A DNA stretch of 64,000 nucleotides from an uncultured Elusimicrobia bacterium. GTDB lineage: Bacteria > Elusimicrobiota > Elusimicrobia > UBA1565 > UBA9628. Positions 1-64,000 of the stretch are shown piece by piece. The stretch spans positions 2,070,110 through 2,134,109 of the forward strand of contig CBDIQC010000001.1 of the NCBI GenBank assembly GCA_965283875.1, read 5' to 3'. The notes below the pieces were generated by a model, which worked only from the letters and a program-made list of their open reading frames with translations, had not been told where the DNA came from and made no database searches. Both the position numbers and the translations under genes were made by a program. How positions within the stretch are numbered: position 1 is the first letter of the stretch; each line of letters starts with the position of its first letter.

Positions 1-710
1 GCGATGGCGACGAGCCTCACGCGTTTGACGACGACGGCGTCGCGGCCGGCGCGCAGCATGGTCCAGGCCAGCGCGGCCAGATAGCTCAACAGATACAGGC
101 GCGCGAAATGCCAGGACGACATCGCCAGGCCCAGCGCCGCGCCGGAGGCGAAGGCCCACGGCACGGGGTCCTTGGTCTCCTTGTCGAGCGCGGCCAAAGC
201 TGCCGCCAGCCCGAGGTGCATCATGGGCAGCGCGAAACCTTCGAAGCCGTAGGTGCCCGCGACGTTGGCCTGGGCGGCCCAGGACAGGCCGTAGGCCGCG
301 GTCGCGGCCAACGCGAGCGGCGGGTCGCGCGTGAGCCGCCAGGCCGCGGCGTAGAACGCGAGCAAGGACAGGCTCGACACGAAGGCGACCCAGCACACCA
401 CGAACCAGCGCAGGTCGGGGCGCGGCTCGGGCAGGAGGCGCCACGCGAGCCCCGTGGCGCGCTCCATCACGCTGGTGGTCTCGCGGCGGGTGTCCACGCC
501 TTCGGGCCATTGCGCGTCGTGGTCCACGGCGGGCAAGGCGCCTTTCGCCGCGAGCCCGGCGTAGCGGTACTGGAACGCGCTTTCGGCGCGGTAATAACCG
601 GTCCCGTCGGCCGGGTCCCAACGCGGCGTCTGCGTGGCGCGGCGCAGGCGCAGGTCCACGGAGACGAAGAACAACGCCGCGACGCCCAGCCACGCCGCGA
701 GCCGGTTCAA
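1..710 (-). CDS. Polytopic membrane protein, possibly a GT-C-type (STT3/ArnT-like) glycosyltransferase; 5' part only, gene runs off the window start
   Basis: Not in the ORF track because it has no stop in the window. The reverse-strand frame is open from ~710 to 1 (LNRLAAWLGVAALFFVS...YYRAESAFQYRY... with several hydrophobic spans). TTG at 710-708 overlaps the S9 peptidase stop (TTGA). Family call rests on loose resemblance only. Confidence 0.4.
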   Translation of the reverse strand, partial: MNRLAAWLGVAALFFVSVDLRLRRATQTPRWDPADGTGYYRAESAFQYRYAGLAAKGALPAVDHDAQWPEGVDTRRETTSVMERATGLAWRLLPEPRPDLRWFVVCWVAFVSSLSLLAFYAAAWRLTRDPPLALAATAAYGLSWAAQANVAGTYGFEGFALPMMHLGLAAALAALDKETKDPVPWAFASGAALGLAMSSWHFARLYLLSYLAALAWTMLRAGRDAVVVKRVRLVAI

Positions 711-2515
711 GAGAGCAGGTGGCGGCGGTGGAACGCTTCGGCCGCGGCGTAGAACTTGAGGCGGTTGGAGGGTTTGGCGAAGCCGTGCCCTTCGTCGGGG
801 AAAAGGAGGTATTCGACGGGTTTGCCCTTGGCCCGCAGCGCTTCGACGATTTGTTCCGATTCGGCTTGTTTGACCCGCGGGTCGTTGGCGCCCTGCGCGA
901 TGAGCAGCGGAATGTCGATTTTATCCGCCGAGAAAAGCGGCGAGCGCGACTTCAGGAAATCAGGCTCCGTGTCCACGGCGCCCACGCGCAAATCGAAGAC
1001 GCGTTTCATCGGCTCCCAATACGGCGGGATGGATTTGATCAGCGTGACGAGGTTGGAGGGGCCGACCACGTCCACCGCGCAGCGGTAAACCCCGGGCGTA
1101 AAGGCCGCGCCCGCGAGCGCGGCGTAGCCGCCGTAGGAGCCGCCTTGGATGGCGACGCGTTTGGCGTCGGCCACGCCGGTTTTGACGGCCCAGGCCGCGG
1201 CGTCGGTGAGGTCGTCCTGCATCTTGGCGCCCCATTCGCGGTCGCCCGCGTGCAGGAAACGTTTGCCGTAACCCGTGGAGCCGCGGAAGTTGACCTGCAG
1301 GCAGGCGACGCCGAGGGAGGCCAGCCACTGCGCCTCGGGGTTGAAGCCCCAGCGGTCGCGGGCCCACGGGCCGCCGTGCACGAGCAGCACGAGCGGGAGG
1401 TTTTTCGCCTCGCGCCCCGCCGGCGTGGTCAGGTAGGCGCGCACGGTGAGGCCGTCGCGGCTTTTAAAAGAAACCGGCGCCATGGGCGCGAGGCGGTGCG
1501 CGTCGAGCTTCGGCCGGGTGGCGAACAGGAAGCGGGCCTCTTGTTTCGCGCGGTCCCAGCGCCAATAGGACGGCGAGCGGTCCGCGCGGTTGACCACCAC
1601 GTACCAGACGCGGTCGGCGTCGTCGCGGCTGACGAGTTGGACGTCGCCTTCGGAGAGCTTCTCGAGCGCGGCGAAGTCGGCGGCCAGCGCGGAATCGAGC
1701 ACGGTCCACTTCAGGCGCTCGACCTCGAAGCCGACGGCTTCGACGTGGTACTTGGTGGGGTGGAGCAGGACCGGGCCGAGGTCGGAGTCCGGGTGCTCGG
1801 CCAACACGCGCGGCGCGGAGCCGTCGAGCGGGGCCTCGAGCAAGGCGGTGGTGTCGCGCCCGAGGTCGGATTCGAGGTAGAGGGCCATGCCGCCGGGCAC
1901 GAAGCCGTGCGCGCCGAGTTGGTCGTCGGGGCCGCAGGACATGAAGTCGCGCCAGCCGGCGCCGTCGCGCAGGCGCAAAACGGTCCCGCCGTCGGGGCGC
2001 ATGGCCTTGTGCAGGCCGATCTTGAAGCCGAAGTCCGGCAGCCAGCCGATGGCGTCGCCGGGATTGCGGGCCTCTTCCTGACGGGAGCCGTCCTTCAAGT
2101 TCACGCGCCACACGTCGTGGGCGCGCGGGTCGCGGTCGTTGAGCGCGACCAGGATTTCATGCGGGAAACGCGGGTCGGTGCCGACGATCTGGGCCTGGGC
2201 GCCGGGATACGGCGTGAGGTTGCGCGTGGCGCCGGTGGTCACGTCGGTCTGGTAGAGGTGCCAGTTCTCGTCGCCGTCTTTGTCTTGGATATAGAGGATG
2301 GAACGCTCGTCCTCGGCCCACAGGAACACGCGGATGCCGCGGCCGCGGTCCTTCGTCAGGGGCTTGGCGTCTTCGCCTTCGGGGCCGCACCAGATGTTGA
2401 GCACGCCTTCGTCGGGGGCGAGGTAGGCCCAGAACTTCCCGTTCGGAGACACCTTCGGGGAGGCCTTCTCCGGGTTGCCGAACAACAGCTCCAGGGGGAC
2501 GCGTTCGTTCATCAC
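707..2515 (-). CDS. S9-family serine peptidase (prolyl oligopeptidase / dipeptidyl aminopeptidase type)
   Basis: 602-aa ORF. C-terminal alpha/beta-hydrolase module with GGSYGG nucleophile elbow and a later PDEGHGF histidine region; N-terminal propeller-like part (DKDGDENWHLY). Confidence 0.9.
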   Translation of the reverse strand: MMNERVPLELLFGNPEKASPKVSPNGKFWAYLAPDEGVLNIWCGPEGEDAKPLTKDRGRGIRVFLWAEDERSILYIQDKDGDENWHLYQTDVTTGATRNLTPYPGAQAQIVGTDPRFPHEILVALNDRDPRAHDVWRVNLKDGSRQEEARNPGDAIGWLPDFGFKIGLHKAMRPDGGTVLRLRDGAGWRDFMSCGPDDQLGAHGFVPGGMALYLESDLGRDTTALLEAPLDGSAPRVLAEHPDSDLGPVLLHPTKYHVEAVGFEVERLKWTVLDSALAADFAALEKLSEGDVQLVSRDDADRVWYVVVNRADRSPSYWRWDRAKQEARFLFATRPKLDAHRLAPMAPVSFKSRDGLTVRAYLTTPAGREAKNLPLVLLVHGGPWARDRWGFNPEAQWLASLGVACLQVNFRGSTGYGKRFLHAGDREWGAKMQDDLTDAAAWAVKTGVADAKRVAIQGGSYGGYAALAGAAFTPGVYRCAVDVVGPSNLVTLIKSIPPYWEPMKRVFDLRVGAVDTEPDFLKSRSPLFSADKIDIPLLIAQGANDPRVKQAESEQIVEALRAKGKPVEYLLFPDEGHGFAKPSNRLKFYAAAEAFHRRHLLS

Positions 2516-2590
2516 GACATCGTAACCCTTCCGGGGGGAACTTTCCTAGTATGGGGGCGTCGTATCGGGACCGTTATTAAGGAGACCCTG

Positions 2591-3997
2591 ATGAAAACCC
2601 TGCTCGCCGTCCTCGTGTTCCTCTCCCCGTGCGCTCGCGCCGCGGAGGTCACCGTCTATAACTCCAATCTCGGCCTGGTCAAAGACGTGCGTCCCTTCGA
2701 CCTGAAGGCGGGCGTCAGCCGCCTCGAGGTCACCGACGTGGCCGCGCAGATCGACCCGACCAGCGTGCACTTCAAGTCCCTCACCGCGCCCGAAGCGGTG
2801 TCGGTGCTCGAGCAGGATTTCCAATACGACCTCGTCAGCCAGGACAAGCTTCTCCAGCGCTACCTGGGAAAAGAAATCGAGCTCGAGCGTTACGTCGGGC
2901 GCGACGGCGACCGCAAGGAGACGCTTAAAGGCGTGCTGCTCTCCAACTCCGGAGGCCGCGTGCTGCAGGTCGGCGACAAGATCCTCGTCAACCCGCCGGG
3001 CAACCCCATTTTGCCCGCGCTGCCCGAGGGCCTGCTCACGCGCCCGACCCTCGTCTGGAAGCTCAAGTCGAGCAAGGCCGGCGAGCACCAGGGCGAGATC
3101 TCGTATTTGACCGGCGGCCTCACCTGGAGCGCGGACTACGTGCTCGTCGTCGATAAAGACGACGCCAAAGGCGACCTCAACGCCTGGGTCACCGTGGTCA
3201 ACAACTCCGGCGCGACCTACAAGGACGCCAAGCTCAAGCTCGTCGCCGGCGACGTGCACCGCGCGCCCGTGGCGGCGCCGCGCGGGCGCGGCAGCTACAT
3301 GGCCAAGATGTCCATGGCCGCGGAGATGGACGGCGGCATGAGCGAGAAGTCCTTCTTCGAGTACCACCTTTACACCCTCGGCCGGCCGACGACGCTCGCG
3401 GACAACTCCTCCAAGCAGGTGGAGATGGCGTCGGCCGCGGGTTTCCCGGTCAAGAAGCAGTTCATCTACGACGGCGTGCAGGGCGTGCAGTGGGCCGACT
3501 TCTACGGCGAGGCGTATTCGGACCCGGGCTACGGCCTGGCCTCCGGCAAGAAGGTCTCCGTGTTCTTCGAGCTCCTCAACAAGAAGTCCGAGGGCCTGGG
3601 CATCCCGCTGCCCAAGGGCCGCGTGCGCGTCTATAAAAAAGACGACGACGGCTCGCTGCAGCTCGCGGGCGAAGACGCCATCGACCACACGCCCAAAGAC
3701 GAGAAGGTGCGCGTGAAGATGGGCGAGGCCTTCGACGTGGTCGGCGAGCGCAAACGCACGAACTTCCAATCAGGGAAACGCTGGATGGAGGAGACCTTCG
3801 AGATCCGCGTGCGCAACCACAAAGAATCCGACGTCACGGTCACCGTCGTCGAGCACCTGTACCGCTGGAGCGGCTGGAAGGTGACGGACTTCTCCCACAA
3901 GTGGGAGAAGAAGGACGCCCAGACCATCGAGTTCCCCGTCTCGGTGAAGAAGGACGGCGAGGCCGTCATCACCTACACCGTCAGGTATTCCTGGTAG
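2591..3997 (+). CDS. Secreted DUF4139-like protein
   Basis: In-frame ATG at 2591 inside the artefactual ORF 719..3997, preceded by AAGGAG. Signal peptide MKTLLAVLVFLSPCARA followed by VTVYNSNLGLVKDVR, typical of DUF4139/TIGR02231-type proteins as I remember them. Confidence 0.7.
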   Translation: MKTLLAVLVFLSPCARAAEVTVYNSNLGLVKDVRPFDLKAGVSRLEVTDVAAQIDPTSVHFKSLTAPEAVSVLEQDFQYDLVSQDKLLQRYLGKEIELERYVGRDGDRKETLKGVLLSNSGGRVLQVGDKILVNPPGNPILPALPEGLLTRPTLVWKLKSSKAGEHQGEISYLTGGLTWSADYVLVVDKDDAKGDLNAWVTVVNNSGATYKDAKLKLVAGDVHRAPVAAPRGRGSYMAKMSMAAEMDGGMSEKSFFEYHLYTLGRPTTLADNSSKQVEMASAAGFPVKKQFIYDGVQGVQWADFYGEAYSDPGYGLASGKKVSVFFELLNKKSEGLGIPLPKGRVRVYKKDDDGSLQLAGEDAIDHTPKDEKVRVKMGEAFDVVGERKRTNFQSGKRWMEETFEIRVRNHKESDVTVTVVEHLYRWSGWKVTDFSHKWEKKDAQTIEFPVSVKKDGEAVITYTVRYSW

Positions 3998-4028
3998 CCG
4001 TCACCGGACTCGGTCCGGAGTAAGTGTT

Positions 4029-4706
4029 ATGATATCGGTCATGAAGAACACTTTTTTCGTTCTCGCGGCCGTTATTCTCGCCGGGTGCGCGTCGGAGTCG
4101 CACCGTGCCGTGGCGACGGAGAAATCCGCGTCGGCGGCGACGGCAACGGCCTACACCGGGAAGAAGAACCCGTTGATGATCGGCAAGTTCGACAATCGCA
4201 CCAACTTCATGCGCGGCCTATTCTCGGACGGTGTGGACCGCCTGGGCGGGCAGGCCAAGACCATCTTGATGGCGCATCTGCAGCAGACCGGACGCTTCAG
4301 CGTCCTAGACCGCGACAATCTGGCAGAAATCGCGGCCGAGGCGAAGCTCAAGGGCCAGGAGCAGAAGCTTAAGGGAGCCGACTTCGCGGTCACCGGCGAC
4401 GTGGTGGAGTTCGGACGCAAAGAGACCGGTGACATCCAGCTCTTCGGCATCTTGGGAAGCGGCAAGAAGCAAGTCGCACACTCCAAGGTCACCTTGAACG
4501 TCGTGGACGTGCTCAGCTCCGAGGTGGTGTACTCCGTGCAAGGCGCCGGTGAATACCAACTCAGCAACCGCGAGGTGCTGGGTTTCGGCGGCACGGCGGG
4601 TTACGACTCCACGCTCAACGGCAAGGTGCTCGATCTCGCCCTGCGCGAGGCCGTGGACCGACTCGTCGAGGGGCTGGAGCAGGGCAAGTGGGCCGTCTCC
4701 AGGTAG
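4029..4706 (+). CDS. CsgG/HfaB-family lipoprotein
   Basis: Lipobox LAGC. Body (GKFDNRT...LGGQAKTILMAHLQQTGRFSVLDRDNL...ADFAVTGDVVEFG) matches the CsgG-like periplasmic fold signature. GGAG lies 8 nt upstream of the ATG. Confidence 0.8.
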   Translation: MISVMKNTFFVLAAVILAGCASESHRAVATEKSASAATATAYTGKKNPLMIGKFDNRTNFMRGLFSDGVDRLGGQAKTILMAHLQQTGRFSVLDRDNLAEIAAEAKLKGQEQKLKGADFAVTGDVVEFGRKETGDIQLFGILGSGKKQVAHSKVTLNVVDVLSSEVVYSVQGAGEYQLSNREVLGFGGTAGYDSTLNGKVLDLALREAVDRLVEGLEQGKWAVSR

Positions 4707-5053
4707 CCTTCTCCGGTCTGGGGCTGCTCGTCCTATCCATCGCCGCGACCGGCTGCGCGTCGCAGTCCACGCTTTATTCCTGGGGCCGCTACGAGGACCT
4801 GATTTACCAGTCCTACGCCAAGCCCGGCGCCGTCCCGCCTGAGAAGCAGATCGAGGCTCTAGAGGCCGATTACCAGAAGGCGCGCTCCGCCAATAAGCGC
4901 GTCCCGCCCGGCTGGCACGCGCAGCTCGGCTATCTCTACTTCCAAATCGGCAAGCTCGACCAGGCGCAGCAGGAGTTCAAAACGGAGAAGGCGGAGTTCC
5001 CGGAGTCGGCCGTGTACATGGACCGTCTGCTGGCGCGTATGGAGAAGAAGTGA
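4688..5053 (+). CDS. DUF4810-like lipoprotein
   Basis: Lipobox ATGC. LYSWGRYEDLIY...VPPGWHAQLGYLY...EFPES resembles the DUF4810 family. It overlaps the upstream gene by 19 nt and the downstream gene by 4 nt. Confidence 0.7.
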   Translation: MGRLQVAFSGLGLLVLSIAATGCASQSTLYSWGRYEDLIYQSYAKPGAVPPEKQIEALEADYQKARSANKRVPPGWHAQLGYLYFQIGKLDQAQQEFKTEKAEFPESAVYMDRLLARMEKK

Positions 5054-5784
5054 GGGCCGCGCTCCGCGCCGCCGGGCTCGGCCTGCTCGCCGCGGCGCTC
5101 GGAGCCTGCGCGAATCAGCCGCGCACTCCTCCCGACTACACGGCTTTTCGCGCCAGCCGACCGCGCTCGGTGCTGGTGCTGCCTCCGGTCAACAATTCCA
5201 CCGACGTGCGCGGCACCTATGGCTATCTCTCGACGGTGACGCGCCCGCTCGCGGAGATGGGTTACTACGTGTTCCCCGTCGCCATGGTGGACCAATTCCT
5301 CAAAGAGAACGGCCTGCCCACGGCCGGCGAGATGCATCAGGCTCCGCTGGCCAAGTTCCGCGAAGTGTTCGGCGCGGACGCCGTGCTCTACCTCGTGCTC
5401 GAGCGGTACGGCACGAAGTATCAGCTCCTGGCCAGTAGGACCGAGGTGGCCGTCAAAGCGACTTTGGTGGACGCGCGCGATGGCGTCACGATTTGGAGCG
5501 GGCAAGCCGCCGGCTTCCAAAGCGGCTCCGGCAACAGCGGCGGCGGCTTAGTCGGCATGCTCGTGGAGGCGGCGGTCTCCCAGGCCGTCAACTCCAGCCA
5601 GGACACGGCGCATCAGCTCAGCGCGGGCGTGAGCCGCTGCCTGTTCGACGGTGAAAGCGGGTCGTACGGCCAGCAATGTTTCGGCTCGCCGGGCGTGCTC
5701 TACGGCCCCTACCATCCGGACAACGCGATGCATTATGAAGAGCCCGCTGTGTCATCGGGCGCCGTGACGGCCCCGCCCCGATAA
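5050..5784 (+). CDS. DUF799 / GNA1162-family lipoprotein
   Basis: Lipobox LGAC. SVLVLPPVNNS...PLAEMGYYVFPVAMVD...FGADAVLYLVLERY...VDARDGVTIWSG is the DUF799 signature. Confidence 0.75.
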   Translation: MRAALRAAGLGLLAAALGACANQPRTPPDYTAFRASRPRSVLVLPPVNNSTDVRGTYGYLSTVTRPLAEMGYYVFPVAMVDQFLKENGLPTAGEMHQAPLAKFREVFGADAVLYLVLERYGTKYQLLASRTEVAVKATLVDARDGVTIWSGQAAGFQSGSGNSGGGLVGMLVEAAVSQAVNSSQDTAHQLSAGVSRCLFDGESGSYGQQCFGSPGVLYGPYHPDNAMHYEEPAVSSGAVTAPPR

Positions 5785-5898
5785 TCAGTCGCGGTTGATT
5801 GACCCGCTCCGCTGATCAACCACTTCTTCGCTTAGGCTCAGTCGTGGTTGATTGACCCGCTCCGCTGATCAACCACTTCTTCGCTTAGGCTCAGTCGT
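5785..5898. repeat. 53-bp tandem direct repeat: two full copies plus the first 8 nt of a third
   Basis: 5785-5837 and 5838-5890 are identical except 5792 c versus 5845 t. The next 8 nt (5891-5898, tcagtcgt) repeat the unit start and are the stop and last codons of the minus-strand lipoprotein gene. Each unit holds an inverted repeat ggttgat-N15-atcaacc. Confidence 0.9.
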
Positions 5899-6283
5899 AG
5901 TGGGTGCCGAGCTTGGACTGGAGGGCGGCCAGGTCGAGCTCGATGATGGAGGTGAACCCGGTGGCCTGGAGGGTGGGGGACGGCACGGGTTTGGCGCGGG
6001 GCTCGTTGAGCACGGACTGGACCAGCGGGCGGCGCTCGGGCAGCTCGACATCGAGCTCCAGGCGCATCAGCCAGCGCTCCAAGGTCTTGCGGACCTCGGC
6101 GTCGGCTTCCTCCCGGCTTTTCATGGACGAGCCGGAGGCCCGCAGGATGCGGCCTTCGCGGCGGATACGGCCGTCGTTGGGGATGGGCCAGGGCTTGGGG
6201 GCCGGGGCCAGGGCCCGTTCCAGGTTGGCGCAGCCGCCTAGAAGCAGGAGCAGGACAAATGGACGAATAGAGCGGGATTTGAT
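5891..6283 (-). CDS. Small hypothetical lipoprotein, probable non-canonical ATC start
   Basis: ORF 5891..6418 begins inside the antisense of tRNA-Glu. The plausible protein starts (I)KSRSIRPFVLLLLLGGC (lipobox). No ATG/GTG/TTG lies between the tRNA and the lipobox, but ATC at 6283-6281 sits 6 nt after GAGG. Confidence 0.5.
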   Translation of the reverse strand: MKSRSIRPFVLLLLLGGCANLERALAPAPKPWPIPNDGRIRREGRILRASGSSMKSREEADAEVRKTLERWLMRLELDVELPERRPLVQSVLNEPRAKPVPSPTLQATGFTSIIELDLAALQSKLGTHYD

Positions 6284-6328
6284 AAGATACCTCGTCGTCG
6301 CCTCTTCTGTTCCCCTCGGGGTCCTCGT

Positions 6329-6405
6329 GGCGCGTTCGTCTAGCGGCCTAGGACGCTGCCCTCTCAAGGCAGAGATCACGGGTTCAAATCCCGTACGCGC
6401 CACCA
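6329..6405 (+). tRNA. tRNA-Glu (anticodon CTC), CCA encoded
   Basis: Hand fold: acceptor GGCGCGT/ACGCGCC, D arm GTCT-AGCGGCCTA-GGAC, anticodon arm CTGCC-CTCTCAA-GGCAG, T arm ACGGG-TTCAAAT-CCCGT, discriminator A, CCA at 6403-6405. Confidence 0.9.
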
Positions 6406-6429
6406 GGCCCCTGAGCATATAAAGTAAAA

Positions 6430-6459
6430 GGCCCCGCTCCCGCGGGGGCCTTTGCTTTT
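6430..6459 (+). terminator. Intrinsic terminator after tRNA-Glu
   Basis: GC hairpin ggccccgc-tccc-gcgggggcc followed by tttgctttt. Confidence 0.6.
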
Positions 6460-6484
6460 CCGGGCCGCCCGACGCTCCCGCTAT

Positions 6485-6523
6485 AAAAAGGAAGGCCCCC
6501 GCTCGCGCGGAGGCCTTCTTTTT
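6485..6523. terminator. Bidirectional intrinsic terminator (serves the minus-strand SWIB gene)
   Basis: aaaaa-gaaggcccccgc-tcgc-gcggaggccttc-ttttt: A-run and T-run flank a 12-bp stem with one mismatch, 23 nt downstream of the SWIB stop. Confidence 0.6.
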
Positions 6524-6541
6524 CGGCTTGCGGCTAGGTCT

Positions 6542-6799
6542 TTAGGACAGGTGCTTGGAGACGAGCTTCGTCATCTCGAACATGTTGACGACGGACTTGC
6601 CGGCGAACACGGCCTTCAGCGCCGCGTCGGCGTTGATGTTGCGCTTGTTCTTCTTGTCCTGGAGGTTGTTCTTCTTGATGTACGCCCAGAGCTTCTTGAC
6701 GACCTCGGTGCGGGGGAGGGGCTTGGCTCCGACGATCTCGGCGAGCTTGTCCGAGGGGGTGAGGGGCTTCATGAACGCGGCGTTAGCCTTCTTGGCCAT
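6542..6799 (-). CDS. SWIB/MDM2-domain protein
   Basis: Internal ATG (residue 24 of ORF 6542..6868) preceded by AAGGAGAC. LPRTEVVKKLWAYIKKNNLQD...RNINAD..LKAVF.GK..VNMFEMTKLVSKHL is the SWIB signature. Confidence 0.85.
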   Translation of the reverse strand: MAKKANAAFMKPLTPSDKLAEIVGAKPLPRTEVVKKLWAYIKKNNLQDKKNKRNINADAALKAVFAGKSVVNMFEMTKLVSKHLS

Positions 6800-6909
6800 G
6801 TTGATAGTCTCCTTGGGTCCGTTAGTGCGCCGGACATTCCATGGCCGGCGGCAAGCCCATTCAACCACTTTCTCCCTCGGGAATCAAGGATTTCTCCGTC
6901 GGGGGCGCC

Positions 6910-6938
6910 TTGACAATCAGGGGTTGCGGGGCTACCCT
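6910..6938 (+). promoter_or_regulatory. Sigma70-like promoter for the S8 protease gene (TTGACA-17-TACCCT)
   Basis: TTGACA 6910-6915, 17-nt spacer, TACCCT 6933-6938. A short leader containing GGAGG precedes ATG 6956. Confidence 0.5.
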
Positions 6939-6955
6939 GAGGCATCGGAGGCCCG

Positions 6956-8926
6956 ATGAGAACCCCTCTCTTCGTCCTCGTCTTTCTGATTAGCGGCGCG
7001 GTGTTACCGTGCCGCGCGGACGAGCCTCAACCTGTCGCCCCGCCCGCGCCGCCGGCTCCGTCGGTGCTCGTCTTGCCGACGACGGTGATACAGCCCGCCA
7101 GGCCCACCCGTAGCGTTATTCCCGTATCCGTCATGGTGGATCGCCTCCGCGACGCCGGCTGGCGGGTGTTCGTGGACGGCCACTTCGAACGCATCGACGG
7201 CCGGCTTCCGCACATACCGCACGAACTCATCGAGTTCACGCAGCTTGTCTGGAAGGATGGGGTCCTTTGTTATAAGGGGTCCTTCACGCCCGTCGAAGAC
7301 GACAAAGTCGGCCCCATCCTCGAGGGCCTGACGGTTTTCGCCAGCGCGATGCGCGAAGACGTCGCGGCGGTCGGACGCGTGCTCGCCGCCTGGGGCATCC
7401 CGCAGGTTTACGACGGCCGCCGCCTCATCGAGCCCGACGGCACCGCGAGTTATTTCGGTCTCATGCTGCACCAGGTTTATCAATCGAATCCCGGCGCGCT
7501 GGCGCGTCTGGGCGGGGAGCGGTTCTCCCAAGCCTTGGATTTGTACGAATCCGCTTACGCCCAAGTGGCCGTCCATCAGTCGCCCGACATCGCCCAGGCC
7601 GACATCGCGCGCGCCGCCGCGCTGCTCACAGGCAACGTGCGCGTCGGCGAGACGACGTTGCATCTGCGACCGTACGCGGAGCCGGGCGCCGCCCTCGCCG
7701 GCTACCGTGCTCAGCTCGAACGCGAGGTCGCCGCCGCGACCGCGGCGGGCGACACCGGGGTCCGGCACCGCGAAGCGACGGCGTCGCTGGCCGCGCTCAA
7801 CGCCTTGGAGCGGCAGCGTGAGACCTTGTCATTGCCCGAGGTGCCGAGTCCGGGCACGCCGCCGGTAACCGAGTCGCCGCAACCGTCGCCCGCAGGAGAA
7901 AGCGCGCTGGCGCCGCCTCCCGCCCTCATGCGGGCGCTGCCGACGGTCCTGCGCGTGCTCGACCGCATCAACGGCACCCCGCTCACCACCGAGCAGCAGG
8001 AAACCCTCATCAAATCCTTCCCCATGGGCGAGACCGTTTGGCGCCTGGGCGTGCAGGAGTTGTGGCGCCAGGGGCTGACCGGGCGCGGCGTGCGGGTGGC
8101 CGTCGTGGACACGGGCATCGCGCCGCACCCCGAACTCGACGGCGCGGTCGTCAGTCGCGAGAACTTCACCCGTCAACGCGGCGGCGGGACGGCCGGCCGC
8201 CATGGCACCCACGTCGCCGGCGTCATCGCCACCATCGCGCCGGAGGCCGAAATCCGCAGCTACGTGGCGCTCGCGGGCGGAAATCCGCGTCAAGATGAGC
8301 CGCAAAACGACTCGCAGATCATCGCGGCCATCACCGCGGCCGTGAGGGACGGCAACCGCATCATCAACCTCAGCCTCGGCGGACGCGGCCATCCCAGCAC
8401 CGAGTTCACCCGCGTCGTCAACGAGTTCACCGCGCGCGGCGTGGTCTTCGTCGTCGCGGCCGGCAACGACGGCGACGGCGCCGGCGGCGTCGGCGAGCCC
8501 GCCACCGCGCGCGACGTCATACGCGTGGCGAACCTCGACGTGACGGGCAACATGGCGTTGAGCAGTTCTCGCGGAGTGAACTGGGACCCGGTACGTCGCG
8601 CGTTCGCTCCGCTCCCGCTCGTCGCCGCCCCCGGGACGAACATCTACTCGACCGTGCCCGGGGGGTATGAAACGTTGTCCGGCACGTCGATGGCCACGCC
8701 GTCAGTCGCCGGCGTGTCGGCGTTGTTGTGGCAGGAAGTCAATCGAGGCGTGGGCCTCGACCCGGTCACCGCGGCTGGACGCGTGCGCGACGCCATATCA
8801 CGCGGGCAGGCCATGGCGCTCAACCGCCTGCCGCAGGGCTACCAGCTCGACCAGCCCGTCATCGTCGTGGATCCGCTCGCCGCCTACAACGCGGCGGTCG
8901 CCGCGGGCTCCGTGGGAGCGCGCTGA
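6956..8926 (+). CDS. Secreted S8 (subtilisin-family) serine protease with a long N-terminal extension
   Basis: Signal peptide. Catalytic triad contexts VAVVDTGI (Asp), HGTHVAGVIA (His), SGTSMATPSVAG (Ser). Confidence 0.9.
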   Translation: MRTPLFVLVFLISGAVLPCRADEPQPVAPPAPPAPSVLVLPTTVIQPARPTRSVIPVSVMVDRLRDAGWRVFVDGHFERIDGRLPHIPHELIEFTQLVWKDGVLCYKGSFTPVEDDKVGPILEGLTVFASAMREDVAAVGRVLAAWGIPQVYDGRRLIEPDGTASYFGLMLHQVYQSNPGALARLGGERFSQALDLYESAYAQVAVHQSPDIAQADIARAAALLTGNVRVGETTLHLRPYAEPGAALAGYRAQLEREVAAATAAGDTGVRHREATASLAALNALERQRETLSLPEVPSPGTPPVTESPQPSPAGESALAPPPALMRALPTVLRVLDRINGTPLTTEQQETLIKSFPMGETVWRLGVQELWRQGLTGRGVRVAVVDTGIAPHPELDGAVVSRENFTRQRGGGTAGRHGTHVAGVIATIAPEAEIRSYVALAGGNPRQDEPQNDSQIIAAITAAVRDGNRIINLSLGGRGHPSTEFTRVVNEFTARGVVFVVAAGNDGDGAGGVGEPATARDVIRVANLDVTGNMALSSSRGVNWDPVRRAFAPLPLVAAPGTNIYSTVPGGYETLSGTSMATPSVAGVSALLWQEVNRGVGLDPVTAAGRVRDAISRGQAMALNRLPQGYQLDQPVIVVDPLAAYNAAVAAGSVGAR

Positions 8927-8935
8927 GCCGACGCC

Positions 8936-10234
8936 GTGATGAACGAGCTGCTTCTCGTGGCCGTCATGTTGTCGGGCCCGGTCGCGGCGCAGGATGTTTT
9001 CACCGAGGCTTGCGAGAACGAGCTGCGCTTGTTGTGCCCGGATGAACGCGGCGAGGCCGCGCGCCGCTGCCTGCTCGAGGACGGCGAATCGCTCACGGTA
9101 GGCTGCCGTTCCGCGCTCGGCCAGGCGGCGCGCGCGGAGGACTTCACCGGACCGCGCCGCGAAGCGCGGCTGCTCGGCCTCAAGGGCCCGGTTTATCTGC
9201 ACGTCGCCGGCCGCCCGGAAGGCGAATACGTCGAAGCGTCCTCGGGCACGCCGCTGGCCGAAGGCGACTGGGTGCGGGTGGGCGCGGGCGCGTCGGCGGA
9301 GCTGTCCATCGACGGTGACACGCACGTGGCGCTGTCTTCGGGCAGCGACCTGGGCGTGACCTCGCTCGCCGCGGCCGGGCTCGAATTGCGCCTGGCGCTG
9401 GGGTCGCTGGCGGCCAAGGTGCGCAAGCTCGCGACCGGGCAGAACTTCCGCGTGCGCACGCCCACCGTCGTCGCCGCGGTGCGCGGCACCGAGTTCATCG
9501 TGGAGGAGGACGCCGACGGCGGCGCCGGGCGCGTGGGCGTCGTGGATGAAGGCCGCGTCGAGGTCAGCTCCGAGGAAGGCGGCGAGCCCGTGTTCCTCGA
9601 ACGCCGCCAGGAAACCGTCATCCGTCCCGGTCGGCCGCCCGAGGCGCCGCGCGCTCTCGAGGCGCTGCGCCGCCACGCCGACGGCTTCGCCGACGTGCGC
9701 CGCCACGCGGCCGAAACCGCGCGCGCCTGGAGGCCGATGCCGCCCGAGGCCCGCGCGTCGGCGCGCAACGCGCTCGCCCAGCGCCCGGCCGTGGGGCCCG
9801 GCGGCATGCGCGGCCTGGCGCCGGGGCAGCAGAACCGGCCTTCGCCGGGCAACGGCTTCCGAGACGGGCCAGGCGGCGGCGGACCGGGGCGCGGCCCCGG
9901 CAACGGCCCAGGGCGCGGCGACGGGCCCGGACGCGGGCCCGGCAACGGCCCAGGGCGCGGCGACGGGCCCGGACGCGGGCCTGGCAACGGCCCCGGACGC
10001 GGCGATGGGCCCGGACGCGGGCCTGGCAACGGCCCCGGACGAGGCGACGGCCCCGGGCGCGGCCCCGGCAACGGGCCGGGCCGAGGGCCCGGCGGACAAG
10101 ACCGTCAGGACCGCCAAGGCGGACCGGGACGTCAAGACGGGCAGGGCCCTCGTGGCGGTGGCCCCGGCGGCGGACCTGGCGGCGGCGGGCCCGGCGGTGG
10201 CGGGCCGGGCGGCGGAGGGCCGCCTCCTCGTTAA
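8936..10234 (+). CDS. FecR-domain protein with Cys-rich N-terminus and Gly/Pro/Arg repeat tail
   Basis: Signal peptide and CxxxxxxxC repeats (CENELRLLCPDERGEAARRC). FecR-like beta region (GDWVRVGAGASAELSIDGDTHVAL...VRTPTVVAAVRGTEFIV). The C-terminal 130 aa are low complexity. Confidence 0.75.
   Translation: MMNELLLVAVMLSGPVAAQDVFTEACENELRLLCPDERGEAARRCLLEDGESLTVGCRSALGQAARAEDFTGPRREARLLGLKGPVYLHVAGRPEGEYVEASSGTPLAEGDWVRVGAGASAELSIDGDTHVALSSGSDLGVTSLAAAGLELRLALGSLAAKVRKLATGQNFRVRTPTVVAAVRGTEFIVEEDADGGAGRVGVVDEGRVEVSSEEGGEPVFLERRQETVIRPGRPPEAPRALEALRRHADGFADVRRHAAETARAWRPMPPEARASARNALAQRPAVGPGGMRGLAPGQQNRPSPGNGFRDGPGGGGPGRGPGNGPGRGDGPGRGPGNGPGRGDGPGRGPGNGPGRGDGPGRGPGNGPGRGDGPGRGPGNGPGRGPGGQDRQDRQGGPGRQDGQGPRGGGPGGGPGGGGPGGGGPGGGGPPPR
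9881..10090 (+). repeat. In-frame 42-bp tandem repeat (4 full units plus a partial fifth) encoding GPGRGPGNGPGRGD
   Basis: Units start at 9881, 9923, 9965 and 10007 with a few synonymous or near-synonymous differences; a degenerate fifth unit starts at 10049. Confidence 0.9.
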
Positions 10235-11088
10235 GCCTGGATAGGCGCGACGTCGGGCGTGGCGTCGCGCCAGGCGGCGCCGAGGGACGCGGCGATGATG
10301 CAGGCGATCGCGGCCCATTGGCGTCCGGTGAGGCGTTCGCTGAGCAGGACGAAGCCCATCAGGGCGGCCAAGGCGGGCTCCAGGCTCATCATCACGCTGA
10401 AGGTCTGAGCCTTGAGGCGTTTGAGGGCCACCATCTCGAGCGAGTAGGGCAGCGCGCTCGACAGCACCGCGACCGCCAGGCCTAAAGCGAGCACCCGCGG
10501 CTCGAGCAAGGCCGCGCCCGCCTTCCAGGCGCCCAGCGGCGCGCCCACGAGCGCCGCCATGGCCATGCCCAGCGCCGTGGCCATGCCGCCCGGCGCTAGG
10601 CGCCCCGCGCGCTGCCCGTAAACGATGTACGCCGCCCAGCAGGCCGCGGCGACGAGCACGAAAAACAGGCCGACGGGGTCCAGCGGCGCGTCGGAGGCCA
10701 GCGGCAGGATCAGCACGATGCCCGTCACGGCGAGCGCGGCCCAGAGCAGGTCCAGGCCCCGGCGCGAGGCGTATAAGGCGACCGCCAGCGGCCCGGTGAA
10801 CTCGATGGCGACGGTCAAGCCCAGGGGCAGCCGTTCGAGCGCGAGGTAGAAGGTGAGGTTCATCAGGCCGAGGGCGGCGCCGTACAGCGCCACGGCCTTC
10901 CACGCCGCGCGGTCGAGGCGCGCGCGCCAGGGCCGCCACACCGCGGCCAGGATGAGCGCCGCCAGGACCAGCCGGAGCGTGGTGATGCCTTCGGGGCCCG
11001 CCAGCGGGAACAGGCGTTTGGCCAGCGACGCGCCGGCCTGGATGGACGTCATCGCCGCGACGAGCCCGAGCAGGGGAAGGAAAGCCAC
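10231..11088 (-). CDS. rhtA: EamA/DMT-family threonine/homoserine exporter RhtA-like
   Basis: Near-colinear with E. coli RhtA as I recall it: SIQAGASLAKRLFPL, LRL.L..LIL, ALEFTGPLAVAL..SRR, ALPYSLEMVAL.RL, MSLEPALAA. Confidence 0.85.
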   Translation of the reverse strand: MAFLPLLGLVAAMTSIQAGASLAKRLFPLAGPEGITTLRLVLAALILAAVWRPWRARLDRAAWKAVALYGAALGLMNLTFYLALERLPLGLTVAIEFTGPLAVALYASRRGLDLLWAALAVTGIVLILPLASDAPLDPVGLFFVLVAAACWAAYIVYGQRAGRLAPGGMATALGMAMAALVGAPLGAWKAGAALLEPRVLALGLAVAVLSSALPYSLEMVALKRLKAQTFSVMMSLEPALAALMGFVLLSERLTGRQWAAIACIIAASLGAAWRDATPDVAPIQA

Positions 11089-11089
11089 G

Positions 11090-11559
11090 TCAGCGCGCCG
11101 CGAGGCGTTTTTGCACGAAGCGGATGGCGTCGCGCGCGGATTCGCGAATTTCGGCGGTCAGGTGGCCGCCGGCCAGGTCGGCTTCGCCGTGCCAGCGCAG
11201 CTCGTCGCTTTCGTGGTTGATGAGCTCGACGGAGCCCGGGCGCGCGGCGGTGAAATACACGAGGTCCACGTGGTGGTCGTGGTTCGGGATGGCCTCGACC
11301 TGCACGCGTTGGGGCTCGTGCAGCGAGACGACGCGTTCGTCGTCCATCACCGAAGGGCGCGGGGCGCCTGGACGAAGTCGATCTCGATGCCGGTCTCCTC
11401 GTCGCACCTCGCGGCGCACGGCACTGCGTCGGGCGTCTCGCCGGGCTCGACGTTGCCGCCGGGCGGCAGCCACAGGCCGAGCTTCTTGTGTTTGAGCAAG
11501 AGGGTCTTGTCCCCGCGCACCACGTAGGCCGTGGCGACCAGGCAGTAGCGGCGGCTCAT
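11090..11559 (-). pseudogene. NUDIX hydrolase split by a frameshift near 11347-11375
   Basis: The N-terminal fragment (ORF 11347..11559) carries the Nudix box GGNVEPGETPDAVPCAARCDEETGI. The C-terminal continuation (MDDERVVSLHEP...HVDLVYF...) is in another frame (ORF 11090..11473). The switch lies in a gcgccccgcgccc run. Confidence 0.65.
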
Positions 11560-12020
11560 TGCTGCTGGTGGGCGGTCTCGAATTTGCGGCGGTCGGCGAT
11601 GCGTTTCATCTCCGCGGCGGCGCCGGGATTCTCCGCCAGGACGAAGGCGAAGTCCGACGCGACGAGGGTGAACAGCAGCGTTTTCTCCGCGCAGCGCACG
11701 GTGGCCGTGCGCGGGGCGTCCGAGATGAGGGCGATCTCGCCGAAAAAGGTGCCCGCGCCCAAAGACGCGATGGTTTTGGTGGACCAGCCGAGGAAGCCCG
11801 ACTTGATGCCCACGTCCACCTTGCCCTGGTAAACGATGTGGAAGGCGTCGCCTTTCTGGCCCTGCTTGAAGACGACCTCGCCCGGGCCGTATTCGTAGAG
11901 CAGGACGGCGGGCAGGACCTTCTCGAGCTGGCCGACGGTCAGCGGGGTGAAGAACTCCACCTTGCGCATCATCCCGGCCAACACGCCGAGCTCGGAGGCG
12001 CCGATATCGAGTCGCTTCAT
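11556..12020 (-). CDS. Cyclic-nucleotide-binding domain protein
   Basis: FFGEIALISDAPRTATVRCAEKTLLFTL is the cNMP-binding signature. Its stop overlaps the Nudix ATG (ATGA). Confidence 0.8.
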   Translation of the reverse strand: MKRLDIGASELGVLAGMMRKVEFFTPLTVGQLEKVLPAVLLYEYGPGEVVFKQGQKGDAFHIVYQGKVDVGIKSGFLGWSTKTIASLGAGTFFGEIALISDAPRTATVRCAEKTLLFTLVASDFAFVLAENPGAAAEMKRIADRRKFETAHQQQ

Positions 12021-12053
12021 GGGTGTAACTGTACGCGATTTGCGCGCGAGGCG

Positions 12054-12749
12054 CTAGGGCGTAACGGTCACAACGTCGCCGAGCCGCAACAGGGCGTCGG
12101 CCCGCGCGGCCCCGTACACGCCGAGGGCGCCGCCTTCCTTCACCACGGCGGGCAACACGCCGCGGGCCTCGTCGAGGCCGGGCTGGGGCAAGGTGGTCAT
12201 GACGCAGCGTTTGGTGGCCTTGGCCACCTCGATGCGCGCGGCGCCGACGCAGACGTCGCGCCCGACCCAGGCGAGCTCGGGAAAGCCGTCGCCGGAGACG
12301 GCGACGAGCACGTTCGGACGGAAGCGGCGGCGGTCGAAATTATCGGGATAGGCGGCGCTCAGGGAGCGCAGGGACGCGTCGGTGACGAGGTGCAACGGCC
12401 TGTCATCGAAGTGCTCTCCGGGCGCGAGCGCCGGCGCGCAATCAACACCGAGAAAAAGCGACAAAACCCGCGCCGCTTCGGGAGCGTCGGTCCTCAGCGA
12501 CGTGCCGTCCGGCAAGGTCATCTCGGCCGGGGGGACCGCCGTCGCCGTCGGCTCGCCGAGGTAGCGCGCCCGGCACAACATCAGCTTGGCGTGGCGTTTG
12601 CCGCTCAGGGGTTTTCCGGTCGCGCGGTCCACGAGCGCCCAGGCGCGGTCGCCGGGGATGCCGCGCGGGGTCACCGCGGCGGCGTCGAGGCGGCCGCCGT
12701 CCATGGATTTGACCGGGTAGCGCCACAGCTCCGCGACCGTCGCGTTCAT
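12054..12749 (-). CDS. MOSC-domain protein
   Basis: Internal ATG at 12749 overlaps the upstream stop (ATGA). ELWRYPVKSMDG...GIPGDRAWALVD...RFRPNVLV...RCVMTT are the MOSC_N/MOSC motifs. Confidence 0.8.
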   Translation of the reverse strand: MNATVAELWRYPVKSMDGGRLDAAAVTPRGIPGDRAWALVDRATGKPLSGKRHAKLMLCRARYLGEPTATAVPPAEMTLPDGTSLRTDAPEAARVLSLFLGVDCAPALAPGEHFDDRPLHLVTDASLRSLSAAYPDNFDRRRFRPNVLVAVSGDGFPELAWVGRDVCVGAARIEVAKATKRCVMTTLPQPGLDEARGVLPAVVKEGGALGVYGAARADALLRLGDVVTVTP

Positions 12750-13540
12750 TTGAGCTCGGCGGCGAAGGCGAGGATGACCGAGGCCAGCTCGGCGGGTTTG
12801 TCGAGCGGGACGTGGTGATGGGCGCCCGCGACCACGGCCGCGCGCCCGTCGGGCAAGGCCGACGCCATCTTCTCGAGGTCGGCGTCGCTGACGATGGTGG
12901 ACAGCTCCCCGCGCACGAGCAAGGACCGCACGGGGATGCGCGGCAGCTGCGGCCACACCGGCCCGTAGGGGAAGGTGAAGGCGCGCCAGTCGAACTTCCA
13001 GGTCCAGGCGTTGTCGGCGCGCCGCAGGGATTTGCGGCCCAGCGCGCTCAGCTCGTCGCGCGTGAGCAAGGTTCCGGGGGGCTGGAGGCGGTATTTCTCG
13101 GCCATCGGTCCCGGGTCGTCGTAAACGGGCTGGGGGCGCGTGCGCGTGCGCTCGTGTTTGCGCGAGCCGGAGTCGTAGAAGTCGGGCAGGAAGTCCACGC
13201 CGACCACGCCTTTGAGGCGCGCCGGGCGGCTCTCCGCGAAATCGAGCGCGATGCGCGCGCCCATGCTGTGGCCGACGAGCACGAAACGCTCCCAGCCCAT
13301 GGCGTCGGCCGCGGCCGCGATGTCGGCCGTCCAGGTCTCGCTCGTGTAGGCGCCGTCGGCGGCCCAGTCGCTGTCGCCGTGGCCGCGGAAATCCATGGCC
13401 ACCGTGTGGCAGCCCGCCAGGTGCGGCACGACGCCGTCCCACCAATGCGAATGCGCGGCCATGCCGTGCGTCAGGAGCACCGGGATGCCCGAGCCGCCGT
13501 GGTCCACGAGATGGACCGGCCCGGCGCGCCGCGGCTTCAT
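12746..13540 (-). CDS. Alpha/beta-fold hydrolase
   Basis: PVLLTHGM..HSHWW, DFRGHGDSDW, nucleophile elbow GHSMGA, C-terminal AGHHVPLD. Confidence 0.85.
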   Translation of the reverse strand: MKPRRAGPVHLVDHGGSGIPVLLTHGMAAHSHWWDGVVPHLAGCHTVAMDFRGHGDSDWAADGAYTSETWTADIAAAADAMGWERFVLVGHSMGARIALDFAESRPARLKGVVGVDFLPDFYDSGSRKHERTRTRPQPVYDDPGPMAEKYRLQPPGTLLTRDELSALGRKSLRRADNAWTWKFDWRAFTFPYGPVWPQLPRIPVRSLLVRGELSTIVSDADLEKMASALPDGRAAVVAGAHHHVPLDKPAELASVILAFAAELK

Positions 13541-16500
13541 CGCTTCGCGGCGGTGAAGCGCCCGGCCACGGGGTCGTAGTCCACGACGGCGGCGTCGCCT
13601 TCGTTGATGGCGCCGTCGAGGATGGCGTCGGTGAGCGCGTCGGCCACGCGGCGGTTGACCAGCTGCTTGATGGGCCGCGCGCCGTAGGCGCGGTTCTCCT
13701 CGGATCCCGCCAGGGCGAGGAGCTGCTGCTTGGCGCGCTGCGTGACGGACACCGTCAGGCGTTTGGCCTTCAGGCCTTCCATGCCTTCGAGGTCCTTGAT
13801 GCGCATGTCCAGGATGGGGCCCATGTGCTCGTCGCGCAGCTCGTTGAAGACCACCACGCCGTCCTCGCCGATGCGGTTGATGAACTCGGGACGGTATTTG
13901 GCCTTCAGCGCGGCGACGTAGCGCGACCGGCGGGCCTTGGGGTCCTCCGGCGCCTTCGGGTCGCGGATGTGGGCGTTGAAGCCGATGCGCGGCCGGTCAT
14001 CGTTATCCACGCCGGCGTTGCCGCCCGAGAGCGAGCCGCCGAGGTTGGACGTCATCATGATGATGGTGTTGGAGAAGTCCACCGTGCGGCCCTGGCCGTC
14101 GGTGAGGCGGCCGTCCTCGAGGACCTGCAGCAGCACGTCGAGCACTTCGGGCGCGGCCTTCTCGATCTCGTCGAAGAGGATGACGGTGTAGGGGTTGCGG
14201 CGCACCGCCTCGGTAAGTTGCCCGGCCTGGTCGTAGCCCACGTAGCCGGGAGGCGCGCCGATGAGGCGGCCCACCGCGTGTTTCTCCATGTATTCGGACA
14301 TGTCGATGCGCACCATGGCCTTCTCGGAGCCGAACACCTTCAGCGCGGTGGCGCGCGCCAGCTCGGTTTTGCCGACGCCGGTGGGGCCCATGAACAGGTA
14401 GGACGCGATGGGCTGCTTGGGATCGCGCAGGCCGGCGCGGCCGCGCTTGACGCCGGCGGCCACGGCCTCGACGGCCTCGTCCTGGCCGACGACGCGGCTG
14501 CGCAGCTGGTTGGGGAGGTCCTTGATCTTCACGCGGTCGTCGGCGCCGATGTCGCCGGCGGGGATGCCGGTGCGCGACTCGACCTCGGCGGCCAGATCGG
14601 CAACGGTCGGCACGACGACGACGGGGCGGCCGTCGGCCTCGGCGTCGGCGGCCCAGGAGCTCGACCTCGGCGGACGCGTCGTCCATCAGGTCGAGGGCGG
14701 AGTCGGGGAGCCGGCGGGCCTTGATGTAGCGCGACGCGAGCTCGACGGCTTTGACGACGACGTCGGAGCCGATGGAGACGCCGTGTTTCTCCTCGTAGAT
14801 GGGCTTGAGGCCCTCGAGGATGGCCACGGCCTCCTCCGGGGTCGGGGCGTCGAGCTTGATGGGCTGGAAGCGGCGCTCGAGCGCGCCGTTTTTCTCGATG
14901 CGGCGAAGCTCCTCGGAGGTGGTCGCGCCGATGATGGCGATGGAGCCGTCCGACAGCGCCTCCTTGAGGATGTTGGCCGCGTCCATCGCGCCTTCGGCCG
15001 AGCCCGCGCCGACCAGCTTGTGGATCTCGTCGATGAAGAGGATGACGCGGCCCTCGGACTTGCGGGCCTCGTCGATGACGCCCTGCATGCGTTTCTCGAA
15101 CTCGCCGCGGCTCGACGTGCCGGCCACCAGCGCGTTGAGGTCCAGGCGCACGATGTTTTTGCCCGCGAGCAGGGGCGCCTCGCCCGAGACGATGAGGCGC
15201 GCCAGGCCCTCGACGAGGGCGGTCTTGCCCACGCCGGGCTCGCCGTGGATGAGCGGGTTGCTCTTCTGCAGGCGCAGCAGGACTTTGACGACCTTGCGCA
15301 CGTCGGCGGCGCGGCCGATGAGCGGGCGCAGCTTCTCCGCGGCGGCCAGGCGCGTCAAGTCCACGCCGTATTTCGCGAGGGTGGGGTAGTCGGCGGGCGA
15401 AAGCCCGGTCACGCCGCCCGCGTTCTCCGGGAAAACCTCGGCTCCGTCGCGCGCGGCGGACGGCGCGCCCGCCTGGGCCTGGGCCTCGAAGAAGGCGCGG
15501 GTGAGCTTGATGCCCGGGCCGGCGCCTTCACCGCGGCGGTCGAGCGACTCGCGGAAGGCGCCGAGCGTGAGCTCCGCGCGGATCATCGCGGCCATGCCGT
15601 GCGGCACGGTGAAGCGGCGGTCCGTGGAGAAGTAGGCGCTTTGCAGCCAGGCCAGGCCTTCGCGCGCGCGGTCCACGCGGCGCTGGAGCTCCTCGGGGGA
15701 CTGGTGCACGTAGTCGCGTTTGCCGGCCAGGCCTTCGAGCGCGGCCTTCTCGGAGGCGCGCAGGGCTTCGGCGGCGATCTCGAGGAAGCCGTTGGCCTGC
15801 AAGGCGCCGACGAGCTCGCGCGCGCGGCCCACGGCGGCGTCTCCGCGAGGGCCCGCGGCGTAGAGCTTCTTGGCGTCCTCGTAACGCACGACGGCCTTCA
15901 GGTGATCGTGCGCGTCGGGCGAGCTCAGCAGGCGGGTCGCCTCGACCGCGGCCTCGTGGGCGGGGCGCAGGCGCTCGTCGGCGGCGTCGCCGGCGCGCGC
16001 CGCGCGCACGGGAAGGTCGGACAGGATGACCACGCCGTTGTGGAGGAGGGCGAGCCAGCCCCAGCGCGCGAGCTCGGTCATGGCGTCGCCGGCGCGCGTC
16101 GGGGAGTAGCCGAGCTCCTCGGCGGCGGCTTTGACGACCGAGGCGCTCACGCGCTGCCCTGCTTCGACGCGGCGGAAAAGCTGGGAGCCGAAGGCCGCGG
16201 CGGCGTCGGCGTCGCCGCGCGTGCCGGGCTGCGGACGCGCGAAGTTCTGCAGGCCGGTGACGGCGGGATGGTTCTCGAGGTAGTCGAGCAGCGAGATGTA
16301 GCCTTCCACCGCCGCGTCGTCGGAGACGGGTTTGCCCTGCTCGTCCTGGGGGTTGAGGGTGTCGAGCACGCCTTTGAGCTTGGCGTGCACGGACTTGGGC
16401 ATGGTGAGGGGGAAGCCGGCCTCGCGCACCGCGTCGCCCAGCCAGGTCAGGCCGTCGTTGACGTCCACGAGCCGCCGCCACAACGCGGCGGAGCCGCGGG

Positions 16501-17616
16501 CCTGGGGCTCGAGGGCGGCTCGGTGGCCGCGCAGCAGGCCGCCCATGGTCTCGAGGATGGCGTTCTCGCGCAGGGCGCGGGCCTCTTCGGCCTGCGCGGG
16601 CTCGGCGCCGTTTTTGGCGGCGAGCTGGGCGTACCGGGCGACGGCTTTGTCGGCGTGCGCGATGGCCCGCACGTGGGAGAGGGGGCTTCCCGTGTTCAGC
16701 AGCTCCACGGCTTTGAGCGCGCTGCGGTCGGCGGCGCGCTCGAGCTGCTCGTCGGCGCTCGCGCCCTCGGGCCGCGCCGCGCGCGCCTTGAAGCTGTAGA
16801 GGAGCAAGGTCTGGTTGTCGCGCATCACGAGGTGGCCGTCTTGCAGGAGCGTCTGCACCAAGACGCCGCCGCGTTCCTCGGCCAGGCCCATGGATTCGAC
16901 GGCGTCGTGCACCACGGCCCAGGACACGCGTCCGCCGCTGAGCGTGTTCTCCTGGAGGTGGCGCAGGAACGCGGCGGACTGGTAAGAGGTGGGCTTCCAT
17001 TCGCCGCCGCCCAGCGCGCCGGCGAACAGGGCCAGCGGGGCCCAGGACGCGTCGAGGCCGAGCGCCTGCAGCGCGACGACGCCGCCGACCGCGGCCGCGG
17101 CGAAGGCGTAACGCCGCCAGGCGCGCGAGGCCGTTCGCGACGGGGCGGAAGGAACGGTTTTGCCGAGCGCAGGCGGGGTCGCGGCCCGGCCCAAGGCGGG
17201 CGCGCCCGCGGCCGGACCGCCCCGCGGGCACGCGACGCGGCCTCGCGGCGCGGCGTCAGGTCGAAGGAGCGGTCGGAGCCGGCCTTGGCGCCGTCGGCGG
17301 GCGTCTCGGGCGCGGAGAAGGACGCGGCGGCGGCGGCGTGGAGCGCGGCCGCGACGGGCGCGGGCGCATCGGCGGGCGCGGCGGCGAGAGGGCCGGCGGC
17401 GGACACGGAAGCGGCGTTAAGGCGCAAAGACGGAGCGGCGACGAACGCCGGCCTCGTCAGCGGCGCCGGGAAGCGGGCGGGAGCGACGACGGACGTCAGG
17501 GCGGGGCCGGTGGGGAGCCGGACGGCCGCGCGAGCCGCCACCGCCGCCTGCGCCCCGGGCGCGAGGCCCAGCAGGAGCGCGAGGACGGCGGCGACGGCGC
17601 GCGACGGTCCCGTCAT
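13537..17616 (-). pseudogene. Atypical ClpA/ClpC-like double-AAA+ ATPase, paralog A; reading frame broken twice (near 14652-14654 and 17215-17250)
   Basis: Three ORF pieces: 16825..17616 (signal-like and Ala-rich N-terminus), 14003..17194 (novel domain plus D1: GEPGVGKT, ILFIDEIH, RRFQPIKL) and 13537..14613 (D2: GPTGVGKT, ILFDEIEKA, RIGFNAHI). The first and last pieces share a frame. Paralog B shows the uninterrupted order. Confidence 0.7.
13570..14605. repeat. Copy 1 of a ~1-kb near-identical direct repeat (D2 module of Clp-like paralog A); boundaries approximate
   Basis: By-eye nucleotide comparison with 17655-18700: long runs are identical apart from scattered substitutions, interrupted by an unrelated ~100-nt patch (about 13925-14010 versus 18005-18125). 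Confidence 0.75.
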
Positions 17617-17618
17617 CG

Positions 17619-20600
17619 TTACTTCGCTTTGACGGCGGTGAAACGTCCGGTGGACGGGTCGTAATCCACGACGGCGGCGTCGCCTTCGTTGATGGCGCCG
17701 TCGAGGATGGCGTCGGTGAGCGCGTCGGCCACGCGGCGGTTGACCAGCTGCTTGATGGGCCGCGCGCCGTAGGCGCGGTTCTCCTCGCTGTTGGCCAGGG
17801 CCAGGAGCTGCTGCTTGGCGCGCTGCGTGACGGACACCGTCAGGCGTTTGGCCTTCAGGCCTTCCATGCCTTCGAGGTCCTTGATGCGCATGTCCAGGAT
17901 GGGGCCCATGTGCTCGTCGCGCAGCTCGTTGAAGACCACCACGCCGTCCTCGCCGATGCGGTTGATGAACTCGGGGCGGTATTTGGCCTTCAGCGCGGCG
18001 ATGTAGCGCGCCTTGCGGGCCCGGGCATCCTCGGCCGACGGCGCGGCGCGGGGCGCGGCCTTGTGGTCGCCCTTGAGCGTGGCGCCGAAGCCGATGCGGG
18101 GGCGGTCGTCCTCTTCCGCGATCTGGCCCGAGAGCGAGCCGCCGAGGTTGGAGGTCATCATGATGATGGTGTTGGAGAAGTCCACCGTGCGGCCCTGGCC
18201 GTCGGTCAGGCGCCCGTCCTCGAGGACCTGCAGCAGCACGTCGAGCACCTCGGGCGCGGCCTTCTCGATCTCGTCGAAGAGGATGACGGTGTAGGGGTTG
18301 CGGCGCACCGCCTCGGTGAGCTGGCCGGCCTGGTCGTAGCCCACGTAGCCCGGAGGCGCGCCGATGAGGCGGCCCACCGCGTGTTTCTCCATGTATTCGC
18401 TCATGTCGATGCGGACCATGGCCTTCTCGGAGCCGAACACCTTCAGCGCGGTGGCGCGCGCCAGCTCGGTTTTGCCGACGCCGGTGGGGCCCATGAACAG
18501 GTAGGACGCGATGGGCTGCTTGGGGTCGCGCAGGCCGGCGCGGCCGCGTTTGACGCCGGCGGCCACGGCCTCGACGGCCTCGTCCTGGCCGACGACGCGG
18601 CTGCGCAGCTGGTTGGGGAGGTCCTTGATCTTCACGCGGTCGTCGGTGCCGATGTCGCCGGCGGGGATGCCGGTGCGCGACTCGACCTCGGCGGCGAGGT
18701 CCTCGGGGCGCACGTCGGTGCGCACGGGTTTGCCGGCGGCCTTGGCCTCGGAGGCCAGGAGCTCGACCTCGGCGGACGCGTCGTCCATCAGGTCGAGGGC
18801 GGAGTCGGGGAGCTGGCGGGCCTTGATGTAGCGCGACGCGAGCTCGACGGCCTTCTTCACGGTTTCAAACGCGATGGTGACGCCGTGTTTCTTCTCGTAA
18901 AGCGGCTTGACGCCCTCGAGGATGTCCACGGCCTGGTCGGGGGACGGGGCATCGAGCTTGATGGGCTGGAAGCGGCGTTCGAGCGCGCCGTTTTTCTCGA
19001 TGCGGCGAAGCTCCTCGGAGGTGGTGGCGCCGATGACGGAGATGGAGCCGTCGGAGAGCGCTTCCTTAAGGATGTTGGCGGCGTCCATGCCGCCTTCGGA
19101 GGAGCCGGCCCCGACGAGCTTGTGGATCTCGTCGATGAAGAGGATGACCTTGCCTTCGGACTTGCGGGTCTCCTCGATGACGGCCTTCATGCGCTCCTCG
19201 AACTCGCCGCGGTACTTGGTGCCCGCGACGAGCGCGTTGAGGTCCAGGCGGATGACGTTCTTGCCCGCGAGTTTGGGGAGGTTCCCGTCCACGATCATCT
19301 GCGCGATGCCTTCGACGACGGCGGTTTTGCCGACGCCGGCCTCGCCGTGCACGAGCGGGTTGTTCTTCTGCACGCGCAGGAGGACCTTCACGATCTTGCG
19401 GATGTCGTCCTTGCGGCCGATGAGCGGGCGCAGCTTGCCTTCGACGGCCAGGCGCGTGACGTTGACGCCGAACTTGTGCAGGTTCTCGTAGGCCTTGTCG
19501 TCTTCGGCGATGAGGGGGAACTTGGAGGCGGCCGGGGCGGTGGCCTCTTCGGTGGTGCGGCCGTGCCCGACGAACTGGCGCATCAAGGTCAGGCCGGAGA
19601 CCACGCTTTCGCCGTGTTCGCCCTGCTTGACCTGCTCGCTGGGGCCGACCTCTTTGAGGACGGTGTTGGCGAACTGGCGCAACACGCCGCTGATGACGGG
19701 GTCCGCGCCGTCCACGGAATAATGGATCTCCTCGGCGACCGCGGCGGCGGCCTTGAGCTGGGCGAGCTTGGAGTCGTTCTCCGCGCCGGGGTTGCGCTTG
19801 AGGTAGGCGCTGTAGTCGCGCAGCGTCACGCGGAACAGCTCGATGGCGGCGTTTTTATAGACGGACCGCAGCTCGGGGAGGAGGTCGGCGCGGCCCGCGA
19901 GCTCGGCCTCGCGCAGGGCGCGGCCGATGTGCGTCACGGCCCGGGAGCTGTTGACGAAGGTCTGCTGGGAGAGGAGGCGCACGCCCGTGTTGTAGTGCCC
20001 GTACAAGGTCTTCATGCGCTCGTCGGAGTGGTCGGCCGCGGCGCCCTGGCCGGCGGTGGAGTACACGTAGCCGATGGAGAAGCTCGCGACGTCGCCGCGC
20101 GCGGCGAGGAGCTGGAAGGCGCGGGCGGTCGTGCCGGTCATCAGGCCGGCCTTGTGGCCGACGGCGTTGAACTCGGGGATGTCGATGCGGTGGCCGGGCT
20201 TGAACGTGGCGGCCATGGCCGCGCGCAGGCGGTCGAGCTGCTCGGGCGTGGGGTCGCCGGGCGCCATCGCGGTGGTGCCCGCCATGGCGGCGAGCGAGGC
20301 GAAGGTCCCGACGTCGAGGCCGAGGGCCTGGAACACGACGGCGGCGACGCCGGCGCCGGCCATCAGCATGTATTGGGAGCGGCGAGACGGCGAAATCGAC
20401 GGGATGGAGAACGCGCCGCGCGGCGAAGCGGCGGAAGCGGGCGCGAGCGGGGCGGCGCCTACGGAGAGCGAGCCCGAAACGGGCGCGTCGGCGGCGGCCG
20501 CGTCTTTGCGGGAGAGCGTGGCGTCGAATTCTCGGCCCGCGTCGGACTTGGCGGAGGCCTCCGAGGCGTCGGGCGCGGCGGCGGCGGCGGCGGAGACGCC

Positions 20601-20933
20601 GGCGGCTTCGAGCACGATGCGCGGCGCGTCGGCCGCCGCGGCGGCGGGCGCCGGGGCGACGGGCGCGTCGGCCGGGGAAACGATGGAAGGCGCGATGCGC
20701 AGCGAGGCCGTAGGCGAAATCGAAGGCGCCGAGAGCGTGAGGGCGGGAGAGGTCGTGGTCAAGCCGCCGACGAGCGGGGCGGGGCGGGCGAAGGCCGCGC
20801 CTCCGGAGGGCGCCACGCGCACGGTCGCGCGGGCGACGGTCGCGAAGGCCTCGGGGGCGCCGGGCATGGTCAGGAGGAAAGCGGCGAGCACGACGCGAGA
20901 CGTCAGGGCGAGTCGGTTCATTTTGTTCTCCAC
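17619..20933 (-). CDS. Atypical ClpA/ClpC-like double-AAA+ ATPase, paralog B (intact, 1104 aa)
   Basis: D1 GEAGVGKT/ILFIDEIH/RRFQPIKLDAP; short D1-D2 linker with no M-domain; D2 GPTGVGKT/ILFDEIEKA/GRTVDFSNTIIMMTSN; RIGFGATLK loop. The N-terminal 480 aa comprise a signal-like segment, an Ala/Pro-rich stretch, a hydrophobic segment YMLMAGAGVAAVVFQALGLD and an unrecognised helical domain. Confidence 0.85.
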   Translation of the reverse strand: MENKMNRLALTSRVVLAAFLLTMPGAPEAFATVARATVRVAPSGGAAFARPAPLVGGLTTTSPALTLSAPSISPTASLRIAPSIVSPADAPVAPAPAAAAADAPRIVLEAAGVSAAAAAAPDASEASAKSDAGREFDATLSRKDAAAADAPVSGSLSVGAAPLAPASAASPRGAFSIPSISPSRRSQYMLMAGAGVAAVVFQALGLDVGTFASLAAMAGTTAMAPGDPTPEQLDRLRAAMAATFKPGHRIDIPEFNAVGHKAGLMTGTTARAFQLLAARGDVASFSIGYVYSTAGQGAAADHSDERMKTLYGHYNTGVRLLSQQTFVNSSRAVTHIGRALREAELAGRADLLPELRSVYKNAAIELFRVTLRDYSAYLKRNPGAENDSKLAQLKAAAAVAEEIHYSVDGADPVISGVLRQFANTVLKEVGPSEQVKQGEHGESVVSGLTLMRQFVGHGRTTEEATAPAASKFPLIAEDDKAYENLHKFGVNVTRLAVEGKLRPLIGRKDDIRKIVKVLLRVQKNNPLVHGEAGVGKTAVVEGIAQMIVDGNLPKLAGKNVIRLDLNALVAGTKYRGEFEERMKAVIEETRKSEGKVILFIDEIHKLVGAGSSEGGMDAANILKEALSDGSISVIGATTSEELRRIEKNGALERRFQPIKLDAPSPDQAVDILEGVKPLYEKKHGVTIAFETVKKAVELASRYIKARQLPDSALDLMDDASAEVELLASEAKAAGKPVRTDVRPEDLAAEVESRTGIPAGDIGTDDRVKIKDLPNQLRSRVVGQDEAVEAVAAGVKRGRAGLRDPKQPIASYLFMGPTGVGKTELARATALKVFGSEKAMVRIDMSEYMEKHAVGRLIGAPPGYVGYDQAGQLTEAVRRNPYTVILFDEIEKAAPEVLDVLLQVLEDGRLTDGQGRTVDFSNTIIMMTSNLGGSLSGQIAEEDDRPRIGFGATLKGDHKAAPRAAPSAEDARARKARYIAALKAKYRPEFINRIGEDGVVVFNELRDEHMGPILDMRIKDLEGMEGLKAKRLTVSVTQRAKQQLLALANSEENRAYGARPIKQLVNRRVADALTDAILDGAINEGDAAVVDYDPSTGRFTAVKAK
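17655..18700. repeat. Copy 2 of the ~1-kb near-identical direct repeat (D2 module of paralog B); boundaries approximate
   Basis: See copy 1. The encoded proteins are identical over DLAAEVESRTG...NLGGSLSG and YRPEFINRIG...DAAVVDYDP apart from a few residues. Confidence 0.75.
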
Positions 20934-21062
20934 GGGCTAAGTATAAGGAGGTGTGAGCCCGGGCGGCGGGGTCTAACGGGCCAAGCCGGGCAGGCAATAG
21001 GCCTGCGTGGAAAGCGTGACGGGAGGCCTAGAGCCCTTGGGTCCTGCGGCCCGTCAGCTTGG

Positions 21063-21572
21063 TCATTTCGCCGCGGGCTTAAACGACGCGCGGAAGGCGT
21101 CGAAGGCGGGGTCGGGGGCTGCGTCGAGCGGCCAGGCGTGTTCGAGGGCGTAGAAGCCGTCCGGCGTTTCGAGCGCGACAACGCGGCCGTTTTCGGAGCG
21201 CGGCCCGCCGTGGATGTTGGGGCGCGGGCGCTCGTAGGTCGCCTCGAGCGCGCCCGGGGGCGGCAAGGGGCGGGGCGGCCCGCTCAACGAGAGCGCCTGC
21301 GAGGCGACGTAGGCGGACGCGGAGCGCCACGGGCCGTCTTTGGCGTAGAACGACACCGCGATGAGCTGGGAGAACGGCTTGTCCCCGCCCGGCGGGCCGA
21401 AGAAGGTGACGCGGCGCGCGCCGCGCGCGGCGTCGTCGCAGCCGCCAGCCGCCGGGCAAGGTCGCCTCGAAGGCGCCGTCCGCGGCGCGCACACGACGGG
21501 CGCGGAGTCGCTCGCGAACAACTGCGACACCGACAGCACGGCCGCGAGCAGCAGCAGGCGCGAGGCGCTCAT
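21063..21572 (-). CDS. Hypothetical secreted protein
   Basis: 169-aa ORF with signal peptide MSASRLLLLAAVLSVSQLFA. No recognisable motif; coding status rests on ORF length, the signal peptide and the upstream promoter. Confidence 0.45.
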   Translation of the reverse strand: MSASRLLLLAAVLSVSQLFASDSAPVVCAPRTAPSRRPCPAAGGCDDAARGARRVTFFGPPGGDKPFSQLIAVSFYAKDGPWRSASAYVASQALSLSGPPRPLPPPGALEATYERPRPNIHGGPRSENGRVVALETPDGFYALEHAWPLDAAPDPAFDAFRASFKPAAK

Positions 21573-21652
21573 CGGCGAGCCCCCGAGGCCCGTCGTTTCG
21601 TCAGGGCCCCGCCCAGTTCGCGCGCGGTTCGGGATAGGGGGTCCACGACGAC

Positions 21653-21681
21653 AGGATAGGCCCGGCAGCCCCTCCTTTCAA
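21653..21681 (-). promoter_or_regulatory. Sigma70-like promoter TTGAAA-17-TATCCT directly after the acyltransferase stop
   Basis: On the minus strand: TTGAAA (21681-21676), 17-nt spacer, TATCCT (21658-21653), then 6 nt and GTG at 21646. Confidence 0.45.
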
Positions 21682-21688
21682 GGCCCGG

Positions 21689-22597
21689 TCAGGCGGCTAA
21701 AGCGGGCCGGCCCGGCTCGGGCCAGACCGCGTGTTTGAAGCGGCGGTGGACCCACAACCATTGCTCCGGGGCGCGGCGGATGTCGGCCTCGAGCATGTCG
21801 ATGAAACGCTGGTTGTCGGCTTTGTCGTCCTCGCCGAGGAAGACCTCGGTGAACAGCACCCGCACGGAGCCGTCGGGCTCGCGGTGGTTATCGGCGCGGA
21901 TGATGGCGGCGCCGGTGCGCCGCGCGAGCGGGGCCACGGCCGCCAAGGTGTGCACGGTGGCGCCGAAGAAGCGCAGGGGCTCGCCCATCGGCGGGGGCAT
22001 GTATTGGTCGAGCACGAAGCCGACGGTGTCGCCGCGTTTGAGCTGCTTGAGGATGGAGGGCATGGTGCGGGGCTGGAAGGCGCAGGCGACGCCGGTGTCG
22101 AGGCGCCGCGCCTCCATCCAGTCGTGCAGCCAGGCGGGCTTGAGCCGGCGCGTGACGATCATGGGTTTGACGCCGGCCAGGCCGCCGGCCGCGCTGCCCA
22201 GCTCCCAGTTGGCCGAATGCCCGCCGAAGATGATGACGCCTTTGCCCTTGGCGTGCGCCGAGCGCCATTCGTCGAGCCCTTCCAGGCGGCTGACCTTCTG
22301 GGCGTACGCGCGCCAATGCCCGGGCACCGGGGAGTACATGTGGCACAGCTCCAGGAACAACACGCCGTAATGGGCGTAGTTGGCGGCGAGCAGGCGCTCC
22401 ACGGCTTCGGGCGCCAGCTCGGGCAGGCAGCGGCGCATGTTGTCGCGGCCGATGGCCGCGCGTTTGAAGTCCAGCGCGAAAAACACCTTGCCGAGCCAGC
22501 GGCCCAGCGCGAGCTCGAGGCCGCGCGGCAGGGGGGTGACGAGCAGCCCCATGCCGTGCAGCGGGACGCGCAGCAGCAGCGCGAGGACCGGGTTCAC
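21689..22597 (-). CDS. Lysophospholipid / lipid A biosynthesis acyltransferase (LpxL/HtrB family)
   Basis: GTG at 22597, 2 nt after the upstream stop. About 302 aa with IIFGGHSANWE (HX4E-type motif region), LDQYMPP and a WLWVHRRFK tail typical of the family. Confidence 0.8.
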   Translation of the reverse strand: MNPVLALLLRVPLHGMGLLVTPLPRGLELALGRWLGKVFFALDFKRAAIGRDNMRRCLPELAPEAVERLLAANYAHYGVLFLELCHMYSPVPGHWRAYAQKVSRLEGLDEWRSAHAKGKGVIIFGGHSANWELGSAAGGLAGVKPMIVTRRLKPAWLHDWMEARRLDTGVACAFQPRTMPSILKQLKRGDTVGFVLDQYMPPPMGEPLRFFGATVHTLAAVAPLARRTGAAIIRADNHREPDGSVRVLFTEVFLGEDDKADNQRFIDMLEADIRRAPEQWLWVHRRFKHAVWPEPGRPALAA

Positions 22598-22599
22598 GG

Positions 22600-23460
22600 C
22601 TAGTTCTGCGAGCTCCGGCGGGGAAGCGTGGCCAGCACGGTGCGCGCGATGCTGGGCACGAGCTGGGGCCGCAGCAGACGCGGGTCGTAGGGCGCCAGGC
22701 GCCGCTCGTTCTCGCGCAGGCACAGCTCCAGGAACTCGCGCGGGGTGATGTCGCCGAACTGGGCGTGCGCGTTCATCGTGAAGTTGTCCTGCTTGTCGGT
22801 CTCGCCTTTGACCCGCAACGCGGTCTTCACGCGGCTGATGACCTGCAGCCACATGGCCAGGCCGCGTTTGAACACGTATTGCGGGCGGCCGGCGTAGGGG
22901 AGCTGGGCCTGGTTGTAGGCGACCCAGTTGACGTGGAAGATGATGTGGCGGCCTTCCTCGGCCATGATGGGCTCGAAGAGCTTCACGAGCGCGGGCGGGA
23001 AGAAGCCCGAATCGCGCGCGAGCGCGAACAGCCCGAAGGCGAAGAAGGAGTCGAAACACTCGCCGTAACCGATGCGCATGAACGCCCAATTGGGGTCCTC
23101 GGGGCGCTCGGTCGTGTACGGCGCGACCGGGAGCTTGTAGCGGTCCACGAGGAGCCTGAGCACGTCGGCGTGGCGCTGCTCTTCGAGGCCCTGGAGGGTG
23201 ATGGCCTTCGACAGGACCGGGTCCTTCTCGTCCTCGCCCATGGCCAGCACGGCGCGCGCGGTCTGCGCCTCGGTGCTCAACGCCTCGTTCCAGATGGGCA
23301 GGGCCTGCAGCTTCGCGATGGCGGCCTCGTCGAGCTCGGGCCAAGCCAGGTCGGAGGGCTTATAGGGGTCGTGGCTGTCGATGAAGAAGGAGCACAGCAG
23401 CTCCTTGTGCTCCTTCGAGCCGATTTTGAACGGGGCGAGCGAAGCGGTGGCGGGGGTCAT
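22600..23460 (-). CDS. Ferritin-like di-iron carboxylate protein (AurF-like oxygenase fold candidate)
   Basis: Two E-x-x-H motifs (LEEQRHADV and MAEEGRHIIFH) spaced about 90 aa apart in a helical protein. No signal peptide. Confidence 0.65.
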   Translation of the reverse strand: MTPATASLAPFKIGSKEHKELLCSFFIDSHDPYKPSDLAWPELDEAAIAKLQALPIWNEALSTEAQTARAVLAMGEDEKDPVLSKAITLQGLEEQRHADVLRLLVDRYKLPVAPYTTERPEDPNWAFMRIGYGECFDSFFAFGLFALARDSGFFPPALVKLFEPIMAEEGRHIIFHVNWVAYNQAQLPYAGRPQYVFKRGLAMWLQVISRVKTALRVKGETDKQDNFTMNAHAQFGDITPREFLELCLRENERRLAPYDPRLLRPQLVPSIARTVLATLPRRSSQN

Positions 23461-23545
23461 GAGGGTTTCTCCGACGAGGATTCTACCAAATCCCGGGTCG
23501 CGCTCCTAGGTCGGCAGCGAGTGTAACTTTTCACATTACCGTTCC

Positions 23546-23574
23546 TTGACGCCGGGGCGCATAAGGCCTATCCT
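23546..23574 (+). promoter_or_regulatory. Promoter TTGACG-17-TATCCT, 6 nt before ATG 23581 (leaderless type)
   Basis: TTGACG 23546-23551, 17-nt spacer, TATCCT 23569-23574, agcccc, ATG. No Shine-Dalgarno sequence is possible in 6 nt. Confidence 0.55.
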
Positions 23575-23580
23575 AGCCCC

Positions 23581-23922
23581 ATGCGAATCCTCCCTTTCCT
23601 GCTTCTGCCGCTCCTGTCGGGCTGCGGCATCCTTTATACGGACATCAAGGTGCCGCGCGGTTACCGCTCGGCCTCGCCGTCCGAGGTCAAAGGCGCGCCC
23701 GACGATCCCACGGCCACCGGACGCTCCTGCCAGCGCAGCGCGTTGTTCCTCGTCGCCTGGGGCGACAGCTCCTACGCGAGCGCGGTCGCCGACGCGCTCA
23801 AGGGCGCGGGCCGCGACGGCATCCTCTACGACGTGAAGGCCGACATGAAGGTGAACTCCTACGTCATCGGCCTCTACACGAAGGTCTGCACCGTCGTTAC
23901 CGGCAAGGTCGCCAAGCCTTGA
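23581..23922 (+). CDS. TRL-like small lipoprotein
   Basis: Lipobox LSGC followed by GILYTDIKVPRG. C-terminus LYTKVCTVVTGKVAKP. Resembles the TRL-like family (from memory). Confidence 0.6.
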   Translation: MRILPFLLLPLLSGCGILYTDIKVPRGYRSASPSEVKGAPDDPTATGRSCQRSALFLVAWGDSSYASAVADALKGAGRDGILYDVKADMKVNSYVIGLYTKVCTVVTGKVAKP

Positions 23923-24365
23923 GCGCGGCCGCCGCCGCCGTCCTTCTCTTCTTGCTCGCGGGGCCCGCCGCGGCGGCGGGCGAAACTGAGGACGACCGCG
24001 CTTTGCCGACGATGACGAACCGCGGGAGCCTCCACCTTTTTTATCAGTCGGTGGGGCCGATGTCCTTCGTGGCGATGACGCCGCGCGACGTCCCGGCGGA
24101 CGCGCGGCTGCTCGGCGAGATTAAAAGCGTGTCCTGCCAGCGCGGGGTGTCCATCCCGTTGGCCGCCAATTTCCGCGCCACCAGCGTTTCCAACAGCTAT
24201 GGAGACGGCGGCTATCAGAAAGCCCTGGCGCTGATGAAGAAGCAGCATCCCGACCTCGAGGGCATCTACGACGTGAGGGTGGACCTCGGCATCTTCAGCC
24301 TGCTGGGCGGCATCTACCGCTCGCTGTGCACCTACGTCACCGCCCGCGGCTTCGCTAAGCCGTAG
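23919..24365 (+). CDS. Secreted paralog of the TRL-like protein
   Basis: 4-nt overlap with the upstream gene. Signal peptide; the C-terminus IYRSLCTYVTARGFAKP parallels the neighbour. Confidence 0.55.
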   Translation: MSAAAAAVLLFLLAGPAAAAGETEDDRALPTMTNRGSLHLFYQSVGPMSFVAMTPRDVPADARLLGEIKSVSCQRGVSIPLAANFRATSVSNSYGDGGYQKALALMKKQHPDLEGIYDVRVDLGIFSLLGGIYRSLCTYVTARGFAKP

Positions 24366-24642
24366 GCGCGGCGGCGGCGGCTTTCTTCTTGGAGACGCGG
24401 CGCTTCTTGGGGGGCGCCTCGAGCTTGCGACGCTCGCGCATCTGGAAGAGGGTGGCGATGCGGAAAGCGCCGCATTCGTCGTTGGACACCTTCTCGAACA
24501 GCGCGCTGAGCTTGTAGAACGCGCGCTGGCCGGTCTGGTCGGCGAGGTTCACCTTGTCGCCGGCGATCTCGATGACGAGGCCGAGCTCTCCGCTCAGCGT
24601 GTTCTTCAGCACGTCGAAGGGGCGCAGGTCGCGGGCTTTCAT
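24355..24642 (-). CDS. Small hypothetical protein with a Lys/Ala-rich basic tail
   Basis: ATG at residue 82 of ORF 24355..24885. 95 aa ending PPKKRRVSKKKAAAAAPTA. TATAAT (24654-24649) lies 6 nt upstream of the ATG. Confidence 0.5.
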   Translation of the reverse strand: MKARDLRPFDVLKNTLSGELGLVIEIAGDKVNLADQTGQRAFYKLSALFEKVSNDECGAFRIATLFQMRERRKLEAPPKKRRVSKKKAAAAAPTA

Positions 24643-24656
24643 GCCCCTATTATAGC

Positions 24657-26894
24657 TTATCGGCTGAAAAGCCGGTCCCACCAGCCCTTGAGCCCGCCGC
24701 GGTGCAGGCTGCACTCGCGCTGGGGCTCGGTGCCGGGGATGAACAGCTCGTCGCGTTTGACCGGGCAGCCCGACAGCGCGATCATGCCCGACTCTCCGCA
24801 CACGCGCAGGGCGAGCAGGCCTTCGTAGCGGGGGAACTCCGCGGCGGGGCGGTCCGCGGACGCCTCCTTGATGAAGGCGGCCCACAGCGGCAGGGCGTCT
24901 TTGGAGCCGGCGAGCTTCAAGGCCCGGTTGGCGTCGTCGCCGGCCCAGACGCCGGCGAGCAGGGAGGTCGTGTAGCCCACGAACCAGGCGTCGCGACCGT
25001 CGTTGGTGGTGCCGGTTTTGCCCGCGACCGGGAAACGCACGCCGTAAAGCGGCAGGCTGCGGGCCGTGCCTTCCTTGACGACGCTTTCCAGCAGCGAGGT
25101 CATCAGCGACGCCACCGCGGGGTCGAGCACCGCGCGCGACTCGGGCGGCGGGGCCTCGAGCACGACGCCTTCGGCGTCCACGACGGCGACGACGAGGCGC
25201 GGGGTCGCGGCCATGCCGCCGGCGGCGAACGGCGCGTAGGCGGCGACGAGCTCGAGCAGGTTCACCTCGGAGGCGCCCAGCGCGAGCCCGAGGTCGCGGC
25301 GGATGGGGCTGGTGATGCCGGCGCGTTCGGCGATCTCGGCGGCGCGCGCCACGCTCACGCGCGTGGCGAGGTCCAGCGTCGCGGCGTTGAGCGATAACGC
25401 GAGCCCTTGGCGCAGCGTCGCCGTGCCGTGGTAGCCGTCGTAGTTCTGCGGCGACCAGTCGCGCCCGTCTCCCGCGTAGGTCTTGGCGCGGTCGAGCAGG
25501 ATGGTGGCGGGGGTCAGGCCCGTCTCGAGCGCCGCGGCGTACACGAACGGCTTGAACGTCGAGCCGGGCTGGCGCTGGGCCTGCGTCGCGCGGTTGAACT
25601 GGCTCTCCTTGAAGTCCTTGCCGCCCGACAGGGCCAACACGTCTCCCGTGCGCGGGTCGAGCGCGACGAGCGCCGCCTGGTGGCGCGCCGCCCGCAGGAC
25701 GCGCTGGGCCGCGGACTGGAGCACGGGGTCCATCGTCGTGTAGATGGACAGGCCGTGTTGGTATAAGGCTTCGCCGCTGTAGCGGGGCAGCAGCCGCCGC
25801 ACGACCTCCGCGGTGAAATACGCGTGGTCGGCCTCCTCCTCCTCGCCGAGCGTCTTGACCGTGGCGACGGGGGCGGCCAGCGCTTCCTCGAGCTCGCGCT
25901 CCGAGATGAGGCCGTCCTCGCGCATGCGGCGCAGGACCTGGTCGCGGCGTCCGCGCGCGGCGGCCGGGTCGCGGAACGGGTCGTAGCGTCCGGGGCTGCG
26001 GATGACGCCGGCGAGCAGGGCCGCTTCGGGCAGGCTCAGGTCGGCGACGTCTTTGGCGAAATAAAAGCGCGACGCGGCCCTCACGCCCGCGACGCTGGAG
26101 GAGCCGTCCTGTCCGAGGTAGATGTGGTTGAGGTACAACGTGAGGATGCGCTCCTTGGGGAGGCGCAGCTCGAGGTAGAACGCGAGCGCGGCCTCCGACG
26201 CTTTGCGGGTGAAGGTGCGCCGCGGCGACAGGAACAGGTTCTTGGAGAGCTGCTGGGTGATGGTGCTCGCGCCCTGCAGGCTTCGGCCGCGCAGGTTCGC
26301 CAGCGTCGCGCGCAGGATGGCGCGCGGATCGACCCCGTGGTGGCTCCAGAAGCGTTTGTCCTCCGCGGCGACGACGGCTTTACGCAGGTGCTCGGGAATC
26401 TGCTCCCACGCGGCGGGGTCGCGGCGCACGCGGCGCGAGCCGGACAGCTCGGTCGCGAGCTCCGGCTCGAGGCGGACTTCGGCGACGGGCCGGCCCAGGC
26501 CGTCGGCGATGCGCCAGGTCTCGTCGCCGCGCCGTTCGAGGACGTAGAGGCCCTCGTCCTGCGCGGAGCCGGGCACGCGATGGCCGCGCAGGTGCGCCGA
26601 CAGGCGCGGCGGCTCCCACGCGTATTCGCCCTTGCCCGGCGCGGAAGCGGTCTTGCGGTAGCCGAGGCGCTCGAGGCGCTGGAGGAGCCGCTCGGCGTCG
26701 CTCGGCGCGCCGTCGCGCACGGCGTAAGGCGCGGACCATCCGCCGCCGAGGATCACGCCGAGCCCGCCGAGGCGCAGCGCCGACAGCTTGCGTTCGGCCT
26801 GCAGGCACAGCCACACCGCCGCGACGGCGCAGGCGACGGCGAGGACGGCGGCGACGCGCCACGCGGCGGCTCCGGCACGACGGCGGCGGGTCAT
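24657..26894 (-). CDS. mrcA: Class A penicillin-binding protein 1A (glycosyltransferase plus transpeptidase)
   Basis: GT51 motifs EDKRFWSHHGVD and GASTITQQLSKN. Transpeptidase motifs STFKPFVYAAAL (SxxK), SLN and KTGTT. N-terminal TM anchor. Confidence 0.9.
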   Translation of the reverse strand: MTRRRRAGAAAWRVAAVLAVACAVAAVWLCLQAERKLSALRLGGLGVILGGGWSAPYAVRDGAPSDAERLLQRLERLGYRKTASAPGKGEYAWEPPRLSAHLRGHRVPGSAQDEGLYVLERRGDETWRIADGLGRPVAEVRLEPELATELSGSRRVRRDPAAWEQIPEHLRKAVVAAEDKRFWSHHGVDPRAILRATLANLRGRSLQGASTITQQLSKNLFLSPRRTFTRKASEAALAFYLELRLPKERILTLYLNHIYLGQDGSSSVAGVRAASRFYFAKDVADLSLPEAALLAGVIRSPGRYDPFRDPAAARGRRDQVLRRMREDGLISERELEEALAAPVATVKTLGEEEEADHAYFTAEVVRRLLPRYSGEALYQHGLSIYTTMDPVLQSAAQRVLRAARHQAALVALDPRTGDVLALSGGKDFKESQFNRATQAQRQPGSTFKPFVYAAALETGLTPATILLDRAKTYAGDGRDWSPQNYDGYHGTATLRQGLALSLNAATLDLATRVSVARAAEIAERAGITSPIRRDLGLALGASEVNLLELVAAYAPFAAGGMAATPRLVVAVVDAEGVVLEAPPPESRAVLDPAVASLMTSLLESVVKEGTARSLPLYGVRFPVAGKTGTTNDGRDAWFVGYTTSLLAGVWAGDDANRALKLAGSKDALPLWAAFIKEASADRPAAEFPRYEGLLALRVCGESGMIALSGCPVKRDELFIPGTEPQRECSLHRGGLKGWWDRLFSR

Positions 26895-27821
26895 CTAGAA
26901 GCGGAAGCCGAGCGCGACGTGATGGACCGCGCCCAGGTCGTGCCGCGCGCCCATCGCGTAATCCACGAAGAAACGTTTCTCGCGGATGCCCACGCCGGCG
27001 GTGATGAAGTCGGTTTCGGAGCCCAGCTTCCAGCCGCCGCGGAGCATGACCGAGGTGAACTCGCCGAAATCCAGTCCGAACTCCGCGCCCACGCCGCCGC
27101 GCACGGGCTCGTCGCGCACCTTGACGGCGTCCGCCGCGACGGTAAAACGCGTGCCGGTGTAAACCATCTGATCGACGCTCCCGGCGGCCGCGTTCCAGGT
27201 CCAGGCCGCGCCGCCGCGCACGGTCAAGGGCAGGGGGTCCGAATCGACCTCGTATTTGACCCCCGGGCCGACGTTCTGGACCGCGGCGCCCAGCGAGAAG
27301 CCGCGCACGGGCGTTTGCCAGCGAGCGCCGCCGTCCAGCGCGGCGCCGGAGGCGCGCGCTTCGCCGCCGAGTTCGAAGCGGTAGAAACGGGCCAGGCCGC
27401 CCACGAACACGCCGCCGCCCAGCGGGACCGCGCCCCCGAGCGAGCCGACCATGTCGCGTTGCGCGGAGCGCGTGTCGCGCGCTCCGGTCGCGCTGACGAT
27501 GTCGATGCGCCCGGCGTCGTAATAGGCCAGGCCGCCCGCGAGCGTGACGCCGCGCCACGGCACGGCCGTGCCCAGGAAGCCGAAGGAGTCCTCGACGGAG
27601 CCGTGCGAGAACAAGGTGCGGACCTCGGGCCGCGCGGCGGTGAGCCCCGCGGGGTTGGCGCCGAAGGCGTCGGTGGCCGCGGGCAGCGCGGTGAGCGCGT
27701 CGGCCAGGGCGGCGGCGCGCGCGGAGACCGGGCGCCGCAGCGTGCCGCCGGCCGTGTTGCCGGCCGCGAGCGCGGGCGCGGCGCCGGCGGCGAACAGGAG
27801 CGCGAGGGCGAGGTTCCTCAT
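26895..27821 (-). CDS. PorV/PorQ-like outer-membrane beta-barrel protein
   Basis: ATG at 27821 overlaps the upstream stop (ATGA). Signal peptide, then GGTLRRPVSARAAALADALTALPAATDAFGANPAGL, like the PorV-family N-terminal motif. Alternating beta pattern, C-terminal ...ALGFRF. Confidence 0.65.
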   Translation of the reverse strand: MRNLALALLFAAGAAPALAAGNTAGGTLRRPVSARAAALADALTALPAATDAFGANPAGLTAARPEVRTLFSHGSVEDSFGFLGTAVPWRGVTLAGGLAYYDAGRIDIVSATGARDTRSAQRDMVGSLGGAVPLGGGVFVGGLARFYRFELGGEARASGAALDGGARWQTPVRGFSLGAAVQNVGPGVKYEVDSDPLPLTVRGGAAWTWNAAAGSVDQMVYTGTRFTVAADAVKVRDEPVRGGVGAEFGLDFGEFTSVMLRGGWKLGSETDFITAGVGIREKRFFVDYAMGARHDLGAVHHVALGFRF

Positions 27822-29284
27822 TTGATGAGCAGGATCTTCGAGCGCCCGTCGAGGCGGGGCCCCAGGGAGCGCAGGATGTAGAGGCCGCTGGCGACCGTGG
27901 CGCCCGCGGCGTCTTTGCCGTCCCAGGTCACCGTGAAGGAGCCGGCGGGGCGGTCGGCGTCGTATAACGTGCGCACGAGGCGCCCGTCGGTCGTGTAGAT
28001 GCGCAGCGTGACGCGGCCGGCGTTGAACGTGGTCACGTCCATGTTGGTGACGCCGCCCAGGCGGGGCCGCAGCAGGTTGTTGGTGAGGGAGACGGAGCCC
28101 TGCGCGAAGTCCACGAGCAGGCGGGCGTTGAAGGTCGCGGAGTTGCCGTCGGCGTTGGTGATGACGATGTCCCAGTAGCCGACGGTTTTGCCCTGCATGT
28201 CCAGGTTGAACGTCAGCGTCTGGTCGTTGGTGCGGACCAGGCCGGTGGCGTTGACGTCGGATTCGCCCGTCTTGCGCATGACCACCGTCGGCCCCGCGGA
28301 GAACACCTCGCCGCGCAAGGTGAACGAGGTGCCGGCGGCGCTCGTCAGGACGGAGTCGGGGCTGATCGAGGCGTAGTCGGGCGGGCCGGTGAGCACCGAG
28401 TAGATCGAGCCGCTGGAGGGCTGCACGGAATCGGAGAACCCGTAATAAAGCCGCCAACGGAAGGTGTCCGAGGAGCGCACCGGCACGGGGAAGAACACGG
28501 ACCCGGCGGTCGAGGTCGTGGAGGCGCGGTAGCCGCTTTCGGCGGTGAACGCGACGGCGGTCGCGTCGTCGGAGAGAGCGCTGGAGACCACGGTGGCGCT
28601 GGAGCCCGAGGAGAGCGGCTGGGAGTAGAACAGGCGCACGCGGCCGTCGGCGCGTTTGCCCGCGCCGACCTGGTAAGCGACGGTGGAGAGGATCAGCGAG
28701 GCGGCGCCCCAGTTGCGGCCTTCGTTGGTGGACAGCGCCGAATAGATGCGGCGGTCGCCGGGGTCGTTGCCGCCGTTGGAGTCGCGCACGAAAAAGACGC
28801 GCCAGTCGCCGCTGTCGAGCTTGGCTAGCGCGGGCGCGGCGACGTAATCGGCGCCGCCGGAGAACTCGAAGGCGGTGCCGGTGTCGTTGGCCCAGGAGAA
28901 GCCGTCGGCCGAGGTCGCCGTGTGGATGCGCCACGAGCCCGTCGTCGAGATGATGGAGTACACCGCCCGGAAGCCGCCGGCGTTGAGGGGCAACACGCCC
29001 AGGCCCGTGATGGACGACGCCGAGACCGTCGGGACGGTGCGCGTGGAAAGCCGCGAGCCGGCTTCCACGGTCCAGACCTGGCCTTCGGGCGAGGTGGCGG
29101 ACAACACGTCGGTGGAAGACGAGCTGTCGCGCATGAAATAGAGCCGCATGGGGTAGGTGGACGCGCTGTTGAAGGCGAGCGGCGTCGCGGTGGTCAGCGA
29201 CACGAACCCGTCGGGCGTGAACGTGGGCACCGCCGCGGCCGGCGCGGCGAGGGCGAGCAGGAGGACGGCCGCGGACCGCGTCAT
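27818..29284 (-). CDS. Secreted Asp-box (BNR) beta-propeller protein with a C-terminal FlgD-Ig / T9SS-type sorting domain
   Basis: Signal peptide. Asp-box-like SADGFSW, STNEGRNW, SPEGQVW. C-terminus TLRIYTTDGRLVRTLYD...GKDAAGATVASGLYILRS...KILLIK. Confidence 0.65.
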   Translation of the reverse strand: MTRSAAVLLLALAAPAAAVPTFTPDGFVSLTTATPLAFNSASTYPMRLYFMRDSSSSTDVLSATSPEGQVWTVEAGSRLSTRTVPTVSASSITGLGVLPLNAGGFRAVYSIISTTGSWRIHTATSADGFSWANDTGTAFEFSGGADYVAAPALAKLDSGDWRVFFVRDSNGGNDPGDRRIYSALSTNEGRNWGAASLILSTVAYQVGAGKRADGRVRLFYSQPLSSGSSATVVSSALSDDATAVAFTAESGYRASTTSTAGSVFFPVPVRSSDTFRWRLYYGFSDSVQPSSGSIYSVLTGPPDYASISPDSVLTSAAGTSFTLRGEVFSAGPTVVMRKTGESDVNATGLVRTNDQTLTFNLDMQGKTVGYWDIVITNADGNSATFNARLLVDFAQGSVSLTNNLLRPRLGGVTNMDVTTFNAGRVTLRIYTTDGRLVRTLYDADRPAGSFTVTWDGKDAAGATVASGLYILRSLGPRLDGRSKILLIK

Positions 29285-29556
29285 GCGCCTTTCCCTCGGG
29301 CCAGGGCCTGTTTGAGCGGCCGGGGCATGCGTTTGACCGCGGCCTCGCGCGACAGCGCCGACGAGCGGGTGTGGCCGTTCTGCGTCCACAGCAGCTTCAC
29401 CGGCCGCCGCGAGCGCGTGTAGGCGGCCCCGCGCCCCGCGTTGTGCGCCTCGACGCGGGCGCCGACGTCCTTGGCGATGCCCGTGTAGAGGCTGTCGTCG
29501 CCGCAGCGGACGATGTAAACGGACCAATCGGCGGGGGCGCCGCGTCGCGGTTTCAC
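29281..29556 (-). CDS. GIY-YIG nuclease superfamily small protein
   Basis: WSVYIVRCGDDSLYTGIAKDV..R...HN.G.GA.YTR...PVKLLW matches the UPF0213/GIY-YIG pattern. Its stop overlaps the next ATG (ATGA). Confidence 0.8.
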   Translation of the reverse strand: MKPRRGAPADWSVYIVRCGDDSLYTGIAKDVGARVEAHNAGRGAAYTRSRRPVKLLWTQNGHTRSSALSREAAVKRMPRPLKQALARGKGA

Positions 29557-29640
29557 GGGGGGAACTATAGCAGTCCCGACGCGGCCTCGCCAGTATCGGA
29601 GTAGGCCTAAAGACCTATCTTATATGGGACCATAGGACCC

Positions 29641-29669
29641 AGGACAGGGCATATCTAAGGACCTATCCT
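29641..29669 (+). promoter_or_regulatory. Candidate promoter AGGACA-17-TATCCT, 6 nt before GTG 29676 (leaderless type)
   Basis: AGGACA 29641-29646, TATCCT 29664-29669, gcccct, GTG. The extended -10 context aaggacCTATCCT resembles 23561-23574 (aaggcCTATCCT). Confidence 0.4.
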
Positions 29670-29675
29670 GCCCCT

Positions 29676-30926
29676 GTGAACCCCGGCCGCCGGCCCGTCG
29701 CGGCGCTACTGGTCCTTCTCACCGTCCTCCCGTTCTCCGCGCGCGGCCAGCAAGCCGACTTCGACGGACGCGCGCCTTCCGTCGCCGGCGCGCTTCCGAT
29801 TCCGGCCCCCTTCATCCCGGCTCCCGCGCCCCCGCGAGCGCCCATCGCCCTGTCGCCGGCGGTGCCGGTCGCGGTCTTCAACGGGCAGGCGTTCAAGGCG
29901 GTCCAGTTCAGCCGCTCCGAACGCATCCCCGAGACCATCGTCGCCGCGCTCGACCGCACGCGTAGCAGCGCGTTGCTCGCGCTCTACGAGCTCAAGCTGC
30001 CGGCCGCGGCCGACGCCATCATCCGCGCCAAACGCCGGGGCGTCAACGTGCTCCTCATCTTCGACGAAGGCCACGCCGCCCCCGGGGAGCCCGACGCCGC
30101 CGGCCGCTCCGCCGAGCTCCAGCGCGTGCTCGACGCGGGGGTGCCGGTGCGCACGCTGCGCGGCGGCGGCTCCTACGGCATCATGCACCATAAAACCGCG
30201 GTGCTCGACGGCGCCTTCGTCATCACCGGCTCCTTCAATTGGACGCAGGCCGCCGACGAGCGCAACTACGAGAACCTCCTCCTGCGCGACGATCCGGCCG
30301 TGGTCGCGTCCTTCGACGCCGTGTGGCGCTGGATGTGGGCGGCGGCGCGTCCGCTGGCGGCGTCCGCAGCCGCGCCGGCGGCCGAGGCGTCGGCCGGCAT
30401 GGGCTCCCCGCCCGACGACGGGGCGCGCCCGGTGCGCTTCAACGGCGGCGCTTACCCCGCCGTCGCGTTTTCGCCGCGCGGAGGCACGGAGGCGCTGCTG
30501 CTCGACGCGATTTCGCGCGCGCGGCGCTCCGTGGACATCGCGATGTTCAGCTTCTATTCCCAGCCGCTCGCCCAGGCCCTGCTCGACGCCAAGGCCCGCG
30601 GGGTGCGCGTGCGATTGGTCGCCGACGCGGGCCAGGCCCGGCGTTCGGAGGCCGTGCGCCTGCTGCAGAGCGGCGGCGTGGACCTGCGGCTCACGCAGGG
30701 CCGCACGGGCGGGTTCTCGGTGATGCACCACAAATACATGGTGCTCGACGGGCGGATGGCCGTCGGCGGGTCCTACAACTTCTCCAACAACGCCGAGCAG
30801 AACAACCACGAGAACACGTTGTTCTCCACCGAGCCGGGAGAGGTCGCCGCCTTGCTGGGCGAGCAGGCCTTCGTGTTCGACCAGGCGTCCGCGCCGTCCG
30901 CCGCCGACCTGCCGCCGCTCCAATAG
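29676..30926 (+). CDS. Secreted phospholipase D superfamily protein with two HKD motifs
   Basis: HHKTAVLDGAFVITGSFNWTQAADERNYEN and HHKYMVLDGRMAVGGSYNFSNNAEQNNHEN. N-terminal signal peptide. Confidence 0.85.
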   Translation: MNPGRRPVAALLVLLTVLPFSARGQQADFDGRAPSVAGALPIPAPFIPAPAPPRAPIALSPAVPVAVFNGQAFKAVQFSRSERIPETIVAALDRTRSSALLALYELKLPAAADAIIRAKRRGVNVLLIFDEGHAAPGEPDAAGRSAELQRVLDAGVPVRTLRGGGSYGIMHHKTAVLDGAFVITGSFNWTQAADERNYENLLLRDDPAVVASFDAVWRWMWAAARPLAASAAAPAAEASAGMGSPPDDGARPVRFNGGAYPAVAFSPRGGTEALLLDAISRARRSVDIAMFSFYSQPLAQALLDAKARGVRVRLVADAGQARRSEAVRLLQSGGVDLRLTQGRTGGFSVMHHKYMVLDGRMAVGGSYNFSNNAEQNNHENTLFSTEPGEVAALLGEQAFVFDQASAPSAADLPPLQ

Positions 30927-30939
30927 CTATAATCGCGGC

Positions 30940-31212
30940 ATGGATTGGCGCGTCGTCCTCACCACGTTCACGACGTTGTTCCTGGCCGAGCTCGGCGACA
31001 AGACCCAGCTCGCGGCCATGAGCCTGTCCGCCTCGACCAAAAAGCCGCTGTCCGTCTTCGTCGGCGGCACCGCGGCGCTGGCCGTGGTCACCGGCATCGG
31101 CGTCTTGTTCGGCGAGACGCTGCTGCGCGTCGTGCCGGCGATCGTGGTGCGGCGCGGCGCGGCCGTCCTCTTCGTCGGGATGGGCGTTTGGATGTGGTTC
31201 CATGGCGACTGA
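30940..31212 (+). CDS. UPF0016 (TMEM165/GDT1) family membrane protein, single-repeat 90-aa form
   Basis: ELGDKTQ signature in the first of three hydrophobic spans. Confidence 0.8.
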   Translation: MDWRVVLTTFTTLFLAELGDKTQLAAMSLSASTKKPLSVFVGGTAALAVVTGIGVLFGETLLRVVPAIVVRRGAAVLFVGMGVWMWFHGD

Positions 31213-31732
31213 CGCCCAGCTCGCCCGCGAGTGGGCGGGCGTGGCGGGCGCGTGTTTCGCGTTGATGGGCGCGTCGTTGGCCGGCCGCGCCGCCGCGCAC
31301 GCGCGGGAGAACCTGGTCTGGCAGCGCCAGTGGCGCCAGGCCGTGGGCACGCCGTCGGCTCCGGGAGCCGCGGAGGAGGCCGAGGCCCGGCGTTTGGCGC
31401 TGGCTTACCGCGCGGCCGGGGCCGCCTTCCTCGCCGCCGGTCTCGCCTTGCTCGCGGCGGCGCTCGCTCGCCCTGACGCGCTCGCCGCCTGGCAGCGGCC
31501 CGCGACCTTCGGGCGCGCGGGCGCGCTGGTCGGCGGGCTCTTGCTCTCGGTCGCGGGTTTCGCCATGGCCTGGAGCAAGGCCTCGTCCATCGAACGCGCC
31601 CCGGCCGTTCCGCTCGGCGCGCCGCCCGAACGGCCGCCGCTGGGCGAACGGCTCGCGCACGGCTGCGGCTGGGCGCTGTCGTTCGTGCTCTCGGCCTATG
31701 GGCTACGTTTGTTGCGGGAGGCGATGCGATGA
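31202..31732 (+). CDS. Hypothetical membrane protein
   Basis: 176-aa ORF overlapping both neighbours by 11 and 4 nt. Several hydrophobic spans, no motif recognised. Confidence 0.45.
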   Translation: MATDAQLAREWAGVAGACFALMGASLAGRAAAHARENLVWQRQWRQAVGTPSAPGAAEEAEARRLALAYRAAGAAFLAAGLALLAAALARPDALAAWQRPATFGRAGALVGGLLLSVAGFAMAWSKASSIERAPAVPLGAPPERPPLGERLAHGCGWALSFVLSAYGLRLLREAMR

Positions 31733-32052
31733 AAACCGTCGGGCTGCTTCTCGTCTCCAACGTGTTCATGACCTTCGCCTGGTACGGGCACCTGCGCCAC
31801 AAGGCGTCGCCGCTGTGGATCGCCATCTTAGCCTCGTGGGGCATCGCCTTCTTCGAATACTGCTTCCAGGTGCCCGCCAACCGCATGGGCCACGGCCAGT
31901 TCACGGCCGCCCAGCTCAAAACCATCCAGGAAGTCATCACCTTGGTGGTGTTCGCGGTTTTCTCCTGGCTCTACTTGGAGGAGCCGCTCGGGCTCAACCA
32001 TCTCGCCGGCTTCGCGTGCCTCGTTGGCGCGTGTTTCTTCCTCTTCAAATGA
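31729..32052 (+). CDS. DMT-superfamily small membrane protein (DUF486-like)
   Basis: SNVFMTFAWYGHLRHK... and overall 4-TM, 107-aa size match DUF486 as I recall it. Confidence 0.7.
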   Translation: MKTVGLLLVSNVFMTFAWYGHLRHKASPLWIAILASWGIAFFEYCFQVPANRMGHGQFTAAQLKTIQEVITLVVFAVFSWLYLEEPLGLNHLAGFACLVGACFFLFK

Positions 32053-32534
32053 ACCCGACCATCGTCTGGCTGCTGACGGCCGTCCTCATGCTCGCTGGCG
32101 TCGCGGGCGCGGTGCTGCCCGGTCTGCCCGGCGCGCCGCTCATCCTCGTGGCGGCGGTGGCTCATCGCCTCCTGCTTCCGGGCTACGTCTCGGTGTGGAG
32201 CCTCGTGGTGTTGGCGCTCCTGTCCGTGCTCACCGTCGTTGCCGACTGGGCGCTGGGCGCGGCCGGCGCGCGCGCCTTCGGCGGCTCCAAGTGGAGCCTC
32301 ATCGGCGCGCCGGTGGGCGCCTTGCTGGGCCTGCCCTTCGGGCTCGTCGGAATCTTGGTGGGCGCCGTGCTCGGGGCGGCCTCGCTCGAGGCGCTCGTCG
32401 CGGGTCGCTCCGCGCCGGAGGCGCTGAAGGCCGGCCTGGGCGCGGGCTTGGGCGTGGTCGCCGGCACGGCCGGGCGCCTAGCGCTCGCCGTCGGCATGGC
32501 GGCCTGGCTCGTCGCCGACTTTCTGGTCAACTGA
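32049..32534 (+). CDS. DUF456-like membrane protein
   Basis: ATG 32049 overlaps the upstream stop (ATGA). VLPGLPGAPLILVAAV... and Gly-rich TM helices are typical of DUF456. Confidence 0.65.
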   Translation: MNPTIVWLLTAVLMLAGVAGAVLPGLPGAPLILVAAVAHRLLLPGYVSVWSLVVLALLSVLTVVADWALGAAGARAFGGSKWSLIGAPVGALLGLPFGLVGILVGAVLGAASLEALVAGRSAPEALKAGLGAGLGVVAGTAGRLALAVGMAAWLVADFLVN

Positions 32535-33391
32535 TGGGCGGCTGGGAGTCGGTCCGCCGCCTGCGCTGGCGCGAGGGCGCCGGGCCGTGGCGGCCGTTAT
32601 GCGCCGCGAGCGGGCTCGTGAAGGCGGGCGGACGGCTGTGGATCGTCGCCGACGACCTGAACCATCTCGTGGAGCTGCCGTCTGGGCGCGGGCGCCGCTT
32701 GTTCCCCGGGGAGCTCCCCCGTGACGCGGCGCGGCGCAAGAAGGTCAAGAAGGACCTCGAGGCGTTGATCGCGTTGACGCCGCGCCTGCTGCTGGCGTTC
32801 CCGTCAGGCTCGAAGAAGCGGCGCGACCGCGGCGCGCTCGTCGCGCTCGACGGCCGAGGACGCTGGATGGGCGCCCGCGAGTTCGATTTTGGTCCGTTGT
32901 TGCGCGCGCTGGACCGGGACATCCCCGGCCTGAACATCGAAGGCGGCTTCGTGGCGGGACGCGAGCTCGTGCTGCTCCAACGCGGCAACGGCCGAAAACG
33001 GTTCAACGCGCTCGTGTCCTATCGCGTGGACGCCTTACGCGCCTGGCTTGACGGGCGTCGCGCCCTGCCCGCCGCGCGCGTGACGCGCGTGCGGCTCGGC
33101 GCCTGGGAAGGCGTGCCGCTGTCCTTCACGGACGGTTTTTTCCATGGCGGCGCCGTTTATTTCGCCGCGGCCGCCGAGGTCACCGACGACCCCGTTCTCG
33201 ACGGCGAGGTCAAAGGCTCCGTCGTCGGCGCGTTGTCGCGCGGACGCGTTCGCGTGCTGGCTCGCCTGCCCGGCGTGAAGGTCGAGGGGCTCGCGCTCGA
33301 GTCCTCGCGCGGGGGGCGCTTGCGCGTGCTGGCGGTGACCGACGCCGACGACCCGAAGCGGCCGTCCTGGCTGCTGCGCCTGCGGCTCTAG
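32534..33391 (+). CDS. Hypothetical protein (285 aa)
   Basis: ATG 32534 overlaps the upstream stop (TGATG). Ordinary composition unlike the Arg-rich alternative frames. No motif recognised. Confidence 0.5.
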   Translation: MGGWESVRRLRWREGAGPWRPLCAASGLVKAGGRLWIVADDLNHLVELPSGRGRRLFPGELPRDAARRKKVKKDLEALIALTPRLLLAFPSGSKKRRDRGALVALDGRGRWMGAREFDFGPLLRALDRDIPGLNIEGGFVAGRELVLLQRGNGRKRFNALVSYRVDALRAWLDGRRALPAARVTRVRLGAWEGVPLSFTDGFFHGGAVYFAAAAEVTDDPVLDGEVKGSVVGALSRGRVRVLARLPGVKVEGLALESSRGGRLRVLAVTDADDPKRPSWLLRLRL

Positions 33392-34605
33392 CGGTCGAAC
33401 ACCGCGGAGGCGAAAGACACGATGCCCCCGGCGGGATCGGGCGCCTGGTCGTAGGCCAGGAGTCGGCCCGGGCCGGCTTTGCCGCCGGTGAGGCCTTTCA
33501 TCAGGCGAATTCCCGTGTAGAGCGCCGAGAGCCCGCACACCTTGCGCCAGCCGTCGCCATCGACGCAGGAGGCGTAGAAGCCGTCGGCGTCGTGCGCCAG
33601 GGCTGACACCAGCGACGCGCGGTCCTCGCCCTCGATTTTTTTGCCGAGCTCGGGCGTGGGTTCGAGCTCATCGCCGAAGCGCGGGCCCACGTGCGCCAGG
33701 TCGATGCCGTTGAGAATCATCACGTTGCGGCCTTTCGCCGTCTCCTCGGCCAGCACGGCGGCCATGTCGTCGAGCGCCTTGCTTACCGTGGGGATGCGCG
33801 AGGGAGCGCCGTCGGGGGAGAACCTTTCGAAGCTTGAGACGAGGATAGGCACCCATTTCGGGGCCTTGTCGCCGTAGAGCCAGCGCAGCCAGGTCGCCTG
33901 GAACTCGAGCGAGTGTTCGGCTTTGTGCGTCCACTCGTCGGCGCGCGGGTCGTACCACAGCTTCGAGGCCAGCGCGTCGTAAAGGGCCGAATCCACCTGC
34001 ATCGGGCCGAAGGGCGTCTCGTAAGGCTTGGGCGTGAAGATCCAGGGCGAATCAGGGGAAACGTGCGCGACGCCGAGCGCGACGATGACGTCCGGAATCG
34101 CGCGTTCCGAAAGAGCCTGATAGGCCCAGCCGTAGGCCGGTCCGCCGCGTCCGAAATCGATGTGCGGCGCGATGAGCCCCAAGGGCGCGGCGTTCGTCGG
34201 CTTCTTTGCCGCCTCTTTCTTCGGCCCGCCCTCGACCGTGAGATAGCCGTCTAGCGCTTTCCTCAGGGCCGCGGGCTCGGCGGGATAGGAAGGCCCGGCG
34301 AACACCGCGGGCCGCGTCTTGCCCAGCTTGAAGTCGTCGCGGGTCTTCTGCCGTTTCTTGGCGACCGCGGAGGTCTCGAGGTAGTCCGCCGTGTCGAGCG
34401 CGCCGACCAGGTCGAGGATGACCTCCGGCGCGACTTCGTTGCCCGTGTTCTTCTGGAACTCCGCGGCGACGTCCGCCGCGGTGCGCCGGCCGTCGAGGAG
34501 CGAGATCAGCAGCATCCCGCCCGCCGAGAGCGCGAGGGGCTTATCCGACAGCTCCTCGAGGTCCCGGAGGACGAACAACTGCTGCCCGTCCTCGACGGCC
34601 GGCAC
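33388..34605 (-). CDS. Memo-like (AmmeMemoRadiSam system protein B family) with an extra N-terminal ~90-aa domain; start uncertain
   Basis: GLIAPHIDFGRGGPAYGWAY, LGVAHV and NGIDLAHVGPRFGD match the Memo/LigB-like His/Asp metal site pattern. GTG 34605 is the first canonical start not overlapping the upstream protease gene. Confidence 0.65.
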   Translation of the reverse strand: MPAVEDGQQLFVLRDLEELSDKPLALSAGGMLLISLLDGRRTAADVAAEFQKNTGNEVAPEVILDLVGALDTADYLETSAVAKKRQKTRDDFKLGKTRPAVFAGPSYPAEPAALRKALDGYLTVEGGPKKEAAKKPTNAAPLGLIAPHIDFGRGGPAYGWAYQALSERAIPDVIVALGVAHVSPDSPWIFTPKPYETPFGPMQVDSALYDALASKLWYDPRADEWTHKAEHSLEFQATWLRWLYGDKAPKWVPILVSSFERFSPDGAPSRIPTVSKALDDMAAVLAEETAKGRNVMILNGIDLAHVGPRFGDELEPTPELGKKIEGEDRASLVSALAHDADGFYASCVDGDGWRKVCGLSALYTGIRLMKGLTGGKAGPGRLLAYDQAPDPAGGIVSFASAVFDR

Positions 34606-34655
34606 GGCCTCCAGCCGCTGCCTCAGGGGAGGCAGCGGGGAGTCCGGTCCGAGCG

Positions 34656-35609
34656 TCAGGGATTGCTCTCCAACGCGGTCCGCAGGGTCGAAAGCACGGT
34701 CTCGGGGCGCACGACGTAGGACGCGGCTTCTTCGCCGGCCGTCCCGGGCATGCTGGGCAGCACCGAGGTCATCTTGGTCACGTCCTCGCCGCGGCACGCG
34801 TCGTCGGCGCAGTACTGCGACACGCGGCAGCTTCCGCGATAGACGTAGTCGTTCTCGCCGCGCACGAGGATGCCCTCGATGACGAGGTTCGTGGCGTTGA
34901 AAACGGCCGAGCCGGAGTTGCCGCCGTAGGTGTCGAGGTTGGCGACGAAGTAGCCGTTAGGCGACGCGTCGCGCACCTTGGCGCCGCCCGCGATCTTCGT
35001 GGGCAGGCCGGCCGGGTGGCCGATGACGACCAGCGGCGTCCCGTTGGCGGGGTCGCCGTTGCGGTTGAAGCGCAGCGGGCGGCGTCCGGTCACCGGGCGG
35101 TCGAGGCGGATCAGCGCGAAGTCCGCGCCGTTGCCCACGAGGGTCTGGGCGATGAGCTTCTTGCAGGAGTACACGTCGTCGGCGCCGACCGAGCTGGGCA
35201 TCACGCCCTGGCTCTTCACGCCGAAGCCGAACACGAACTTCGTGCCCTGGCAGGCGCTTTCGGAGCGCACGCAGTGGCCGGCCGTCATGATGACGTCCGG
35301 GGCCACGAGCGAGCCCGAGCAGAACGCGCCGTTGACCTGGTCGTAGAACGGCTCGTCGGCGCAGAGGTTCATGCCGCGGCCGTAGTGGCTCACGGACAGG
35401 TTCGCGCGGCCGCCGGCCAGGGCGACGTCCCCGGCGGAGAACAACGCGACGGTCGAGTCCGCGGCTTCCAGCAGCCGCGTGTTCTGGACCTGGTAGAGGT
35501 CGAGGCGGTCATCGGAGCCGTAGATGACGTCGGGTCCGACCTGCGCGAACGCGGGCGAGACGAGCAGCAGCGCGCCCAGCGCGAGCGCTTGAGACGGGAA
35601 CAGTTTCAT
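34656..35609 (-). CDS. Secreted trypsin-like (S1 family, V8/Glu-endopeptidase-like) serine protease
   Basis: Signal peptide from the internal ATG 35609. MTAGHC (His), ADFALIRL (Asp), GGNSGSAV (Ser). Confidence 0.8.
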   Translation of the reverse strand: MKLFPSQALALGALLLVSPAFAQVGPDVIYGSDDRLDLYQVQNTRLLEAADSTVALFSAGDVALAGGRANLSVSHYGRGMNLCADEPFYDQVNGAFCSGSLVAPDVIMTAGHCVRSESACQGTKFVFGFGVKSQGVMPSSVGADDVYSCKKLIAQTLVGNGADFALIRLDRPVTGRRPLRFNRNGDPANGTPLVVIGHPAGLPTKIAGGAKVRDASPNGYFVANLDTYGGNSGSAVFNATNLVIEGILVRGENDYVYRGSCRVSQYCADDACRGEDVTKMTSVLPSMPGTAGEEAASYVVRPETVLSTLRTALESNP

Positions 35610-35738
35610 TGTTGAGCGACCTCCCCAGCCAGGTTTATCGACGGTGCGACGACCTGATTTCAGCATAGGGGGCCACTTGGGTCAAGGCCCATGAGGTCCT
35701 AAGACCTAGGGTATTTTTAGGCCCTTCGGGCAACGCCC

Positions 35739-35766
35739 TTGACGGCCTCCGCCGCCCCGCTACACT
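35739..35766 (+). promoter_or_regulatory. Promoter TTGACG-16-TACACT, 6 nt before GTG 35773 (leaderless type)
   Basis: TTGACG 35739-35744, TACACT 35761-35766, gggagc, GTG. Confidence 0.5.
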
Positions 35767-35772
35767 GGGAGC

Positions 35773-36261
35773 GTGCCCATCGAGAACCATCCGTCGGGGG
35801 AGCCTTGGCCGTGGGGGCGCGAGCCCCGCGCGGCGTTGGCGGAGTTCTGCCTGGATTTTTCGCGGCTCCTGGCCATGGCGGACCTCGTCTTCTTGTGGGT
35901 CGTGCACGGGGCGGTCGTGGGCGACGGCGGCGGGGGGAGCGTCGCCGAGTTGAGGGGCTTGGCCGCGGAGCTCGTCGCCGAAGGACTGCTTCTTCTCGGT
36001 TGTTACCTGTTATACCAGGCGCCGACGCTTAAGCGCGCCGGCCTTTACGCCGCCACGGTGGCCGCGCTGCTGGTGCTGCCGCAGGGGCCGTTTCCCGGCC
36101 CTGGCGACTTCTTCACGAAGGCGTCGCTGCACACCTTCCTGCCCGAGGCCTTCATCCTGTGCGTGGCGGGCGGATTGTACGCCGCGGCCTTCCTGTCCGA
36201 CGCGGGCATCTTCAGCCGCCCGGAATGCCGGCCTTCGCGACCGTCCGAAGACGACGAATAA
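35773..36261 (+). CDS. Hypothetical membrane protein
   Basis: 162-aa ORF with 3-4 hydrophobic spans, starting exactly where the promoter geometry predicts a transcript start. Confidence 0.45.
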   Translation: MPIENHPSGEPWPWGREPRAALAEFCLDFSRLLAMADLVFLWVVHGAVVGDGGGGSVAELRGLAAELVAEGLLLLGCYLLYQAPTLKRAGLYAATVAALLVLPQGPFPGPGDFFTKASLHTFLPEAFILCVAGGLYAAAFLSDAGIFSRPECRPSRPSEDDE

Positions 36262-36280
36262 GACCCGTCCCTTTCGTTAA

Positions 36281-39200
36281 TTAACGGAGCGCGGGCTGGA
36301 GGACGGGGGCGTCGCCGACCACGACGGTGACCATACGCGCGGGGTCGAGGTAGAGGCGGGCGACGCGCTGGATGTCCTCGGGGGTGAGGGCTTCCAGGCG
36401 GGCGATGTAGGCGGCGAGCTCGGCCTCGGCGTCCTGGCCGTTCCTTTCATAGGAGGCCAAGGAGTCGGCGGCGTAGTCGATGGACGAGTTCTTGAGCAGG
36501 AAAAGGCCCGCGAGGTAACGCTTCACCGCCGCGAGCTGCTCCGCGCTCACCGGCTCGTCGCGCATGCGGCGGATCTCCTTGCGGATCTCCTCGAGCGCGG
36601 GGCCGGCGACCTCGTTGCGCACCTCGGCCGTCGCGGTCCACAAGGTGCCGCGCGTCAGGGGCTGGGGGCGCGAATAGGAGCCGTAGGTGTAGCCCTTGTC
36701 CACGCGCAGGTTGACAAACAGGCGCGAGGTGGCCGAGCCGCCGAGAATCTGGTTCATGACCAGGAAGGCGAGCCAGTCCGGGTGGCCGGGCTTGAGCTCG
36801 ACGGCCTGCGCGATGGAGAGGTTGGCCTGCTTGGAGCCGGGGCGGTCCACCAGGGCCAGGCGCGCCTCGCGCTGGGCGGGCACGGCGGGCACGTTCACGC
36901 CCGCGGCCGGGCCGTTCCAGCCGGCGAAAGCGGCTTCGAGCTGCGCGCGCAAGACGGCGGGGTCGGCGTCGCCGGTGAGCACGAGGGTCGCGCCGTCCGG
37001 GGAGAAGGCGCGGCGCGCGAAGGCGGCGATGCCGTCGCGGCCCACCGCGGCCAGCTGCTCGTCGGAAAGCGCGGGTTTGCCGTAGGGGTGCTCCGCGCCG
37101 AACAATTCGGCCTTCATCCGCTCGCCGGACATGAAGTCGGGCTTGGCGCGCTGGATCTTGAGGTCCTCGGCCTTGTTCTCCTTCCAGAGCGCGACCTCGC
37201 CCTCGGGGTAGGACGCGCCGGTGAGCACGGAGGCGAGCTCGCGGAAGAAAGCGGCGGCGTTGCGCGACAGGCCCTTCGCGTCCAAGGTCAGGCTCTCCAG
37301 CCCGCGCTCGGTGGACAGGGACCAGCCGAGCTTGGAGAAGGCGGCGGAGATGGCGGCGGCGTCGCGGCCGGCCGCGCCGTTCATGAGCAGGTCCGAGGCG
37401 GCCAGCGACAGGCCTTCCTCACCGGCGCGTTCGGCCGTGCGGCCGGCGGGCAGGAGCAGGCGCGCCTCGACGACGGGCAGGCGCGCGTCCTGGGCGATGA
37501 CGACCTTCAGGCCGTTGGAGAGAGTGAAACGCGCGAGCGAGGGCGCGGGCATGGCGCGCTGGGCGTCGAGCTCGGGCTTCGGGTCGCCGGCCGGGCGTTC
37601 GCGCTGCGCCGGCACCGGCGGCGTCGCGGGGTCGGCGGGCAGGGCCATGTCGGGGGCGGGGCGCGCTTCGACGACGGCGCGGCCGCGGCCGACGAGCCAG
37701 CGCGAGGCGGCGTCGCGCACGTCCTGCGCGGAAATTGAGAGCAGCTCCGCGAAATCGCGTGAGAGGTTCGCGGGGTCGCCGACGAGCGCGGCGTAGGAGC
37801 TCAGCAGCTGGGCGCGGTCGATGAGCTGCTCGAGGCCGCTCACCCACTGGAGCTCCAGGCGGGTTTTGGCCGCGTCGATGCCGTCCTGGGACGGGCCTTC
37901 GGTCGCCAGGCGCGCGAGCACGCGGTCCACGAGGCCGAGCACGACGTCGGTCGAGGCGCCGGGCTTGAGCACCATCATCAGGCCGAACAGGTCGGGACCG
38001 CCGGGGTTATAATGCGCGGTCCACCACGGAAAGTTGGGGGAGACCTGCAGGGCGACCTTGGCGTCCTTCACGAGCTCGCGGTAGAGGGGGCTCTCTTCGC
38101 CGCCGCCGAGCATCTCCCCGAGCACGGTGAGCGCCCAGTAGTCCTTGGTGCCGCGCTCCGGCGCGTTCCAGCCGGCCATGAGCAGCGGGGCCTTGGCGAA
38201 CTTGTCGTCGATGACGCGGCGGGTCTCGCCGGTCATGGGCGCTTCGGCCAGGTCGGGGGCGGGGGCGACGGGCTGTGCGACGAGCGGGCCGTAGAACCGT
38301 TCGACGAGTTCGCGGGCTTCGGCCTCGGTCACGTCGCCGGCCAAAGCGATGACGGCGTTGTTGGGCGCGTAGTGCGCGCGGTAGAAGGCGCGCACGTCTT
38401 CCAGGCGCGCGTTGCGGATCGAGTCCGCCTCGCCGATGGTGGTGTGCTGGTTGGACCACTTGGAGAAGGCGGTCTCGGCCATGCCGGCGTCGCGCGCCTT
38501 GGCGTAGGCCTGGTTGACGTAGCGCAGGCGCATCTCCTCGAGCACGACCTGCTGCTCGAGGGCCAGCGCGCGCTCGTCCACGTTCAATGTGCTCATGCGT
38601 TCGGCTTCGGCCCAGAGCACGGTCTTCAGCGCGCTTTTGGGCACGACCGAGTGGTAGGTCGTGTTGGTGCGCATGGTGTAGGCGTTGCGCACGCCGCCGT
38701 TGGACTCAATGAGGCGCGAAATCTCGCGCGGCATCAGGCTCTTGGTGCCCTGCGCCATCAAGTGCTCGAAGAGGTGGGCGAAGCCGTCGAGGCCCGGGGT
38801 CTCGTGCTGCGAGCCGACCTTGTAGGTGACCGACACGGCGACCACGGGGCTGGTTTTATCGGTGTGGACCACGACGGTCAGGCCGTTGGCGAGCTTGAAC
38901 ACCTTGGCCGGCAGATCGAGGCGCGGGCCGGACGCGGGCGCGGGCGTCGCGGGCACGGCGGAATCGTTGGGCGCGGCGGCGAGCGCGCCGTCGAAGGTCC
39001 GCGCGGCGGCGGCGGGAGCCTGCTCGGCGGCCGCCGTCTCGGACGGAGCGGGTGCGTCGGCGGCGGCGGCCAGGCGGGAGAGCGAAGACTCGGGGTTCAT
39101 GGCGGGAGCGGCCGCGACCGGCGCGGCGGCGGGGCGGGGCGCGTCGGCGGCGGCGAGCAGGGCTTGAGGGGCGACGGACGGCGCGACGAGCGAGGTCGTG

Positions 39201-39394
39201 AAGGAAGGAGCGAGAGGGAGGGGGCGCGCGGCGTCGAGGCGCAGGCCGCCGGTGAACACGGGCGCGAGCGGCGCCGCGACGCGCGGCGACGCGACGGGGC
39301 CGACGGGGACGCGGGTGACGGTGCGGGCATTGGCGATGGGTGAAACGGCGAGAGTCAGCGCGAGGGCGGCTCGGACGTTCTTCATGATAACCAT
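36281..39394 (-). CDS. Secreted tandem M16 (pitrilysin/insulinase-family) zinc peptidase
   Basis: Signal peptide, Ala-rich spacer, HLFEHLMAQGT (HxxEH) in the first half. The second half repeats the M16 fold without the motif. 1037 aa. Confidence 0.85.
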   Translation of the reverse strand: MVIMKNVRAALALTLAVSPIANARTVTRVPVGPVASPRVAAPLAPVFTGGLRLDAARPLPLAPSFTTSLVAPSVAPQALLAAADAPRPAAAPVAAAPAMNPESSLSRLAAAADAPAPSETAAAEQAPAAAARTFDGALAAAPNDSAVPATPAPASGPRLDLPAKVFKLANGLTVVVHTDKTSPVVAVSVTYKVGSQHETPGLDGFAHLFEHLMAQGTKSLMPREISRLIESNGGVRNAYTMRTNTTYHSVVPKSALKTVLWAEAERMSTLNVDERALALEQQVVLEEMRLRYVNQAYAKARDAGMAETAFSKWSNQHTTIGEADSIRNARLEDVRAFYRAHYAPNNAVIALAGDVTEAEARELVERFYGPLVAQPVAPAPDLAEAPMTGETRRVIDDKFAKAPLLMAGWNAPERGTKDYWALTVLGEMLGGGEESPLYRELVKDAKVALQVSPNFPWWTAHYNPGGPDLFGLMMVLKPGASTDVVLGLVDRVLARLATEGPSQDGIDAAKTRLELQWVSGLEQLIDRAQLLSSYAALVGDPANLSRDFAELLSISAQDVRDAASRWLVGRGRAVVEARPAPDMALPADPATPPVPAQRERPAGDPKPELDAQRAMPAPSLARFTLSNGLKVVIAQDARLPVVEARLLLPAGRTAERAGEEGLSLAASDLLMNGAAGRDAAAISAAFSKLGWSLSTERGLESLTLDAKGLSRNAAAFFRELASVLTGASYPEGEVALWKENKAEDLKIQRAKPDFMSGERMKAELFGAEHPYGKPALSDEQLAAVGRDGIAAFARRAFSPDGATLVLTGDADPAVLRAQLEAAFAGWNGPAAGVNVPAVPAQREARLALVDRPGSKQANLSIAQAVELKPGHPDWLAFLVMNQILGGSATSRLFVNLRVDKGYTYGSYSRPQPLTRGTLWTATAEVRNEVAGPALEEIRKEIRRMRDEPVSAEQLAAVKRYLAGLFLLKNSSIDYAADSLASYERNGQDAEAELAAYIARLEALTPEDIQRVARLYLDPARMVTVVVGDAPVLQPALR

Positions 39395-39524
39395 TCTAGG
39401 TATATAGGAAGAAGCCCCTGTGGGTCGGAGGGCCCAAACGCCGCGCGGTAGAAGTCCTATGGAACCTGGGGCGGGCGCCGGGGTCCACTTCTCATGCGGC
39501 TACAGCCGCGAGGAGGACGGGACG

Positions 39525-40643
39525 ATGAAAAGTTTCATGGGGTTGGCGGCGGCGGCGGCGCTGGCGGCGGCGCCCGTCTGGGCGGCGGAAACGGAGATTA
39601 AGGCGGAGGACAAAAAGGAGCGGCCGGTCGTCGAAGTGGTGTTCGTGCTCGACACCACCGGTAGCATGGGCGGCTTGCTCGAGGGCGCCAAGCAGCGCGT
39701 CTGGGCCATCGCCAACGAGATCGCCAAGGGCAAACCCGCCCCGCGCGTGCGCATGGGCCTGGTCGCCTTCCGCGACAAAGGCGACGACTACGTCACCAAG
39801 GTGACGCCGCTGTCGGACAACCTCGACCACATCTTCAAGGACCTCAGCGCGCTCACGGCCGGCGGCGGCGGCGACGGCCCGGAGCACGTCATCGCGGGCC
39901 TGTCCGACGCCGTGGACAAGATGGCCTGGAGCAAGGACTCCAAAGCCTTCAAGGTCGTCTATCTGGTCGGCGACGCGGCCCCGCACGAGGACTACGCCGA
40001 CGCGCCGAAGCTGACCGCGGTGCTCGAGAAGGCCGTGCGCAAAGGGCTCATCATCAACTCGCTGCAGTGCGGCGCCGATTCCTCGGCGACGGCCGCCTTC
40101 GCCAAGGTGGCGCGCCTGGGCGAGGGCCGCTTCATGCCCGTGGCCCAGGACGGCGGCGCGGTGGCCGTTGCGACGCCGTTCGACGAGCGCCTGGCCGAGG
40201 CGTCGGGCAAACTCGAGGGCACCTTGCTCGCCTACGGCGCCGGCGGCGCCGAGGCGCGCGCCGACATGGCGCTGGCCGCCTCGGTGCGCGGCATGGCGGC
40301 GGCTCCAGCCGCGGCGGAGCGCGCGGTGTATAAAACCCGCGCGGGCTTCTCCTCCGACAAGGACCTGGCGCGCGCGGTCGCCGAGAACAAGGTGGACCTC
40401 GCCTCCCTTAAAGAGGACGAGACGCCCGAGCCCCTGCGCGGGCTGAGCCTGGAGGCGAAGAAGGCGAAGCTCGTCGCCATCGAGGCCGACCGCAGGAAGC
40501 TGCGCGCCGAGGTCGACGCGCTCGAATCACGCCGCGCGGCGTGGCTCAAGAAGGAGGCGGCGTCCCAGCCGGCGGACGCCTTCGACGTCAAGCTCGTGGA
40601 CGCGCTGAAGGTCCAGGCGGCGAAGAAGGGTATTCGCTACTGA
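39525..40643 (+). CDS. Secreted von Willebrand factor A (VWA) domain protein with coiled-coil tail
   Basis: ATG at residue 36 of ORF 39420..40643, preceded by AGGAGGA. Signal peptide; MIDAS motif VLDTTGSM; GGGDGPE. Confidence 0.8.
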   Translation: MKSFMGLAAAAALAAAPVWAAETEIKAEDKKERPVVEVVFVLDTTGSMGGLLEGAKQRVWAIANEIAKGKPAPRVRMGLVAFRDKGDDYVTKVTPLSDNLDHIFKDLSALTAGGGGDGPEHVIAGLSDAVDKMAWSKDSKAFKVVYLVGDAAPHEDYADAPKLTAVLEKAVRKGLIINSLQCGADSSATAAFAKVARLGEGRFMPVAQDGGAVAVATPFDERLAEASGKLEGTLLAYGAGGAEARADMALAASVRGMAAAPAAAERAVYKTRAGFSSDKDLARAVAENKVDLASLKEDETPEPLRGLSLEAKKAKLVAIEADRRKLRAEVDALESRRAAWLKKEAASQPADAFDVKLVDALKVQAAKKGIRY

Positions 40644-40665
40644 ACGGCGGGACGGCGTAAAAAGA

Positions 40666-40691
40666 GGGCCCCGGCCTAGCGGCCGGGGCCC
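40666..40691. terminator. Bidirectional intrinsic terminator
   Basis: Perfect 11-bp GC stem gggccccggcc-tagc-ggccggggccc. T-rich tract follows on the plus strand (cgtctctttct) and TCTTTTT on the minus strand. Confidence 0.7.
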
Positions 40692-40713
40692 CGTCTCTTT
40701 CTGAGAAATATTA

Positions 40714-40781
40714 AGGTGCGAGCGGGATTCGAACCCGCGAATAATGGTTTTGCAGATTGCAACCTTTGATCAATTCGCACC
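40714..40781 (-). tRNA. Degenerate tRNA-like element (Cys-like features), not foldable into a canonical cloverleaf by hand
   Basis: Perfect acceptor pairing GGTGCGA/TCGCACC, canonical T arm GCGGG-TTCGAAT-CCCGC, discriminator T, heptamer CTGCAAA. Only 36 nt lie between the acceptor 5' strand and the T arm, and no 5-bp anticodon stem or D stem forms. Confidence 0.35.
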
Positions 40782-40919
40782 ATCAGCATTAACCAAAAAC
40801 TGCTGATTCATTCTACAAATATTCAGACCGACCCGTTGAGGCCGACATCTCGTCAGTGGGATTTTTTGTCGACTTTGGAGGCGGGTTTGGATGATTTCTC
40901 CGCTGAAATCGAGCTAGCA

Positions 40920-40948
40920 TTGCATGGCTTGAGAATGTATGCTACACT
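40920..40948 (+). promoter_or_regulatory. Promoter TTGCAT-17-(TGc)TACACT, 6 nt before ATG 40955 (leaderless type); head of the metal-efflux supraoperon
   Basis: TTGCAT 40920-40925, 17-nt spacer ending in TGc (extended -10), TACACT 40943-40948, cagccg, ATG. Confidence 0.55.
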
Positions 40949-40954
40949 CAGCCG

Positions 40955-41230
40955 ATGACTTCGCGCCTGCGTTCGTTGCTCTGCGCTCTGGCCCTCTGTG
41001 TTTGGGGGCTGGACATCGGCGTGGACGCCTACGGCCGTTGCGAGGAATCCAAGAGCGTCGCGACCGCGTGTCACGTCTGCGCCTGCGCGAATCATTTCTA
41101 CAATCCGAGCGAGACGGAAAAGTCCTTGCGTATTGATTGTCCCGAACCGCCGTATCCCTCCTACCAGCAGCCGGTCTACTCGCTACTCCTAATCGAGTCG
41201 ATCTTCCAGCCCCCCAAGCTCACCCTCTAG
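40955..41230 (+). CDS. Small exported Cys/His-rich protein (91 aa)
   Basis: Hydrophobic N-terminus LLCALALCVWG. CEESKSVATACHVCACANHF cluster (5 Cys, 2 His in 20 aa). Lies in a locally AT-richer segment and starts at the predicted transcript start. Confidence 0.5.
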   Translation: MTSRLRSLLCALALCVWGLDIGVDAYGRCEESKSVATACHVCACANHFYNPSETEKSLRIDCPEPPYPSYQQPVYSLLLIESIFQPPKLTL

Positions 41231-41341
41231 CGGAAGAGCTTTCCCCCGCGCGATCCGTTCCTGAGCCCTGCCTTGCCGCCTTGTCGCGGCGGCTTTTGCG
41301 CTCAGGCTATCGAACGACTCTTATTGTCGAGTAGGATACTT

Positions 41342-42568
41342 ATGACCCAGCTTATATCGCTTTTCCTCCTGGCGACGGCCCCAGCCGTCGCCGCCGAGCC
41401 CGCATGCCCCGCATTGACGAGCCCGCAATCCGTGCTCGAATGCGTGCTCCGCGCGCATCCTGCCGCGAGGGGATCGGCGGCGCTGCTTTCGCAAGCGGAG
41501 GCGCTCGGAAGCGCGGCCGGACAGCGGCCGAACCCGGAGGCCGCTGGCACGGGGGTCTTCGGCGACTCGCAGGATCAGATCCAGGTCTCGCTCCTCCATA
41601 CATTCGAGACCGGCGGCAAGAGAGGGCGCCGGCTGGATCGCGCGCGCGCGGAAGCGCTGGAGTTGGGCGCCGACGCATTGAGCATCAAGGAGGAGATCGC
41701 CGTAGACACCGTCTCCGACCTCTATCGCCTTCGGCAGATCCGAGAGGAGCTCAAGCTTCTGCAGGAGGCGCTGGATACCTTTGCCCGGATTGCCCGTCAG
41801 CTCCGAGCGCGCCCGCGCCGATCTCCCGAGCAGGAGGTCTCCTTATCGGTCTTCCAGCTCGCCGAGCGCGATTACTCCGTCAAGCGCTCGGCTCTCGATG
41901 GGGAAACTCTCGCTCTCCGAAGAAGGCTCGAACTCGGGTTAGGGGCCCCGCTTCCGGGGTCCGACTCGGTACTTCCCGCCAGGCCTGCCCAGTGGCCCGA
42001 CCCAGGGGCATCCGGCACGCCTGCGGCCCTTCGCGGCTCGTCCGCCCTGCGCGCCGCGGCTTCGTTGGAGGCGGCGCAAGCCGAGCTCGGTTCGGCTCGG
42101 GCGGCGGCTTATCCGGACGTCCAACTCGGACCGAGCGTTCAAAGGCAAAAGAACGGGGCCGGTGAGGGCTCGTCGACCTTGCTTGGGGCGAGTTTTTCTC
42201 TACCGCTTCCTCTTTACCAGCGTAACGCGGGCGGCAAGCGGCTGGCGATCAGGGCGGTTGAGACCGCCGAGGCGAGGTCCGCGGCGGTGACGGCGACTCT
42301 CGGCGCCCAGAGGGACGCGGAACTCGCGCGCTATCGCGCTGCCGTATCAGTGCTGGCCCAGGCCGGCGATACGGAGAAACTCGAGGCCGAGCATGAGAGG
42401 ATGGAGGGGCTCTATGAAAGAGGCGTCATTCCCAGCGCGCTCGTCATCGAGGCGCACCGGCAGATGGTCGACTACACGCGCGACCTCAACGAGCAGGAGT
42501 TGAGCGCCATCCGCGCTCTCTGGACGATCTATGCGATCGAAGGCCGCGTCCTCACGGAGAAACTGTGA
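41342..42568 (+). CDS. czcC: TolC-family outer-membrane efflux protein (CzcC-like)
   Basis: Internal ATG 41342 and a signal peptide. Two-repeat coiled-coil/beta pattern of OMF proteins (NPE...ETGGKRG.R...A; LYQRNAGG) and position upstream of the adaptor and RND genes. Confidence 0.8.
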   Translation: MTQLISLFLLATAPAVAAEPACPALTSPQSVLECVLRAHPAARGSAALLSQAEALGSAAGQRPNPEAAGTGVFGDSQDQIQVSLLHTFETGGKRGRRLDRARAEALELGADALSIKEEIAVDTVSDLYRLRQIREELKLLQEALDTFARIARQLRARPRRSPEQEVSLSVFQLAERDYSVKRSALDGETLALRRRLELGLGAPLPGSDSVLPARPAQWPDPGASGTPAALRGSSALRAAASLEAAQAELGSARAAAYPDVQLGPSVQRQKNGAGEGSSTLLGASFSLPLPLYQRNAGGKRLAIRAVETAEARSAAVTATLGAQRDAELARYRAAVSVLAQAGDTEKLEAEHERMEGLYERGVIPSALVIEAHRQMVDYTRDLNEQELSAIRALWTIYAIEGRVLTEKL

Positions 42569-43119
42569 ACATAATCAAGATCATTCCCATCGCATTGCTC
42601 CTGTTGGGGGCGCCGTCGCAGGCGAGCGACGAGCACAAAGATCATAAGGCGGGCGAGAAGCATGCGGACGATCACGTGAAGAAAGGCGCCTCGGCGAAAG
42701 ACGAGCACGAAGGCGGCGAGGAACATGGAGAGGAGCACGGCGAGGGACACGGGGAAGAAGAGGCCAACCCCAACGTCGGCCCCGGCAAGGGCGTGGAGGC
42801 CTTCGGGCATGAGGGCATGAAGCTCTCGGCGAAGGCGGCGGCGAGCTTGGGCCTCAAGACGTCGCCCATCGCGGTCGCCGGCGGGGGAAAGGTGCCGGCA
42901 TCGGCCCTGGTCTTCTTTCAGGACGAAGTCGGCGTCTATCGCTCGCGCGGGGGCTGGATAAAGCTCGTCGAAGTCGCGCTTGGAGAGCGGACAAAGCGCG
43001 ACGCCGTCGTGCGCTCCAAGGACCTTAAGCCGGGCGACCAGCTGGTCGTCGCGGGAGCCGCCGCGATCCGGGTCATCGAACTCGACCTGACCAGCGGCGA
43101 CGTGGGCCACGGGCACTGA
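42565..43119 (+). CDS. His/Glu-rich, unusually short (184 aa) periplasmic adaptor-like protein
   Basis: GTG overlaps the czcC stop (GTGA). Signal peptide, then a DEHKDHKAGEKHADDH...EHGEEHGEGHGEE tract. The remainder resembles only the first strand (LSAKAAASLGLKTSPI) and last beta-barrel/MP part (VPASALVFFQDEVGVYR...LKPGDQLVVAGAAAI) of HlyD/CzcB adaptors. Confidence 0.7.
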   Translation: MNIIKIIPIALLLLGAPSQASDEHKDHKAGEKHADDHVKKGASAKDEHEGGEEHGEEHGEGHGEEEANPNVGPGKGVEAFGHEGMKLSAKAAASLGLKTSPIAVAGGGKVPASALVFFQDEVGVYRSRGGWIKLVEVALGERTKRDAVVRSKDLKPGDQLVVAGAAAIRVIELDLTSGDVGHGH

Positions 43120-43129
43120 GGACAACTCC

Positions 43130-46100
43130 ATGATAAACAAGATCATTCATTTCTCCGTCTACAACCGCGGCGTCGTGCTTCTCTTCACGGTGCTGGCGGC
43201 CCTCGCGGGCTGGTCGGCCTTCGAGAACCTTCCCATCGACGCCGTGCCGGACATCACCAACGTCCAGGTCCAGGTGAACTCTCAAGTGGACGGCCTGGCT
43301 CCCGAGGAGATCGAGCGCGGCGTGACCTTCCCTATCGAGGCCGCCATGAGCGGCATCGCGGGCGTCGAGCAGCGGCATCGGCGGCGATGGGTGGGGATGG
43401 TGACGGTAATCTTCGATGATGCACCGTGGCCATTTACCGGGCGCGTCAGATGGTCTCGGAGCGCCTGCAGAACGCCTCAGGAAGCCTCCCCGCGGGCGTC
43501 TTGCCTCGTCTCGGTCCCGTCAGCACGGGCCTGGGCGAGATCTTCTACTACACGCTCGAGGCCGAGAAGCCCGCCGAGGGCGAGGAGCGGATAAAGCAGC
43601 TGATGGAGCTTCGAGCGCTTCATGACTGGACCGTCAAGCCACGCCTGTTGACCGTCAAGGGCGTCGCCGAGGTCAACGTCATCGGCGGCTACGAGAAGCA
43701 GTACCACGTCCAGCCCCGCCCCGCGGCTCTCGCGCGCTACGGGCTGCGCTTCTCAGACCTCAAAGAAGCCCTGGAGCGGACCAACCGCAACGCGGGAGGC
43801 GGCTACGTGCAGCAGACCGGCGAGCAGTTCCTCGTCCAGGCGGTCGGGCTCTTGAAGACGCCCGAGGAGATCCGCCGCGTCCCGATCAAGTCTCTCGAGA
43901 CGCTCAAGACGGTCACGATCGGTGACGTGGCCGACGTCGGCCTCGCCACGGAACTGCGCACCGGCGCGGCACTCGTGCGCGGCCGCGAGGCGATTCTCGG
44001 CAGCACGCTCATGCTCATGGGCGAGAACAGCCGCTCGGTCTCCCTGCGTGTGGCCAAGCGGCTCGCCGAGATCGGCAAGAACCTGCCGCCCGGCTACAAG
44101 CTCGAGACCGTCTACGATCGCTCCGTGCTGGTCAACGCCACGCTCGGGACGGTCGAGCACAACCTCGTGACGGGAGCCGCGCTCGTCATCGTGATCCTGC
44201 TGCTTCTGCTCGGCAACATCCGTGCCGCCCTGATCACGGCCGTGACGATCCCGCTGACCTTGCTCATGACCTTCATCGTCATGCGCTGGTTCGGCATCTC
44301 AGGCAACCTCATGAGCCTGGGCGCGCTCGACTTCGGCATCATCATCGACGGCGCGGTGATCGTCTTGGATAACTGCGTCCGCATGGTGCATCTGCGAGCC
44401 AAGCAGCTCGGCCGCGGGCTCACGGGGCCGGAGGTCCAGAAGACGGTCTACGAGGCGGCGGTCGAGATTCGGACGGCGGCGGGCTTCGGCGAGCTCATCA
44501 TCGTCGTCGTCTTCCTGCCCATCTTCGCGCTGGTCGGCATCGAGGGCAAGATGTTCGTGCCGATGGCGGGTACGTTCTGCGCGGCGGTGCTGTGCGCGTT
44601 GATCCTCTCGTTCACGACGGCGCCGGCGCTGGCGAGCCTCCTGCTCAAGGGCGACACGGACGACAAGGAGCCCTGGCTCATGCGAAAGGTGCGGGCCGGA
44701 TACGCGCCGATCCTCTCGGGGGCCGTGACCCGTCGGAAATGGACCGTCGGAGTCGGGCTGTTCGCCGTGGTCCTCGGCGGCATCCTCTACACTCGGCTGG
44801 GCGGGGAGTTCCTTCCTCAGCTCAACGAGGGTTCGTTTACCTTCCAGTTCGTGCGTCCCGTCAATATCAGCCTGGATCAGTCCATCGCCTTCCAGGAGCG
44901 CTCCGAGAAGCTGCTCGGAGAGTTCCCGGAGGTCGACGTCGTCTTCTCGCGCATGGGCACGGCTGAGATCGCCACCGATCCCATGGGCGTCAACATCTCC
45001 GACACCTACGTCATGCTCAAGGACAAGAAGCAGTGGCCGCTCGTCGACGGCCGGAGGCGGACCAAGGACGAACTGGGAGCCGCTATGAGCAAGCGTCTGG
45101 CCGAGGAGATCCCGGGCCAGCGGGCACTGGCAAGCCAGCCCATCGAGATGCGCTTCAACGAGCTTCTTGAGGGCACGAGAGCCGACATCGCCATCAAGGT
45201 CTTCGGCGACGATCTCGACGAGCTCACGAAGATCACCAAGGAGATCTCGGAGATCGTCGGCAAGGTTCCCGGGGCAGGAGAAGTCGAGCCGGAACTGCGG
45301 GGCAAATCGCCGCTTCTACGCGTGGTGCCCCGCGAGGGCGTCCTGCGTACGCTCGGCGTCTCGACCATCGAGGTGCTCGAGACAATCGGGATCGCGCTGG
45401 GCGGGGAGGAGGCCGGCCAGATATACGAGGGCGTGCGGCGCTTTCCGATCATCGTGCGCCTGAGCCCGGCCGACCGCACGGACCTGGACTCCATCCGGAG
45501 GCTCCCCGTGGGCATCGGCGCCAACGCCACGATCCCGCTCACGGAGGCGGCGGAGGTCTCCTTCACCGAGGCCTACGGCTCGGTCACGCGCGAGGACGCC
45601 AGACGCAGGGCCGCAGTTCTCGTCAACCTTGCCGGTCGGGACACGGAGAGCTTCGTCGGGGAAGCCCAAGCCGCCGTTGAGGCCAAGGTCAAGCTGCCGC
45701 CGGGCTACTACGTCGAATGGGGAGGCAACTTCAAGAACCTCCAGAAGGCGCGAGCCCGCCTGATGCTGCTGACTCCCGTGGCGTTGGTCCTGGTCCTCAT
45801 GATGATCTATGCCGCCTTCAAGAACGTCTACGAGACTTTGCTGATCTTCTCCTGCGTGCCGCTGGCGCTCGTGGGCGGAGTCCTCGGCCTCATGCTCAAC
45901 GGCTTGCCTTTCAGCATCTCGGCCGGCGTGGGCTTCATCGCGCTGACCGGCATCGCGGTGCTCAACGGCGTCGTGCTCGTGCACTACTTCAACGACCTTC
46001 GCGCTGCGGAGGGACTCTCGGGTTGGAAGCTGGTCGAGAAGGGCACGCTTATCCGGCTGCGCCCGGTCCTTATGACGGCGCTCGTCGAGATCTTCGGCTT

Positions 46101-46266
46101 CCTGCCGATGATGCTCGCGACGGGCCTGGGCGCGGAGGTGCAGCGCCCCCTGGCCTCGGTCGTTATCGGCGGCGTCATCTCGTCGACGACGCTGACGCTG
46201 CTCGTGCTTCCCACGCTCTATCTGATGTTCGAGCGCTACATGACGGCCCACGAGGTGGAACTATGA
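43130..46266 (+). pseudogene. czcA: Heavy-metal-efflux RND pump CzcA-like, frame broken near 43415-43425
   Basis: ORF 43130..43594 gives LPIDAVPDITNVQVQV...VTVIFDD, then nonsense. ORF 43426..46266 continues IYRARQMVSERLQ...GPVSTGLGEI...SLGALDFGIIIDGAV... to the end, colinear with C. metallidurans CzcA as I recall it. Confidence 0.8.
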
Positions 46267-46589
46267 AAGAGGTAAAAGCGCTCATCCGGCCGTCCAAGCT
46301 CGATGGGGTTCTCGAGGCGCTCCAGCGCATCAGGGACCTGCCCGGCTGCATCGTATCGCACGTGCACGGCTACGGCCGTAGCACCGGCCGCGGCACGAAC
46401 ACCCCGCTCGAGTCCGCCGACTTCGTCAAGCTCGAGATCGTGGTCGGCGAGCGCCTGCTCCAAAACGTGCTTGCCGCAATCCAGGAAAACGCCCACACGG
46501 GAAACCCCGGAGACGGAAAGATATTCGTCATCGAGTGTTCCGACGCGGTGCGGATCAGGACCGGCAAGAGCGGAAAGGCGGCGTTATGA
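46263..46589 (+). CDS. P-II (GlnB-like) family protein with a shortened T-loop
   Basis: ATG overlaps the czcA stop (ATGA). MKEVKALIRPSKLDGV.EAL...GYGR....VKLEIVV...GNPGDGKIFV...AVRIRTG follows the P-II fold pattern. There is no Tyr in the T-loop. Confidence 0.8.
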   Translation: MKEVKALIRPSKLDGVLEALQRIRDLPGCIVSHVHGYGRSTGRGTNTPLESADFVKLEIVVGERLLQNVLAAIQENAHTGNPGDGKIFVIECSDAVRIRTGKSGKAAL

Positions 46590-46592
46590 CTA

Positions 46593-46880
46593 ATGCAGAC
46601 CAAGGCATTTAAGCTTCTTCGCGCCGACTGGCAACTGCTGCGGCTCATCTTTTCTGCTGAGTTGCGGGCAAAGGCGATGGGATATGTCGAGCACATGCGA
46701 AAAGACGACGTGGACGTAACGGATAATAGCCAGCGCCGCGAGTGGATTCGCACGCATCGCGCCGAAATAAGCCAGGCGCTGCCTGGCGTCTATTCGCGCC
46801 ACATCCATTCCCGCAATGATCCATGCCCGTGCGGAAGTAAAAAGAAATACAAGCGATGCTGCGGAACGGAGTGCTCATGA
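46593..46880 (+). CDS. SEC-C motif (CPCGSxKKYKxCCG) domain protein
   Basis: C-terminal NDPCPCGSKKKYKRCCG. Locally lower GC. Confidence 0.75.
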   Translation: MQTKAFKLLRADWQLLRLIFSAELRAKAMGYVEHMRKDDVDVTDNSQRREWIRTHRAEISQALPGVYSRHIHSRNDPCPCGSKKKYKRCCGTECS

Positions 46881-47647
46881 AGGAACCGTTGCAATCCCAG
46901 ATCACCGTCGTCGGCCTCGAACTCTTGAGCCGGGTCGTGCTGGCCGCCTCGGCCGCGCTCGTTGCGCTGCTCCCGCTGGCCGCCTCGGCTCAATCCGCGG
47001 AGCCGGAGGTCCAAGTCCGTCGCGTTTCCGCGAACGAACATTCACCCGTCGCCGAAGACGAGCCGTCCGTCATGGGAGCTGACGAGTTTTACCTGCTGCG
47101 CGGCAAGGTCCCTTTCGTGGATGAGGTCGCCGTCATTCGGATCTCTTTCAAGGGCAAATGGCACAAGTCGGCCGACTATCTTGCGCGGGAGAAAGCGGCC
47201 TCCTTGGGCGCTAACGGACTCGTCCTCGTGGAGTCCGTCGGCCGCGAGGATCTGCCAGGCGCGATCAGGAGCTACCGGGCCTTCAGGCTGAGCGACTCCT
47301 TCGGGAGAGCCGTCTATATGAAGCCGGCGGAGGAGGGGCCTCGCGCCAAGCCGACCGAGGCGGCCGCGAGCCCCGCCGAGGCGCCCAAGCCCGTTGATGT
47401 CGCGGCGGCCTCGCCGCCGGCCCCGCGCCGCGAGCATCGTCATTTCGAGTGGGTCTGGGCGCATGACGCCTCCGTGCTCTCCCATCGCCTGGGCTTCGAC
47501 GCGGCCAGCGCGAGCCGGGGCGAGCGGGAGCAGTTGAAGCTGTACGTCCGGGAGAACTTCCCGGCCGCGGGATACGGAAAGCTGGCCAAGGCGCTGGCCG
47601 CGAGCCAAAAGGTCGTGCTGGATTTCGTGAAGGGGAAGGTCGAATGA
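46877..47647 (+). CDS. Hypothetical exported protein, paralog 1
   Basis: ATG 46877 overlaps the SEC-C stop (ATGA). Shares W..SA..LA.EKAA.LGAN.L..V.S....RSY.AFR and a C-terminal V.E.F......KLA......V..D block with the next ORF. Confidence 0.5.
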   Translation: MKEPLQSQITVVGLELLSRVVLAASAALVALLPLAASAQSAEPEVQVRRVSANEHSPVAEDEPSVMGADEFYLLRGKVPFVDEVAVIRISFKGKWHKSADYLAREKAASLGANGLVLVESVGREDLPGAIRSYRAFRLSDSFGRAVYMKPAEEGPRAKPTEAAASPAEAPKPVDVAAASPPAPRREHRHFEWVWAHDASVLSHRLGFDAASASRGEREQLKLYVRENFPAAGYGKLAKALAASQKVVLDFVKGKVE

Positions 47648-48342
47648 GGAGCGCGGCCCTCCTAGGCGTCCTGCTCTGCGCCGCCTCCCGGGCGCGGGGC
47701 CAGTACCCGCCCGAGGTGGAGGTCGTCCCGATCCTCAAGGAGAAGCGTCCTCATCTGCTCGCCTCGCAGGTGGCCGTCGCCGACTGCTACGCGAGCGGCC
47801 TGTCCGGCGCTCAGAGGGAGGAGGTGGCGTCGGTGAAGGTCACCGTCCGCGGCCCCTGGGAACGGAGCGCGCGGCATCTGGCCGCCGAGAAGGCCGCGGA
47901 GCTCGGGGCCAACTGCCTTCTCGTCGTGTCCTCCTACGGGAAGGACAACGCCGAGTATCCCGTTCACCGTTCCTACAAGGCGTTCCGGGTCACAGTGCCC
48001 TACGGCCCGTGGCGCGTCCCGGCGTCGGCCGAGAGCCTCGCGTCCGCTATGGCCGCCGCGGCGATGCCCGCCTTCCCGATGCCGAAGCTCAAGGCGCCGG
48101 TCATCGAGAAAAAGCCCGCCGTCGCGCACGGCGACCACCTCAGCCGCGCCATGGGCAAGGCCGTCTACTTCCACGAGGTCGTGTTGGACTTCTCCCGGAC
48201 CGACCCGGCGACCTGGGCGGACGTAGCCCAAGACGTGCGCGAGTATTTCGGCGAGGCGGAGGCGGAAAAGCTGGCCCGGCTAGTCGAGGCGGGCAAGGCG
48301 GTCCGGATCGACCTGAGGACGGGCACGGTGTCGGGGCTATGA
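47644..48342 (+). CDS. Hypothetical exported protein, paralog 2
   Basis: 4-nt overlap upstream. Signal peptide; similarity to 46877..47647 described there. Confidence 0.5.
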   Translation: MRSAALLGVLLCAASRARGQYPPEVEVVPILKEKRPHLLASQVAVADCYASGLSGAQREEVASVKVTVRGPWERSARHLAAEKAAELGANCLLVVSSYGKDNAEYPVHRSYKAFRVTVPYGPWRVPASAESLASAMAAAAMPAFPMPKLKAPVIEKKPAVAHGDHLSRAMGKAVYFHEVVLDFSRTDPATWADVAQDVREYFGEAEAEKLARLVEAGKAVRIDLRTGTVSGL

Positions 48343-48803
48343 ACCGGCATAGAACGGGGCGAGCGGCCGCGACGACCGGCGTGCTGTGCCTGACGCTGCT
48401 CGGGTGCGATGTCGCGCCGCGCATCAAAGAGGATAAAGCGTGGGGCGATCCTCAGACTCGTTGGCGGCGATCGAGAAACGGCTTCGTCGTTGTTTTCGAG
48501 GCGATCCCCCGGACGCCGGTTCGGGGGCAGGAAACTGATGTTCTGATCTCCATTCATGACGAGTCCAAGGAGCCTCCCCAGCCGGTCTTGGATGCGAAGA
48601 TCGTGGGGATCGTCGTGATGCCGAGCATGCCGGGGCATGTTCGCGAACTGGAGTTGAAATCCGGCCTGGGAGCGGCCGCGCCGGGTATCTACCGGGCGCG
48701 CTCGAACTTCGACACCAAAGGGGAATGGCTGGCGAAATTGCTGATACTGCTGTCCTCCGGCGAGAAGATAAGGAACGTCGAGTTCCCGATCGAGGTCCGC
48801 TGA
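48339..48803 (+). CDS. Lipoprotein with a YtkA/FixH-like Ig-fold domain (candidate)
   Basis: ATGA overlap. Lipobox LLGC. LISIHDES...PVLDAKIVGIVVMPSMPGH...APGIYRARSNFDTKGEWL resembles YtkA-like metal-associated domains. Confidence 0.5.
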   Translation: MNRHRTGRAAATTGVLCLTLLGCDVAPRIKEDKAWGDPQTRWRRSRNGFVVVFEAIPRTPVRGQETDVLISIHDESKEPPQPVLDAKIVGIVVMPSMPGHVRELELKSGLGAAAPGIYRARSNFDTKGEWLAKLLILLSSGEKIRNVEFPIEVR

Positions 48804-49054
48804 TGGCTGCGGAAGGCATGGACCGGGGCGCTTTGGCGAGGATAGAGGTCGTCTATCCCGACGGGAGAACCAAGATCCTCCCTCTGGATTTCCCCAGCGT
48901 TTTCAATAGACCGCAATGGCTCGGAATCAACATGTGCGAATGCGGCGCAAGCATCCGGTACGCCTGGGATGAGGCGCATACTCGTCGAGAGGCCGTCTGT
49001 CCGGCATGCGGCATTGTTTTCGTCGTCAAGAAGCCCGTTCAGGAGAAATCATGA
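48803..49054 (+). CDS. Small zinc-ribbon-like protein (83 aa)
   Basis: TGATG overlap. CECG...(18 aa)...CPACG pairs of cysteines. Confidence 0.5.
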   Translation: MAAEGMDRGALARIEVVYPDGRTKILPLDFPSVFNRPQWLGINMCECGASIRYAWDEAHTRREAVCPACGIVFVVKKPVQEKS

Positions 49055-50223
49055 GCGATCGTCACGTGCTGAGCTCGTTCTTTCCTCTTCGCTACGAGTG
49101 TCCCGTCTGGGCGACCAGCGCCGCCCTTACGGCGGGGTTCTTCGCGCTCGAGGCGGCGCTCCACGGCCGGCGCCCGGGGGCGGGCGAAGCGCCGTTCTGG
49201 GATGCCGTCAGTATCCTGGGCTACGCCGTCTACCTCGTTCCGCTGGTTTTGAGCGAGACGAAGACGGAAGCCGGGGCCCTACGGCGACTGCTCATGGCCT
49301 TTACGGCTCTTCTTCTCGTCGGATTCGCTCTAGCATTGCTTCCCTTGGAGCAGCTCGGGCTCGACGCCGCGCCATGCTTGCAGGTCGCGGGAATGACGCT
49401 CGTCGTCTTCTTCTGCGCACGCCGCGGCCAGGCTGTGGCCAGCGCCGCCGGACTCGCGCTGGCCGCGACGACGGCCGTGGCGATGGCGGCGACGCAGCGG
49501 CATGCTTTCGCCGATTTTGCGGCAGGCACCGCTTTGGGCTGGGCCGCGGCGGCCTTCGCCGATTGGCGGGACCTGGCGTTCCTACAGAGGGACGATCCCT
49601 GGAGCGCGTTGCGTCACGAGTTCGGGGAACTGCGTAACCTGCTGGCAGGCAACCGCCGCGCGCTCTGGGACAGCTCCTACGCCTGCGGCCACTGGGACTT
49701 CCTGGACTCGATGGAGCAGCGCCCGCGGCACTACGCGATCGCGGGCTTCCTGGCCGACCGGCTCCCGCGCGAAAGCGGGCGCGTCCTGGACGCGGGCTGC
49801 GGGCTGGCCACTCTCTATCCGCTCCTGCGCGGGCGCGCGACCGAGTACGTCGGTCTCGACCTTTCCGCCGAGGCCCTCAAGAAAGCGGCAGCGGCCTACG
49901 GGGCGGAGCCCGGCGTCAGTTTCGCGCACGAGGCGTTCGAGAAGTTCAAGGACCGCGGGTTCGACGCGCTCGTGCTCAACGAGGTGCTCTATTATTATCC
50001 TCTGTCGGAGATCGAAAGTGTCTTCTCCCACGCCCTTTCGCGTCTGCGTCCGGGCGGCGCGCTCGTCGTCTCCATGAACCGAAACTTCAAGGCGCGGCTG
50101 ATCTGGCGCAGGCTGGAAGGGATAGCGCCGGCCGAGCAGGGCATCCGCGTCCACAACCTGCGGACCGGCAGCTACTGGACGGTCAAGGTCTACCGTCGTC
50201 CGGAAACATCGGAAGCATCTTAA
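49051..50223 (+). CDS. Fusion of a polytopic membrane domain and a class I SAM-dependent methyltransferase
   Basis: AGGAG SD; ATGA overlap. About 190 aa with 5-6 hydrophobic spans, then VLDAGCGLATL (motif I), GLDLS and ALVLNEVLYY. Confidence 0.7.
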   Translation: MSDRHVLSSFFPLRYECPVWATSAALTAGFFALEAALHGRRPGAGEAPFWDAVSILGYAVYLVPLVLSETKTEAGALRRLLMAFTALLLVGFALALLPLEQLGLDAAPCLQVAGMTLVVFFCARRGQAVASAAGLALAATTAVAMAATQRHAFADFAAGTALGWAAAAFADWRDLAFLQRDDPWSALRHEFGELRNLLAGNRRALWDSSYACGHWDFLDSMEQRPRHYAIAGFLADRLPRESGRVLDAGCGLATLYPLLRGRATEYVGLDLSAEALKKAAAAYGAEPGVSFAHEAFEKFKDRGFDALVLNEVLYYYPLSEIESVFSHALSRLRPGGALVVSMNRNFKARLIWRRLEGIAPAEQGIRVHNLRTGSYWTVKVYRRPETSEAS

Positions 50224-50233
50224 GGGAGTCCCC

Positions 50234-52384
50234 ATGAAGCGATCATCGTTGAAGCTCCACATCACCGGCATGGACTGCGCCGAGGAAGTCTCCGTCTTGC
50301 GTCGCGAGATCGGACCGCTAGTGGGGGGCGAAGACAAGCTGTCCTTCGACCTGTTGAGCGGAACGATGACGGTGGCGGCGACGTTCGGCGACAAAGAGGC
50401 TCTCATCGCGAAGGTCGCGAAGACGGGCATGCGCGCGCATCCCGCCGATGAAGAGCCCGGCTCGGAGGAGCACGGGACCAACCGCGGGCGCGGCGCCCTG
50501 ACGCTCGTCAGCGGCTTGGCGACCGCCTCCGCCTTTGCCGCGCATGCCTGGCTGGCCGGAGACATAGGGGCGGCCGTCGGCACCGAGGGCCTGGGGCAGG
50601 TCCACGCGTTGCCCGCGATCACGAAGGTCCTTTACAGCGTCGCCGTCGCCGCCGGCGTCTGGACGGTACTTCCCAAGGCCTGGTTCGCCCTCAAGAGCCG
50701 CCGGCCGGACATGAACCTACTGATGACCATCGCCGTCGCCGGCGCCGTGGGGATCGGCGAGTGGTTCGAGGCGGCCACGGTGTCGTTCCTGTTCTCCCTA
50801 TCGCTTCTCCTGGAGTCGTGGAGCATCGCGCGAGCGCGCCGCGCCGTCGCCGCGCTCATGAGCTTGACCCCCGAAACGGCGCGGGTGCGGCTTCCCGACG
50901 GAAGCTGGAAGGAGGTCCCTTCGAAAGAGGCGGTTCCGGGAACGACGTTCTTGGTCAAGCCCGGCGAGCGGATTGCCCTGGACGGGACGGTCGTCCAGGG
51001 AGCGAGCGGGGTCAATCAAGCTCCCATCACCGGGGAGAGCATGCCGGTCTCGAAGGAGCCCGGCGCGACCGTCTTCGCCGGCACCATCAACGGCAACGGC
51101 TCTCTCGAGGTCCGCTCGACCAAGGCGGCGGGGGACACGACCCTCGCCCACATCATCAAAATGGTGGGCGCGGCTCAGGGGCAGCGCGCGCCTTCCGAGC
51201 AGTGGGTGGAGAAGTTCGCTCGCGTCTATACGCCCGTGGTCTTCGTCGCTGCGTTGTTGATGCTCCTGCCGCCGATGCTCTCCGACGCCTCCTGGGAGGC
51301 CTGGATCTACCGCTCGCTGACTTTGCTCGTGATCGGCTGCCCCTGCGCGCTGGTGATTTCGACGCCGGTCAGCGTCGTGGCCGGGCTTGCCGCGGCAGCG
51401 AAGAACGGCGTGCTTGTGAAGGGCGGTATGTATCTCGAACTGCCGGCCAGGCTGCGCGCGATAGCGGTCGATAAGACGGGGACGTTGACGGAGGGCCGTC
51501 CCGCCGTCGTCGAAGTAGTCGCGCTCAATGGCCACACTGAGACGGAGCTGCTTTCGATCGCCGCCGCCCTCGAATCCCATAGCGAACACCCGCTCGCAAA
51601 GGCCGTCTTGGACTATGCGCGCGCCAAGAGCGTCTCGCCGGGCACGGTCTCCTCGTTCAAGATCATTCCCGGCAAAGGCGCCTCGGGGATCGTCGGAGGC
51701 AAGCCCTATTGGATCGGCTCGCATCGTTATCTTGAGGAAAAGCGGGAGGAAACGCAGGATGTCCACGCGAAGCTGGAAGGCCTCGCTCGGGCGGGACGCT
51801 CGGTCATAGTCATAGGGGACGACGCGCACATCTGCGGTATGCTCGCCGTGGCGGACAAACTGCGTGCCGACGCGGCCGACTCCGTCGCAAGGATCAAGCA
51901 GGCGGGCGTCGAGCGCATCGTCATGCTGACCGGAGACAACCGCGCGACGGCTGACGCCGTGGCCGCGCAGACCGGCGTGGATGATGTCCGCGCCGAGCTG
52001 CTGCCGGAGGACAAGGTCAAGGCCGTCGAGGAACTGGTCGCGCGCTATCAGACCGTCGCGATGCTCGGCGACGGGGTCAACGACGCCCCCGCGATGGCCC
52101 GGGCGTCTCTTGGAATCGCCATGGGAGCGGCGGGAAGCGACGCGGCCATAGAGACCGCGGACGTGGCGCTCATGTCCGACGATCTGGGGAAGATCGCCTG
52201 GCTCATCGAGCATTCCCGAAGAGTCCTCCGCGTGATCCGGCAAAACGTGTCGGCTTCGCTCATCGTCAAGGCGATTTTCGTCGTACTGACCCTGCTCGGA
52301 CGCGCGAGCCTATGGAGCGCCATCGCGGCGGATATGGGCGTGTCGCTATTGGTCATCTTCAACGCCCTGCGCCTGCTACGATGA
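50234..52384 (+). CDS. P1B-type heavy-metal (Zn/Cd/Pb-type) translocating ATPase
   Basis: N-terminal HMA-like domain (ITGMDCAEEV), CPC in TM6 (GCPCALVISTP), DKTGTLT, HP (SEHPLA), GDGVNDAP. Confidence 0.9.
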   Translation: MKRSSLKLHITGMDCAEEVSVLRREIGPLVGGEDKLSFDLLSGTMTVAATFGDKEALIAKVAKTGMRAHPADEEPGSEEHGTNRGRGALTLVSGLATASAFAAHAWLAGDIGAAVGTEGLGQVHALPAITKVLYSVAVAAGVWTVLPKAWFALKSRRPDMNLLMTIAVAGAVGIGEWFEAATVSFLFSLSLLLESWSIARARRAVAALMSLTPETARVRLPDGSWKEVPSKEAVPGTTFLVKPGERIALDGTVVQGASGVNQAPITGESMPVSKEPGATVFAGTINGNGSLEVRSTKAAGDTTLAHIIKMVGAAQGQRAPSEQWVEKFARVYTPVVFVAALLMLLPPMLSDASWEAWIYRSLTLLVIGCPCALVISTPVSVVAGLAAAAKNGVLVKGGMYLELPARLRAIAVDKTGTLTEGRPAVVEVVALNGHTETELLSIAAALESHSEHPLAKAVLDYARAKSVSPGTVSSFKIIPGKGASGIVGGKPYWIGSHRYLEEKREETQDVHAKLEGLARAGRSVIVIGDDAHICGMLAVADKLRADAADSVARIKQAGVERIVMLTGDNRATADAVAAQTGVDDVRAELLPEDKVKAVEELVARYQTVAMLGDGVNDAPAMARASLGIAMGAAGSDAAIETADVALMSDDLGKIAWLIEHSRRVLRVIRQNVSASLIVKAIFVVLTLLGRASLWSAIAADMGVSLLVIFNALRLLR

Positions 52385-52415
52385 GCGGTGGATGCCGGAA
52401 TCTTCCAACCTCATG

Positions 52416-53575
52416 CTAGGAACGTGGGCCCAGGGCGCCGCGAGTCTTGGCCAACAAGGCCTTGGCCAGGAAGGGCAGCGGTCTGACGAGCCGCACGGCG
52501 GCCTCGGCGGCGTCGGGACGCATCAGCACGGCTTGGAGCGCGCGCCCCGCGCGGAGCCGCACGGAGAAGCGTCCGCGCCATAGTTCGTCCCAGCGCCCCG
52601 GCAGCTCCTCGCCGTCGACGCGCTCCATGAGATCAGCGAGCAGCACGGCCGACTCCAGGGCCATCGCCTGCCCGTCGCCGCATAGGGGCGCGATCATGCC
52701 GGCGGCGTCTCCGATAAAGAGAATGGAGCCCGAGCTCGGCGCCTTCGCCGTGAACGCGAGCTGCGCCGCGGCGAGCGGCTCGCCGTCCGGCCGCAAGGCC
52801 TCGATCCGTCCGCGCAGGCTGGGACTGAGGCGGGCCAGGAAGGCGGACCCCTCGCGGCGGACGGCCGCTCCGGCGGACGAGAATACGCGCTCCTCGGCCA
52901 AGAGGCATACGTTCACGGCGCCTCCGTCGACCACGCTCACGCCGCAGTAGCCTCCGCTGAAGAGATGGATCTCGACCACGCCGCGAAGCTCCGCGGCGAC
53001 CGCGTCTGCTCCGGGCAGGAAAAAGTGGCTGCGTTTGTAGCCCGCGAAAGGCGAGCGCGGGCGCGGGGCGCCGAGCCCGCTGCTGCGTCCGTAGGCCGCG
53101 ACGACTCGATTGGCGAGCAGGACGCTCTTCGCGCGCGTGCCGTCGGGCATGGTCCGCGCGATCTCAAGCCGCACGCCGCCGTCGGCTTGATCCATGCGCG
53201 TGACGGCCGCGCCCTCGAAGCCCCTCGCTCCGCTGCGCTGCGCGTGACGGAACAGCGCCTCGTCGAGCGCGAGCCGGCTGATGCCCAGCGCCGGCGCGCC
53301 GAGGGCGATCTCGATCCTCCGCCCGGAGGGGGAGAAGAAGCGGGCGCCCGTGATCGCCGCGGGGCGCAGCGCGCTCACCGCGTCGAGGCACCCGATCCGC
53401 TCGGATGCGACTGCGCCTCCATGGATAAAAACTCGCCGCAGAGTTTTCGGCGCGGGAAGCGGTCGCGCTCGAGAAGCACCGGCCGCCGGCCCGCTCGCGC
53501 GAGCAGCGCGGCCAGCGCGCTCCCGGCCGGGCCGCCGCCGACGATCGCCACGGAGCAGCGATCGGGAAGGCTCAA
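52416..53575 (-). pseudogene. FAD-dependent oxidoreductase (geranylgeranyl-reductase/aromatic hydroxylase type), frame broken near 53378-53400
   Basis: The N-terminal piece (ORF 53375..53650) has [21 protein letters not shown]...LLER and KLCGEF. The C-terminal piece (ORF 52416..53378) has FIGDAAGMIAPLCGDGQ. TTG 53575 overlaps the upstream stop. Confidence 0.7.
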
Positions 53576-54270
53576 CGCGGCACCGTCATCTGCCAGCGGA
53601 AGGCCCAGCGCCAGCGGATGTCCGGCTTGGGCGTCCCGGCCCGGCGGCACAGGTTCTCGAGCTCGGCCCTCCGGAAGCCGCGCAGCACGGACAGCGGCGC
53701 GTCATGTCGGATGAGGCGGTCGCGCGAGAGCGCGGCCGTGAGCGCCTTGATTCCATGATACGCCAGCGGGTGGCGATGGAGATCGTTGACGGCGACGCCG
53801 AGCCGGGCCCGCGCGTGCATCGTCTTGAGCGCGCGCGCCGCCAGGTCTCCGGGGCAATGGTGGAGCATGAGGCCCGCGTGGACGACGTCGTACTCGTCGC
53901 CCGAGTCGGGCGCGAAGAGGTCGTCCTGCGCGAAGGTTAGCCCGGGCCGGTGCCGCTCCGAGGCCAGGCGCACCGTCGCCGCGGACAGGTCGATGCCGTG
54001 CACTTCGGCCGCGATGCCCCGCCTCCCGGCCCAGTCCAGCATAACGGAGGCCGCCTCCCCGTCGCCGCAGCCCGCGTCGAGGATCCTCAGGCGCTTGGTC
54101 CCGGGCGGGGTCAGGAGGTCCAGGGCGCCGAGCGTGGCGGCGTGCCCGCCGAGGCGGCGGTTGATGAACGCGAGCTCCCGGAAGGTCGAGCGCAGCTCCT
54201 CCACGGACGCGCCGTCGGCGTCCATCAGCTCCAGCTCGTCGCTGCGCCGGCGGAAATCAACGGGCGTCAT
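53572..54270 (-). CDS. Class I SAM-dependent methyltransferase
   Basis: ATG 54270 overlaps the PKS stop (ATGA). ILDAGCGDG (motif I), [16 protein letters not shown]. Confidence 0.8.
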
Positions 54271-55394
54271 CGCGGCGGCAGGAAGAGCGCGCCTTCCATC
54301 GTCAGCCCGGGACCGAAGCCGAGCGCGGCGAGCGGCCCCGCGCCGCCGCGCGCGAGCTCGCGCTCGAGCACGAAGAAGATGGTCGCGCTCGACATGTTGC
54401 CGCAGTCGGCCAGCACCCCGCGCGAGGAGCGCGTCGCATCGTCGTCGAGGCCGAGCGCGTCGGCGAGCGCCGCGACGATGCGGCGCCCTCCTGGATGCGG
54501 CGCCCAACGCGAGACCTCGCCGCGCGAGAGCCCCGCGTGCGCCAGAAGCTCGGCGGCGAAGGCGGGCGCGTGCGCCCGGATCGTCTCGGGCACGCGGCGG
54601 TCGAGGCTCATCTCGAAGCCCGTGTCGCCGATGCGCCACGACATCTGACCTTGGCTGCCCGGCGCCGCGCGCCCGTGCATGACGGCCAGGTCGGCCAAGC
54701 CTCCGCGGCGTGCGCCGGGAGCCGCGAAGACGGCGGCGGCTGCCCCGTCGGCGAACAGGCTGTTCGCGACGAGGAACTCCGCCAGGAGGCGCTTCTGGAA
54801 ATGAAGAGAGCACAGCTCGACGGACACGACGAGCACGACGGCCTCCGGGTCGGCCGCGACGAAGGCTCGCGCCAGCCTCATGGCGCTGAAGCCGGCGTAG
54901 CATCCCATGAAGCCGACTTGCGCGCGCTGGACGTCGTCGCGTAGCCCAAGGCGGGCGATCAGCAGGAGGTCCGGGCCCGGAGCGAAGAAGCCCGTGCAGG
55001 TCGTGAGTATGAGGTGAGTGACCTCGCCCGGCGCGAAGCCGGAGTTCGCGAGGGCCGAGCGGGCCGCGGACTCGGCGAGAGGAGGGCTCTCGCGCTCGTA
55101 CGCCTCCATGCGCCGCGCGGTGCTCGGGAACGGCTCCAGGGCGCGGTCTTTCGGGTAGAACTCGAAGCGGGCGGGATCGTTCGTCGCGTAATCCGTCAGG
55201 ACGCTGTGTCGCCGCTCGATGCCGGACGAGGAGTAGAGCCGCTCGATGAACGGCTCCGCGCGCGCCCCTTCCTCGCCGAAGGACGCGCGCGCCGTCGCGG
55301 TCATGAAGCGCATGACCGCCTGCTGGGAGGACGAGGTCGCGGGCAGAGCCGTGCCCAGGCCATAGAGGCGCGCGCGGGAAGTCGGGGGAGACAT
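54267..55394 (-). CDS. Type III polyketide synthase (chalcone/stilbene synthase superfamily)
   Basis: Internal ATG 55394. Active-site contexts GCYAG (Cys), HPGG (His), GNMSSAT (Asn). About 375 aa. Confidence 0.85.
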   Translation of the reverse strand: MSPPTSRARLYGLGTALPATSSSQQAVMRFMTATARASFGEEGARAEPFIERLYSSSGIERRHSVLTDYATNDPARFEFYPKDRALEPFPSTARRMEAYERESPPLAESAARSALANSGFAPGEVTHLILTTCTGFFAPGPDLLLIARLGLRDDVQRAQVGFMGCYAGFSAMRLARAFVAADPEAVVLVVSVELCSLHFQKRLLAEFLVANSLFADGAAAAVFAAPGARRGGLADLAVMHGRAAPGSQGQMSWRIGDTGFEMSLDRRVPETIRAHAPAFAAELLAHAGLSRGEVSRWAPHPGGRRIVAALADALGLDDDATRSSRGVLADCGNMSSATIFFVLERELARGGAGPLAALGFGPGLTMEGALFLPPR

Positions 55395-55529
55395 GCTATA
55401 GGATACGACTTGTCGCCGGCCAGGTGCAGAAGAATGCCCCTGTAGAACCATGGCGTTCTCCGAGACGAAGGGAGAGCCCTGCGACTTCCTGATTCCGCCT
55501 ACGAGACGGAAGCCGTCGTTGCCGACTCC

Positions 55530-55580
55530 TCGACAATGGTCGCCGGACCAGTTACAATGTATGCATGTTTGCGCATACAT
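55530..55580 (+). promoter_or_regulatory. Promoter TCGACA-17-TACAAT with an overlapping inverted repeat ATGTATGC-N8-GCATACAT (candidate ArsR-family operator)
   Basis: TCGACA 55530-55535, TACAAT 55553-55558. Perfect 8-bp arms at 55557-55564 and 55573-55580, just upstream of the ArsR-family gene. Confidence 0.5.
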
Positions 55581-55596
55581 GCTATCGAGGCGCTCG

Positions 55597-55977
55597 ATGA
55601 AGCTCTTCGCCGAGGCGTTCCAGTCCCTTGCCGATGAGACGCGTCTGAGGATCTTGCGGCTACTGACCGATGGCGGCAAGGCGCTGTGCGTGTGCGAACT
55701 GGTCGACGCCCTCGAAGTGCCGCAGCACAACGTGTCGAGGCACCTCGCCGTCCTAAGACGTTCCGGGCTTCTGACGGAAAAGAAGGAGGGCCGCTGGGTC
55801 TACTACGACGTCGTTCGAAACCCGGACGCCTTCCTTCGCCACCTCCTCACCGCGGCGCGAGCCGTCGCCGACGCCGCCCTGGAAAAGGACAAGCGCGAGC
55901 TCGCCAAGCGCTTCAAGATCCGCGAGGGCGGCAAATGCCTCAAGGGCATCCAGAAGGCCGGGCTCTCCTCCCGCTGA
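55597..55977 (+). CDS. ArsR/SmtB-family metalloregulator
   Basis: LADETRLRILRLL, metal-site-like ALCVCELVDAL, wing HNVSRHLAVLRRSGLL...GRWVYY. GAGG lies 6 nt upstream of ATG 55597 (ATG 55579 is also possible). Confidence 0.85.
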   Translation: MKLFAEAFQSLADETRLRILRLLTDGGKALCVCELVDALEVPQHNVSRHLAVLRRSGLLTEKKEGRWVYYDVVRNPDAFLRHLLTAARAVADAALEKDKRELAKRFKIREGGKCLKGIQKAGLSSR

Positions 55978-56904
55978 ATGCGGCCCGCGCTGTTTGCCCT
56001 GCTCGCTCTGCCCTCCCTGGCCGCCGGAGCCGGCCTTCAGCTCTCCGGAGGCTTGGACGGCCGGCTGCGGGTGCGCAGCGGCGACACAAAAGCCGTCCTG
56101 GAAGGAGCGTTCTTCAATGCCAGGAAGGTGTTCAAGGATGAGCAAGGGGACCGCGTGATTGCGGTGGCTCAGTTGGACGCGGACGACAACTTCGAGCGGA
56201 TCAGGCCCTACCAGACCTACCTCCAATACAAAGGCGCTCTCGGCCGCTGGAATCTGCGCGCCGGGCATTACATTCTTCCCTTCGGCCTGCTGGCCTACTA
56301 TGACACCGAGCGCCTGCTGCTTCAGACGATCGAATACACGAACCTCGGCATCAAGCTCGATACAGGCGTGCAAGCGCTGGGCTACTGGCGTTCTTGGGAT
56401 TATGCGGTTTCGGTCAGCGAGGGCGTCGGCAACCGGCGATTTACCGATGTCGACGGCGACAAGATCGTCAGCGGCCGGATCGGGTGGTCGAGCGACGACA
56501 CGCGAATCGGCCTGTCCGCGATCGCGGGAGACGTCCTGCTGGCGGAGCAAGTCACGCGCGCCTTCACGATCCGGCGTACGCGAAGGGCGGCGCTCGACGC
56601 CTCGATTCCCTGGGAGCGCTGGACGGCACGGGCCGAGCTGTCGGGAGGCGCCGATGACGGGCGCGACGTGGGCGGCGGGTTCCTCGGGCTGGACGCGGCC
56701 CTGCATCCGGACGTCGAGGCGAACATGAAGTATTCCCATTGGGAGCGTGGCGCGCAGGCCGCCGACAGCGCCGGCGCCGGACTCTCTTATCGCGTCCGGC
56801 CCGGACTCTTCCTGAGGATCGCCGACGAGCAGGAGTTCCAAGGACAACGGTCAAATACTCTATCGGCTCAGGTCTACTATGAATTCTCAAAAACGCTGTT
56901 TTAG
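55978..56904 (+). CDS. Outer-membrane beta-barrel (porin-like) protein, hypothetical
   Basis: Signal peptide, alternating amphipathic strands, C-terminal ...VYYEFSKTLF. It starts immediately after the ArsR stop. Confidence 0.55.
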   Translation: MRPALFALLALPSLAAGAGLQLSGGLDGRLRVRSGDTKAVLEGAFFNARKVFKDEQGDRVIAVAQLDADDNFERIRPYQTYLQYKGALGRWNLRAGHYILPFGLLAYYDTERLLLQTIEYTNLGIKLDTGVQALGYWRSWDYAVSVSEGVGNRRFTDVDGDKIVSGRIGWSSDDTRIGLSAIAGDVLLAEQVTRAFTIRRTRRAALDASIPWERWTARAELSGGADDGRDVGGGFLGLDAALHPDVEANMKYSHWERGAQAADSAGAGLSYRVRPGLFLRIADEQEFQGQRSNTLSAQVYYEFSKTLF

Positions 56905-57433
56905 CGCGCTGGCTGTCGTCGCGCTGCTCGCGTCCTCGGCGGCGGCGGACGTCTGCGTTTGGCGAGACCCCGACCGCGCCATGTCGCGCCTGTTTCCCGC
57001 CGCTCGGGACTACAAGACCGTCGACATCAAGATCGGCGCTGACGCCCTGGCTCGGATCGAGAAGCGCCTGGGGAGGCCGCTCGACCCCGGCGAGAGAGTC
57101 GACTGGATCTACTATGCGATCACCGGGAAGAAAGGCGAGTTGCTTGGGCATGTCTTGACGGACGCCGAGCGCGGGGAATACGGCGCGATCGAGCTGGTCA
57201 TGGGCGTCGATCCGGCCGGCAAGACGACGTCGCTCTACGTGCAGCGCGCGCGCGAGCGCGACAAGGTCTTCAAGTCCAAAGGCTTCCTGGCGCGGTTCGT
57301 CGGCAAGACGGCGGCTGATCTGGCGAGTCTGGGCGAGGACATCGAGGGCGCACGTTCGACCGCGACCGAGCAGGTCGCGTTCGGCGTCCGCAAGATGCTG
57401 ATCATGTATGACGAATTGAGAGGAGATAGATGA
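56879..57433 (+). CDS. Exported FMN_bind-like domain protein (candidate)
   Basis: Signal peptide. GEYGAIELVMGVDPAGKTTSLYV...FLARFVGKT...IEGARSTATEQVAFGVRKML parallels the RnfG/NosR FMN-binding domain layout, but the SGAT(S/T) flavinylation motif is imperfect. Confidence 0.45.
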   Translation: MNSQKRCFSALAVVALLASSAAADVCVWRDPDRAMSRLFPAARDYKTVDIKIGADALARIEKRLGRPLDPGERVDWIYYAITGKKGELLGHVLTDAERGEYGAIELVMGVDPAGKTTSLYVQRARERDKVFKSKGFLARFVGKTAADLASLGEDIEGARSTATEQVAFGVRKMLIMYDELRGDR

Positions 57434-57834
57434 TGAGAAGCCTTCCATTGATGGCGGCGGCGGCGCTCAGCGTGGCCCTTCTCTGGGGCTGCGGCGAAAA
57501 GCAGGCTGAAAGTCGGGCTAAGGAGACGCCCGAGACGGCGGCATCGGGGGCCAAGGCGCCGGCTTCGGCTAAGCCCGTGAAGATCGCGGAATTGCTCCGC
57601 GATCCCAAGGCTTACGCGGGCAAGGACGTGACGGTGAACGGCACCTTCAGCGGGGTCTGCTGCGAGACCGACTGGTTCTTGAAGGACGGCATGGACACGA
57701 TCGAGGTGTACTCGACCAAGATTTGCCCCATGCCGTCCAAGTCCAAGGTCCGCTCGAAGGTGACGGTGGTCGGAACGGTCATGGTCCGGGGCGATCATCC
57801 GGCGCTCACGTCCAAGGAGCTGCGCTTCGAATGA
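57430..57834 (+). CDS. Small lipoprotein, hypothetical
   Basis: ATGA overlap. Lipobox LWGC. CC pair (GVCCETDW) and a further Cys (KICPMP). Confidence 0.5.
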   Translation: MMRSLPLMAAAALSVALLWGCGEKQAESRAKETPETAASGAKAPASAKPVKIAELLRDPKAYAGKDVTVNGTFSGVCCETDWFLKDGMDTIEVYSTKICPMPSKSKVRSKVTVVGTVMVRGDHPALTSKELRFE

Positions 57835-58991
57835 CCATCACCGGGCTGGCCGTTCGGAACCTGGGGCGGCATCGGGTCAGGACGCTGCTGACCGCCCTTG
57901 GCGTGGCGCTCGCCTCCGGGACGCTCTTCTCGATCCTTTCTTTCGATGCGGGATACAAGAAGTCGCTCCAGGAGGAGGTGGCGGGCACCGGCATCCACCT
58001 CTTCGTCTCGACCGAGGGCTGTCCGCTGGAGGCCGCCTCGCTGATCATCCACGGCGGGGAAATCCCCAAGTTCCTGCGCATGGAGAGACTTCAGCAGATC
58101 AAGAACACCGAGGGCGTCAAAGAAGCCGCCGGGTTCCTGATATTCTCGCTCCCGACGCCGGACGGCTCGAAGGTGGACCTCTTCTACGGCATCACCGACG
58201 ACGTGCCCAAGCTCAAACCGAACTGGAAAGTGAGGGGGGGCTGGTTTAAGGACGAGGACTCCATCATCCTCGGCTCGGAGGTCGCCCGCATCGAAAAGCG
58301 CGATGTCGGCGACAAAGTCTTCATCGAGACCCTCGACAAGGAGTTCAAGGTAGCCGGCGTCCTTGAGCGCACGTTCGGCCAGGACGACGGTTTTTATTAC
58401 CTGCCGATGAAGGTCGCGCAGAGGCACTTCAAGAAGGAAGGGAAGCTCACCGCGGTGGGCGTGCGGCTCTTCGACCTGTCCCAGCTCACGGCGGTCAAGA
58501 GCAAGCTCGAATCGCTGCCCGAGGTCTACGTCGTTCCCGCTGAAGACATGAGCAACCGCATCTTGGAGCTTGTGGGCGGCACGAAAGCCCTCATGTACGC
58601 CGTGCTCGTCATCGCGCTGATCGTCAGCACGCTCGGCCTGCTCAACACGATCCTGATGGCCGCCTTCGAGCGGCAGCGGGAGTTCGGCTACCTGCGCTGC
58701 GTCGGCGCCGACCGGCTGGATCTGGTCCGCCTCATCGTCACGGAGACGCTCGTTCTCTGCGCGGCGGGCGCCGCCGCCGGCGTCCTGATCGGCTTCGTCC
58801 TCTCGAGCGGCGTCGAAAGCTGGATTCGAGGCTTTCTTCCCTACGTCCCAGCCGGCAAGCTGCTGAGGCCCGATGCCGCGATCACGGCCGCCACTATGGC
58901 CGTCGTCGTGGCCCTGGGCGCCTTGGCCGGAGCCTATCCGGCGATCCGGGCATCCAAGGCGTCCCCCATGGAGGCGATGCGCAATGACTGA
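57831..58991 (+). CDS. FtsX/MacB-type ABC transporter permease
   Basis: ATGA overlap. N-terminal LAVRNLGRHRVRTLLTALGVALA, large periplasmic loop, C-terminal FtsX 3-TM module with RQREFGYLRCVGA. Confidence 0.8.
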   Translation: MTITGLAVRNLGRHRVRTLLTALGVALASGTLFSILSFDAGYKKSLQEEVAGTGIHLFVSTEGCPLEAASLIIHGGEIPKFLRMERLQQIKNTEGVKEAAGFLIFSLPTPDGSKVDLFYGITDDVPKLKPNWKVRGGWFKDEDSIILGSEVARIEKRDVGDKVFIETLDKEFKVAGVLERTFGQDDGFYYLPMKVAQRHFKKEGKLTAVGVRLFDLSQLTAVKSKLESLPEVYVVPAEDMSNRILELVGGTKALMYAVLVIALIVSTLGLLNTILMAAFERQREFGYLRCVGADRLDLVRLIVTETLVLCAAGAAAGVLIGFVLSSGVESWIRGFLPYVPAGKLLRPDAAITAATMAVVVALGALAGAYPAIRASKASPMEAMRND

Positions 58992-59649
58992 CCTGATCGA
59001 CATACGGGACGTCGCCAAGGTCTATCGGCGCGGCGCCGAAGAGGTCCACGCGCTGCGGGGCGTCTCGGTCCGAATCGCCCAAGGCGAGTTCGTGGCCGTC
59101 GTCGGCCCGTCGGGCTCGGGAAAAACGACCCTTCTTCAGATCATCGGCTGCATGGACCGGCCGACGTCCGGCTCAGTGCGGATTGGCGGCGCCGAGACGA
59201 GCGGGCTTGACGATCGCGCGATGACGGCGCTTCGCAGGGACGCTATCGGCTTCGTCTTTCAGCAGTTCTTCCTGCTGCCTTCGCTCACGGCTGCCGAGAA
59301 CGTCATGCTGCCGACGGTCTTTAATCCGCGGCGCGCCCAAAAACGGGACGCACGAGAACTGCTTGGCCTAGTCGATCTCGAGGACCGGATGCAGCACCGA
59401 ATAGCCGAGCTCTCCGGCGGACAGATGCAGCGCGTCGCTATCGCCCGGGCTCTGGTGAACCGACCGCAGATTCTTTTGGCGGATGAGCCCACCGGCAACC
59501 TGGACTCCGAAAACGCGGCGCACATCTTCCGGCTGTTCCAGGAACTCAAGGCCTCCGGCGTGACGGTCGTCGTTGTGACGCATAACTTGGACCTGGCTGA
59601 AAAAGCCGACCGCATCCTGCGGATCAAGGATGGGCGCGTCACCGGCTGA
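58984..59649 (+). CDS. ABC transporter ATP-binding protein (MacB/LolD type)
   Basis: Walker A GPSGSGKTT, Q-loop, signature LSGGQMQRVAIARAL, Walker B ILLADEPT. Confidence 0.9.
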   Translation: MTDLIDIRDVAKVYRRGAEEVHALRGVSVRIAQGEFVAVVGPSGSGKTTLLQIIGCMDRPTSGSVRIGGAETSGLDDRAMTALRRDAIGFVFQQFFLLPSLTAAENVMLPTVFNPRRAQKRDARELLGLVDLEDRMQHRIAELSGGQMQRVAIARALVNRPQILLADEPTGNLDSENAAHIFRLFQELKASGVTVVVVTHNLDLAEKADRILRIKDGRVTG

Positions 59650-59680
59650 ACGTCGAATGAGCGACGCGACGTTCGGTTTC
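59648..59680 (+). terminator. Weak terminator-like hairpin after the ABC operon
   Basis: gaacgtcg-N11-cgacgttc followed by ggtttc. The short T tract makes the call weak. Confidence 0.35.
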
Positions 59681-59739
59681 ATAGCGCATGGGCCGGCAGA
59701 CAAAGCGTTGCTAAACCGGCGCATGAAGGTCTTGAAAGC

Positions 59740-61653
59740 CTAGGTGGCAGCGATGCTCGGAGCGCCGGCAGTCCGCTTCCCCAGCTTCCATAGGAAAGCC
59801 GACAGGGCGAGAACCGCCAGTTGGATCAGGAGGGTCTCCGCGGTGGGATAGACGCCGATCAGGTCCAGGCGCAGCCGCGCGGGTCCGCTCGTGACCGTGA
59901 CAAGGCCGGCTTCCTGAAGCGAATGGATGCCCTTACCCGCGATCATGAACGCGAGGGCCACCATGAGCCCGGAGCTGGCAGTGAAGACCTTGCGGATGGG
60001 CAGCTTCGCGCTGTAGCGGACCAAGGCGAAAGAGGCCGCCAGCACCAGCAGCATTCCCGCCGCCGCCCCCGCGCCGGCCGAGCTGCGCGCCGCGCCCTCG
60101 GCGTCGAGGATCACCGCGCGAAGGAACAGGACCGTCTCGAAGGCCTCGCGGAACACGGCCGCGAACGAGATCGCGGCCAGCCCGAACAGGCGCTTGTCCG
60201 CCAGCGCCTCCTTGACCTGCCCTTCGATGAACGCCTTCCAGCGGGAGATCTCCGTGCGGCTGTGCAGCCAGAACCCCACGTAGAGGAGCACGACCACGGC
60301 CGAGAGCGAGACAAAGCCTTCCATGAGTTCTCGGCTCGCGCCGCTCAGGCTGATCAGCCAACCCGAGAAGAACCATGCGGCTACGCCCACGCCGACGGCG
60401 GCGAGCCAACCGCCGTGAATCCACGCGACCGCGGCGGATCGGGGAGACGCGCGAACGACGGCCAGGAGCGCGATCACGATGAGGGCCGCCTCGAAGCCTT
60501 CACGGACGATGACTCCCATCGCGGCGAGAAAGCTCATCCACGGCGACATCGTCTCGTGAGAGAGAAGGGTCGCCGCCCGGTCGATCGCCTGCCGGACGGC
60601 GTCGTAACGGGACGAGAGCTCGGCCGCGGGCCGCTTGGCCTCGATCCCGGAGCGCACGGCCGCCATGCTGTCCTCGAGCTCCACGACCAACTCCGCGCTC
60701 GCGGCCTTCAAGCGCGGCTCGACCGGCTCGACGCCCTCGAGGTAGGAGCGCAGCGACAACGCCTTCGCGGCGTGGTAGTCCCCGGCTTGAACCTTCGTCC
60801 ACGACTCATCGAGGAGAGTCCTGGCGTTCGCGAGGCTAGCGCCTCCGTCCCCGCCGCCGCTTCCGCCGTCGCCGGCGCGCCACGCCGCCAAGCGCTTGTC
60901 CTTATCCTCGTCCGAGCCGGTCATCTCCCGCCGCAACTCATCGTCCGAGGACGATGCAAGCTTGGCAAGGGAGATGGCCGGGACCTCTCCCGTCGCCGCC
61001 TTCCGCGCCTTCTCATGCCGAAGTGAGCTCAGATAGAAGGCCAGCTCCCAAACCTCTTGGTCGGATAAATCCTCCCAAGCGGTCATCAAGGTGCCCGGCA
61101 CTCCGGAGCGAATGGTGTTGAAGGCCTGGAAAGGAGACACGCCGTTCATCTTCGGGGACATGAAGTTCGTCGGATGAGGATGGAGGTCCGCCGCCAAGGG
61201 ACCGTCGCCCCGTCCCGTCAGTCCGTGGCACGATACGCAGTTCTTCACGAACGTCGCGCGGCCCTTGGCGAGGACGGGCCAGGAATCCGGCGCCATCGCC
61301 ATGCCCGTCAAGGCGATCACCTCGCGTTTGGCGGCGAGCGCGGCCTTCGCCACTTGAACCGGTTCCGCCTTCGCTAGGAGCAGCTTGCGCAGAGTTTGGA
61401 TTTTTGCGACGGGCCCACCTGCTTTCGCCGCTCCAGGGATGGGTTTGGCCGCTTCGAGCGCTGCCCTGGCGAATTCCAACTGCTCTTTGTACTCCGATTC
61501 GCTGAGAACCTTGCCGCCCGAGACGACCGCGGGATAGTCGGTGGCGATGTAGTCGAGGAGATTGACGACCAGGCGCGCTTCGCCGTCGCTCTTGGCGGCG
61601 ACGGTGGTAGCAAGAAGAACGCACAGCAAGGAGGCGCGAGCGAGGCGGATCAT
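59740..61653 (-). CDS. Fusion of a periplasmic cytochrome c domain and an FTR1-family iron permease
   Basis: Signal peptide. Haem motif CVSCH with a downstream Met region (GTLMTAW). C-terminal 7-TM part carries the two REGFE-type motifs (REGFEA, REAFET). Confidence 0.8.
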   Translation of the reverse strand: MIRLARASLLCVLLATTVAAKSDGEARLVVNLLDYIATDYPAVVSGGKVLSESEYKEQLEFARAALEAAKPIPGAAKAGGPVAKIQTLRKLLLAKAEPVQVAKAALAAKREVIALTGMAMAPDSWPVLAKGRATFVKNCVSCHGLTGRGDGPLAADLHPHPTNFMSPKMNGVSPFQAFNTIRSGVPGTLMTAWEDLSDQEVWELAFYLSSLRHEKARKAATGEVPAISLAKLASSSDDELRREMTGSDEDKDKRLAAWRAGDGGSGGGDGGASLANARTLLDESWTKVQAGDYHAAKALSLRSYLEGVEPVEPRLKAASAELVVELEDSMAAVRSGIEAKRPAAELSSRYDAVRQAIDRAATLLSHETMSPWMSFLAAMGVIVREGFEAALIVIALLAVVRASPRSAAVAWIHGGWLAAVGVGVAAWFFSGWLISLSGASRELMEGFVSLSAVVVLLYVGFWLHSRTEISRWKAFIEGQVKEALADKRLFGLAAISFAAVFREAFETVLFLRAVILDAEGAARSSAGAGAAAGMLLVLAASFALVRYSAKLPIRKVFTASSGLMVALAFMIAGKGIHSLQEAGLVTVTSGPARLRLDLIGVYPTAETLLIQLAVLALSAFLWKLGKRTAGAPSIAAT

Positions 61654-61660
61654 CGGCCCA

Positions 61661-61689
61661 ATTCTAGCAAATGAGCCTCACTTATTGAA
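61661..61689 (-). promoter_or_regulatory. Candidate promoter TTCAAT-17-TAGAAT, 7 nt before ATG 61653 (leaderless type)
   Basis: On the minus strand: TTCAAT 61689-61684 (inside palindrome site 1), TAGAAT 61666-61661, tgggccg, ATG. Confidence 0.45.
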
Positions 61690-61705
61690 ATGCAGTATCA
61701 ATAAG
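61681..61705. promoter_or_regulatory. 25-bp palindrome CTTATTGA-N9-TCAATAAG, site 1 (candidate repressor operator)
   Basis: Perfect 8-bp arms at 61681-61688 and 61698-61705, extendable to 10 bp (cacttattga/tcaataagtg). AT-rich island in 70% GC DNA. Confidence 0.6.
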
Positions 61706-61791
61706 TGGGCGTATCGTTTCGTGATATTCAACGCCTTGCGACTGCTCGGCGACCTGCCTTTGCCGCCCGCCGAATTTGGTAGCCTCGACTC

Positions 61792-63072
61792 ATGGCACAT
61801 GCGGCGACGGATCCCCTCCGCTCCCTGATCACCCGCTGGCGCGAGGACGCCGGCGGCACCTACCGGACGTGGTTCCTGTGGGAGGAGCGCCTCAAGAACT
61901 TCCGTTCGATCCGGACCGGACTGCAGCAGGTGATGCAGGAGATCGAGGACGGCGGCTTCGGCACCGCCTACAAGGGCTCCTCGCTCGAGGCTGTCGTCGG
62001 CTCGATCGTCGAGCAACGGCAGATGTTCAAGGGAGCCGATCACGCCTTCCTCTGGAAGCCGAAGCTGCGGATTCCCGACATCTACGAGAGCCCCGAGAAC
62101 CAGCGGGCCTTCGGCCGATTTTTGAGGACTTGCGCCTGCGCCAACAACGAGAAGGCGTTGATCGAGGCGATCCAGCAGCTCGACGCGCGGCGCATCAAGG
62201 GCCTCGGGCCGGCGGCGGCCAACTTGATGTACTTCCTGCATCCGACGCTCATGCCGCCCTTCAACACCTCGATCGTGAGGGGCTACAACGCGCTCGCCGG
62301 CGCCTCGGCCAAGCTTGGCAAGTGGCCGGACTACCTGGCGATGCGCGACGGCTTCCTCCGGCTGACGGAGCAGTTCCGGGACCTGCTGTCGAACGACCTG
62401 GGAGCCGTGGCCGGCCTGGCGTTCGACGTCGGCTCCGGCCGCTGGGCCGCCCCGCCGCGGGAGGGCGACGCGGCGGCGATGGCGGAATGGGAAAAGGACC
62501 TGGCCCGTGTCCGCGAGGCGAGCGCGCTCGCGCGCAAGGCGCAGGAGAAGGCGCTCGCGGGCGACCGCACGCACACCCAGCTCCAAGCCTGGCTGCGCGA
62601 CTTGGGCAAGGCCCTCGGCTTCACGGTCTGGGTGGCGGCCAACGACCGCGGCCGCGCGTGGGACGGCGGCCTTCTGGGGGAGGGCTGCCTGGAGTGCCTG
62701 CCGCCCCAGGCCGAGCAGCCCGCCTCCGCCGACAGGGTCCGCCTCATCGACGTGATCTGGTTCGGCCGCGACGGCAAGGCCGCCGCCGCCTTCGAGGTCG
62801 AGCATACGACGAGCATCGAGTCGGGCATCATGCGCCTGCTCGATCTGGCCCACGGCGCCCAGCCGGCGCTCGCCTGCGGCCTGTTCATCGTCGCGCCGGA
62901 CGACCGGGAGGATGACGTGCGCCGGCAGCTCCGACGGCCGGCCTTCCGCCAGGTCTCCGCTCTCGGCGTCCGCTACCTCCCCTACAGCGAGCTGGATAAG
63001 AACCGCGAGGCGATGGCGCGCTTCGGCGAGGGGTTGAAGGCGATCGAGGCGGTCTCACGGGTGCTCGTCTGA
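61792..63072 (+). CDS. Orphan restriction-endonuclease-like (PD-(D/E)xK-type) protein, function unknown
   Basis: 426-aa ORF with normal composition; the overlapping minus ORF 61678..62853 is Arg/Gly junk. The C-terminal block HTQLQAWLRDLGKALGF.VWVA...RLIDVIWF...AAAFEVEHTTSI.SGIMRLLDL looks like a nuclease core. The N-terminal block has IKGLGPAAANLMYFLHP. Confidence 0.5.
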   Translation: MAHAATDPLRSLITRWREDAGGTYRTWFLWEERLKNFRSIRTGLQQVMQEIEDGGFGTAYKGSSLEAVVGSIVEQRQMFKGADHAFLWKPKLRIPDIYESPENQRAFGRFLRTCACANNEKALIEAIQQLDARRIKGLGPAAANLMYFLHPTLMPPFNTSIVRGYNALAGASAKLGKWPDYLAMRDGFLRLTEQFRDLLSNDLGAVAGLAFDVGSGRWAAPPREGDAAAMAEWEKDLARVREASALARKAQEKALAGDRTHTQLQAWLRDLGKALGFTVWVAANDRGRAWDGGLLGEGCLECLPPQAEQPASADRVRLIDVIWFGRDGKAAAAFEVEHTTSIESGIMRLLDLAHGAQPALACGLFIVAPDDREDDVRRQLRRPAFRQVSALGVRYLPYSELDKNREAMARFGEGLKAIEAVSRVLV

Positions 63073-63159
63073 AGATTTCCGAGTGCCATTCTCCCACCGC
63101 CCTTCCGGCGCTTTCGGACTGCTCGCGTCCGTCGCGCCGCTCCCCGCGCGCCCGCCGAG

Positions 63160-63224
63160 TTATTGAGATTGCATTTCAATAAGAGTTGTGCTAGAGTTTT
63201 CTTATTAAGACTCGATCTCAATAA
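63160..63224. promoter_or_regulatory. Palindrome sites 2 and 3 (TTATTGA-N9-TCAATAA and TTATTAA-N9-TCAATAA) bracketing the exbB promoter TTGCAT-17-TAGAGT
   Basis: Site 2 at 63160-63182 and site 3 at 63202-63224. TTGCAT 63169-63174 lies inside site 2, and TAGAGT 63192-63197 lies between the sites. Confidence 0.6.
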
Positions 63225-63248
63225 GGGCCGGGTCCAGGAGCCGGGATC

Positions 63249-63914
63249 ATGGAGTCGATGTTCAAGAAGTTGGCGCTGCTGGGCGACGTGTGGGTGCTGT
63301 GGCTGCTCGTCGCGGCGAGCGTCGTCTCGCTGGGCGTAATCTTTGAGCGCTGGCGAGCCTTCCGCCGCGAGCGCTGCGACTTCGCCCGCCTGCTCGACGG
63401 TTTGGCCGAACGCTTCGAGCGCGGCGACTCGGCCGGCGCGCGCCAACTTGCCCAGTCGACCTCGGGCGTCGAGGCGCGCGTGGCGCTCGCGGGCTTGGCG
63501 AACTTCTCCAAAGGCCCGGCGTCGGTCGAGGAGGCGATGACCTCGCGCCTCGTCATCGAGCGCAGCGCGCTCGAGGAGAACCTCATCGTGCTGGGCACGC
63601 TCGGCAATAACGCGCCGTTCATCGGCCTGTTCGGCACGGTGCTCGGCATCATCAAGGCCTTCAATGACCTGGCCGTCTCCGGCGGCTCGGGCGTGGCGGT
63701 GGTCATGTCGGGCGTCTCCTCGGCGCTCGTCGCGACCGCCTTCGGCATCCTCGTCGCGATCCCCGCGGTGGTGGCCAACAACTACTTCCAGACACGCCTG
63801 CGCCGCATCGTCTCCAACGCGCAGAGCCTGGCGCACATGTTCCAGGTCTACCTGCGCGACCAGGCGCCGCGCGCGGCGTCGCGGCCCGCGCCGTTGGAGC
63901 GGGTCCTATCGTGA
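63249..63914 (+). CDS. exbB: MotA/TolQ/ExbB proton-channel protein
   Basis: LGTLGNNAPFIGLFGTVLGIIKAF and ALVATAFGILVAIPAVVANNYF signatures. AGGAG lies 8 nt upstream. Confidence 0.9.
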   Translation: MESMFKKLALLGDVWVLWLLVAASVVSLGVIFERWRAFRRERCDFARLLDGLAERFERGDSAGARQLAQSTSGVEARVALAGLANFSKGPASVEEAMTSRLVIERSALEENLIVLGTLGNNAPFIGLFGTVLGIIKAFNDLAVSGGSGVAVVMSGVSSALVATAFGILVAIPAVVANNYFQTRLRRIVSNAQSLAHMFQVYLRDQAPRAASRPAPLERVLS

Positions 63915-64000
63915 ACGCCGAACTCGAGGCCGACGGCACGGTCACGGGCATCAACGTGACCCCGCTCGTCGACATCATGCTCGTCCTGCTGATCGTCTTC
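63911..64000 (+). CDS. exbD: ExbD/TolR biopolymer transport protein, 5' part (runs off the window end)
   Basis: GTG overlaps the exbB stop (GTGA). GINVTPLVDIMLVLLIVF is the family N-terminal TM signature. Confidence 0.8.
   Translation, partial: MNAELEADGTVTGINVTPLVDIMLVLLIVF

Follow-up and report, generated by a model that had tools for sequence, protein, structure and literature searches.

The window analyzed here, a 64,000-nucleotide stretch of an Elusimicrobiota genome, carries on its reverse strand two adjacent genes for AAA+ proteins, B and its tandem paralog A (Table 1). Gene B starts at the ATG at position 20921, with a GGAG site 5′ of it; the list of open reading frames gives a GTG at position 20933 as the start. 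Gene A begins 2 nt past the TAA of gene B, and this spacing together with the ATGA overlap between A and the α/β-hydrolase gene suggests a single transcript, so that A is probably cotranscribed with B, and the hydrolase gene probably with A. The locus and its gene order are conserved in the window and in L004, L006, L011, L012, and L014, with the B-then-A order kept, and the neighborhood holds the envelope genes for PBP1A and LpxL. The 286-aa protein is 72 to 77% identical across four related loci and is encoded upstream of the protease genes every time.

Table 1. Features of the A/B locus (positions in the window; aa, amino acids; wH, winged helix; TM, transmembrane).
Feature	Position	Strand	Remarks
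α/β-Hydrolase gene	12746..13540	-	ATG overlaps TGA of A (ATGA); conserved downstream neighbor
Paralog A	13537..17616	-	about 1358 aa after repair of two 1-nt frameshifts
A D2	13540..14628	-	GPTGVGKT, ILFDEIEKA present
A P-loop	13963-13995	-	RPRIGFNAHIR, within D2
A frameshift 2 zone	14629..14680	-	D1-D2 linker
A D1	14653..15364	-	GEPGVGKT, ILFIDEIH, pore loop AGTSSRGEFE
A module 2	15365..16228	-	wH and helical bundle; 30% identical to module 1
A module 1	16229..17002	-	wH and helical bundle
A hydrophobic segments	17003..17110	-	YAFAAAAVGGVVALQALGL and ASWAPLALFAGALGGG; RAWRR just before
A frameshift 1 zone	17204..17247	-	GGGG run within Ala/Pro linker
A leader	17545..17616	-	MTGPSRAVAAVLALLLGLAPGAQA; hydrophobic N-terminal leader
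Paralog B	17619..20921	-	intact, 1100 aa; P0001 has 100% identity
B D2 AAA+ module	17658..18506	-	GPTGVGKT, GAPPGYVGY, ILFDEIEKA, ClpB_D2-small
B P-loop	18072-18104	-	RPRIGFGATLK, within D2
B D1 AAA+ module	18717..19466	-	Walker A GEAGVGKT, pore loop AGTKYRGEFE, Walker B ILFIDEIH, AAA_lid_9
B N-module	19467..20312	-	residues 204-485; wH and approximately six-helix bundle, ends at first D1 helix YENLHKFG
B hydrophobic segments	20262..20372	-	YMLMAGAGVAAVVFQALGL, then weaker VGTFASLAAMAGTTAMA; SRRS just before; candidate TM/hairpin
B Ala/Ser/Pro-rich linker	20373..20840	-	about 155 aa
B linker motif	20517-20555	-	SAKSDAGREFDAT; conserved, family consensus SK.AGRAFEG
B leader	20841..20921	-	MNRLALTSRVVLAAFLLTMPGAPEAFA; Sec signal peptide-like, matches family motif SRxxLAAFLxTLPGxxEAFA
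LpxL-like lipid A acyltransferase	21689..22600	-	upstream neighbor, conserved in L004, L006, L014
286-aa conserved protein	22600..23460	-	no family match

A reading made earlier from the sequence alone (the sequence-only reading) had described two genes that each encode two complete AAA+ modules. Gene B is intact, whereas A is interrupted in this assembly by two 1-nt frameshifts and is readable only by joining three reading frames; the second shift, at approximately position 14651, adds a G, so that the CTGGCC of B reads CTGGGCC in A. The order of parts is leader, Ala/Pro linker, hydrophobic segment, one winged-helix-helical module, D1, and D2 in B, and the same in A with two modules.

Both rings have the full set of ATPase motifs, with conserved Walker A, Walker B, and pore-loop sequences. 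Pfam matches in A and B are to AAA, AAA_lid_9, AAA_2, and ClpB_D2-small, with no match to Clp_N in either protein, and the match to the ClpA model is continuous where that to the ClpB model is split in two, which indicates that the M-domain is absent. All the D1 and D2 motifs quoted in the sequence-only reading (GE(A/P)GVGKT, ILFIDEIH, GPTGVGKT, ILFDEIEKA, RIGFGATLK in B, and RIGFNAHI in A) are present, and its classification of the pair holds: judged by sequence, A and B are a tandem ClpA/ClpC-class double-AAA+ pair without Clp_N or M-domain. The D1 pore loop of A has lost its aromatic residue, and the corresponding tyrosine is missing from most two-module family members. At the DNA level A and B share 96 to 100% identity in D2; the exceptions are the surroundings of the P-loop, the linker between D1 and D2, and the gene's 3′ end. 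Concerted evolution marks the ATPase bodies, and the N-modules remain distinct.

In D2, the RIGFGA of B aligns onto YVGFNV of Bacillus subtilis ClpC, the ClpP-docking VGF loop, which places the previously noticed IGF-type loop at the ClpC P-loop position. In ClpC, the VGF P-loop is where ClpP binds, and ClpC with a mutated P-loop remains a working unfoldase (bioRxiv 10.1101/2022.09.15.508104). Of the family members whose D2 is complete, nearly all retain the (I/M/L)GF tripeptide, the P0032 protein being one member without it, and on the strength of this motif A and B may dock on ClpP. No clpP gene was found within the window or any related locus examined.

Between the hydrophobic segment and D1 lies the region in which the sequence-only reading recognized no motif, and which it described as a winged-helix-like module, with two copies in A and one in B. 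The two copies in A are 30% identical over 210 aa (pairwise E = 6e-10), and the single B copy is collinear in alignment with both. A profile of the module recovers a coherent family, which puts the duplication far beyond chance: when 1.84 billion representatives were searched exhaustively with HMMER, only 33 proteins came up at E ≤ 1e-3, each with one to three copies, and those with a taxon label are all from Elusimicrobiota. The AlphaFold2 model of the B module (pLDDT 88.6, pTM 0.82) has canonical winged-helix topology followed by a helical bundle; a winged helix is a high-confidence prediction for the first part of the module. The module is not covered by any Pfam, NCBIfam, or PADLOC family, there was no PDB-sequence or significant Foldseek match, and searches of the PDB found no similarity of the winged-helix module to MecA, ClpS, or Clp_N; only local winged helix-turn-helix matches of approximately 64 aa were seen in the PDB and BFVD. 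The module is a genuine, undescribed domain family.

The N-terminal leader has an h-region of only approximately 10 to 13 residues followed by a conserved A-x-A, and so resembles a cleavable Sec signal, not an anchor. An RR pair (S/T-R-R) is present in several leaders of the A type. The linker that follows is approximately 150 aa long in A and B, with 30 to 32% Ala and 12 to 15% Pro. The second hydrophobic segment (Kyte-Doolittle score approximately 1.77) is not conserved in the family, and many members lack it, both Lon fusions among them; where it is present, a K/R cluster lies N-terminal to it, in conflict with a simple N-out/C-in topology. The hydrophobic N-terminus, the Ala/Pro stretch, and the second segment are all there as the sequence-only reading had reported, whereas its signal-anchor looks cleavable, and the membrane tethering it described is, like the topology, unproven. 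In 218 kb of related DNA, the leader is limited to AAA+ proteases. A strict leader DNA pattern gave seven metagenome matches. Each lies at the start of an ORF in which the Ala/Pro linker comes after the leader, and six of these ORFs show, further on, a module or a Walker A of Lon or Clp type; the seventh, L015, is cut off after 150 aa.

Leader, linker, optional hydrophobic segment, and one or more modules of approximately 270 aa make up a cassette that replaces Clp_N in A and B. In P0013, P0036, and L006_A this cassette is joined to the AAA+ and S16 domains of Lon, and Lon932 of L014 carries leader and linker with the module absent. In one genome a Lon fusion occupies the syntenic position of A. 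Among taxon-labeled members the cassette is found only in Elusimicrobiota. Its presence on Lon, which brings its own protease, and once at the position of A, is the main argument that it feeds proteolysis rather than disaggregation. We propose, with moderate confidence, that A and B work with ClpP as proteolytic unfoldases associated with the envelope, and that their new modules bind substrates or adaptors. As an Elusimicrobiota-specific ClpA/ClpC-class double-ring pair, their hexamers would dock on ClpP, with the slightly acidic winged-helix modules acting as substrate- or adaptor-binding platforms in place of Clp_N. The one-module and two-module paralogs would provide two specificities on a nearly identical motor, the leader and linker would hold the machines in or at the inner membrane while their ATPase rings stay in the cytoplasm, and the role would be regulated or quality-control proteolysis tied to the cell envelope.

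Stand-alone, ClpP-independent unfoldases or disaggregases like ClpB, ClpG, and ClpK, with N-modules that bind aggregates or specific complexes and a vestigial GF loop, are unlikely, even though ClpB has the top NCBIfam bit score (702 bits), scores to the ClpG and ClpK models are high too, Thermus thermophilus ClpB is the best PDB sequence match, and clpP is missing nearby. The M-domain that ClpB requires for Hsp70 coupling is absent, the tripeptide is conserved among members with only approximately 50 to 60% D2 identity, and the N-cassette occurs on a protease, Lon, at the same locus; the survival of ClpC unfoldase function after P-loop mutation (bioRxiv 10.1101/2022.09.15.508104) fits a ClpP-independent role. 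That the winged helices bind DNA and so hold the unfoldases at the nucleoid, where they could, for instance, remove proteins from DNA, is very improbable: the best structural neighbors are indeed the winged helix-turn-helix domains of GntR/FadR-type regulators, but these matches are nonsignificant (all E ≥ 0.13), and a mean net charge across 38 modules of -1.0 for the winged helix and -0.7 for the helix at the recognition position counts against it. That A is a pseudogene in this particular genome, with B alone functional, is possible but doubtful. Two independent frame corrections are needed and most other long ORFs of the window are intact; both shifts, however, are located in G-rich runs, the GC3 coding signal and sequence conservation are undiminished on either side of each, and at least one further conserved gene of the window, the AcrB/CzcA-like gene near position 43400, likewise has a 1-nt frameshift, pointing to sporadic indels in the assembly. 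Orthologs of A elsewhere are intact (P0007, of 1366 aa, L004, L005, L011, and L014).

A cleaved leader with no transmembrane segment after it predicts export of the whole protein, which makes no sense for an ATPase. Secretion via Sec, or via Tat for the S/T-R-R leaders, and action outside the cytoplasm would suit the well-formed, signal-like leaders with their A-x-A, the RR pairs, and the many members without a stop-transfer segment, but we regard it as highly improbable, given that the conserved Walker motifs and pore loops of both rings imply ATP dependence, that ATP is not available in the periplasm, and that, to our knowledge, no Lon or Clp hexamer has been shown to function outside the cytoplasm. 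Neither is it likely that A and B are soluble and cytoplasmic, with a leader that is neither membrane nor export signal and might instead be an autoinhibitory pseudo-substrate or an assembly or partner-docking element, and an Ala/Pro stretch that is a flexible cytoplasmic tether. The leader is conserved in sequence beyond mere hydrophobicity and confined to AAA+ proteases, the TM-like segment is often missing, ATPases need the cytoplasm, and Ala/Pro linkers are found in cytoplasmic enzymes as well; against this, the leader has a classical n-h-c structure (positive residues, hydrophobic core, P-G, A-x-A), and SRP or Sec would normally capture a fully hydrophobic N-terminal stretch.

Compared with known systems, the envelope-associated unfoldases proposed here share with ClpA of the Escherichia coli type (TIGR02639) two AAA+ rings, a short D1-D2 linker, the lack of an M-domain, and the ClpP-docking tripeptide in D2, and match its model in a single stretch (positions 139-732 of 734). 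They differ from it in an N-terminus of leader, linker, and winged-helix modules instead of Clp_N, in a score of 621.6 bits, far under the equivalog cutoff of 993, and in a sequence nearer to ClpC and ClpB. ClpC (B. subtilis, Staphylococcus aureus, and Mycobacterium tuberculosis ClpC1) gives the best continuous D2 alignment, P-loop included. It relies on N-terminal adaptor or substrate binding, and MecA and McsB act at its short coiled-coil M-domain; A and B have neither Clp_N nor that M-domain. The ClpB/Hsp104 and ClpG/ClpK disaggregases have high overall D1/D2 similarity, and additional N-terminal domains are found in ClpG and ClpK too, but A and B have a P-loop and no M-domain, and all scores are under the family cutoffs. 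The GntR/FadR-type regulators (top Foldseek matches 6az6, 3ihu, 4p9f, 6za7, and 1hw2) have an N-terminal winged helix and then a helical bundle, of which only the approximately 64-aa winged helix superposes (TM approximately 0.2); this winged helix is acidic, and the module has no Pfam GntR or FCD match. FtsH, archaeal LonB, Msp1, and Yme1 offer the concept of an AAA+ ring held at the membrane by N-terminal hydrophobic segments, for which A and B, with envelope genes as neighbors, are candidates, although they are class I double-ring Clp proteins with no M41 peptidase and with a TM-like segment that is not conserved. Finally, although the window genes have Clp-type D1-D2 bodies with no peptidase domain, they are tied to the Lon protease by relatives of their N-cassette joined to Lon bodies.

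A (two modules) and B (one module) are two long minus-strand genes in head-to-tail arrangement, in a window with a G+C content of approximately 70%; they are listed with neighboring features in the table below. The product of B is identical to a public protein (P0001), and the TGA of A overlaps the ATG of the downstream α/β-hydrolase gene (ATGA). No single frame covers A, which encodes approximately 1358 aa once both frameshifts are repaired. Recent pseudogenization of A in this genome, as opposed to sequencing error, is the less likely explanation, because orthologs of A are intact in other genomes (P0007, 1366 aa, and the A-type genes of related loci L004, L005, L011, and L014), and because the AcrB/CzcA-like gene in the same window is likewise shifted by 1 nt, pointing to sporadic assembly indels. 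That transporter changes frame after its N-terminal ~100 residues (MINKIIHFSVYNRG...VTVIFDD), the remainder (..IYRARQMVSERLQ..) being read in another; either indels occur sporadically in the assembly or there are several pseudogenes in the genome. A mis-called start was rejected as the source of the N-terminal extension, since GC3 periodicity, leader, short motif, and modules are all kept in orthologs.

Positions of the A and B genes and neighboring features in the window, with equivalents at related loci (L0xx)
Feature	Position	Strand	Remarks
Gene B	17619-20921	-	ATG start, GGAG ahead; intact, 1100 aa
Gene A	13537-17616	-	ATG at 17616, 2 nt past the TAA of B
A frameshift 1	17204-17247	-	at GGGG run
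A frameshift 2	~14651	-	CTGGGCC in A vs CTGGCC in B
286-aa protein	22600-23460	-	also L004 3577-4533, L006 4362-5390, L012 9044-9895, L014 3621-4478
169-aa ORF	21063-21572	-	between LpxL-like gene and B; ordinary signal peptide MSASRLLLLAAVLSVSQLFA
AcrB/CzcA-like RND transporter gene	43091-43600	+	continuing to 46266; 1-nt frameshift near 43400

A and B are members of Clp/Hsp100 class I, the double-ring AAA+ proteins. Both contain two Walker A/B pairs, GE(A/P)GVGKT with ILFIDEIH in the first ring (D1) and GPTGVGKT with ILFDEIEKA in the second (D2), and these, like the D2 pore loop GAPPGYVGY, are canonical. Pfam searches of both genes matched AAA, AAA_lid_9, AAA_2, and ClpB_D2-small; in B the values were 2.3e-21 for AAA_lid_9 (PF17871) and 1.5e-10 for ClpB_D2-small (PF10431), both of which were likewise matched in fragments of A. 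Every NCBIfam Clp model scored far under its own cut-off, including the ClpA model TIGR02639 (621.6 bits against an equivalog cut-off of 993.15) and PRK11034 (487.2 against 1350). The ClpA model aligns as one stretch (positions 139-732 of 734), whereas ClpB models break into two to three stretches around the missing M-domain, which the split TIGR03346 match skips. Approximately 17 residues separate AEVEL from the N-terminal helix of D2, a linker too short for a ClpC-type M-domain. Clp_N (PF02861) was not matched by Pfam in A, B, or their relatives, and the region ahead of D1 is predicted by AlphaFold2 to fold as a winged helix (wH) and helical bundle. A sequence-only reading had described a tandem double-AAA+ pair with no ClpB-type M-domain and nothing like Clp_N ahead of D1, and these results bear it out.

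The ClpP-binding P-loop of ClpC is VGF, and its ClpX counterpart is IGF (bioRxiv 10.1101/2022.09.15.508104). D2 carries the insertion RPRIGFGATLK in B and RPRIGFNAHIR in A, and RIGFGA of B aligns residue for residue with YVGFNV of B. subtilis ClpC, placing the IGF-like loop that had been read from the sequence at the ClpP-docking position. A and B therefore possess the (I/V/L)G(F/L) helix-loop-helix insertion after sensor-1 in the ClpP-proximal ring that is a feature of ClpC, ClpA, and ClpX. Almost every family member whose D2 is complete retains an (I/M/L)GF, despite D2 identities of only ~50 to 60%. Together, the architecture, sequence, and P-loop data describe a body that is ClpA-like in build, ClpC-like in sequence, and fitted for ClpP docking. 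We infer from this that A and B actually couple to ClpP, and their mode of working would be nearest to that of ClpA or ClpC acting together with ClpP.

The unrecognized region of A is an internal duplication with copies 30% identical over 210 aa (pairwise E = 6e-10), and the single copy of B is collinear with both A copies in the alignment. An exhaustive search of 1.84 billion representative proteins with a profile of these three copies detected 33 proteins at E ≤ 1e-3, 17 of them at E ≤ 1e-10, and all taxon-labelled members are from Elusimicrobiota MAGs. Related loci were sought with a six-sequence subset of the 38-module alignment. Among 185,579 GTDB species representatives the search detected nine module loci, all nine from Elusimicrobiota or Elusimicrobia MAGs with 65 to 75% G+C. 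One contig (L009, CALRXP010000103.1) is titled 'Candidatus Endomicrobium trichonymphae', yet it has 68% G+C and groups with high-GC environmental Elusimicrobiota, and its label looks doubtful. Family members possess one, two, or three module copies. Three copies are found in each of P0023 (1044 aa) and P0016 (821 aa, partial); the former has a leader, a hydrophobic segment, and a C-terminal remnant like the end of D2-small with no AAA+ domains, and may be a motor-less derivative.

AlphaFold2 prediction from the 38-sequence module alignment gave a pLDDT of 88.6 and a pTM of 0.82. The model contains a canonical winged helix, H1-b1-H2-H3-b2-b3 (H23-36, b42-43, H45-54, H59-71, b75-78, b81-84; pLDDT >90), followed by a bundle of about six helices that is continuous with the first helix of D1. 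Conservation is highest at two Gly residues, one ahead of b1 and one behind H3, and in an LR.NA.LE motif on the longest helix of the bundle. Only the wH (~64 residues) superposes, on GntR-, FadR-, DasR-, and PhnF-type wHTH domains with an rmsd of 2 to 4 Å. The module as a whole had no match in a profile search of PDB sequences, its best Foldseek result against PDB and BFVD had E = 0.13 and TM 0.2, and no Pfam (all 38 modules), NCBIfam, or PADLOC model covers it. The PDB sequence, Foldseek, Pfam, and PADLOC searches all lacked a significant match to the module, and this led us to reject both a role in defense systems and an adaptor domain of the MecA-like, ClpS-like, or divergent Clp_N kind. 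The sequence-only reading had proposed an unrecognized, winged-helix-like N-domain present twice in A and once in B, and it is upheld on each of these points.

A hydrophobic leader opens both proteins (MNRLALTSRVVLAAFLLTMPGAPEAFA in B and MTGPSRAVAAVLALLLGLAPGAQA in A), followed by a Ser-rich linker of ~150 aa containing 30 to 32% Ala and 12 to 15% Pro. Toward its end the linker holds a conserved short motif, either SK.AGRAFEG or a variant of it (SAKSDAGREFDAT in B). The leader consensus, SRaLLAAFLvTLPGsrEAFAq, has a positive n-region, a hydrophobic core of just 10 to 13 residues, Pro-Gly, and a conserved A-x-A. By eye it fits the Sec signal rule (positive n-region, h-region of 7-15, small residues at -3/-1) as SR-ALLAAFLVTL-PGSREAFA/Q. 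It has the look of a cleavable Sec signal, not a transmembrane anchor, and the earlier 'signal-anchor' label is not established. Many of the two-module proteins (N-termini of P0010, P0012, P0014, L006_A, and L010_A) have a Tat-motif-like S/T-R-R-x-L-A before an Ala-rich h-region, unlike the A leader of the window, which has a single Arg only.

In 218 kb of related DNA, the leader is found only at the starts of these AAA+ proteases. A leader profile, at ~40 positions too short for significance in a database of 5.8 billion proteins, had no match there. Metagenome contigs were scanned with a strict degenerate pattern of 59 nt, which seven of them matched; all seven open ORFs with the leader and Ala/Pro linker, and six are legible as far as a module or a Lon- or Clp-type Walker A, the seventh (L015) ending after 150 aa. 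Between the linker and the module, A and B contain a moderately hydrophobic segment (KD ~1.77) with Arg residues ahead. A segment of KD ~1.8 occurs in A, B, and some relatives, always preceded by a K/R cluster, and is absent (KD < 0.6) from P0010, P0013, P0017, P0018, P0021, P0027, P0036, L006_A, and L006_B. AlphaFold2 from a single sequence was poor (pLDDT 54.7) and was used solely as a hint for the hydrophobic helix.

The gene order PBP1A ... 286-aa conserved protein, LpxL-like acyltransferase, protease genes, α/β hydrolase, MOSC ... cNMP-binding protein recurs in the window, L004, L006, L011, L012, and L014. Within it, a one-module gene followed by a two-module gene recurs in L004, L014, and probably L011; the A/B pair is conserved and probably co-transcribed. 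At L006 the second protease position is occupied by a two-module Lon fusion with no Clp body, and P0013 is a further two-module Lon fusion. P0036, the sole such gene at L012, is a Lon with the leader, one module, and a normal LON_substr_bdg domain. Just upstream at L014 (6141-8939) is a 932-aa Lon that lacks the module yet has the leader, a GERFDG motif, and the Ala/Pro linker. The leader (SRALLAAFLVTLPGSREAFAQ), Ala/Pro linker, and a GERFDG-like motif are found on module-less Lons with a normal LON_substr_bdg in L014, L018, and L020 (full length), and in L019 and L021 (partial). These module-less Lons indicate that leader and linker form a separable unit common to three different AAA+ proteases. 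Pfam, NCBIfam, PDB, and such literature as could be searched yielded neither the N-module, nor the leader-linker-motif cassette, nor the sharing between Clp and Lon; no relevant literature emerged on ClpC or ClpP in Elusimicrobia, or on signal-peptide-bearing, membrane-anchored Hsp100 or Lon proteins.

The 286-aa protein has no Pfam or NCBIfam match. It is 72 to 77% identical across Elusimicrobiota loci, above its neighbors, and is always just upstream of the leader-bearing protease genes; this constant position makes it a candidate partner or substrate. The 169-aa ORF is not conserved in related loci and has no family match. Further peptidase genes abound in the neighborhood (window 707-2545, 34656-35681, and 36281-39499), encoding S9 prolyl oligopeptidase, trypsin-like, and M16 insulinase-like enzymes, and an S9 peptidase gene is also close to the protease genes of L006 (14888-16792) and L011 (12153-13952).

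Motor and N-module have diverged to very different extents. The D2 DNA of A (13537-14628) and B (17619-18700) is 96 to 100% identical in 90-nt windows. Exceptions occur in the P-loop region, which is 63-68% identical and contains indels, in the D1-D2 linker, and over the final ~100 nt at the 3' gene end. This pattern resembles gene conversion in tracts that leave out the ClpP-docking loop. At the D2 protein level, A is 91% identical to B and 81% identical to its own ortholog P0007; other lineages show a like trend (86% in D2 between P0011 and P0027), whereas the N-modules are just ~20% identical. The comparison indicates that A- and B-type motors evolve in concert. The D1 pore loop is mostly KYR in one-module members and mostly TLR, SSR, SKR, or TNR in two-module members.

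The data establish A and B as Clp-type ATPases of the double-ring kind that carry P-loops together with a novel wH-helical N-module. In the model we consider most likely, their hexamers would dock on ClpP, and the single module of B and the paired modules of A would replace Clp_N as substrate or adaptor platforms, giving two specificities on nearly the same motor. Leader and linker would position the machines at the inner membrane, where they would carry out envelope-linked proteolysis. Taken as a whole, this ClpP-coupled, envelope-linked unfoldase has, in our estimate, an even chance of being correct. A ClpP-independent unfoldase would accord with a tblastn search in which an E. coli ClpP query detected no clpP in the window or L001-L010; against it stand the retained P-loop and the Clp-to-Lon exchange at the same locus, which is the strongest argument for a proteolytic over a disaggregase role. 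A DNA-tethered protein might be suspected from the wHTH superposition, but the wH has a mean net charge of -1.0, and the helix at the recognition-helix position -0.7; a slightly acidic wH makes protein binding likelier, and a DNA-binding role is unlikely.

The remaining rivals concern topology. An exported protein would accord with a Sec-like leader, but ATP-dependent rings have to be cytoplasmic. A soluble protein with a non-export leader would suit the relatives without the hydrophobic segment; the leader's signal-like layout speaks for the other side. Where the segment is present, the K/R cluster ahead of it conflicts with the positive-inside rule for an N-out/C-in pass. Membrane association of A and B is plausible, and we lean slightly toward it. 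A bolder proposal is that an Elusimicrobiota clade gives its cytoplasmic AAA+ proteases, Lon as well as two Clp-type unfoldases, a dedicated, cleavable export leader and an Ala/Pro tail. The tail, its conserved SK.AGRAFEG included, would pass through into the periplasm, with the motor remaining in the cytoplasm; we think this improbable. If it were true, these would be trans-membrane tethered proteases that, via the new wH module, could either link the state of the envelope to proteolysis in the cytoplasm or membrane or pull proteins out of the envelope, a bacterial counterpart of FtsH- or ERAD-like extraction with ClpA/C and Lon as the motors.

N-domains determine the targets of Clp/Hsp100 machines, and few kinds are known: Clp_N, the zinc fingers found in ClpX and ClpE, and those of ClpV and ClpG. 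The wH and helical bundle, in one to three copies, adds a module that is new at the fold level. Its exchange between Lon and unfoldases of the Clp type, seen at a single conserved locus, gives genomic evidence of unusual directness for an N-terminal cassette as a portable targeting device for AAA+ proteolysis. The concerted motors and divergent N-modules offer a natural system for studying the separation of specificity from motor, and a clear, testable topology problem arises from the presence of a signal-like leader, specific to the family, on ATPases that are otherwise cytoplasmic. Confinement to uncultured Elusimicrobiota makes the immediate practical impact modest.

Compared with known systems, A and B share with ClpA the absence of an M-domain, but differ in having no Clp_N and in scoring under the ClpA cut-offs. 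ClpC has Clp_N and a short coiled-coil M-domain with adaptor sites for MecA and McsB, and A and B have neither. ClpB, with its long coiled-coil M-domain and no ClpP loop, is the reverse of A and B, in which the M-domain is absent and the P-loop present. The module has no significant structural or sequence match to the wHTH plus FCD arrangement of GntR/FadR regulators, and Pfam detected none among the 38 modules. Membrane-anchored AAA+ proteases, FtsH-like in concept, would be marked by a transmembrane anchor conserved in the family; the hydrophobic segment is a candidate for one, present in A, B, and some relatives and missing in many others.

Follow-up and report, generated by a model that had tools for sequence, protein, structure and literature searches.

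A probable divalent-metal export operon of Elusimicrobiota, combining a conserved core with exchangeable cassettes

What are six uncharacterised genes doing between a heavy-metal RND pump and a P1B ATPase, and do they belong together at all? The question is raised by an uncultured Elusimicrobiota bacterium, in which 12 ORFs (g01-g12), all on the plus strand as an initial annotation had reported, span positions 40955-52384 of the window, by which we mean the whole 64,000-nucleotide stretch of DNA that was analysed. That annotation read the array as a metal-efflux operon in which an HME-RND system is linked to a P1B ATPase, a reading that our analysis supports, and placed the intervening genes outside the characterised czc, cad, znt and cus components, none of which they were indeed found to match. 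Our answer is that the locus is probably an Elusimicrobiota-specific operon for the export of divalent metals across the whole envelope, assembled through recombination, with exchangeable cassettes added to a conserved core; the metals we infer are most likely Zn/Cd, and perhaps Co/Pb.

Layout of the array and its relatives

The outer-membrane factor (OMF), PII, SEC-C, methyltransferase and P1B ATPase calls made at the outset all correspond to profile matches above cut-off (see the table). Start and stop codons overlap by 1-4 nt at seven of the 11 junctions, rather than at the eight first counted, although every GTGA, ATGA and TGATG overlap then quoted is present, and GGAG/GAGG Shine-Dalgarno-like motifs lie ahead of most ORF starts. 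Because overlapping start and stop codons are frequent in other parts of the window too, such coupling is by itself unexceptional.

Features of the operon and its upstream region (positions in the window)
Feature	Position	Strand	Characteristics
Terminator-like hairpin, GC-rich, bidirectional	40665..40692	.	12-pair stem, 11 GC pairs, T-run on both strands
5' control region	40917..40954	+	TTGCAT (40920), 17-nt spacer, TG-n-TACACT (40943-40948)
g01, 91-aa exported Cys/His-rich protein, first operon gene	40955..41230	+	C..ACHxCxC..H; C-terminal YSLLL..S(I/L)F.PP motif
g02, outer-membrane factor, OEP/TolC family	41342..42568	+	PF02321 51 bits vs cut-off 22
g03, 184-aa exported mini-adaptor	42565..43119	+	signal peptide; His/Glu/Lys-rich stretch; ~75-aa segment like RND adaptor C-terminus
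g04, CzcA-type HME-RND pump, interrupted	43130..46266	+	TIGR00914 1057 bits vs cut-off 701
g05, PII-family protein, 108 aa, immediately 3' of pump	46263..46589	+	PF00543 75 bits vs cut-off 25
g06, 95-aa cytoplasmic SEC-C-motif (CxC..CC) protein	46593..46880	+	PF02810 38.5 bits vs cut-off 20.4
g07, exported protein, first of paralogous pair	46877..47647	+	paralogous to g08, E 7e-15
g08, exported protein, second of paralogous pair	47644..48342	+	N-domain, Pro/Ala linker, small alpha/beta C-domain
g09, YtkA-like lipoprotein	48339..48803	+	LLGC lipobox; MPSMPGH motif; PF13115 E 3.6e-4
g10, 83-aa cytoplasmic Cys4 zinc-ribbon-type protein	48803..49054	+	CEC ... CPAC; weak zinc-ribbon Pfam matches only
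g11, six-helix membrane domain fused to cytoplasmic class I SAM methyltransferase	49051..50223	+	methyltransferase Pfam matches above cut-off
g12, ZntA/CadA-type (P1B-2) heavy-metal ATPase	50234..52384	+	TIGR01512 494.6 vs cut-off 313.5
Overlap sequences	GTGA 42565; ATGA 46263, 46877, 47644, 48339, 49051; TGATG 48803	+	
Non-overlapping gaps	g01-g02 42 or 111 nt (by start chosen); g03-g04 10; g05-g06 3; g11-g12 10 nt		

The operon has a GC content of 65%, against 70-72% in its flanks, and its region is bounded on the 5' side by the hairpin, which sits 3' of an upstream vWA gene. For the promoter originally proposed at 40920-40948 the picture is mixed: a consensus scan finds no sigma-70 site, yet the TTGCAT-17-TACACT element is kept in the related locus L017 at the exact point where upstream homology stops, everything farther upstream being unrelated. 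Given that the ATG of g01 lies 7 nt downstream of TACACT, the operon mRNA may be leaderless, and to judge from the sequence g01-g12 would be co-transcribed.

We compared 19 related loci (L001-L019), of which the named ones all come from Elusimicrobiota and L009-L019 are of Zn type. The latter share a common core order of small Cys/His protein, OMF, CzcA-type pump, PII, g07, g08 and ZntA-type ATPase, and the minimal relatives (L009-L012 and L019) do without g06 and g09-g11. The Cys/His protein, g01, matches nothing in Pfam and NCBIfam profile searches; its homologues precede the OMF gene in L009-L012, L014 and L016-L018, and its dN/dS against L017 is 0.16.

A proposed export relay and the state of its RND arm

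The core would make sense as a two-stage Zn/Cd relay, in which g12 takes cytoplasmic metal to the periplasm and g04, with g02, expels it over the outer membrane. The ATPase carries CPC, a TM5 Lys and the Asp of ADMG in TM6, together with a degenerate N-terminal HMA-like motif (GMDCAEE), and it scores just under the cut-off of the Cu model TIGR01511 (396.1 against 397). The accessory roles that we infer, all of them, can be attached to this scheme. By analogy with PII-NG and GlnK, g05 may be a regulator of energy or metal state on the cytoplasmic side; the order RND then PII is kept in all Zn-type loci, and the linkage of PII to czc genes is one that the locus shares with the already published PII-NG (PMC7726332). 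The Cys/His protein g01 and the His-rich g03 probably bind periplasmic metal and hand it to the pump. Points against such a relay are the negative promoter scan, the frameshift in g04 and the lack of a canonical adaptor to join pump and OMF; g06, moreover, is without any comparator.

How sound, then, is the RND arm? The outer-membrane factor, which has an alternative TTG start at 41273, is 91% identical to its L017 counterpart (dN/dS 0.08). The CzcA-like pump was correctly placed in the CusA/CzcA RND family, with the TM4 motif DFGIIIDGAVIVLDN (pattern DFG..DGA..(E/D)N), but its ORF is not continuous: the first 97 codons (43130-43420) are read in one frame and the other 946 (43426-46266) in another, a scrambled patch of ~55 nt and a frameshift breaking the gene near 43373-43425. 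The patch partly duplicates the preceding 22 nt and stands in place of a conserved RS..FGLSQ segment, and since g04 is frameshifted the RND arm may be inactive in this genome. One could go further and call the arm a recent pseudogene, the operon being functionally reduced to the ATPase and its accessories, all the more so as the L017 orthologue is an intact ORF of 1046 aa. We think this possible but somewhat unlikely, as the other 946 codons are open and 96% identical to L017 with a dN/dS of 0.07, so that the patch is either a very recent inactivation or an artefact of assembly or sequencing; many obvious frameshift errors are also present in the related complete genome of L018.

Conserved core and exchangeable cassettes

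The closest DNA relatives of the operon differ segment by segment (L017 for g01-g05 at 87% and for g07-g10 at 79%; L008 for g10-g11 at 91%, g11 likewise at 91%; g12 at ~69% to every relative compared), which makes it a recombinational mosaic. Are the genes between the transporters consequently just unrelated passengers, gathered by repeated recombination in a metal-resistance island, their tight spacing reflecting compact operon insertion and g06 and g09-g11 adding nothing to Zn/Cd efflux? Beyond the mosaic DNA and the absence of these genes from the minimal relatives, a further point in favour is g06. All 19 loci lack a homologue of it (L019 being checked at the DNA level), a metagenome scan returned matches covering the motif only and no full-length relative, and its GC is 0.556 (GC3 0.65); it is a window-specific, low-GC insertion, and in L015, L016 and L018 a Dsb/thioredoxin cassette fills the same slot between PII and g07. 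Besides its SEC-C motif, g06 has a partial match to TIGR04102. It could be a small Zn-binding protein that was acquired recently and whose relevance is uncertain.

The neighbouring g09 and g10 are optional cassettes, found in L013/14, L017 and L018 and missing from L009-L012, L015, L016 and L019; g09 homologues also occur in L003 and L006-L008. The YtkA/FixH-like assignment of g09 is borderline, the window protein falling short of the Pfam cut-off (21.6 against 25.9 bits) while its L006 homologue passes with 30.7 bits, and we would see in it a YtkA-type metal-trafficking lipoprotein, YtkA/CtaK being a copper-trafficking lipoprotein (PMC13344008). The four Cys of g10, recognised from the start, are kept in homologues from five other loci, and the protein (dN/dS 0.17) is a candidate cytoplasmic Cys4 metal-binding protein.

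Against the idea of passengers, which we regard as unlikely, the recurring cassettes always stand in metal-resistance contexts where the context is visible, and each ORF having a comparator, g09, g10 and g11 included, shows a dN/dS of 0.07-0.40, indicative of purifying selection. A functional link is also suggested by P0083, a fusion of g11-like and g07/8-like parts, and by a g07/8-like gene adjoining the g11 homologue in L003. Nor can the passenger idea cover g07 and g08, as both belong to the core. The middle block is thus a lineage-specific conserved core part (g07/g08) with swappable accessory cassettes, and not the single six-gene unit, welded between two transporters, of the initial annotation. 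Part of it does recur beside metal transporters in other genomes, a comparison by which the initial annotation could have been refuted: g07/g08 are found between PII and an ATPase of ZntA type in all Zn-type loci that were recovered, g11 homologues lie in metal clusters at six of seven distinct loci recovered, and g06 recurs in none of the 19.

The membrane/methyltransferase fusion, the exported pair and the adaptor

Under the export-operon reading, the proposed task of g11 is to modify a lipid of the envelope, or some other molecule bound to the membrane, during metal stress. Its AF2 model (pLDDT 79) resembles NodS (Foldseek, 3ofk, TM 0.80), and its membrane domain may be divergent PAP2-like, with sub-threshold PAP2 matches in 12 of 13 family members; the missing PAP2 motifs C1 and C2-His count against that assignment. 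Six of the seven g11 loci have OEP, HMBD adaptors, CusA-like pumps, multicopper oxidases and YHS/HMBD ATPases as companions, while on the 10.4-kb contig of the seventh, L008, no transporter gene was seen; elsewhere, then, g11 goes with copper rather than zinc systems, which we have counted against the Zn/Cd explanation. Might g11 instead be a periplasm-facing metal sensor and no lipid-modifying enzyme, a conserved Glu/His/Cys/His/Asp cluster on the outward side of its membrane domain binding Cu or Zn and controlling the cytoplasmic methyltransferase? E34, H38, P108-C109-L110 and H151 are invariant and D155 nearly so, the cluster residues would map near periplasmic helix ends (a topology deduced from the AF2 helix map and the need for a cytoplasmic methyltransferase), and metal clusters are often the genomic context. 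We nevertheless find this doubtful, since the H-x3-D-x3-G-x3-G helix and P-C-L motif fit PAP2 C3 and C2, in keeping with the weak profile matches, the methyltransferase relatives are of the ordinary small-molecule type (NodS, UbiG), and no comparable sensor-methyltransferase is known to us.

The newest aspects of the locus are the exported g07/g08 pair, whose paralogy had been correctly spotted, and the absence of an adaptor. The pair forms a new and tiny family, with 20 clusters at 50% identity among 1.84 billion representatives and 41 at 90%. Orthologues of g07 are 43-68% identical in L009-L018, L019 has an adjacent 238-aa gene (dN/dS for g07, 0.30), and the 4-nt g07/g08 overlap is kept wherever gene coordinates were read (L009-L014, L017, L019). 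The AF2 model of g08 (pLDDT 72.8 overall, 80-90 within both domains) predicts an RcsF/FvfA/DUF1471-like fold for residues 20-120, for which Foldseek returns FvfA (5evg, E 6e-5, TM 0.61), RcsF and YdgH; DUF1471 proteins resemble RcsF, and one of them, BhsA, reduces outer-membrane copper permeability (PMC12096828). A metal-chaperone role is weakened by the His motifs, which are not kept across the wider family. We suggest that the pair probably sits at the outer membrane or in the periplasm, limiting metal entry or sensing envelope and metal stress, and is probably not the channel-forming adaptor.

As for the adaptor gene originally called, g03 does not bear it out: it has no Pfam or PDB sequence match and no detectable lipoyl or hairpin domain, its resemblance to TIGR01730 (RND_mfp) is sub-threshold and confined to the last ~60 positions (254-314 of 322; E 1.6e-5, 24 bits where the cut-off is 94.9), and among related loci it is kept in L017 only (73% identity, dN/dS 0.16). 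The conserved core of the related loci likewise has no canonical adaptor gene: no adaptor-family Pfam match lies within +/-10 kb in L009-L014, while the same pipeline detects HMBD, Beta-barrel_RND and CzcB_C adaptors in copper-type loci, and in L016 and L018 the interval from g01 to the pump has room for one OMF gene only. One might take g07/g08, joined by g03 in loci that have it, for a novel type of periplasmic adaptor that takes the place of the canonical membrane-fusion protein and physically links pump to OMF. This would account for the missing adaptor gene and for their being invariably an overlapping pair in Zn-type operons, and hairpin-less adaptors such as BesA do exist (PMC8277102). 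We nevertheless consider it very improbable, because a canonical adaptor could be encoded elsewhere in the relatives' genomes, the g08 model combines its RcsF/DUF1471-like domain with a small alpha/beta domain where beta-barrel, lipoyl and long hairpin domains are not seen, and the family also occurs with no adjoining pump, in copper clusters, where it neighbours g11, and behind a two-component system, whose sensor kinase gene has its stop overlapped by a distant g07/8-like gene.

Layout and relatives of the operon

The initial annotation saw twelve same-strand genes following each other through this metal-efflux locus, and twelve ORFs (g01 to g12) are indeed present on the + strand from 40955 to 52384. 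It had also counted eight junctions overlapping by 1-4 nt; every site that it quoted exists (GTGA at 42565, ATGA at 46263, 46877, 47644, 48339 and 49051, and TGATG at 48803), but these make seven junctions, not eight, and the non-overlapping junctions leave gaps of 3 to 111 nt. GGAG/GAGG-type motifs lie ahead of most starts, and since every ORF with a comparator shows a dN/dS of 0.07-0.40, we regard these as genuine genes. GC content is 65-66% in the operon region versus 70-72% in the flanks, and a convergent gene ends 31 nt past the stop of the ATPase gene, g12. The promoter that had been proposed fares less clearly: a sigma-70 consensus scan returned no site, but the element TTGCAT-17-TG-n-TACACT is kept in L017, the closest related locus, exactly at the point where upstream similarity ends. 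As the g01 ATG lies 7 nt past this element, a leaderless transcript is possible, judging by that spacing. No flanking direct repeats were found as island boundaries, and no Rfam family reached its gathering score within window 38-56 kb. Just upstream of the operon, within a 46%-GC spacer, a tRNA-like sequence spans the full model at 22.7 bits (gathering score 29) and receives no ARAGORN call; perhaps it is the remnant of a tRNA at a former site of integration.

Our comparison set comprised 19 related loci (L001-L019) and one distant locus (L041). The window proteins are encoded on a 3.1-Mb contig, and the named relatives are all Elusimicrobiota MAGs. A core order recurs in L009-L019, namely a g01-like small protein, OEP, a CzcA-type pump, PII, g07, g08 and a ZntA-like ATPase, and DNA identity varies by segment (table below), which shows the operon to be a mosaic. 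The idea that six uncharacterised genes form a single block welded between pump and ATPase is not borne out, as the block consists of a core pair (g07/g08), optional cassettes and an orphan insertion (g06). Co-occurrence with metal transporters elsewhere holds for the core pair and, in six of seven contexts, for g11; it is optional for g09 and g10 and fails for g06, which has no homologue in the related loci and only SEC-C motif-level matches in a metagenome scan. The original observation was largely right, and the locus shows how a resistance operon is assembled, with a fixed core and two insertion slots, PII-g07 and g08-ATPase. A literature search on Elusimicrobia metal resistance returned nothing relevant.

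Features of the window, with nearest DNA relatives where compared
Position	Strand	Feature	Nearest DNA relative	DNA identity
719-3997		DUF4139/DUF4140 protein, 1092 aa		
4029-5784		CsgG-like / DUF4810 / GNA1162-like lipoprotein operon, three genes		
6329-6405		tRNA-Glu		
6542-6868	-	SWIB/MDM2 domain protein, 108 aa		
40665-40692		strong terminator-like hairpin, closes upstream vWA gene		
40714-40781	-	tRNA-like sequence		
40905-46582		operon segment	L017	87%
42571-42586, 43133-43148		16-nt direct repeat		
43347-43390		near-duplication at the start of the pump-gene patch		
46583-46977		operon segment	none	
46978-49014		operon segment	L017	79%
48913-50213		operon segment	L008	91%
		ATPase g12	every relative compared	about 69%
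52416-55730	-	downstream type III PKS operon	L002 and L015	81%
59740-61653	-	cytochrome c domain + FTR1-type iron permease fusion, 637 aa		

Pump, OMF and the place of the adaptor

The CzcC-like OMF is confirmed in g02, which matches PF02321 (OEP/TolC) over two stretches (51.3 bits, cut-off 22). The CzcA-like pump, g04, is likewise what it was said to be as far as family is concerned: its 946-aa part scores 1057 bits with TIGR00914 (cut-off 701), placing it in the HME-RND CusA/CzcA family, and the L017 orthologue scores 1192 bits. In the Nies classification the divalent-cation TM4 signature is DFG..DGA..VEN; the g04 motif, DFGIIIDGAVIVLDN, has LDN in place of VEN and, by this established classification, is of the divalent-cation type, while the copper-type pump of L002 reads AVG..VD..IV..EN. 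One uninterrupted ORF of about 1040-1060 aa would be expected of this family, but g04 is split between codons 1-97 (43130-43420) and 946 further codons in a different frame (43426-46266). Against L017, whose pump ORF is intact (1046 aa, 96% identical to g04 outside the patch, dN/dS 0.07), a patch of about 55 nt is scrambled at about 43373-43425, with a length difference that is not a multiple of three. Either the gene was inactivated very recently or the assembly is wrong here; a related complete genome, that of L018, is full of frameshifts. The patch opens with a near-copy of the preceding 22 nt (AGCGGCATCGCGGGCG... / AGCGGCATCGGCGGCG...), a pattern that points to local template-switching or to an artefact of assembly.

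RND adaptors (MFP/PAP) have membrane-proximal, beta-barrel and lipoyl domains and usually a hairpin domain. The gene taken initially for the adaptor, g03, encodes 184 aa made up of a signal peptide, a His/Glu/Lys-rich stretch and an adaptor-like segment of about 75 aa, which matches TIGR01730 weakly (24 bits, cut-off 94.9) and at positions 254-314 of 322 only. Pfam and PDB sequence searches with g03 gave no match, BLASTP against the adaptor of one locus was not significant, and with nothing beyond that weak C-terminal NCBIfam match we reject g03 as a canonical adaptor. It is a real gene, because the L017 copy is 73% identical with a dN/dS of 0.16, and it is carried by the window and L017 only among the loci compared. 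The very starts of g03 and g04 share a direct repeat (ATAAnCAAGATCATTC, 94% identical), so that their N-terminal peptides are similar (NIIKIIP and INKIIH).

No adaptor-family Pfam hit was found within +/-10 kb of L009-L014 by a pipeline that flags HMBD/Beta-barrel_RND/CzcB_C adaptors in copper-type loci, and in L016 and L018 the space from g01 to the pump has room for the OMF gene only. A full periplasmic adaptor is regarded as a requirement of metal-efflux RND systems. It is absent from a whole set of operons in this uncultured phylum, and an exported pair of a tiny, undescribed family, g07/g08, is always present instead. The connection of pump to OMF without a full adaptor is to us the most interesting point of all. 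One bold reading is that these Elusimicrobiota HME-RND systems work without a canonical membrane-fusion adaptor, and that the paired g07/g08, aided in this genome by g03, form an unknown periplasmic component coupling CzcA-type pump, OMF and ZntA-type ATPase as one export relay; we consider this quite unlikely. Should g07/g08 or g03 aid pump assembly or metal hand-over, known tripartite-pump architectures would be extended.

The exported pair and the accessory genes

The two core members, g07 and g08, are related by paralogy (E 7e-15), and their 4-nt overlap is kept in every locus in which gene coordinates were read. At 90% identity, 41 of 5.8 billion clusters belong to their family; at 50% identity, a full HMM search assigns 20 of 1.84 billion to it. 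In 185,579 species genomes the family occurs at four loci, each from Elusimicrobiota. Its hallmarks are an invariant core (W...LAxEKAxxLGAN...G...YxAxR) and a type I signal peptide that ends in A-x-A and is followed by an almost invariant Gln. RcsF, to which the fold points, carries a lipobox and two disulfides. For g08, AF2 gives a model with pLDDT 80-90 in each of its two domains, and Foldseek matches the N-domain to Francisella FvfA (E 6e-5), RcsF and YdgH (DUF1471). The likeness is one of fold only, and neither g07 nor g08 has a Pfam DUF1471 or RcsF match. Unlike these proteins, g07/g08 lack the lipobox, add a Pro/Ala linker and a C-terminal domain, and occur as two paralogues within an efflux operon, and the named source organisms of their family are all Elusimicrobiota. 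An adaptor-like fold was considered for the pair and rejected, the g08 model and its Foldseek matches lacking barrel, lipoyl and hairpin domains. DUF1471 proteins are known to resemble RcsF, and one of them, BhsA/ComC, is induced by copper and makes the outer membrane less permeable to it (PMC12096828). His motifs are seen in the Zn-operon members of the pair; a metal-chaperone role based on them loses ground, as the family at large does not keep these residues. A distant member in L041 (7943-10756, 32% identical) has a 4-nt overlap with the stop of a gene pair for an OmpR-type response regulator and a HAMP sensor kinase, with RND pump genes close by on the opposite strand, and is apparently translationally coupled to the two-component sensor kinase.

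Among the accessory genes, g06 matches the SEC-C family PF02810 over residues 74-91 (38.5 bits, cut-off 20.4) and has the lowest GC, 0.556. The slot that it holds in the window is filled by a thioredoxin-lipoprotein/DsbB/DsbA cassette between PII and g07 in L015 (4692-6266), L016 (7671-9251) and L018 (6924-9285), a cassette which in L011/L012 follows the ATPase instead. The lipoprotein g09 carries an MPSMPGH motif and reaches 21.6 bits with PF13115, below the cut-off of 25.9 that its L006 homologue (40% identical) exceeds at 30.7. With its putative YtkA-like domain and Met/His motif it resembles Bacillus subtilis YtkA/CtaK, a copper-trafficking lipoprotein (PMC13344008), but it sits in resistance clusters and not in cytochrome-oxidase assembly clusters. 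Four Cys of g10 are kept in all homologues, and g09 and g10 are both optional, being found in L013/14, L017 and L018 and absent from L009-L012, L015, L016 and L019.

The fusion protein g11 gave no match in an exact-sequence lookup, and homologue searches yielded 38 relatives. Its metal-cluster contexts, mostly copper-type, hold OEP, HMBD adaptors, CusA-like pumps, HMBD multicopper oxidases, DUF2231, SnoaL_3 and YHS/HMBD ATPases; the seventh context, L008, is a short contig with no transporter gene visible. In L003 and L006/7, g11 adjoins g07/8-like and g09-like genes. Two tandem g11-type genes with 36% mutual identity (L004/L005, 10001-12338) follow a cluster of OEP, HMBD adaptor, RND pump, DUF2231 and SnoaL_3. 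P0083, a 630-aa protein of the representative library, joins a g11-like PAP2-like/methyltransferase part to a g07/g08-like domain by a signal-peptide-like helix; the fusion may be real or may stem from read-through in gene calling.

The AF2 model of g11 has six membrane helices and a methyltransferase. The latter is class I SAM-dependent, with a Rossmann-like fold and Methyltransf_11/12/23/25 matches above cut-off, and it superposes on the N-methyltransferase NodS (TM 0.80, in a Foldseek search of the whole model in which this domain dominated the results). In the membrane domain E34, H38, P108-C109-L110 and H151 are invariant and D155 nearly so. PAP2 motifs are C1 (KxxxxxxRP), C2 (PSGH) and C3 (SRxxxxxHxxxD); g11 has a C3-like R-H151-x3-D155-x3-G and a C2-like P-C-L-(Q/L/N/H), and 12 of 13 family members match PF01569 over the C2-C3 region, always below cut-off (best E 6e-4). 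The six helices, the two motifs and these weak matches recall PAP2 lipid phosphatases (PgpB, LpxE/LpxF), from which g11 differs in lacking C1 and the conserved C2 His; a profile search of PDB sequences with the membrane domain gave only a chance-level cellulose synthase match. No PAP2-methyltransferase fusion that has been characterised is known to us, and a literature search for such fusions found nothing relevant. The recurrence of this PAP2-like/methyltransferase fusion in copper and zinc resistance clusters hints at chemical remodelling of the envelope within metal defence.

A putative two-stage relay

Two further parts of the operon were identified correctly at the outset. The P-II-like protein, g05, matches PF00543 (75 bits, cut-off 25), and the CPC-type P1B ATPase, g12, scores 494.6 with TIGR01512 (cut-off 313.5; Cd-type subfamily, P1B-2), and narrowly misses the cut-off of the Cu model TIGR01511 (396.1 against 397). 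It has GCPCALV (CPC, TM4), IVKAIF (TM5 Lys) and ADMG (TM6 Asp); the N-terminal HMA CxxC is replaced by a degenerate GMDCAEE with a single Cys, and no HMA Pfam match was found in g12 at E <= 0.001.

The operon is probably a two-stage divalent-metal relay, in which metal would reach the periplasm through the ZntA-type ATPase and be carried outside by the CzcA-type pump together with g02. The PII protein would be a cytoplasmic regulator, and envelope accessories particular to this lineage would make up the rest: g01 (a small Cys/His protein) and g03 would bind and present periplasmic metal, and g09 and g10 would traffic metal. In keeping with RcsF/DUF1471, g07/g08 would act at the outer membrane or in the periplasm, in permeability control or sensing, and g11 would modify membrane lipid or another membrane-bound molecule.

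The established parallel is Cupriavidus metallidurans, where CzcCBA and ZntA/CadA relay Zn/Cd/Co from cytoplasm to periplasm to outside, and with which the window shares a CzcA-family HME-RND pump with DFG..DGA..EN-type TM4, an OMF and a CPC P1B-2 ATPase. The differences are that pump and ATPase share one operon, that the window lacks a CzcB-type adaptor as well as czcRS/czcD/czcN/czcI, and that g01, g07 and g08 are extra and fixed in the core. Small periplasmic metal-handling proteins also supply an HME-RND pump in CusCFBA, where CusF hands metal to CusB and then CusA; g01, g07 and g08, however, resemble CusF neither in sequence nor in fold. Atypical adaptors without some domains do exist, such as the hairpin-less BesA (PMC8277102), whereas g03 keeps only its short adaptor-like C-terminus and a His-rich tail. 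PII genes adjoining czc genes are already known as PII-NG, for example in the PII-NG-czcABC operon of Geobacter sulfurreducens (GSU2134-2137; PMC7726332). The likeness is one of genomic linkage, and the window PII comes after the pump, not before it, and is then always followed by g07/g08 and the P1B ATPase.

Several neighbouring features deserve mention. The operon that converges on g12 encodes a type III polyketide synthase, a methyltransferase and an FAD-dependent oxidoreductase (alkylresorcinol/alkylquinone type), and this trio also adjoins metal clusters in L001, L002, L004/5, L009/10 and L015. SWIB/MDM2 domains are not known to be common in bacteria, and the one found here (E 1e-30) is encoded near tRNA-Glu, the sole ARAGORN tRNA gene in the window. 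The DUF4139/DUF4140 protein precedes the CsgG-like operon, and a cytochrome c domain is fused to an FTR1-type iron permease further downstream.
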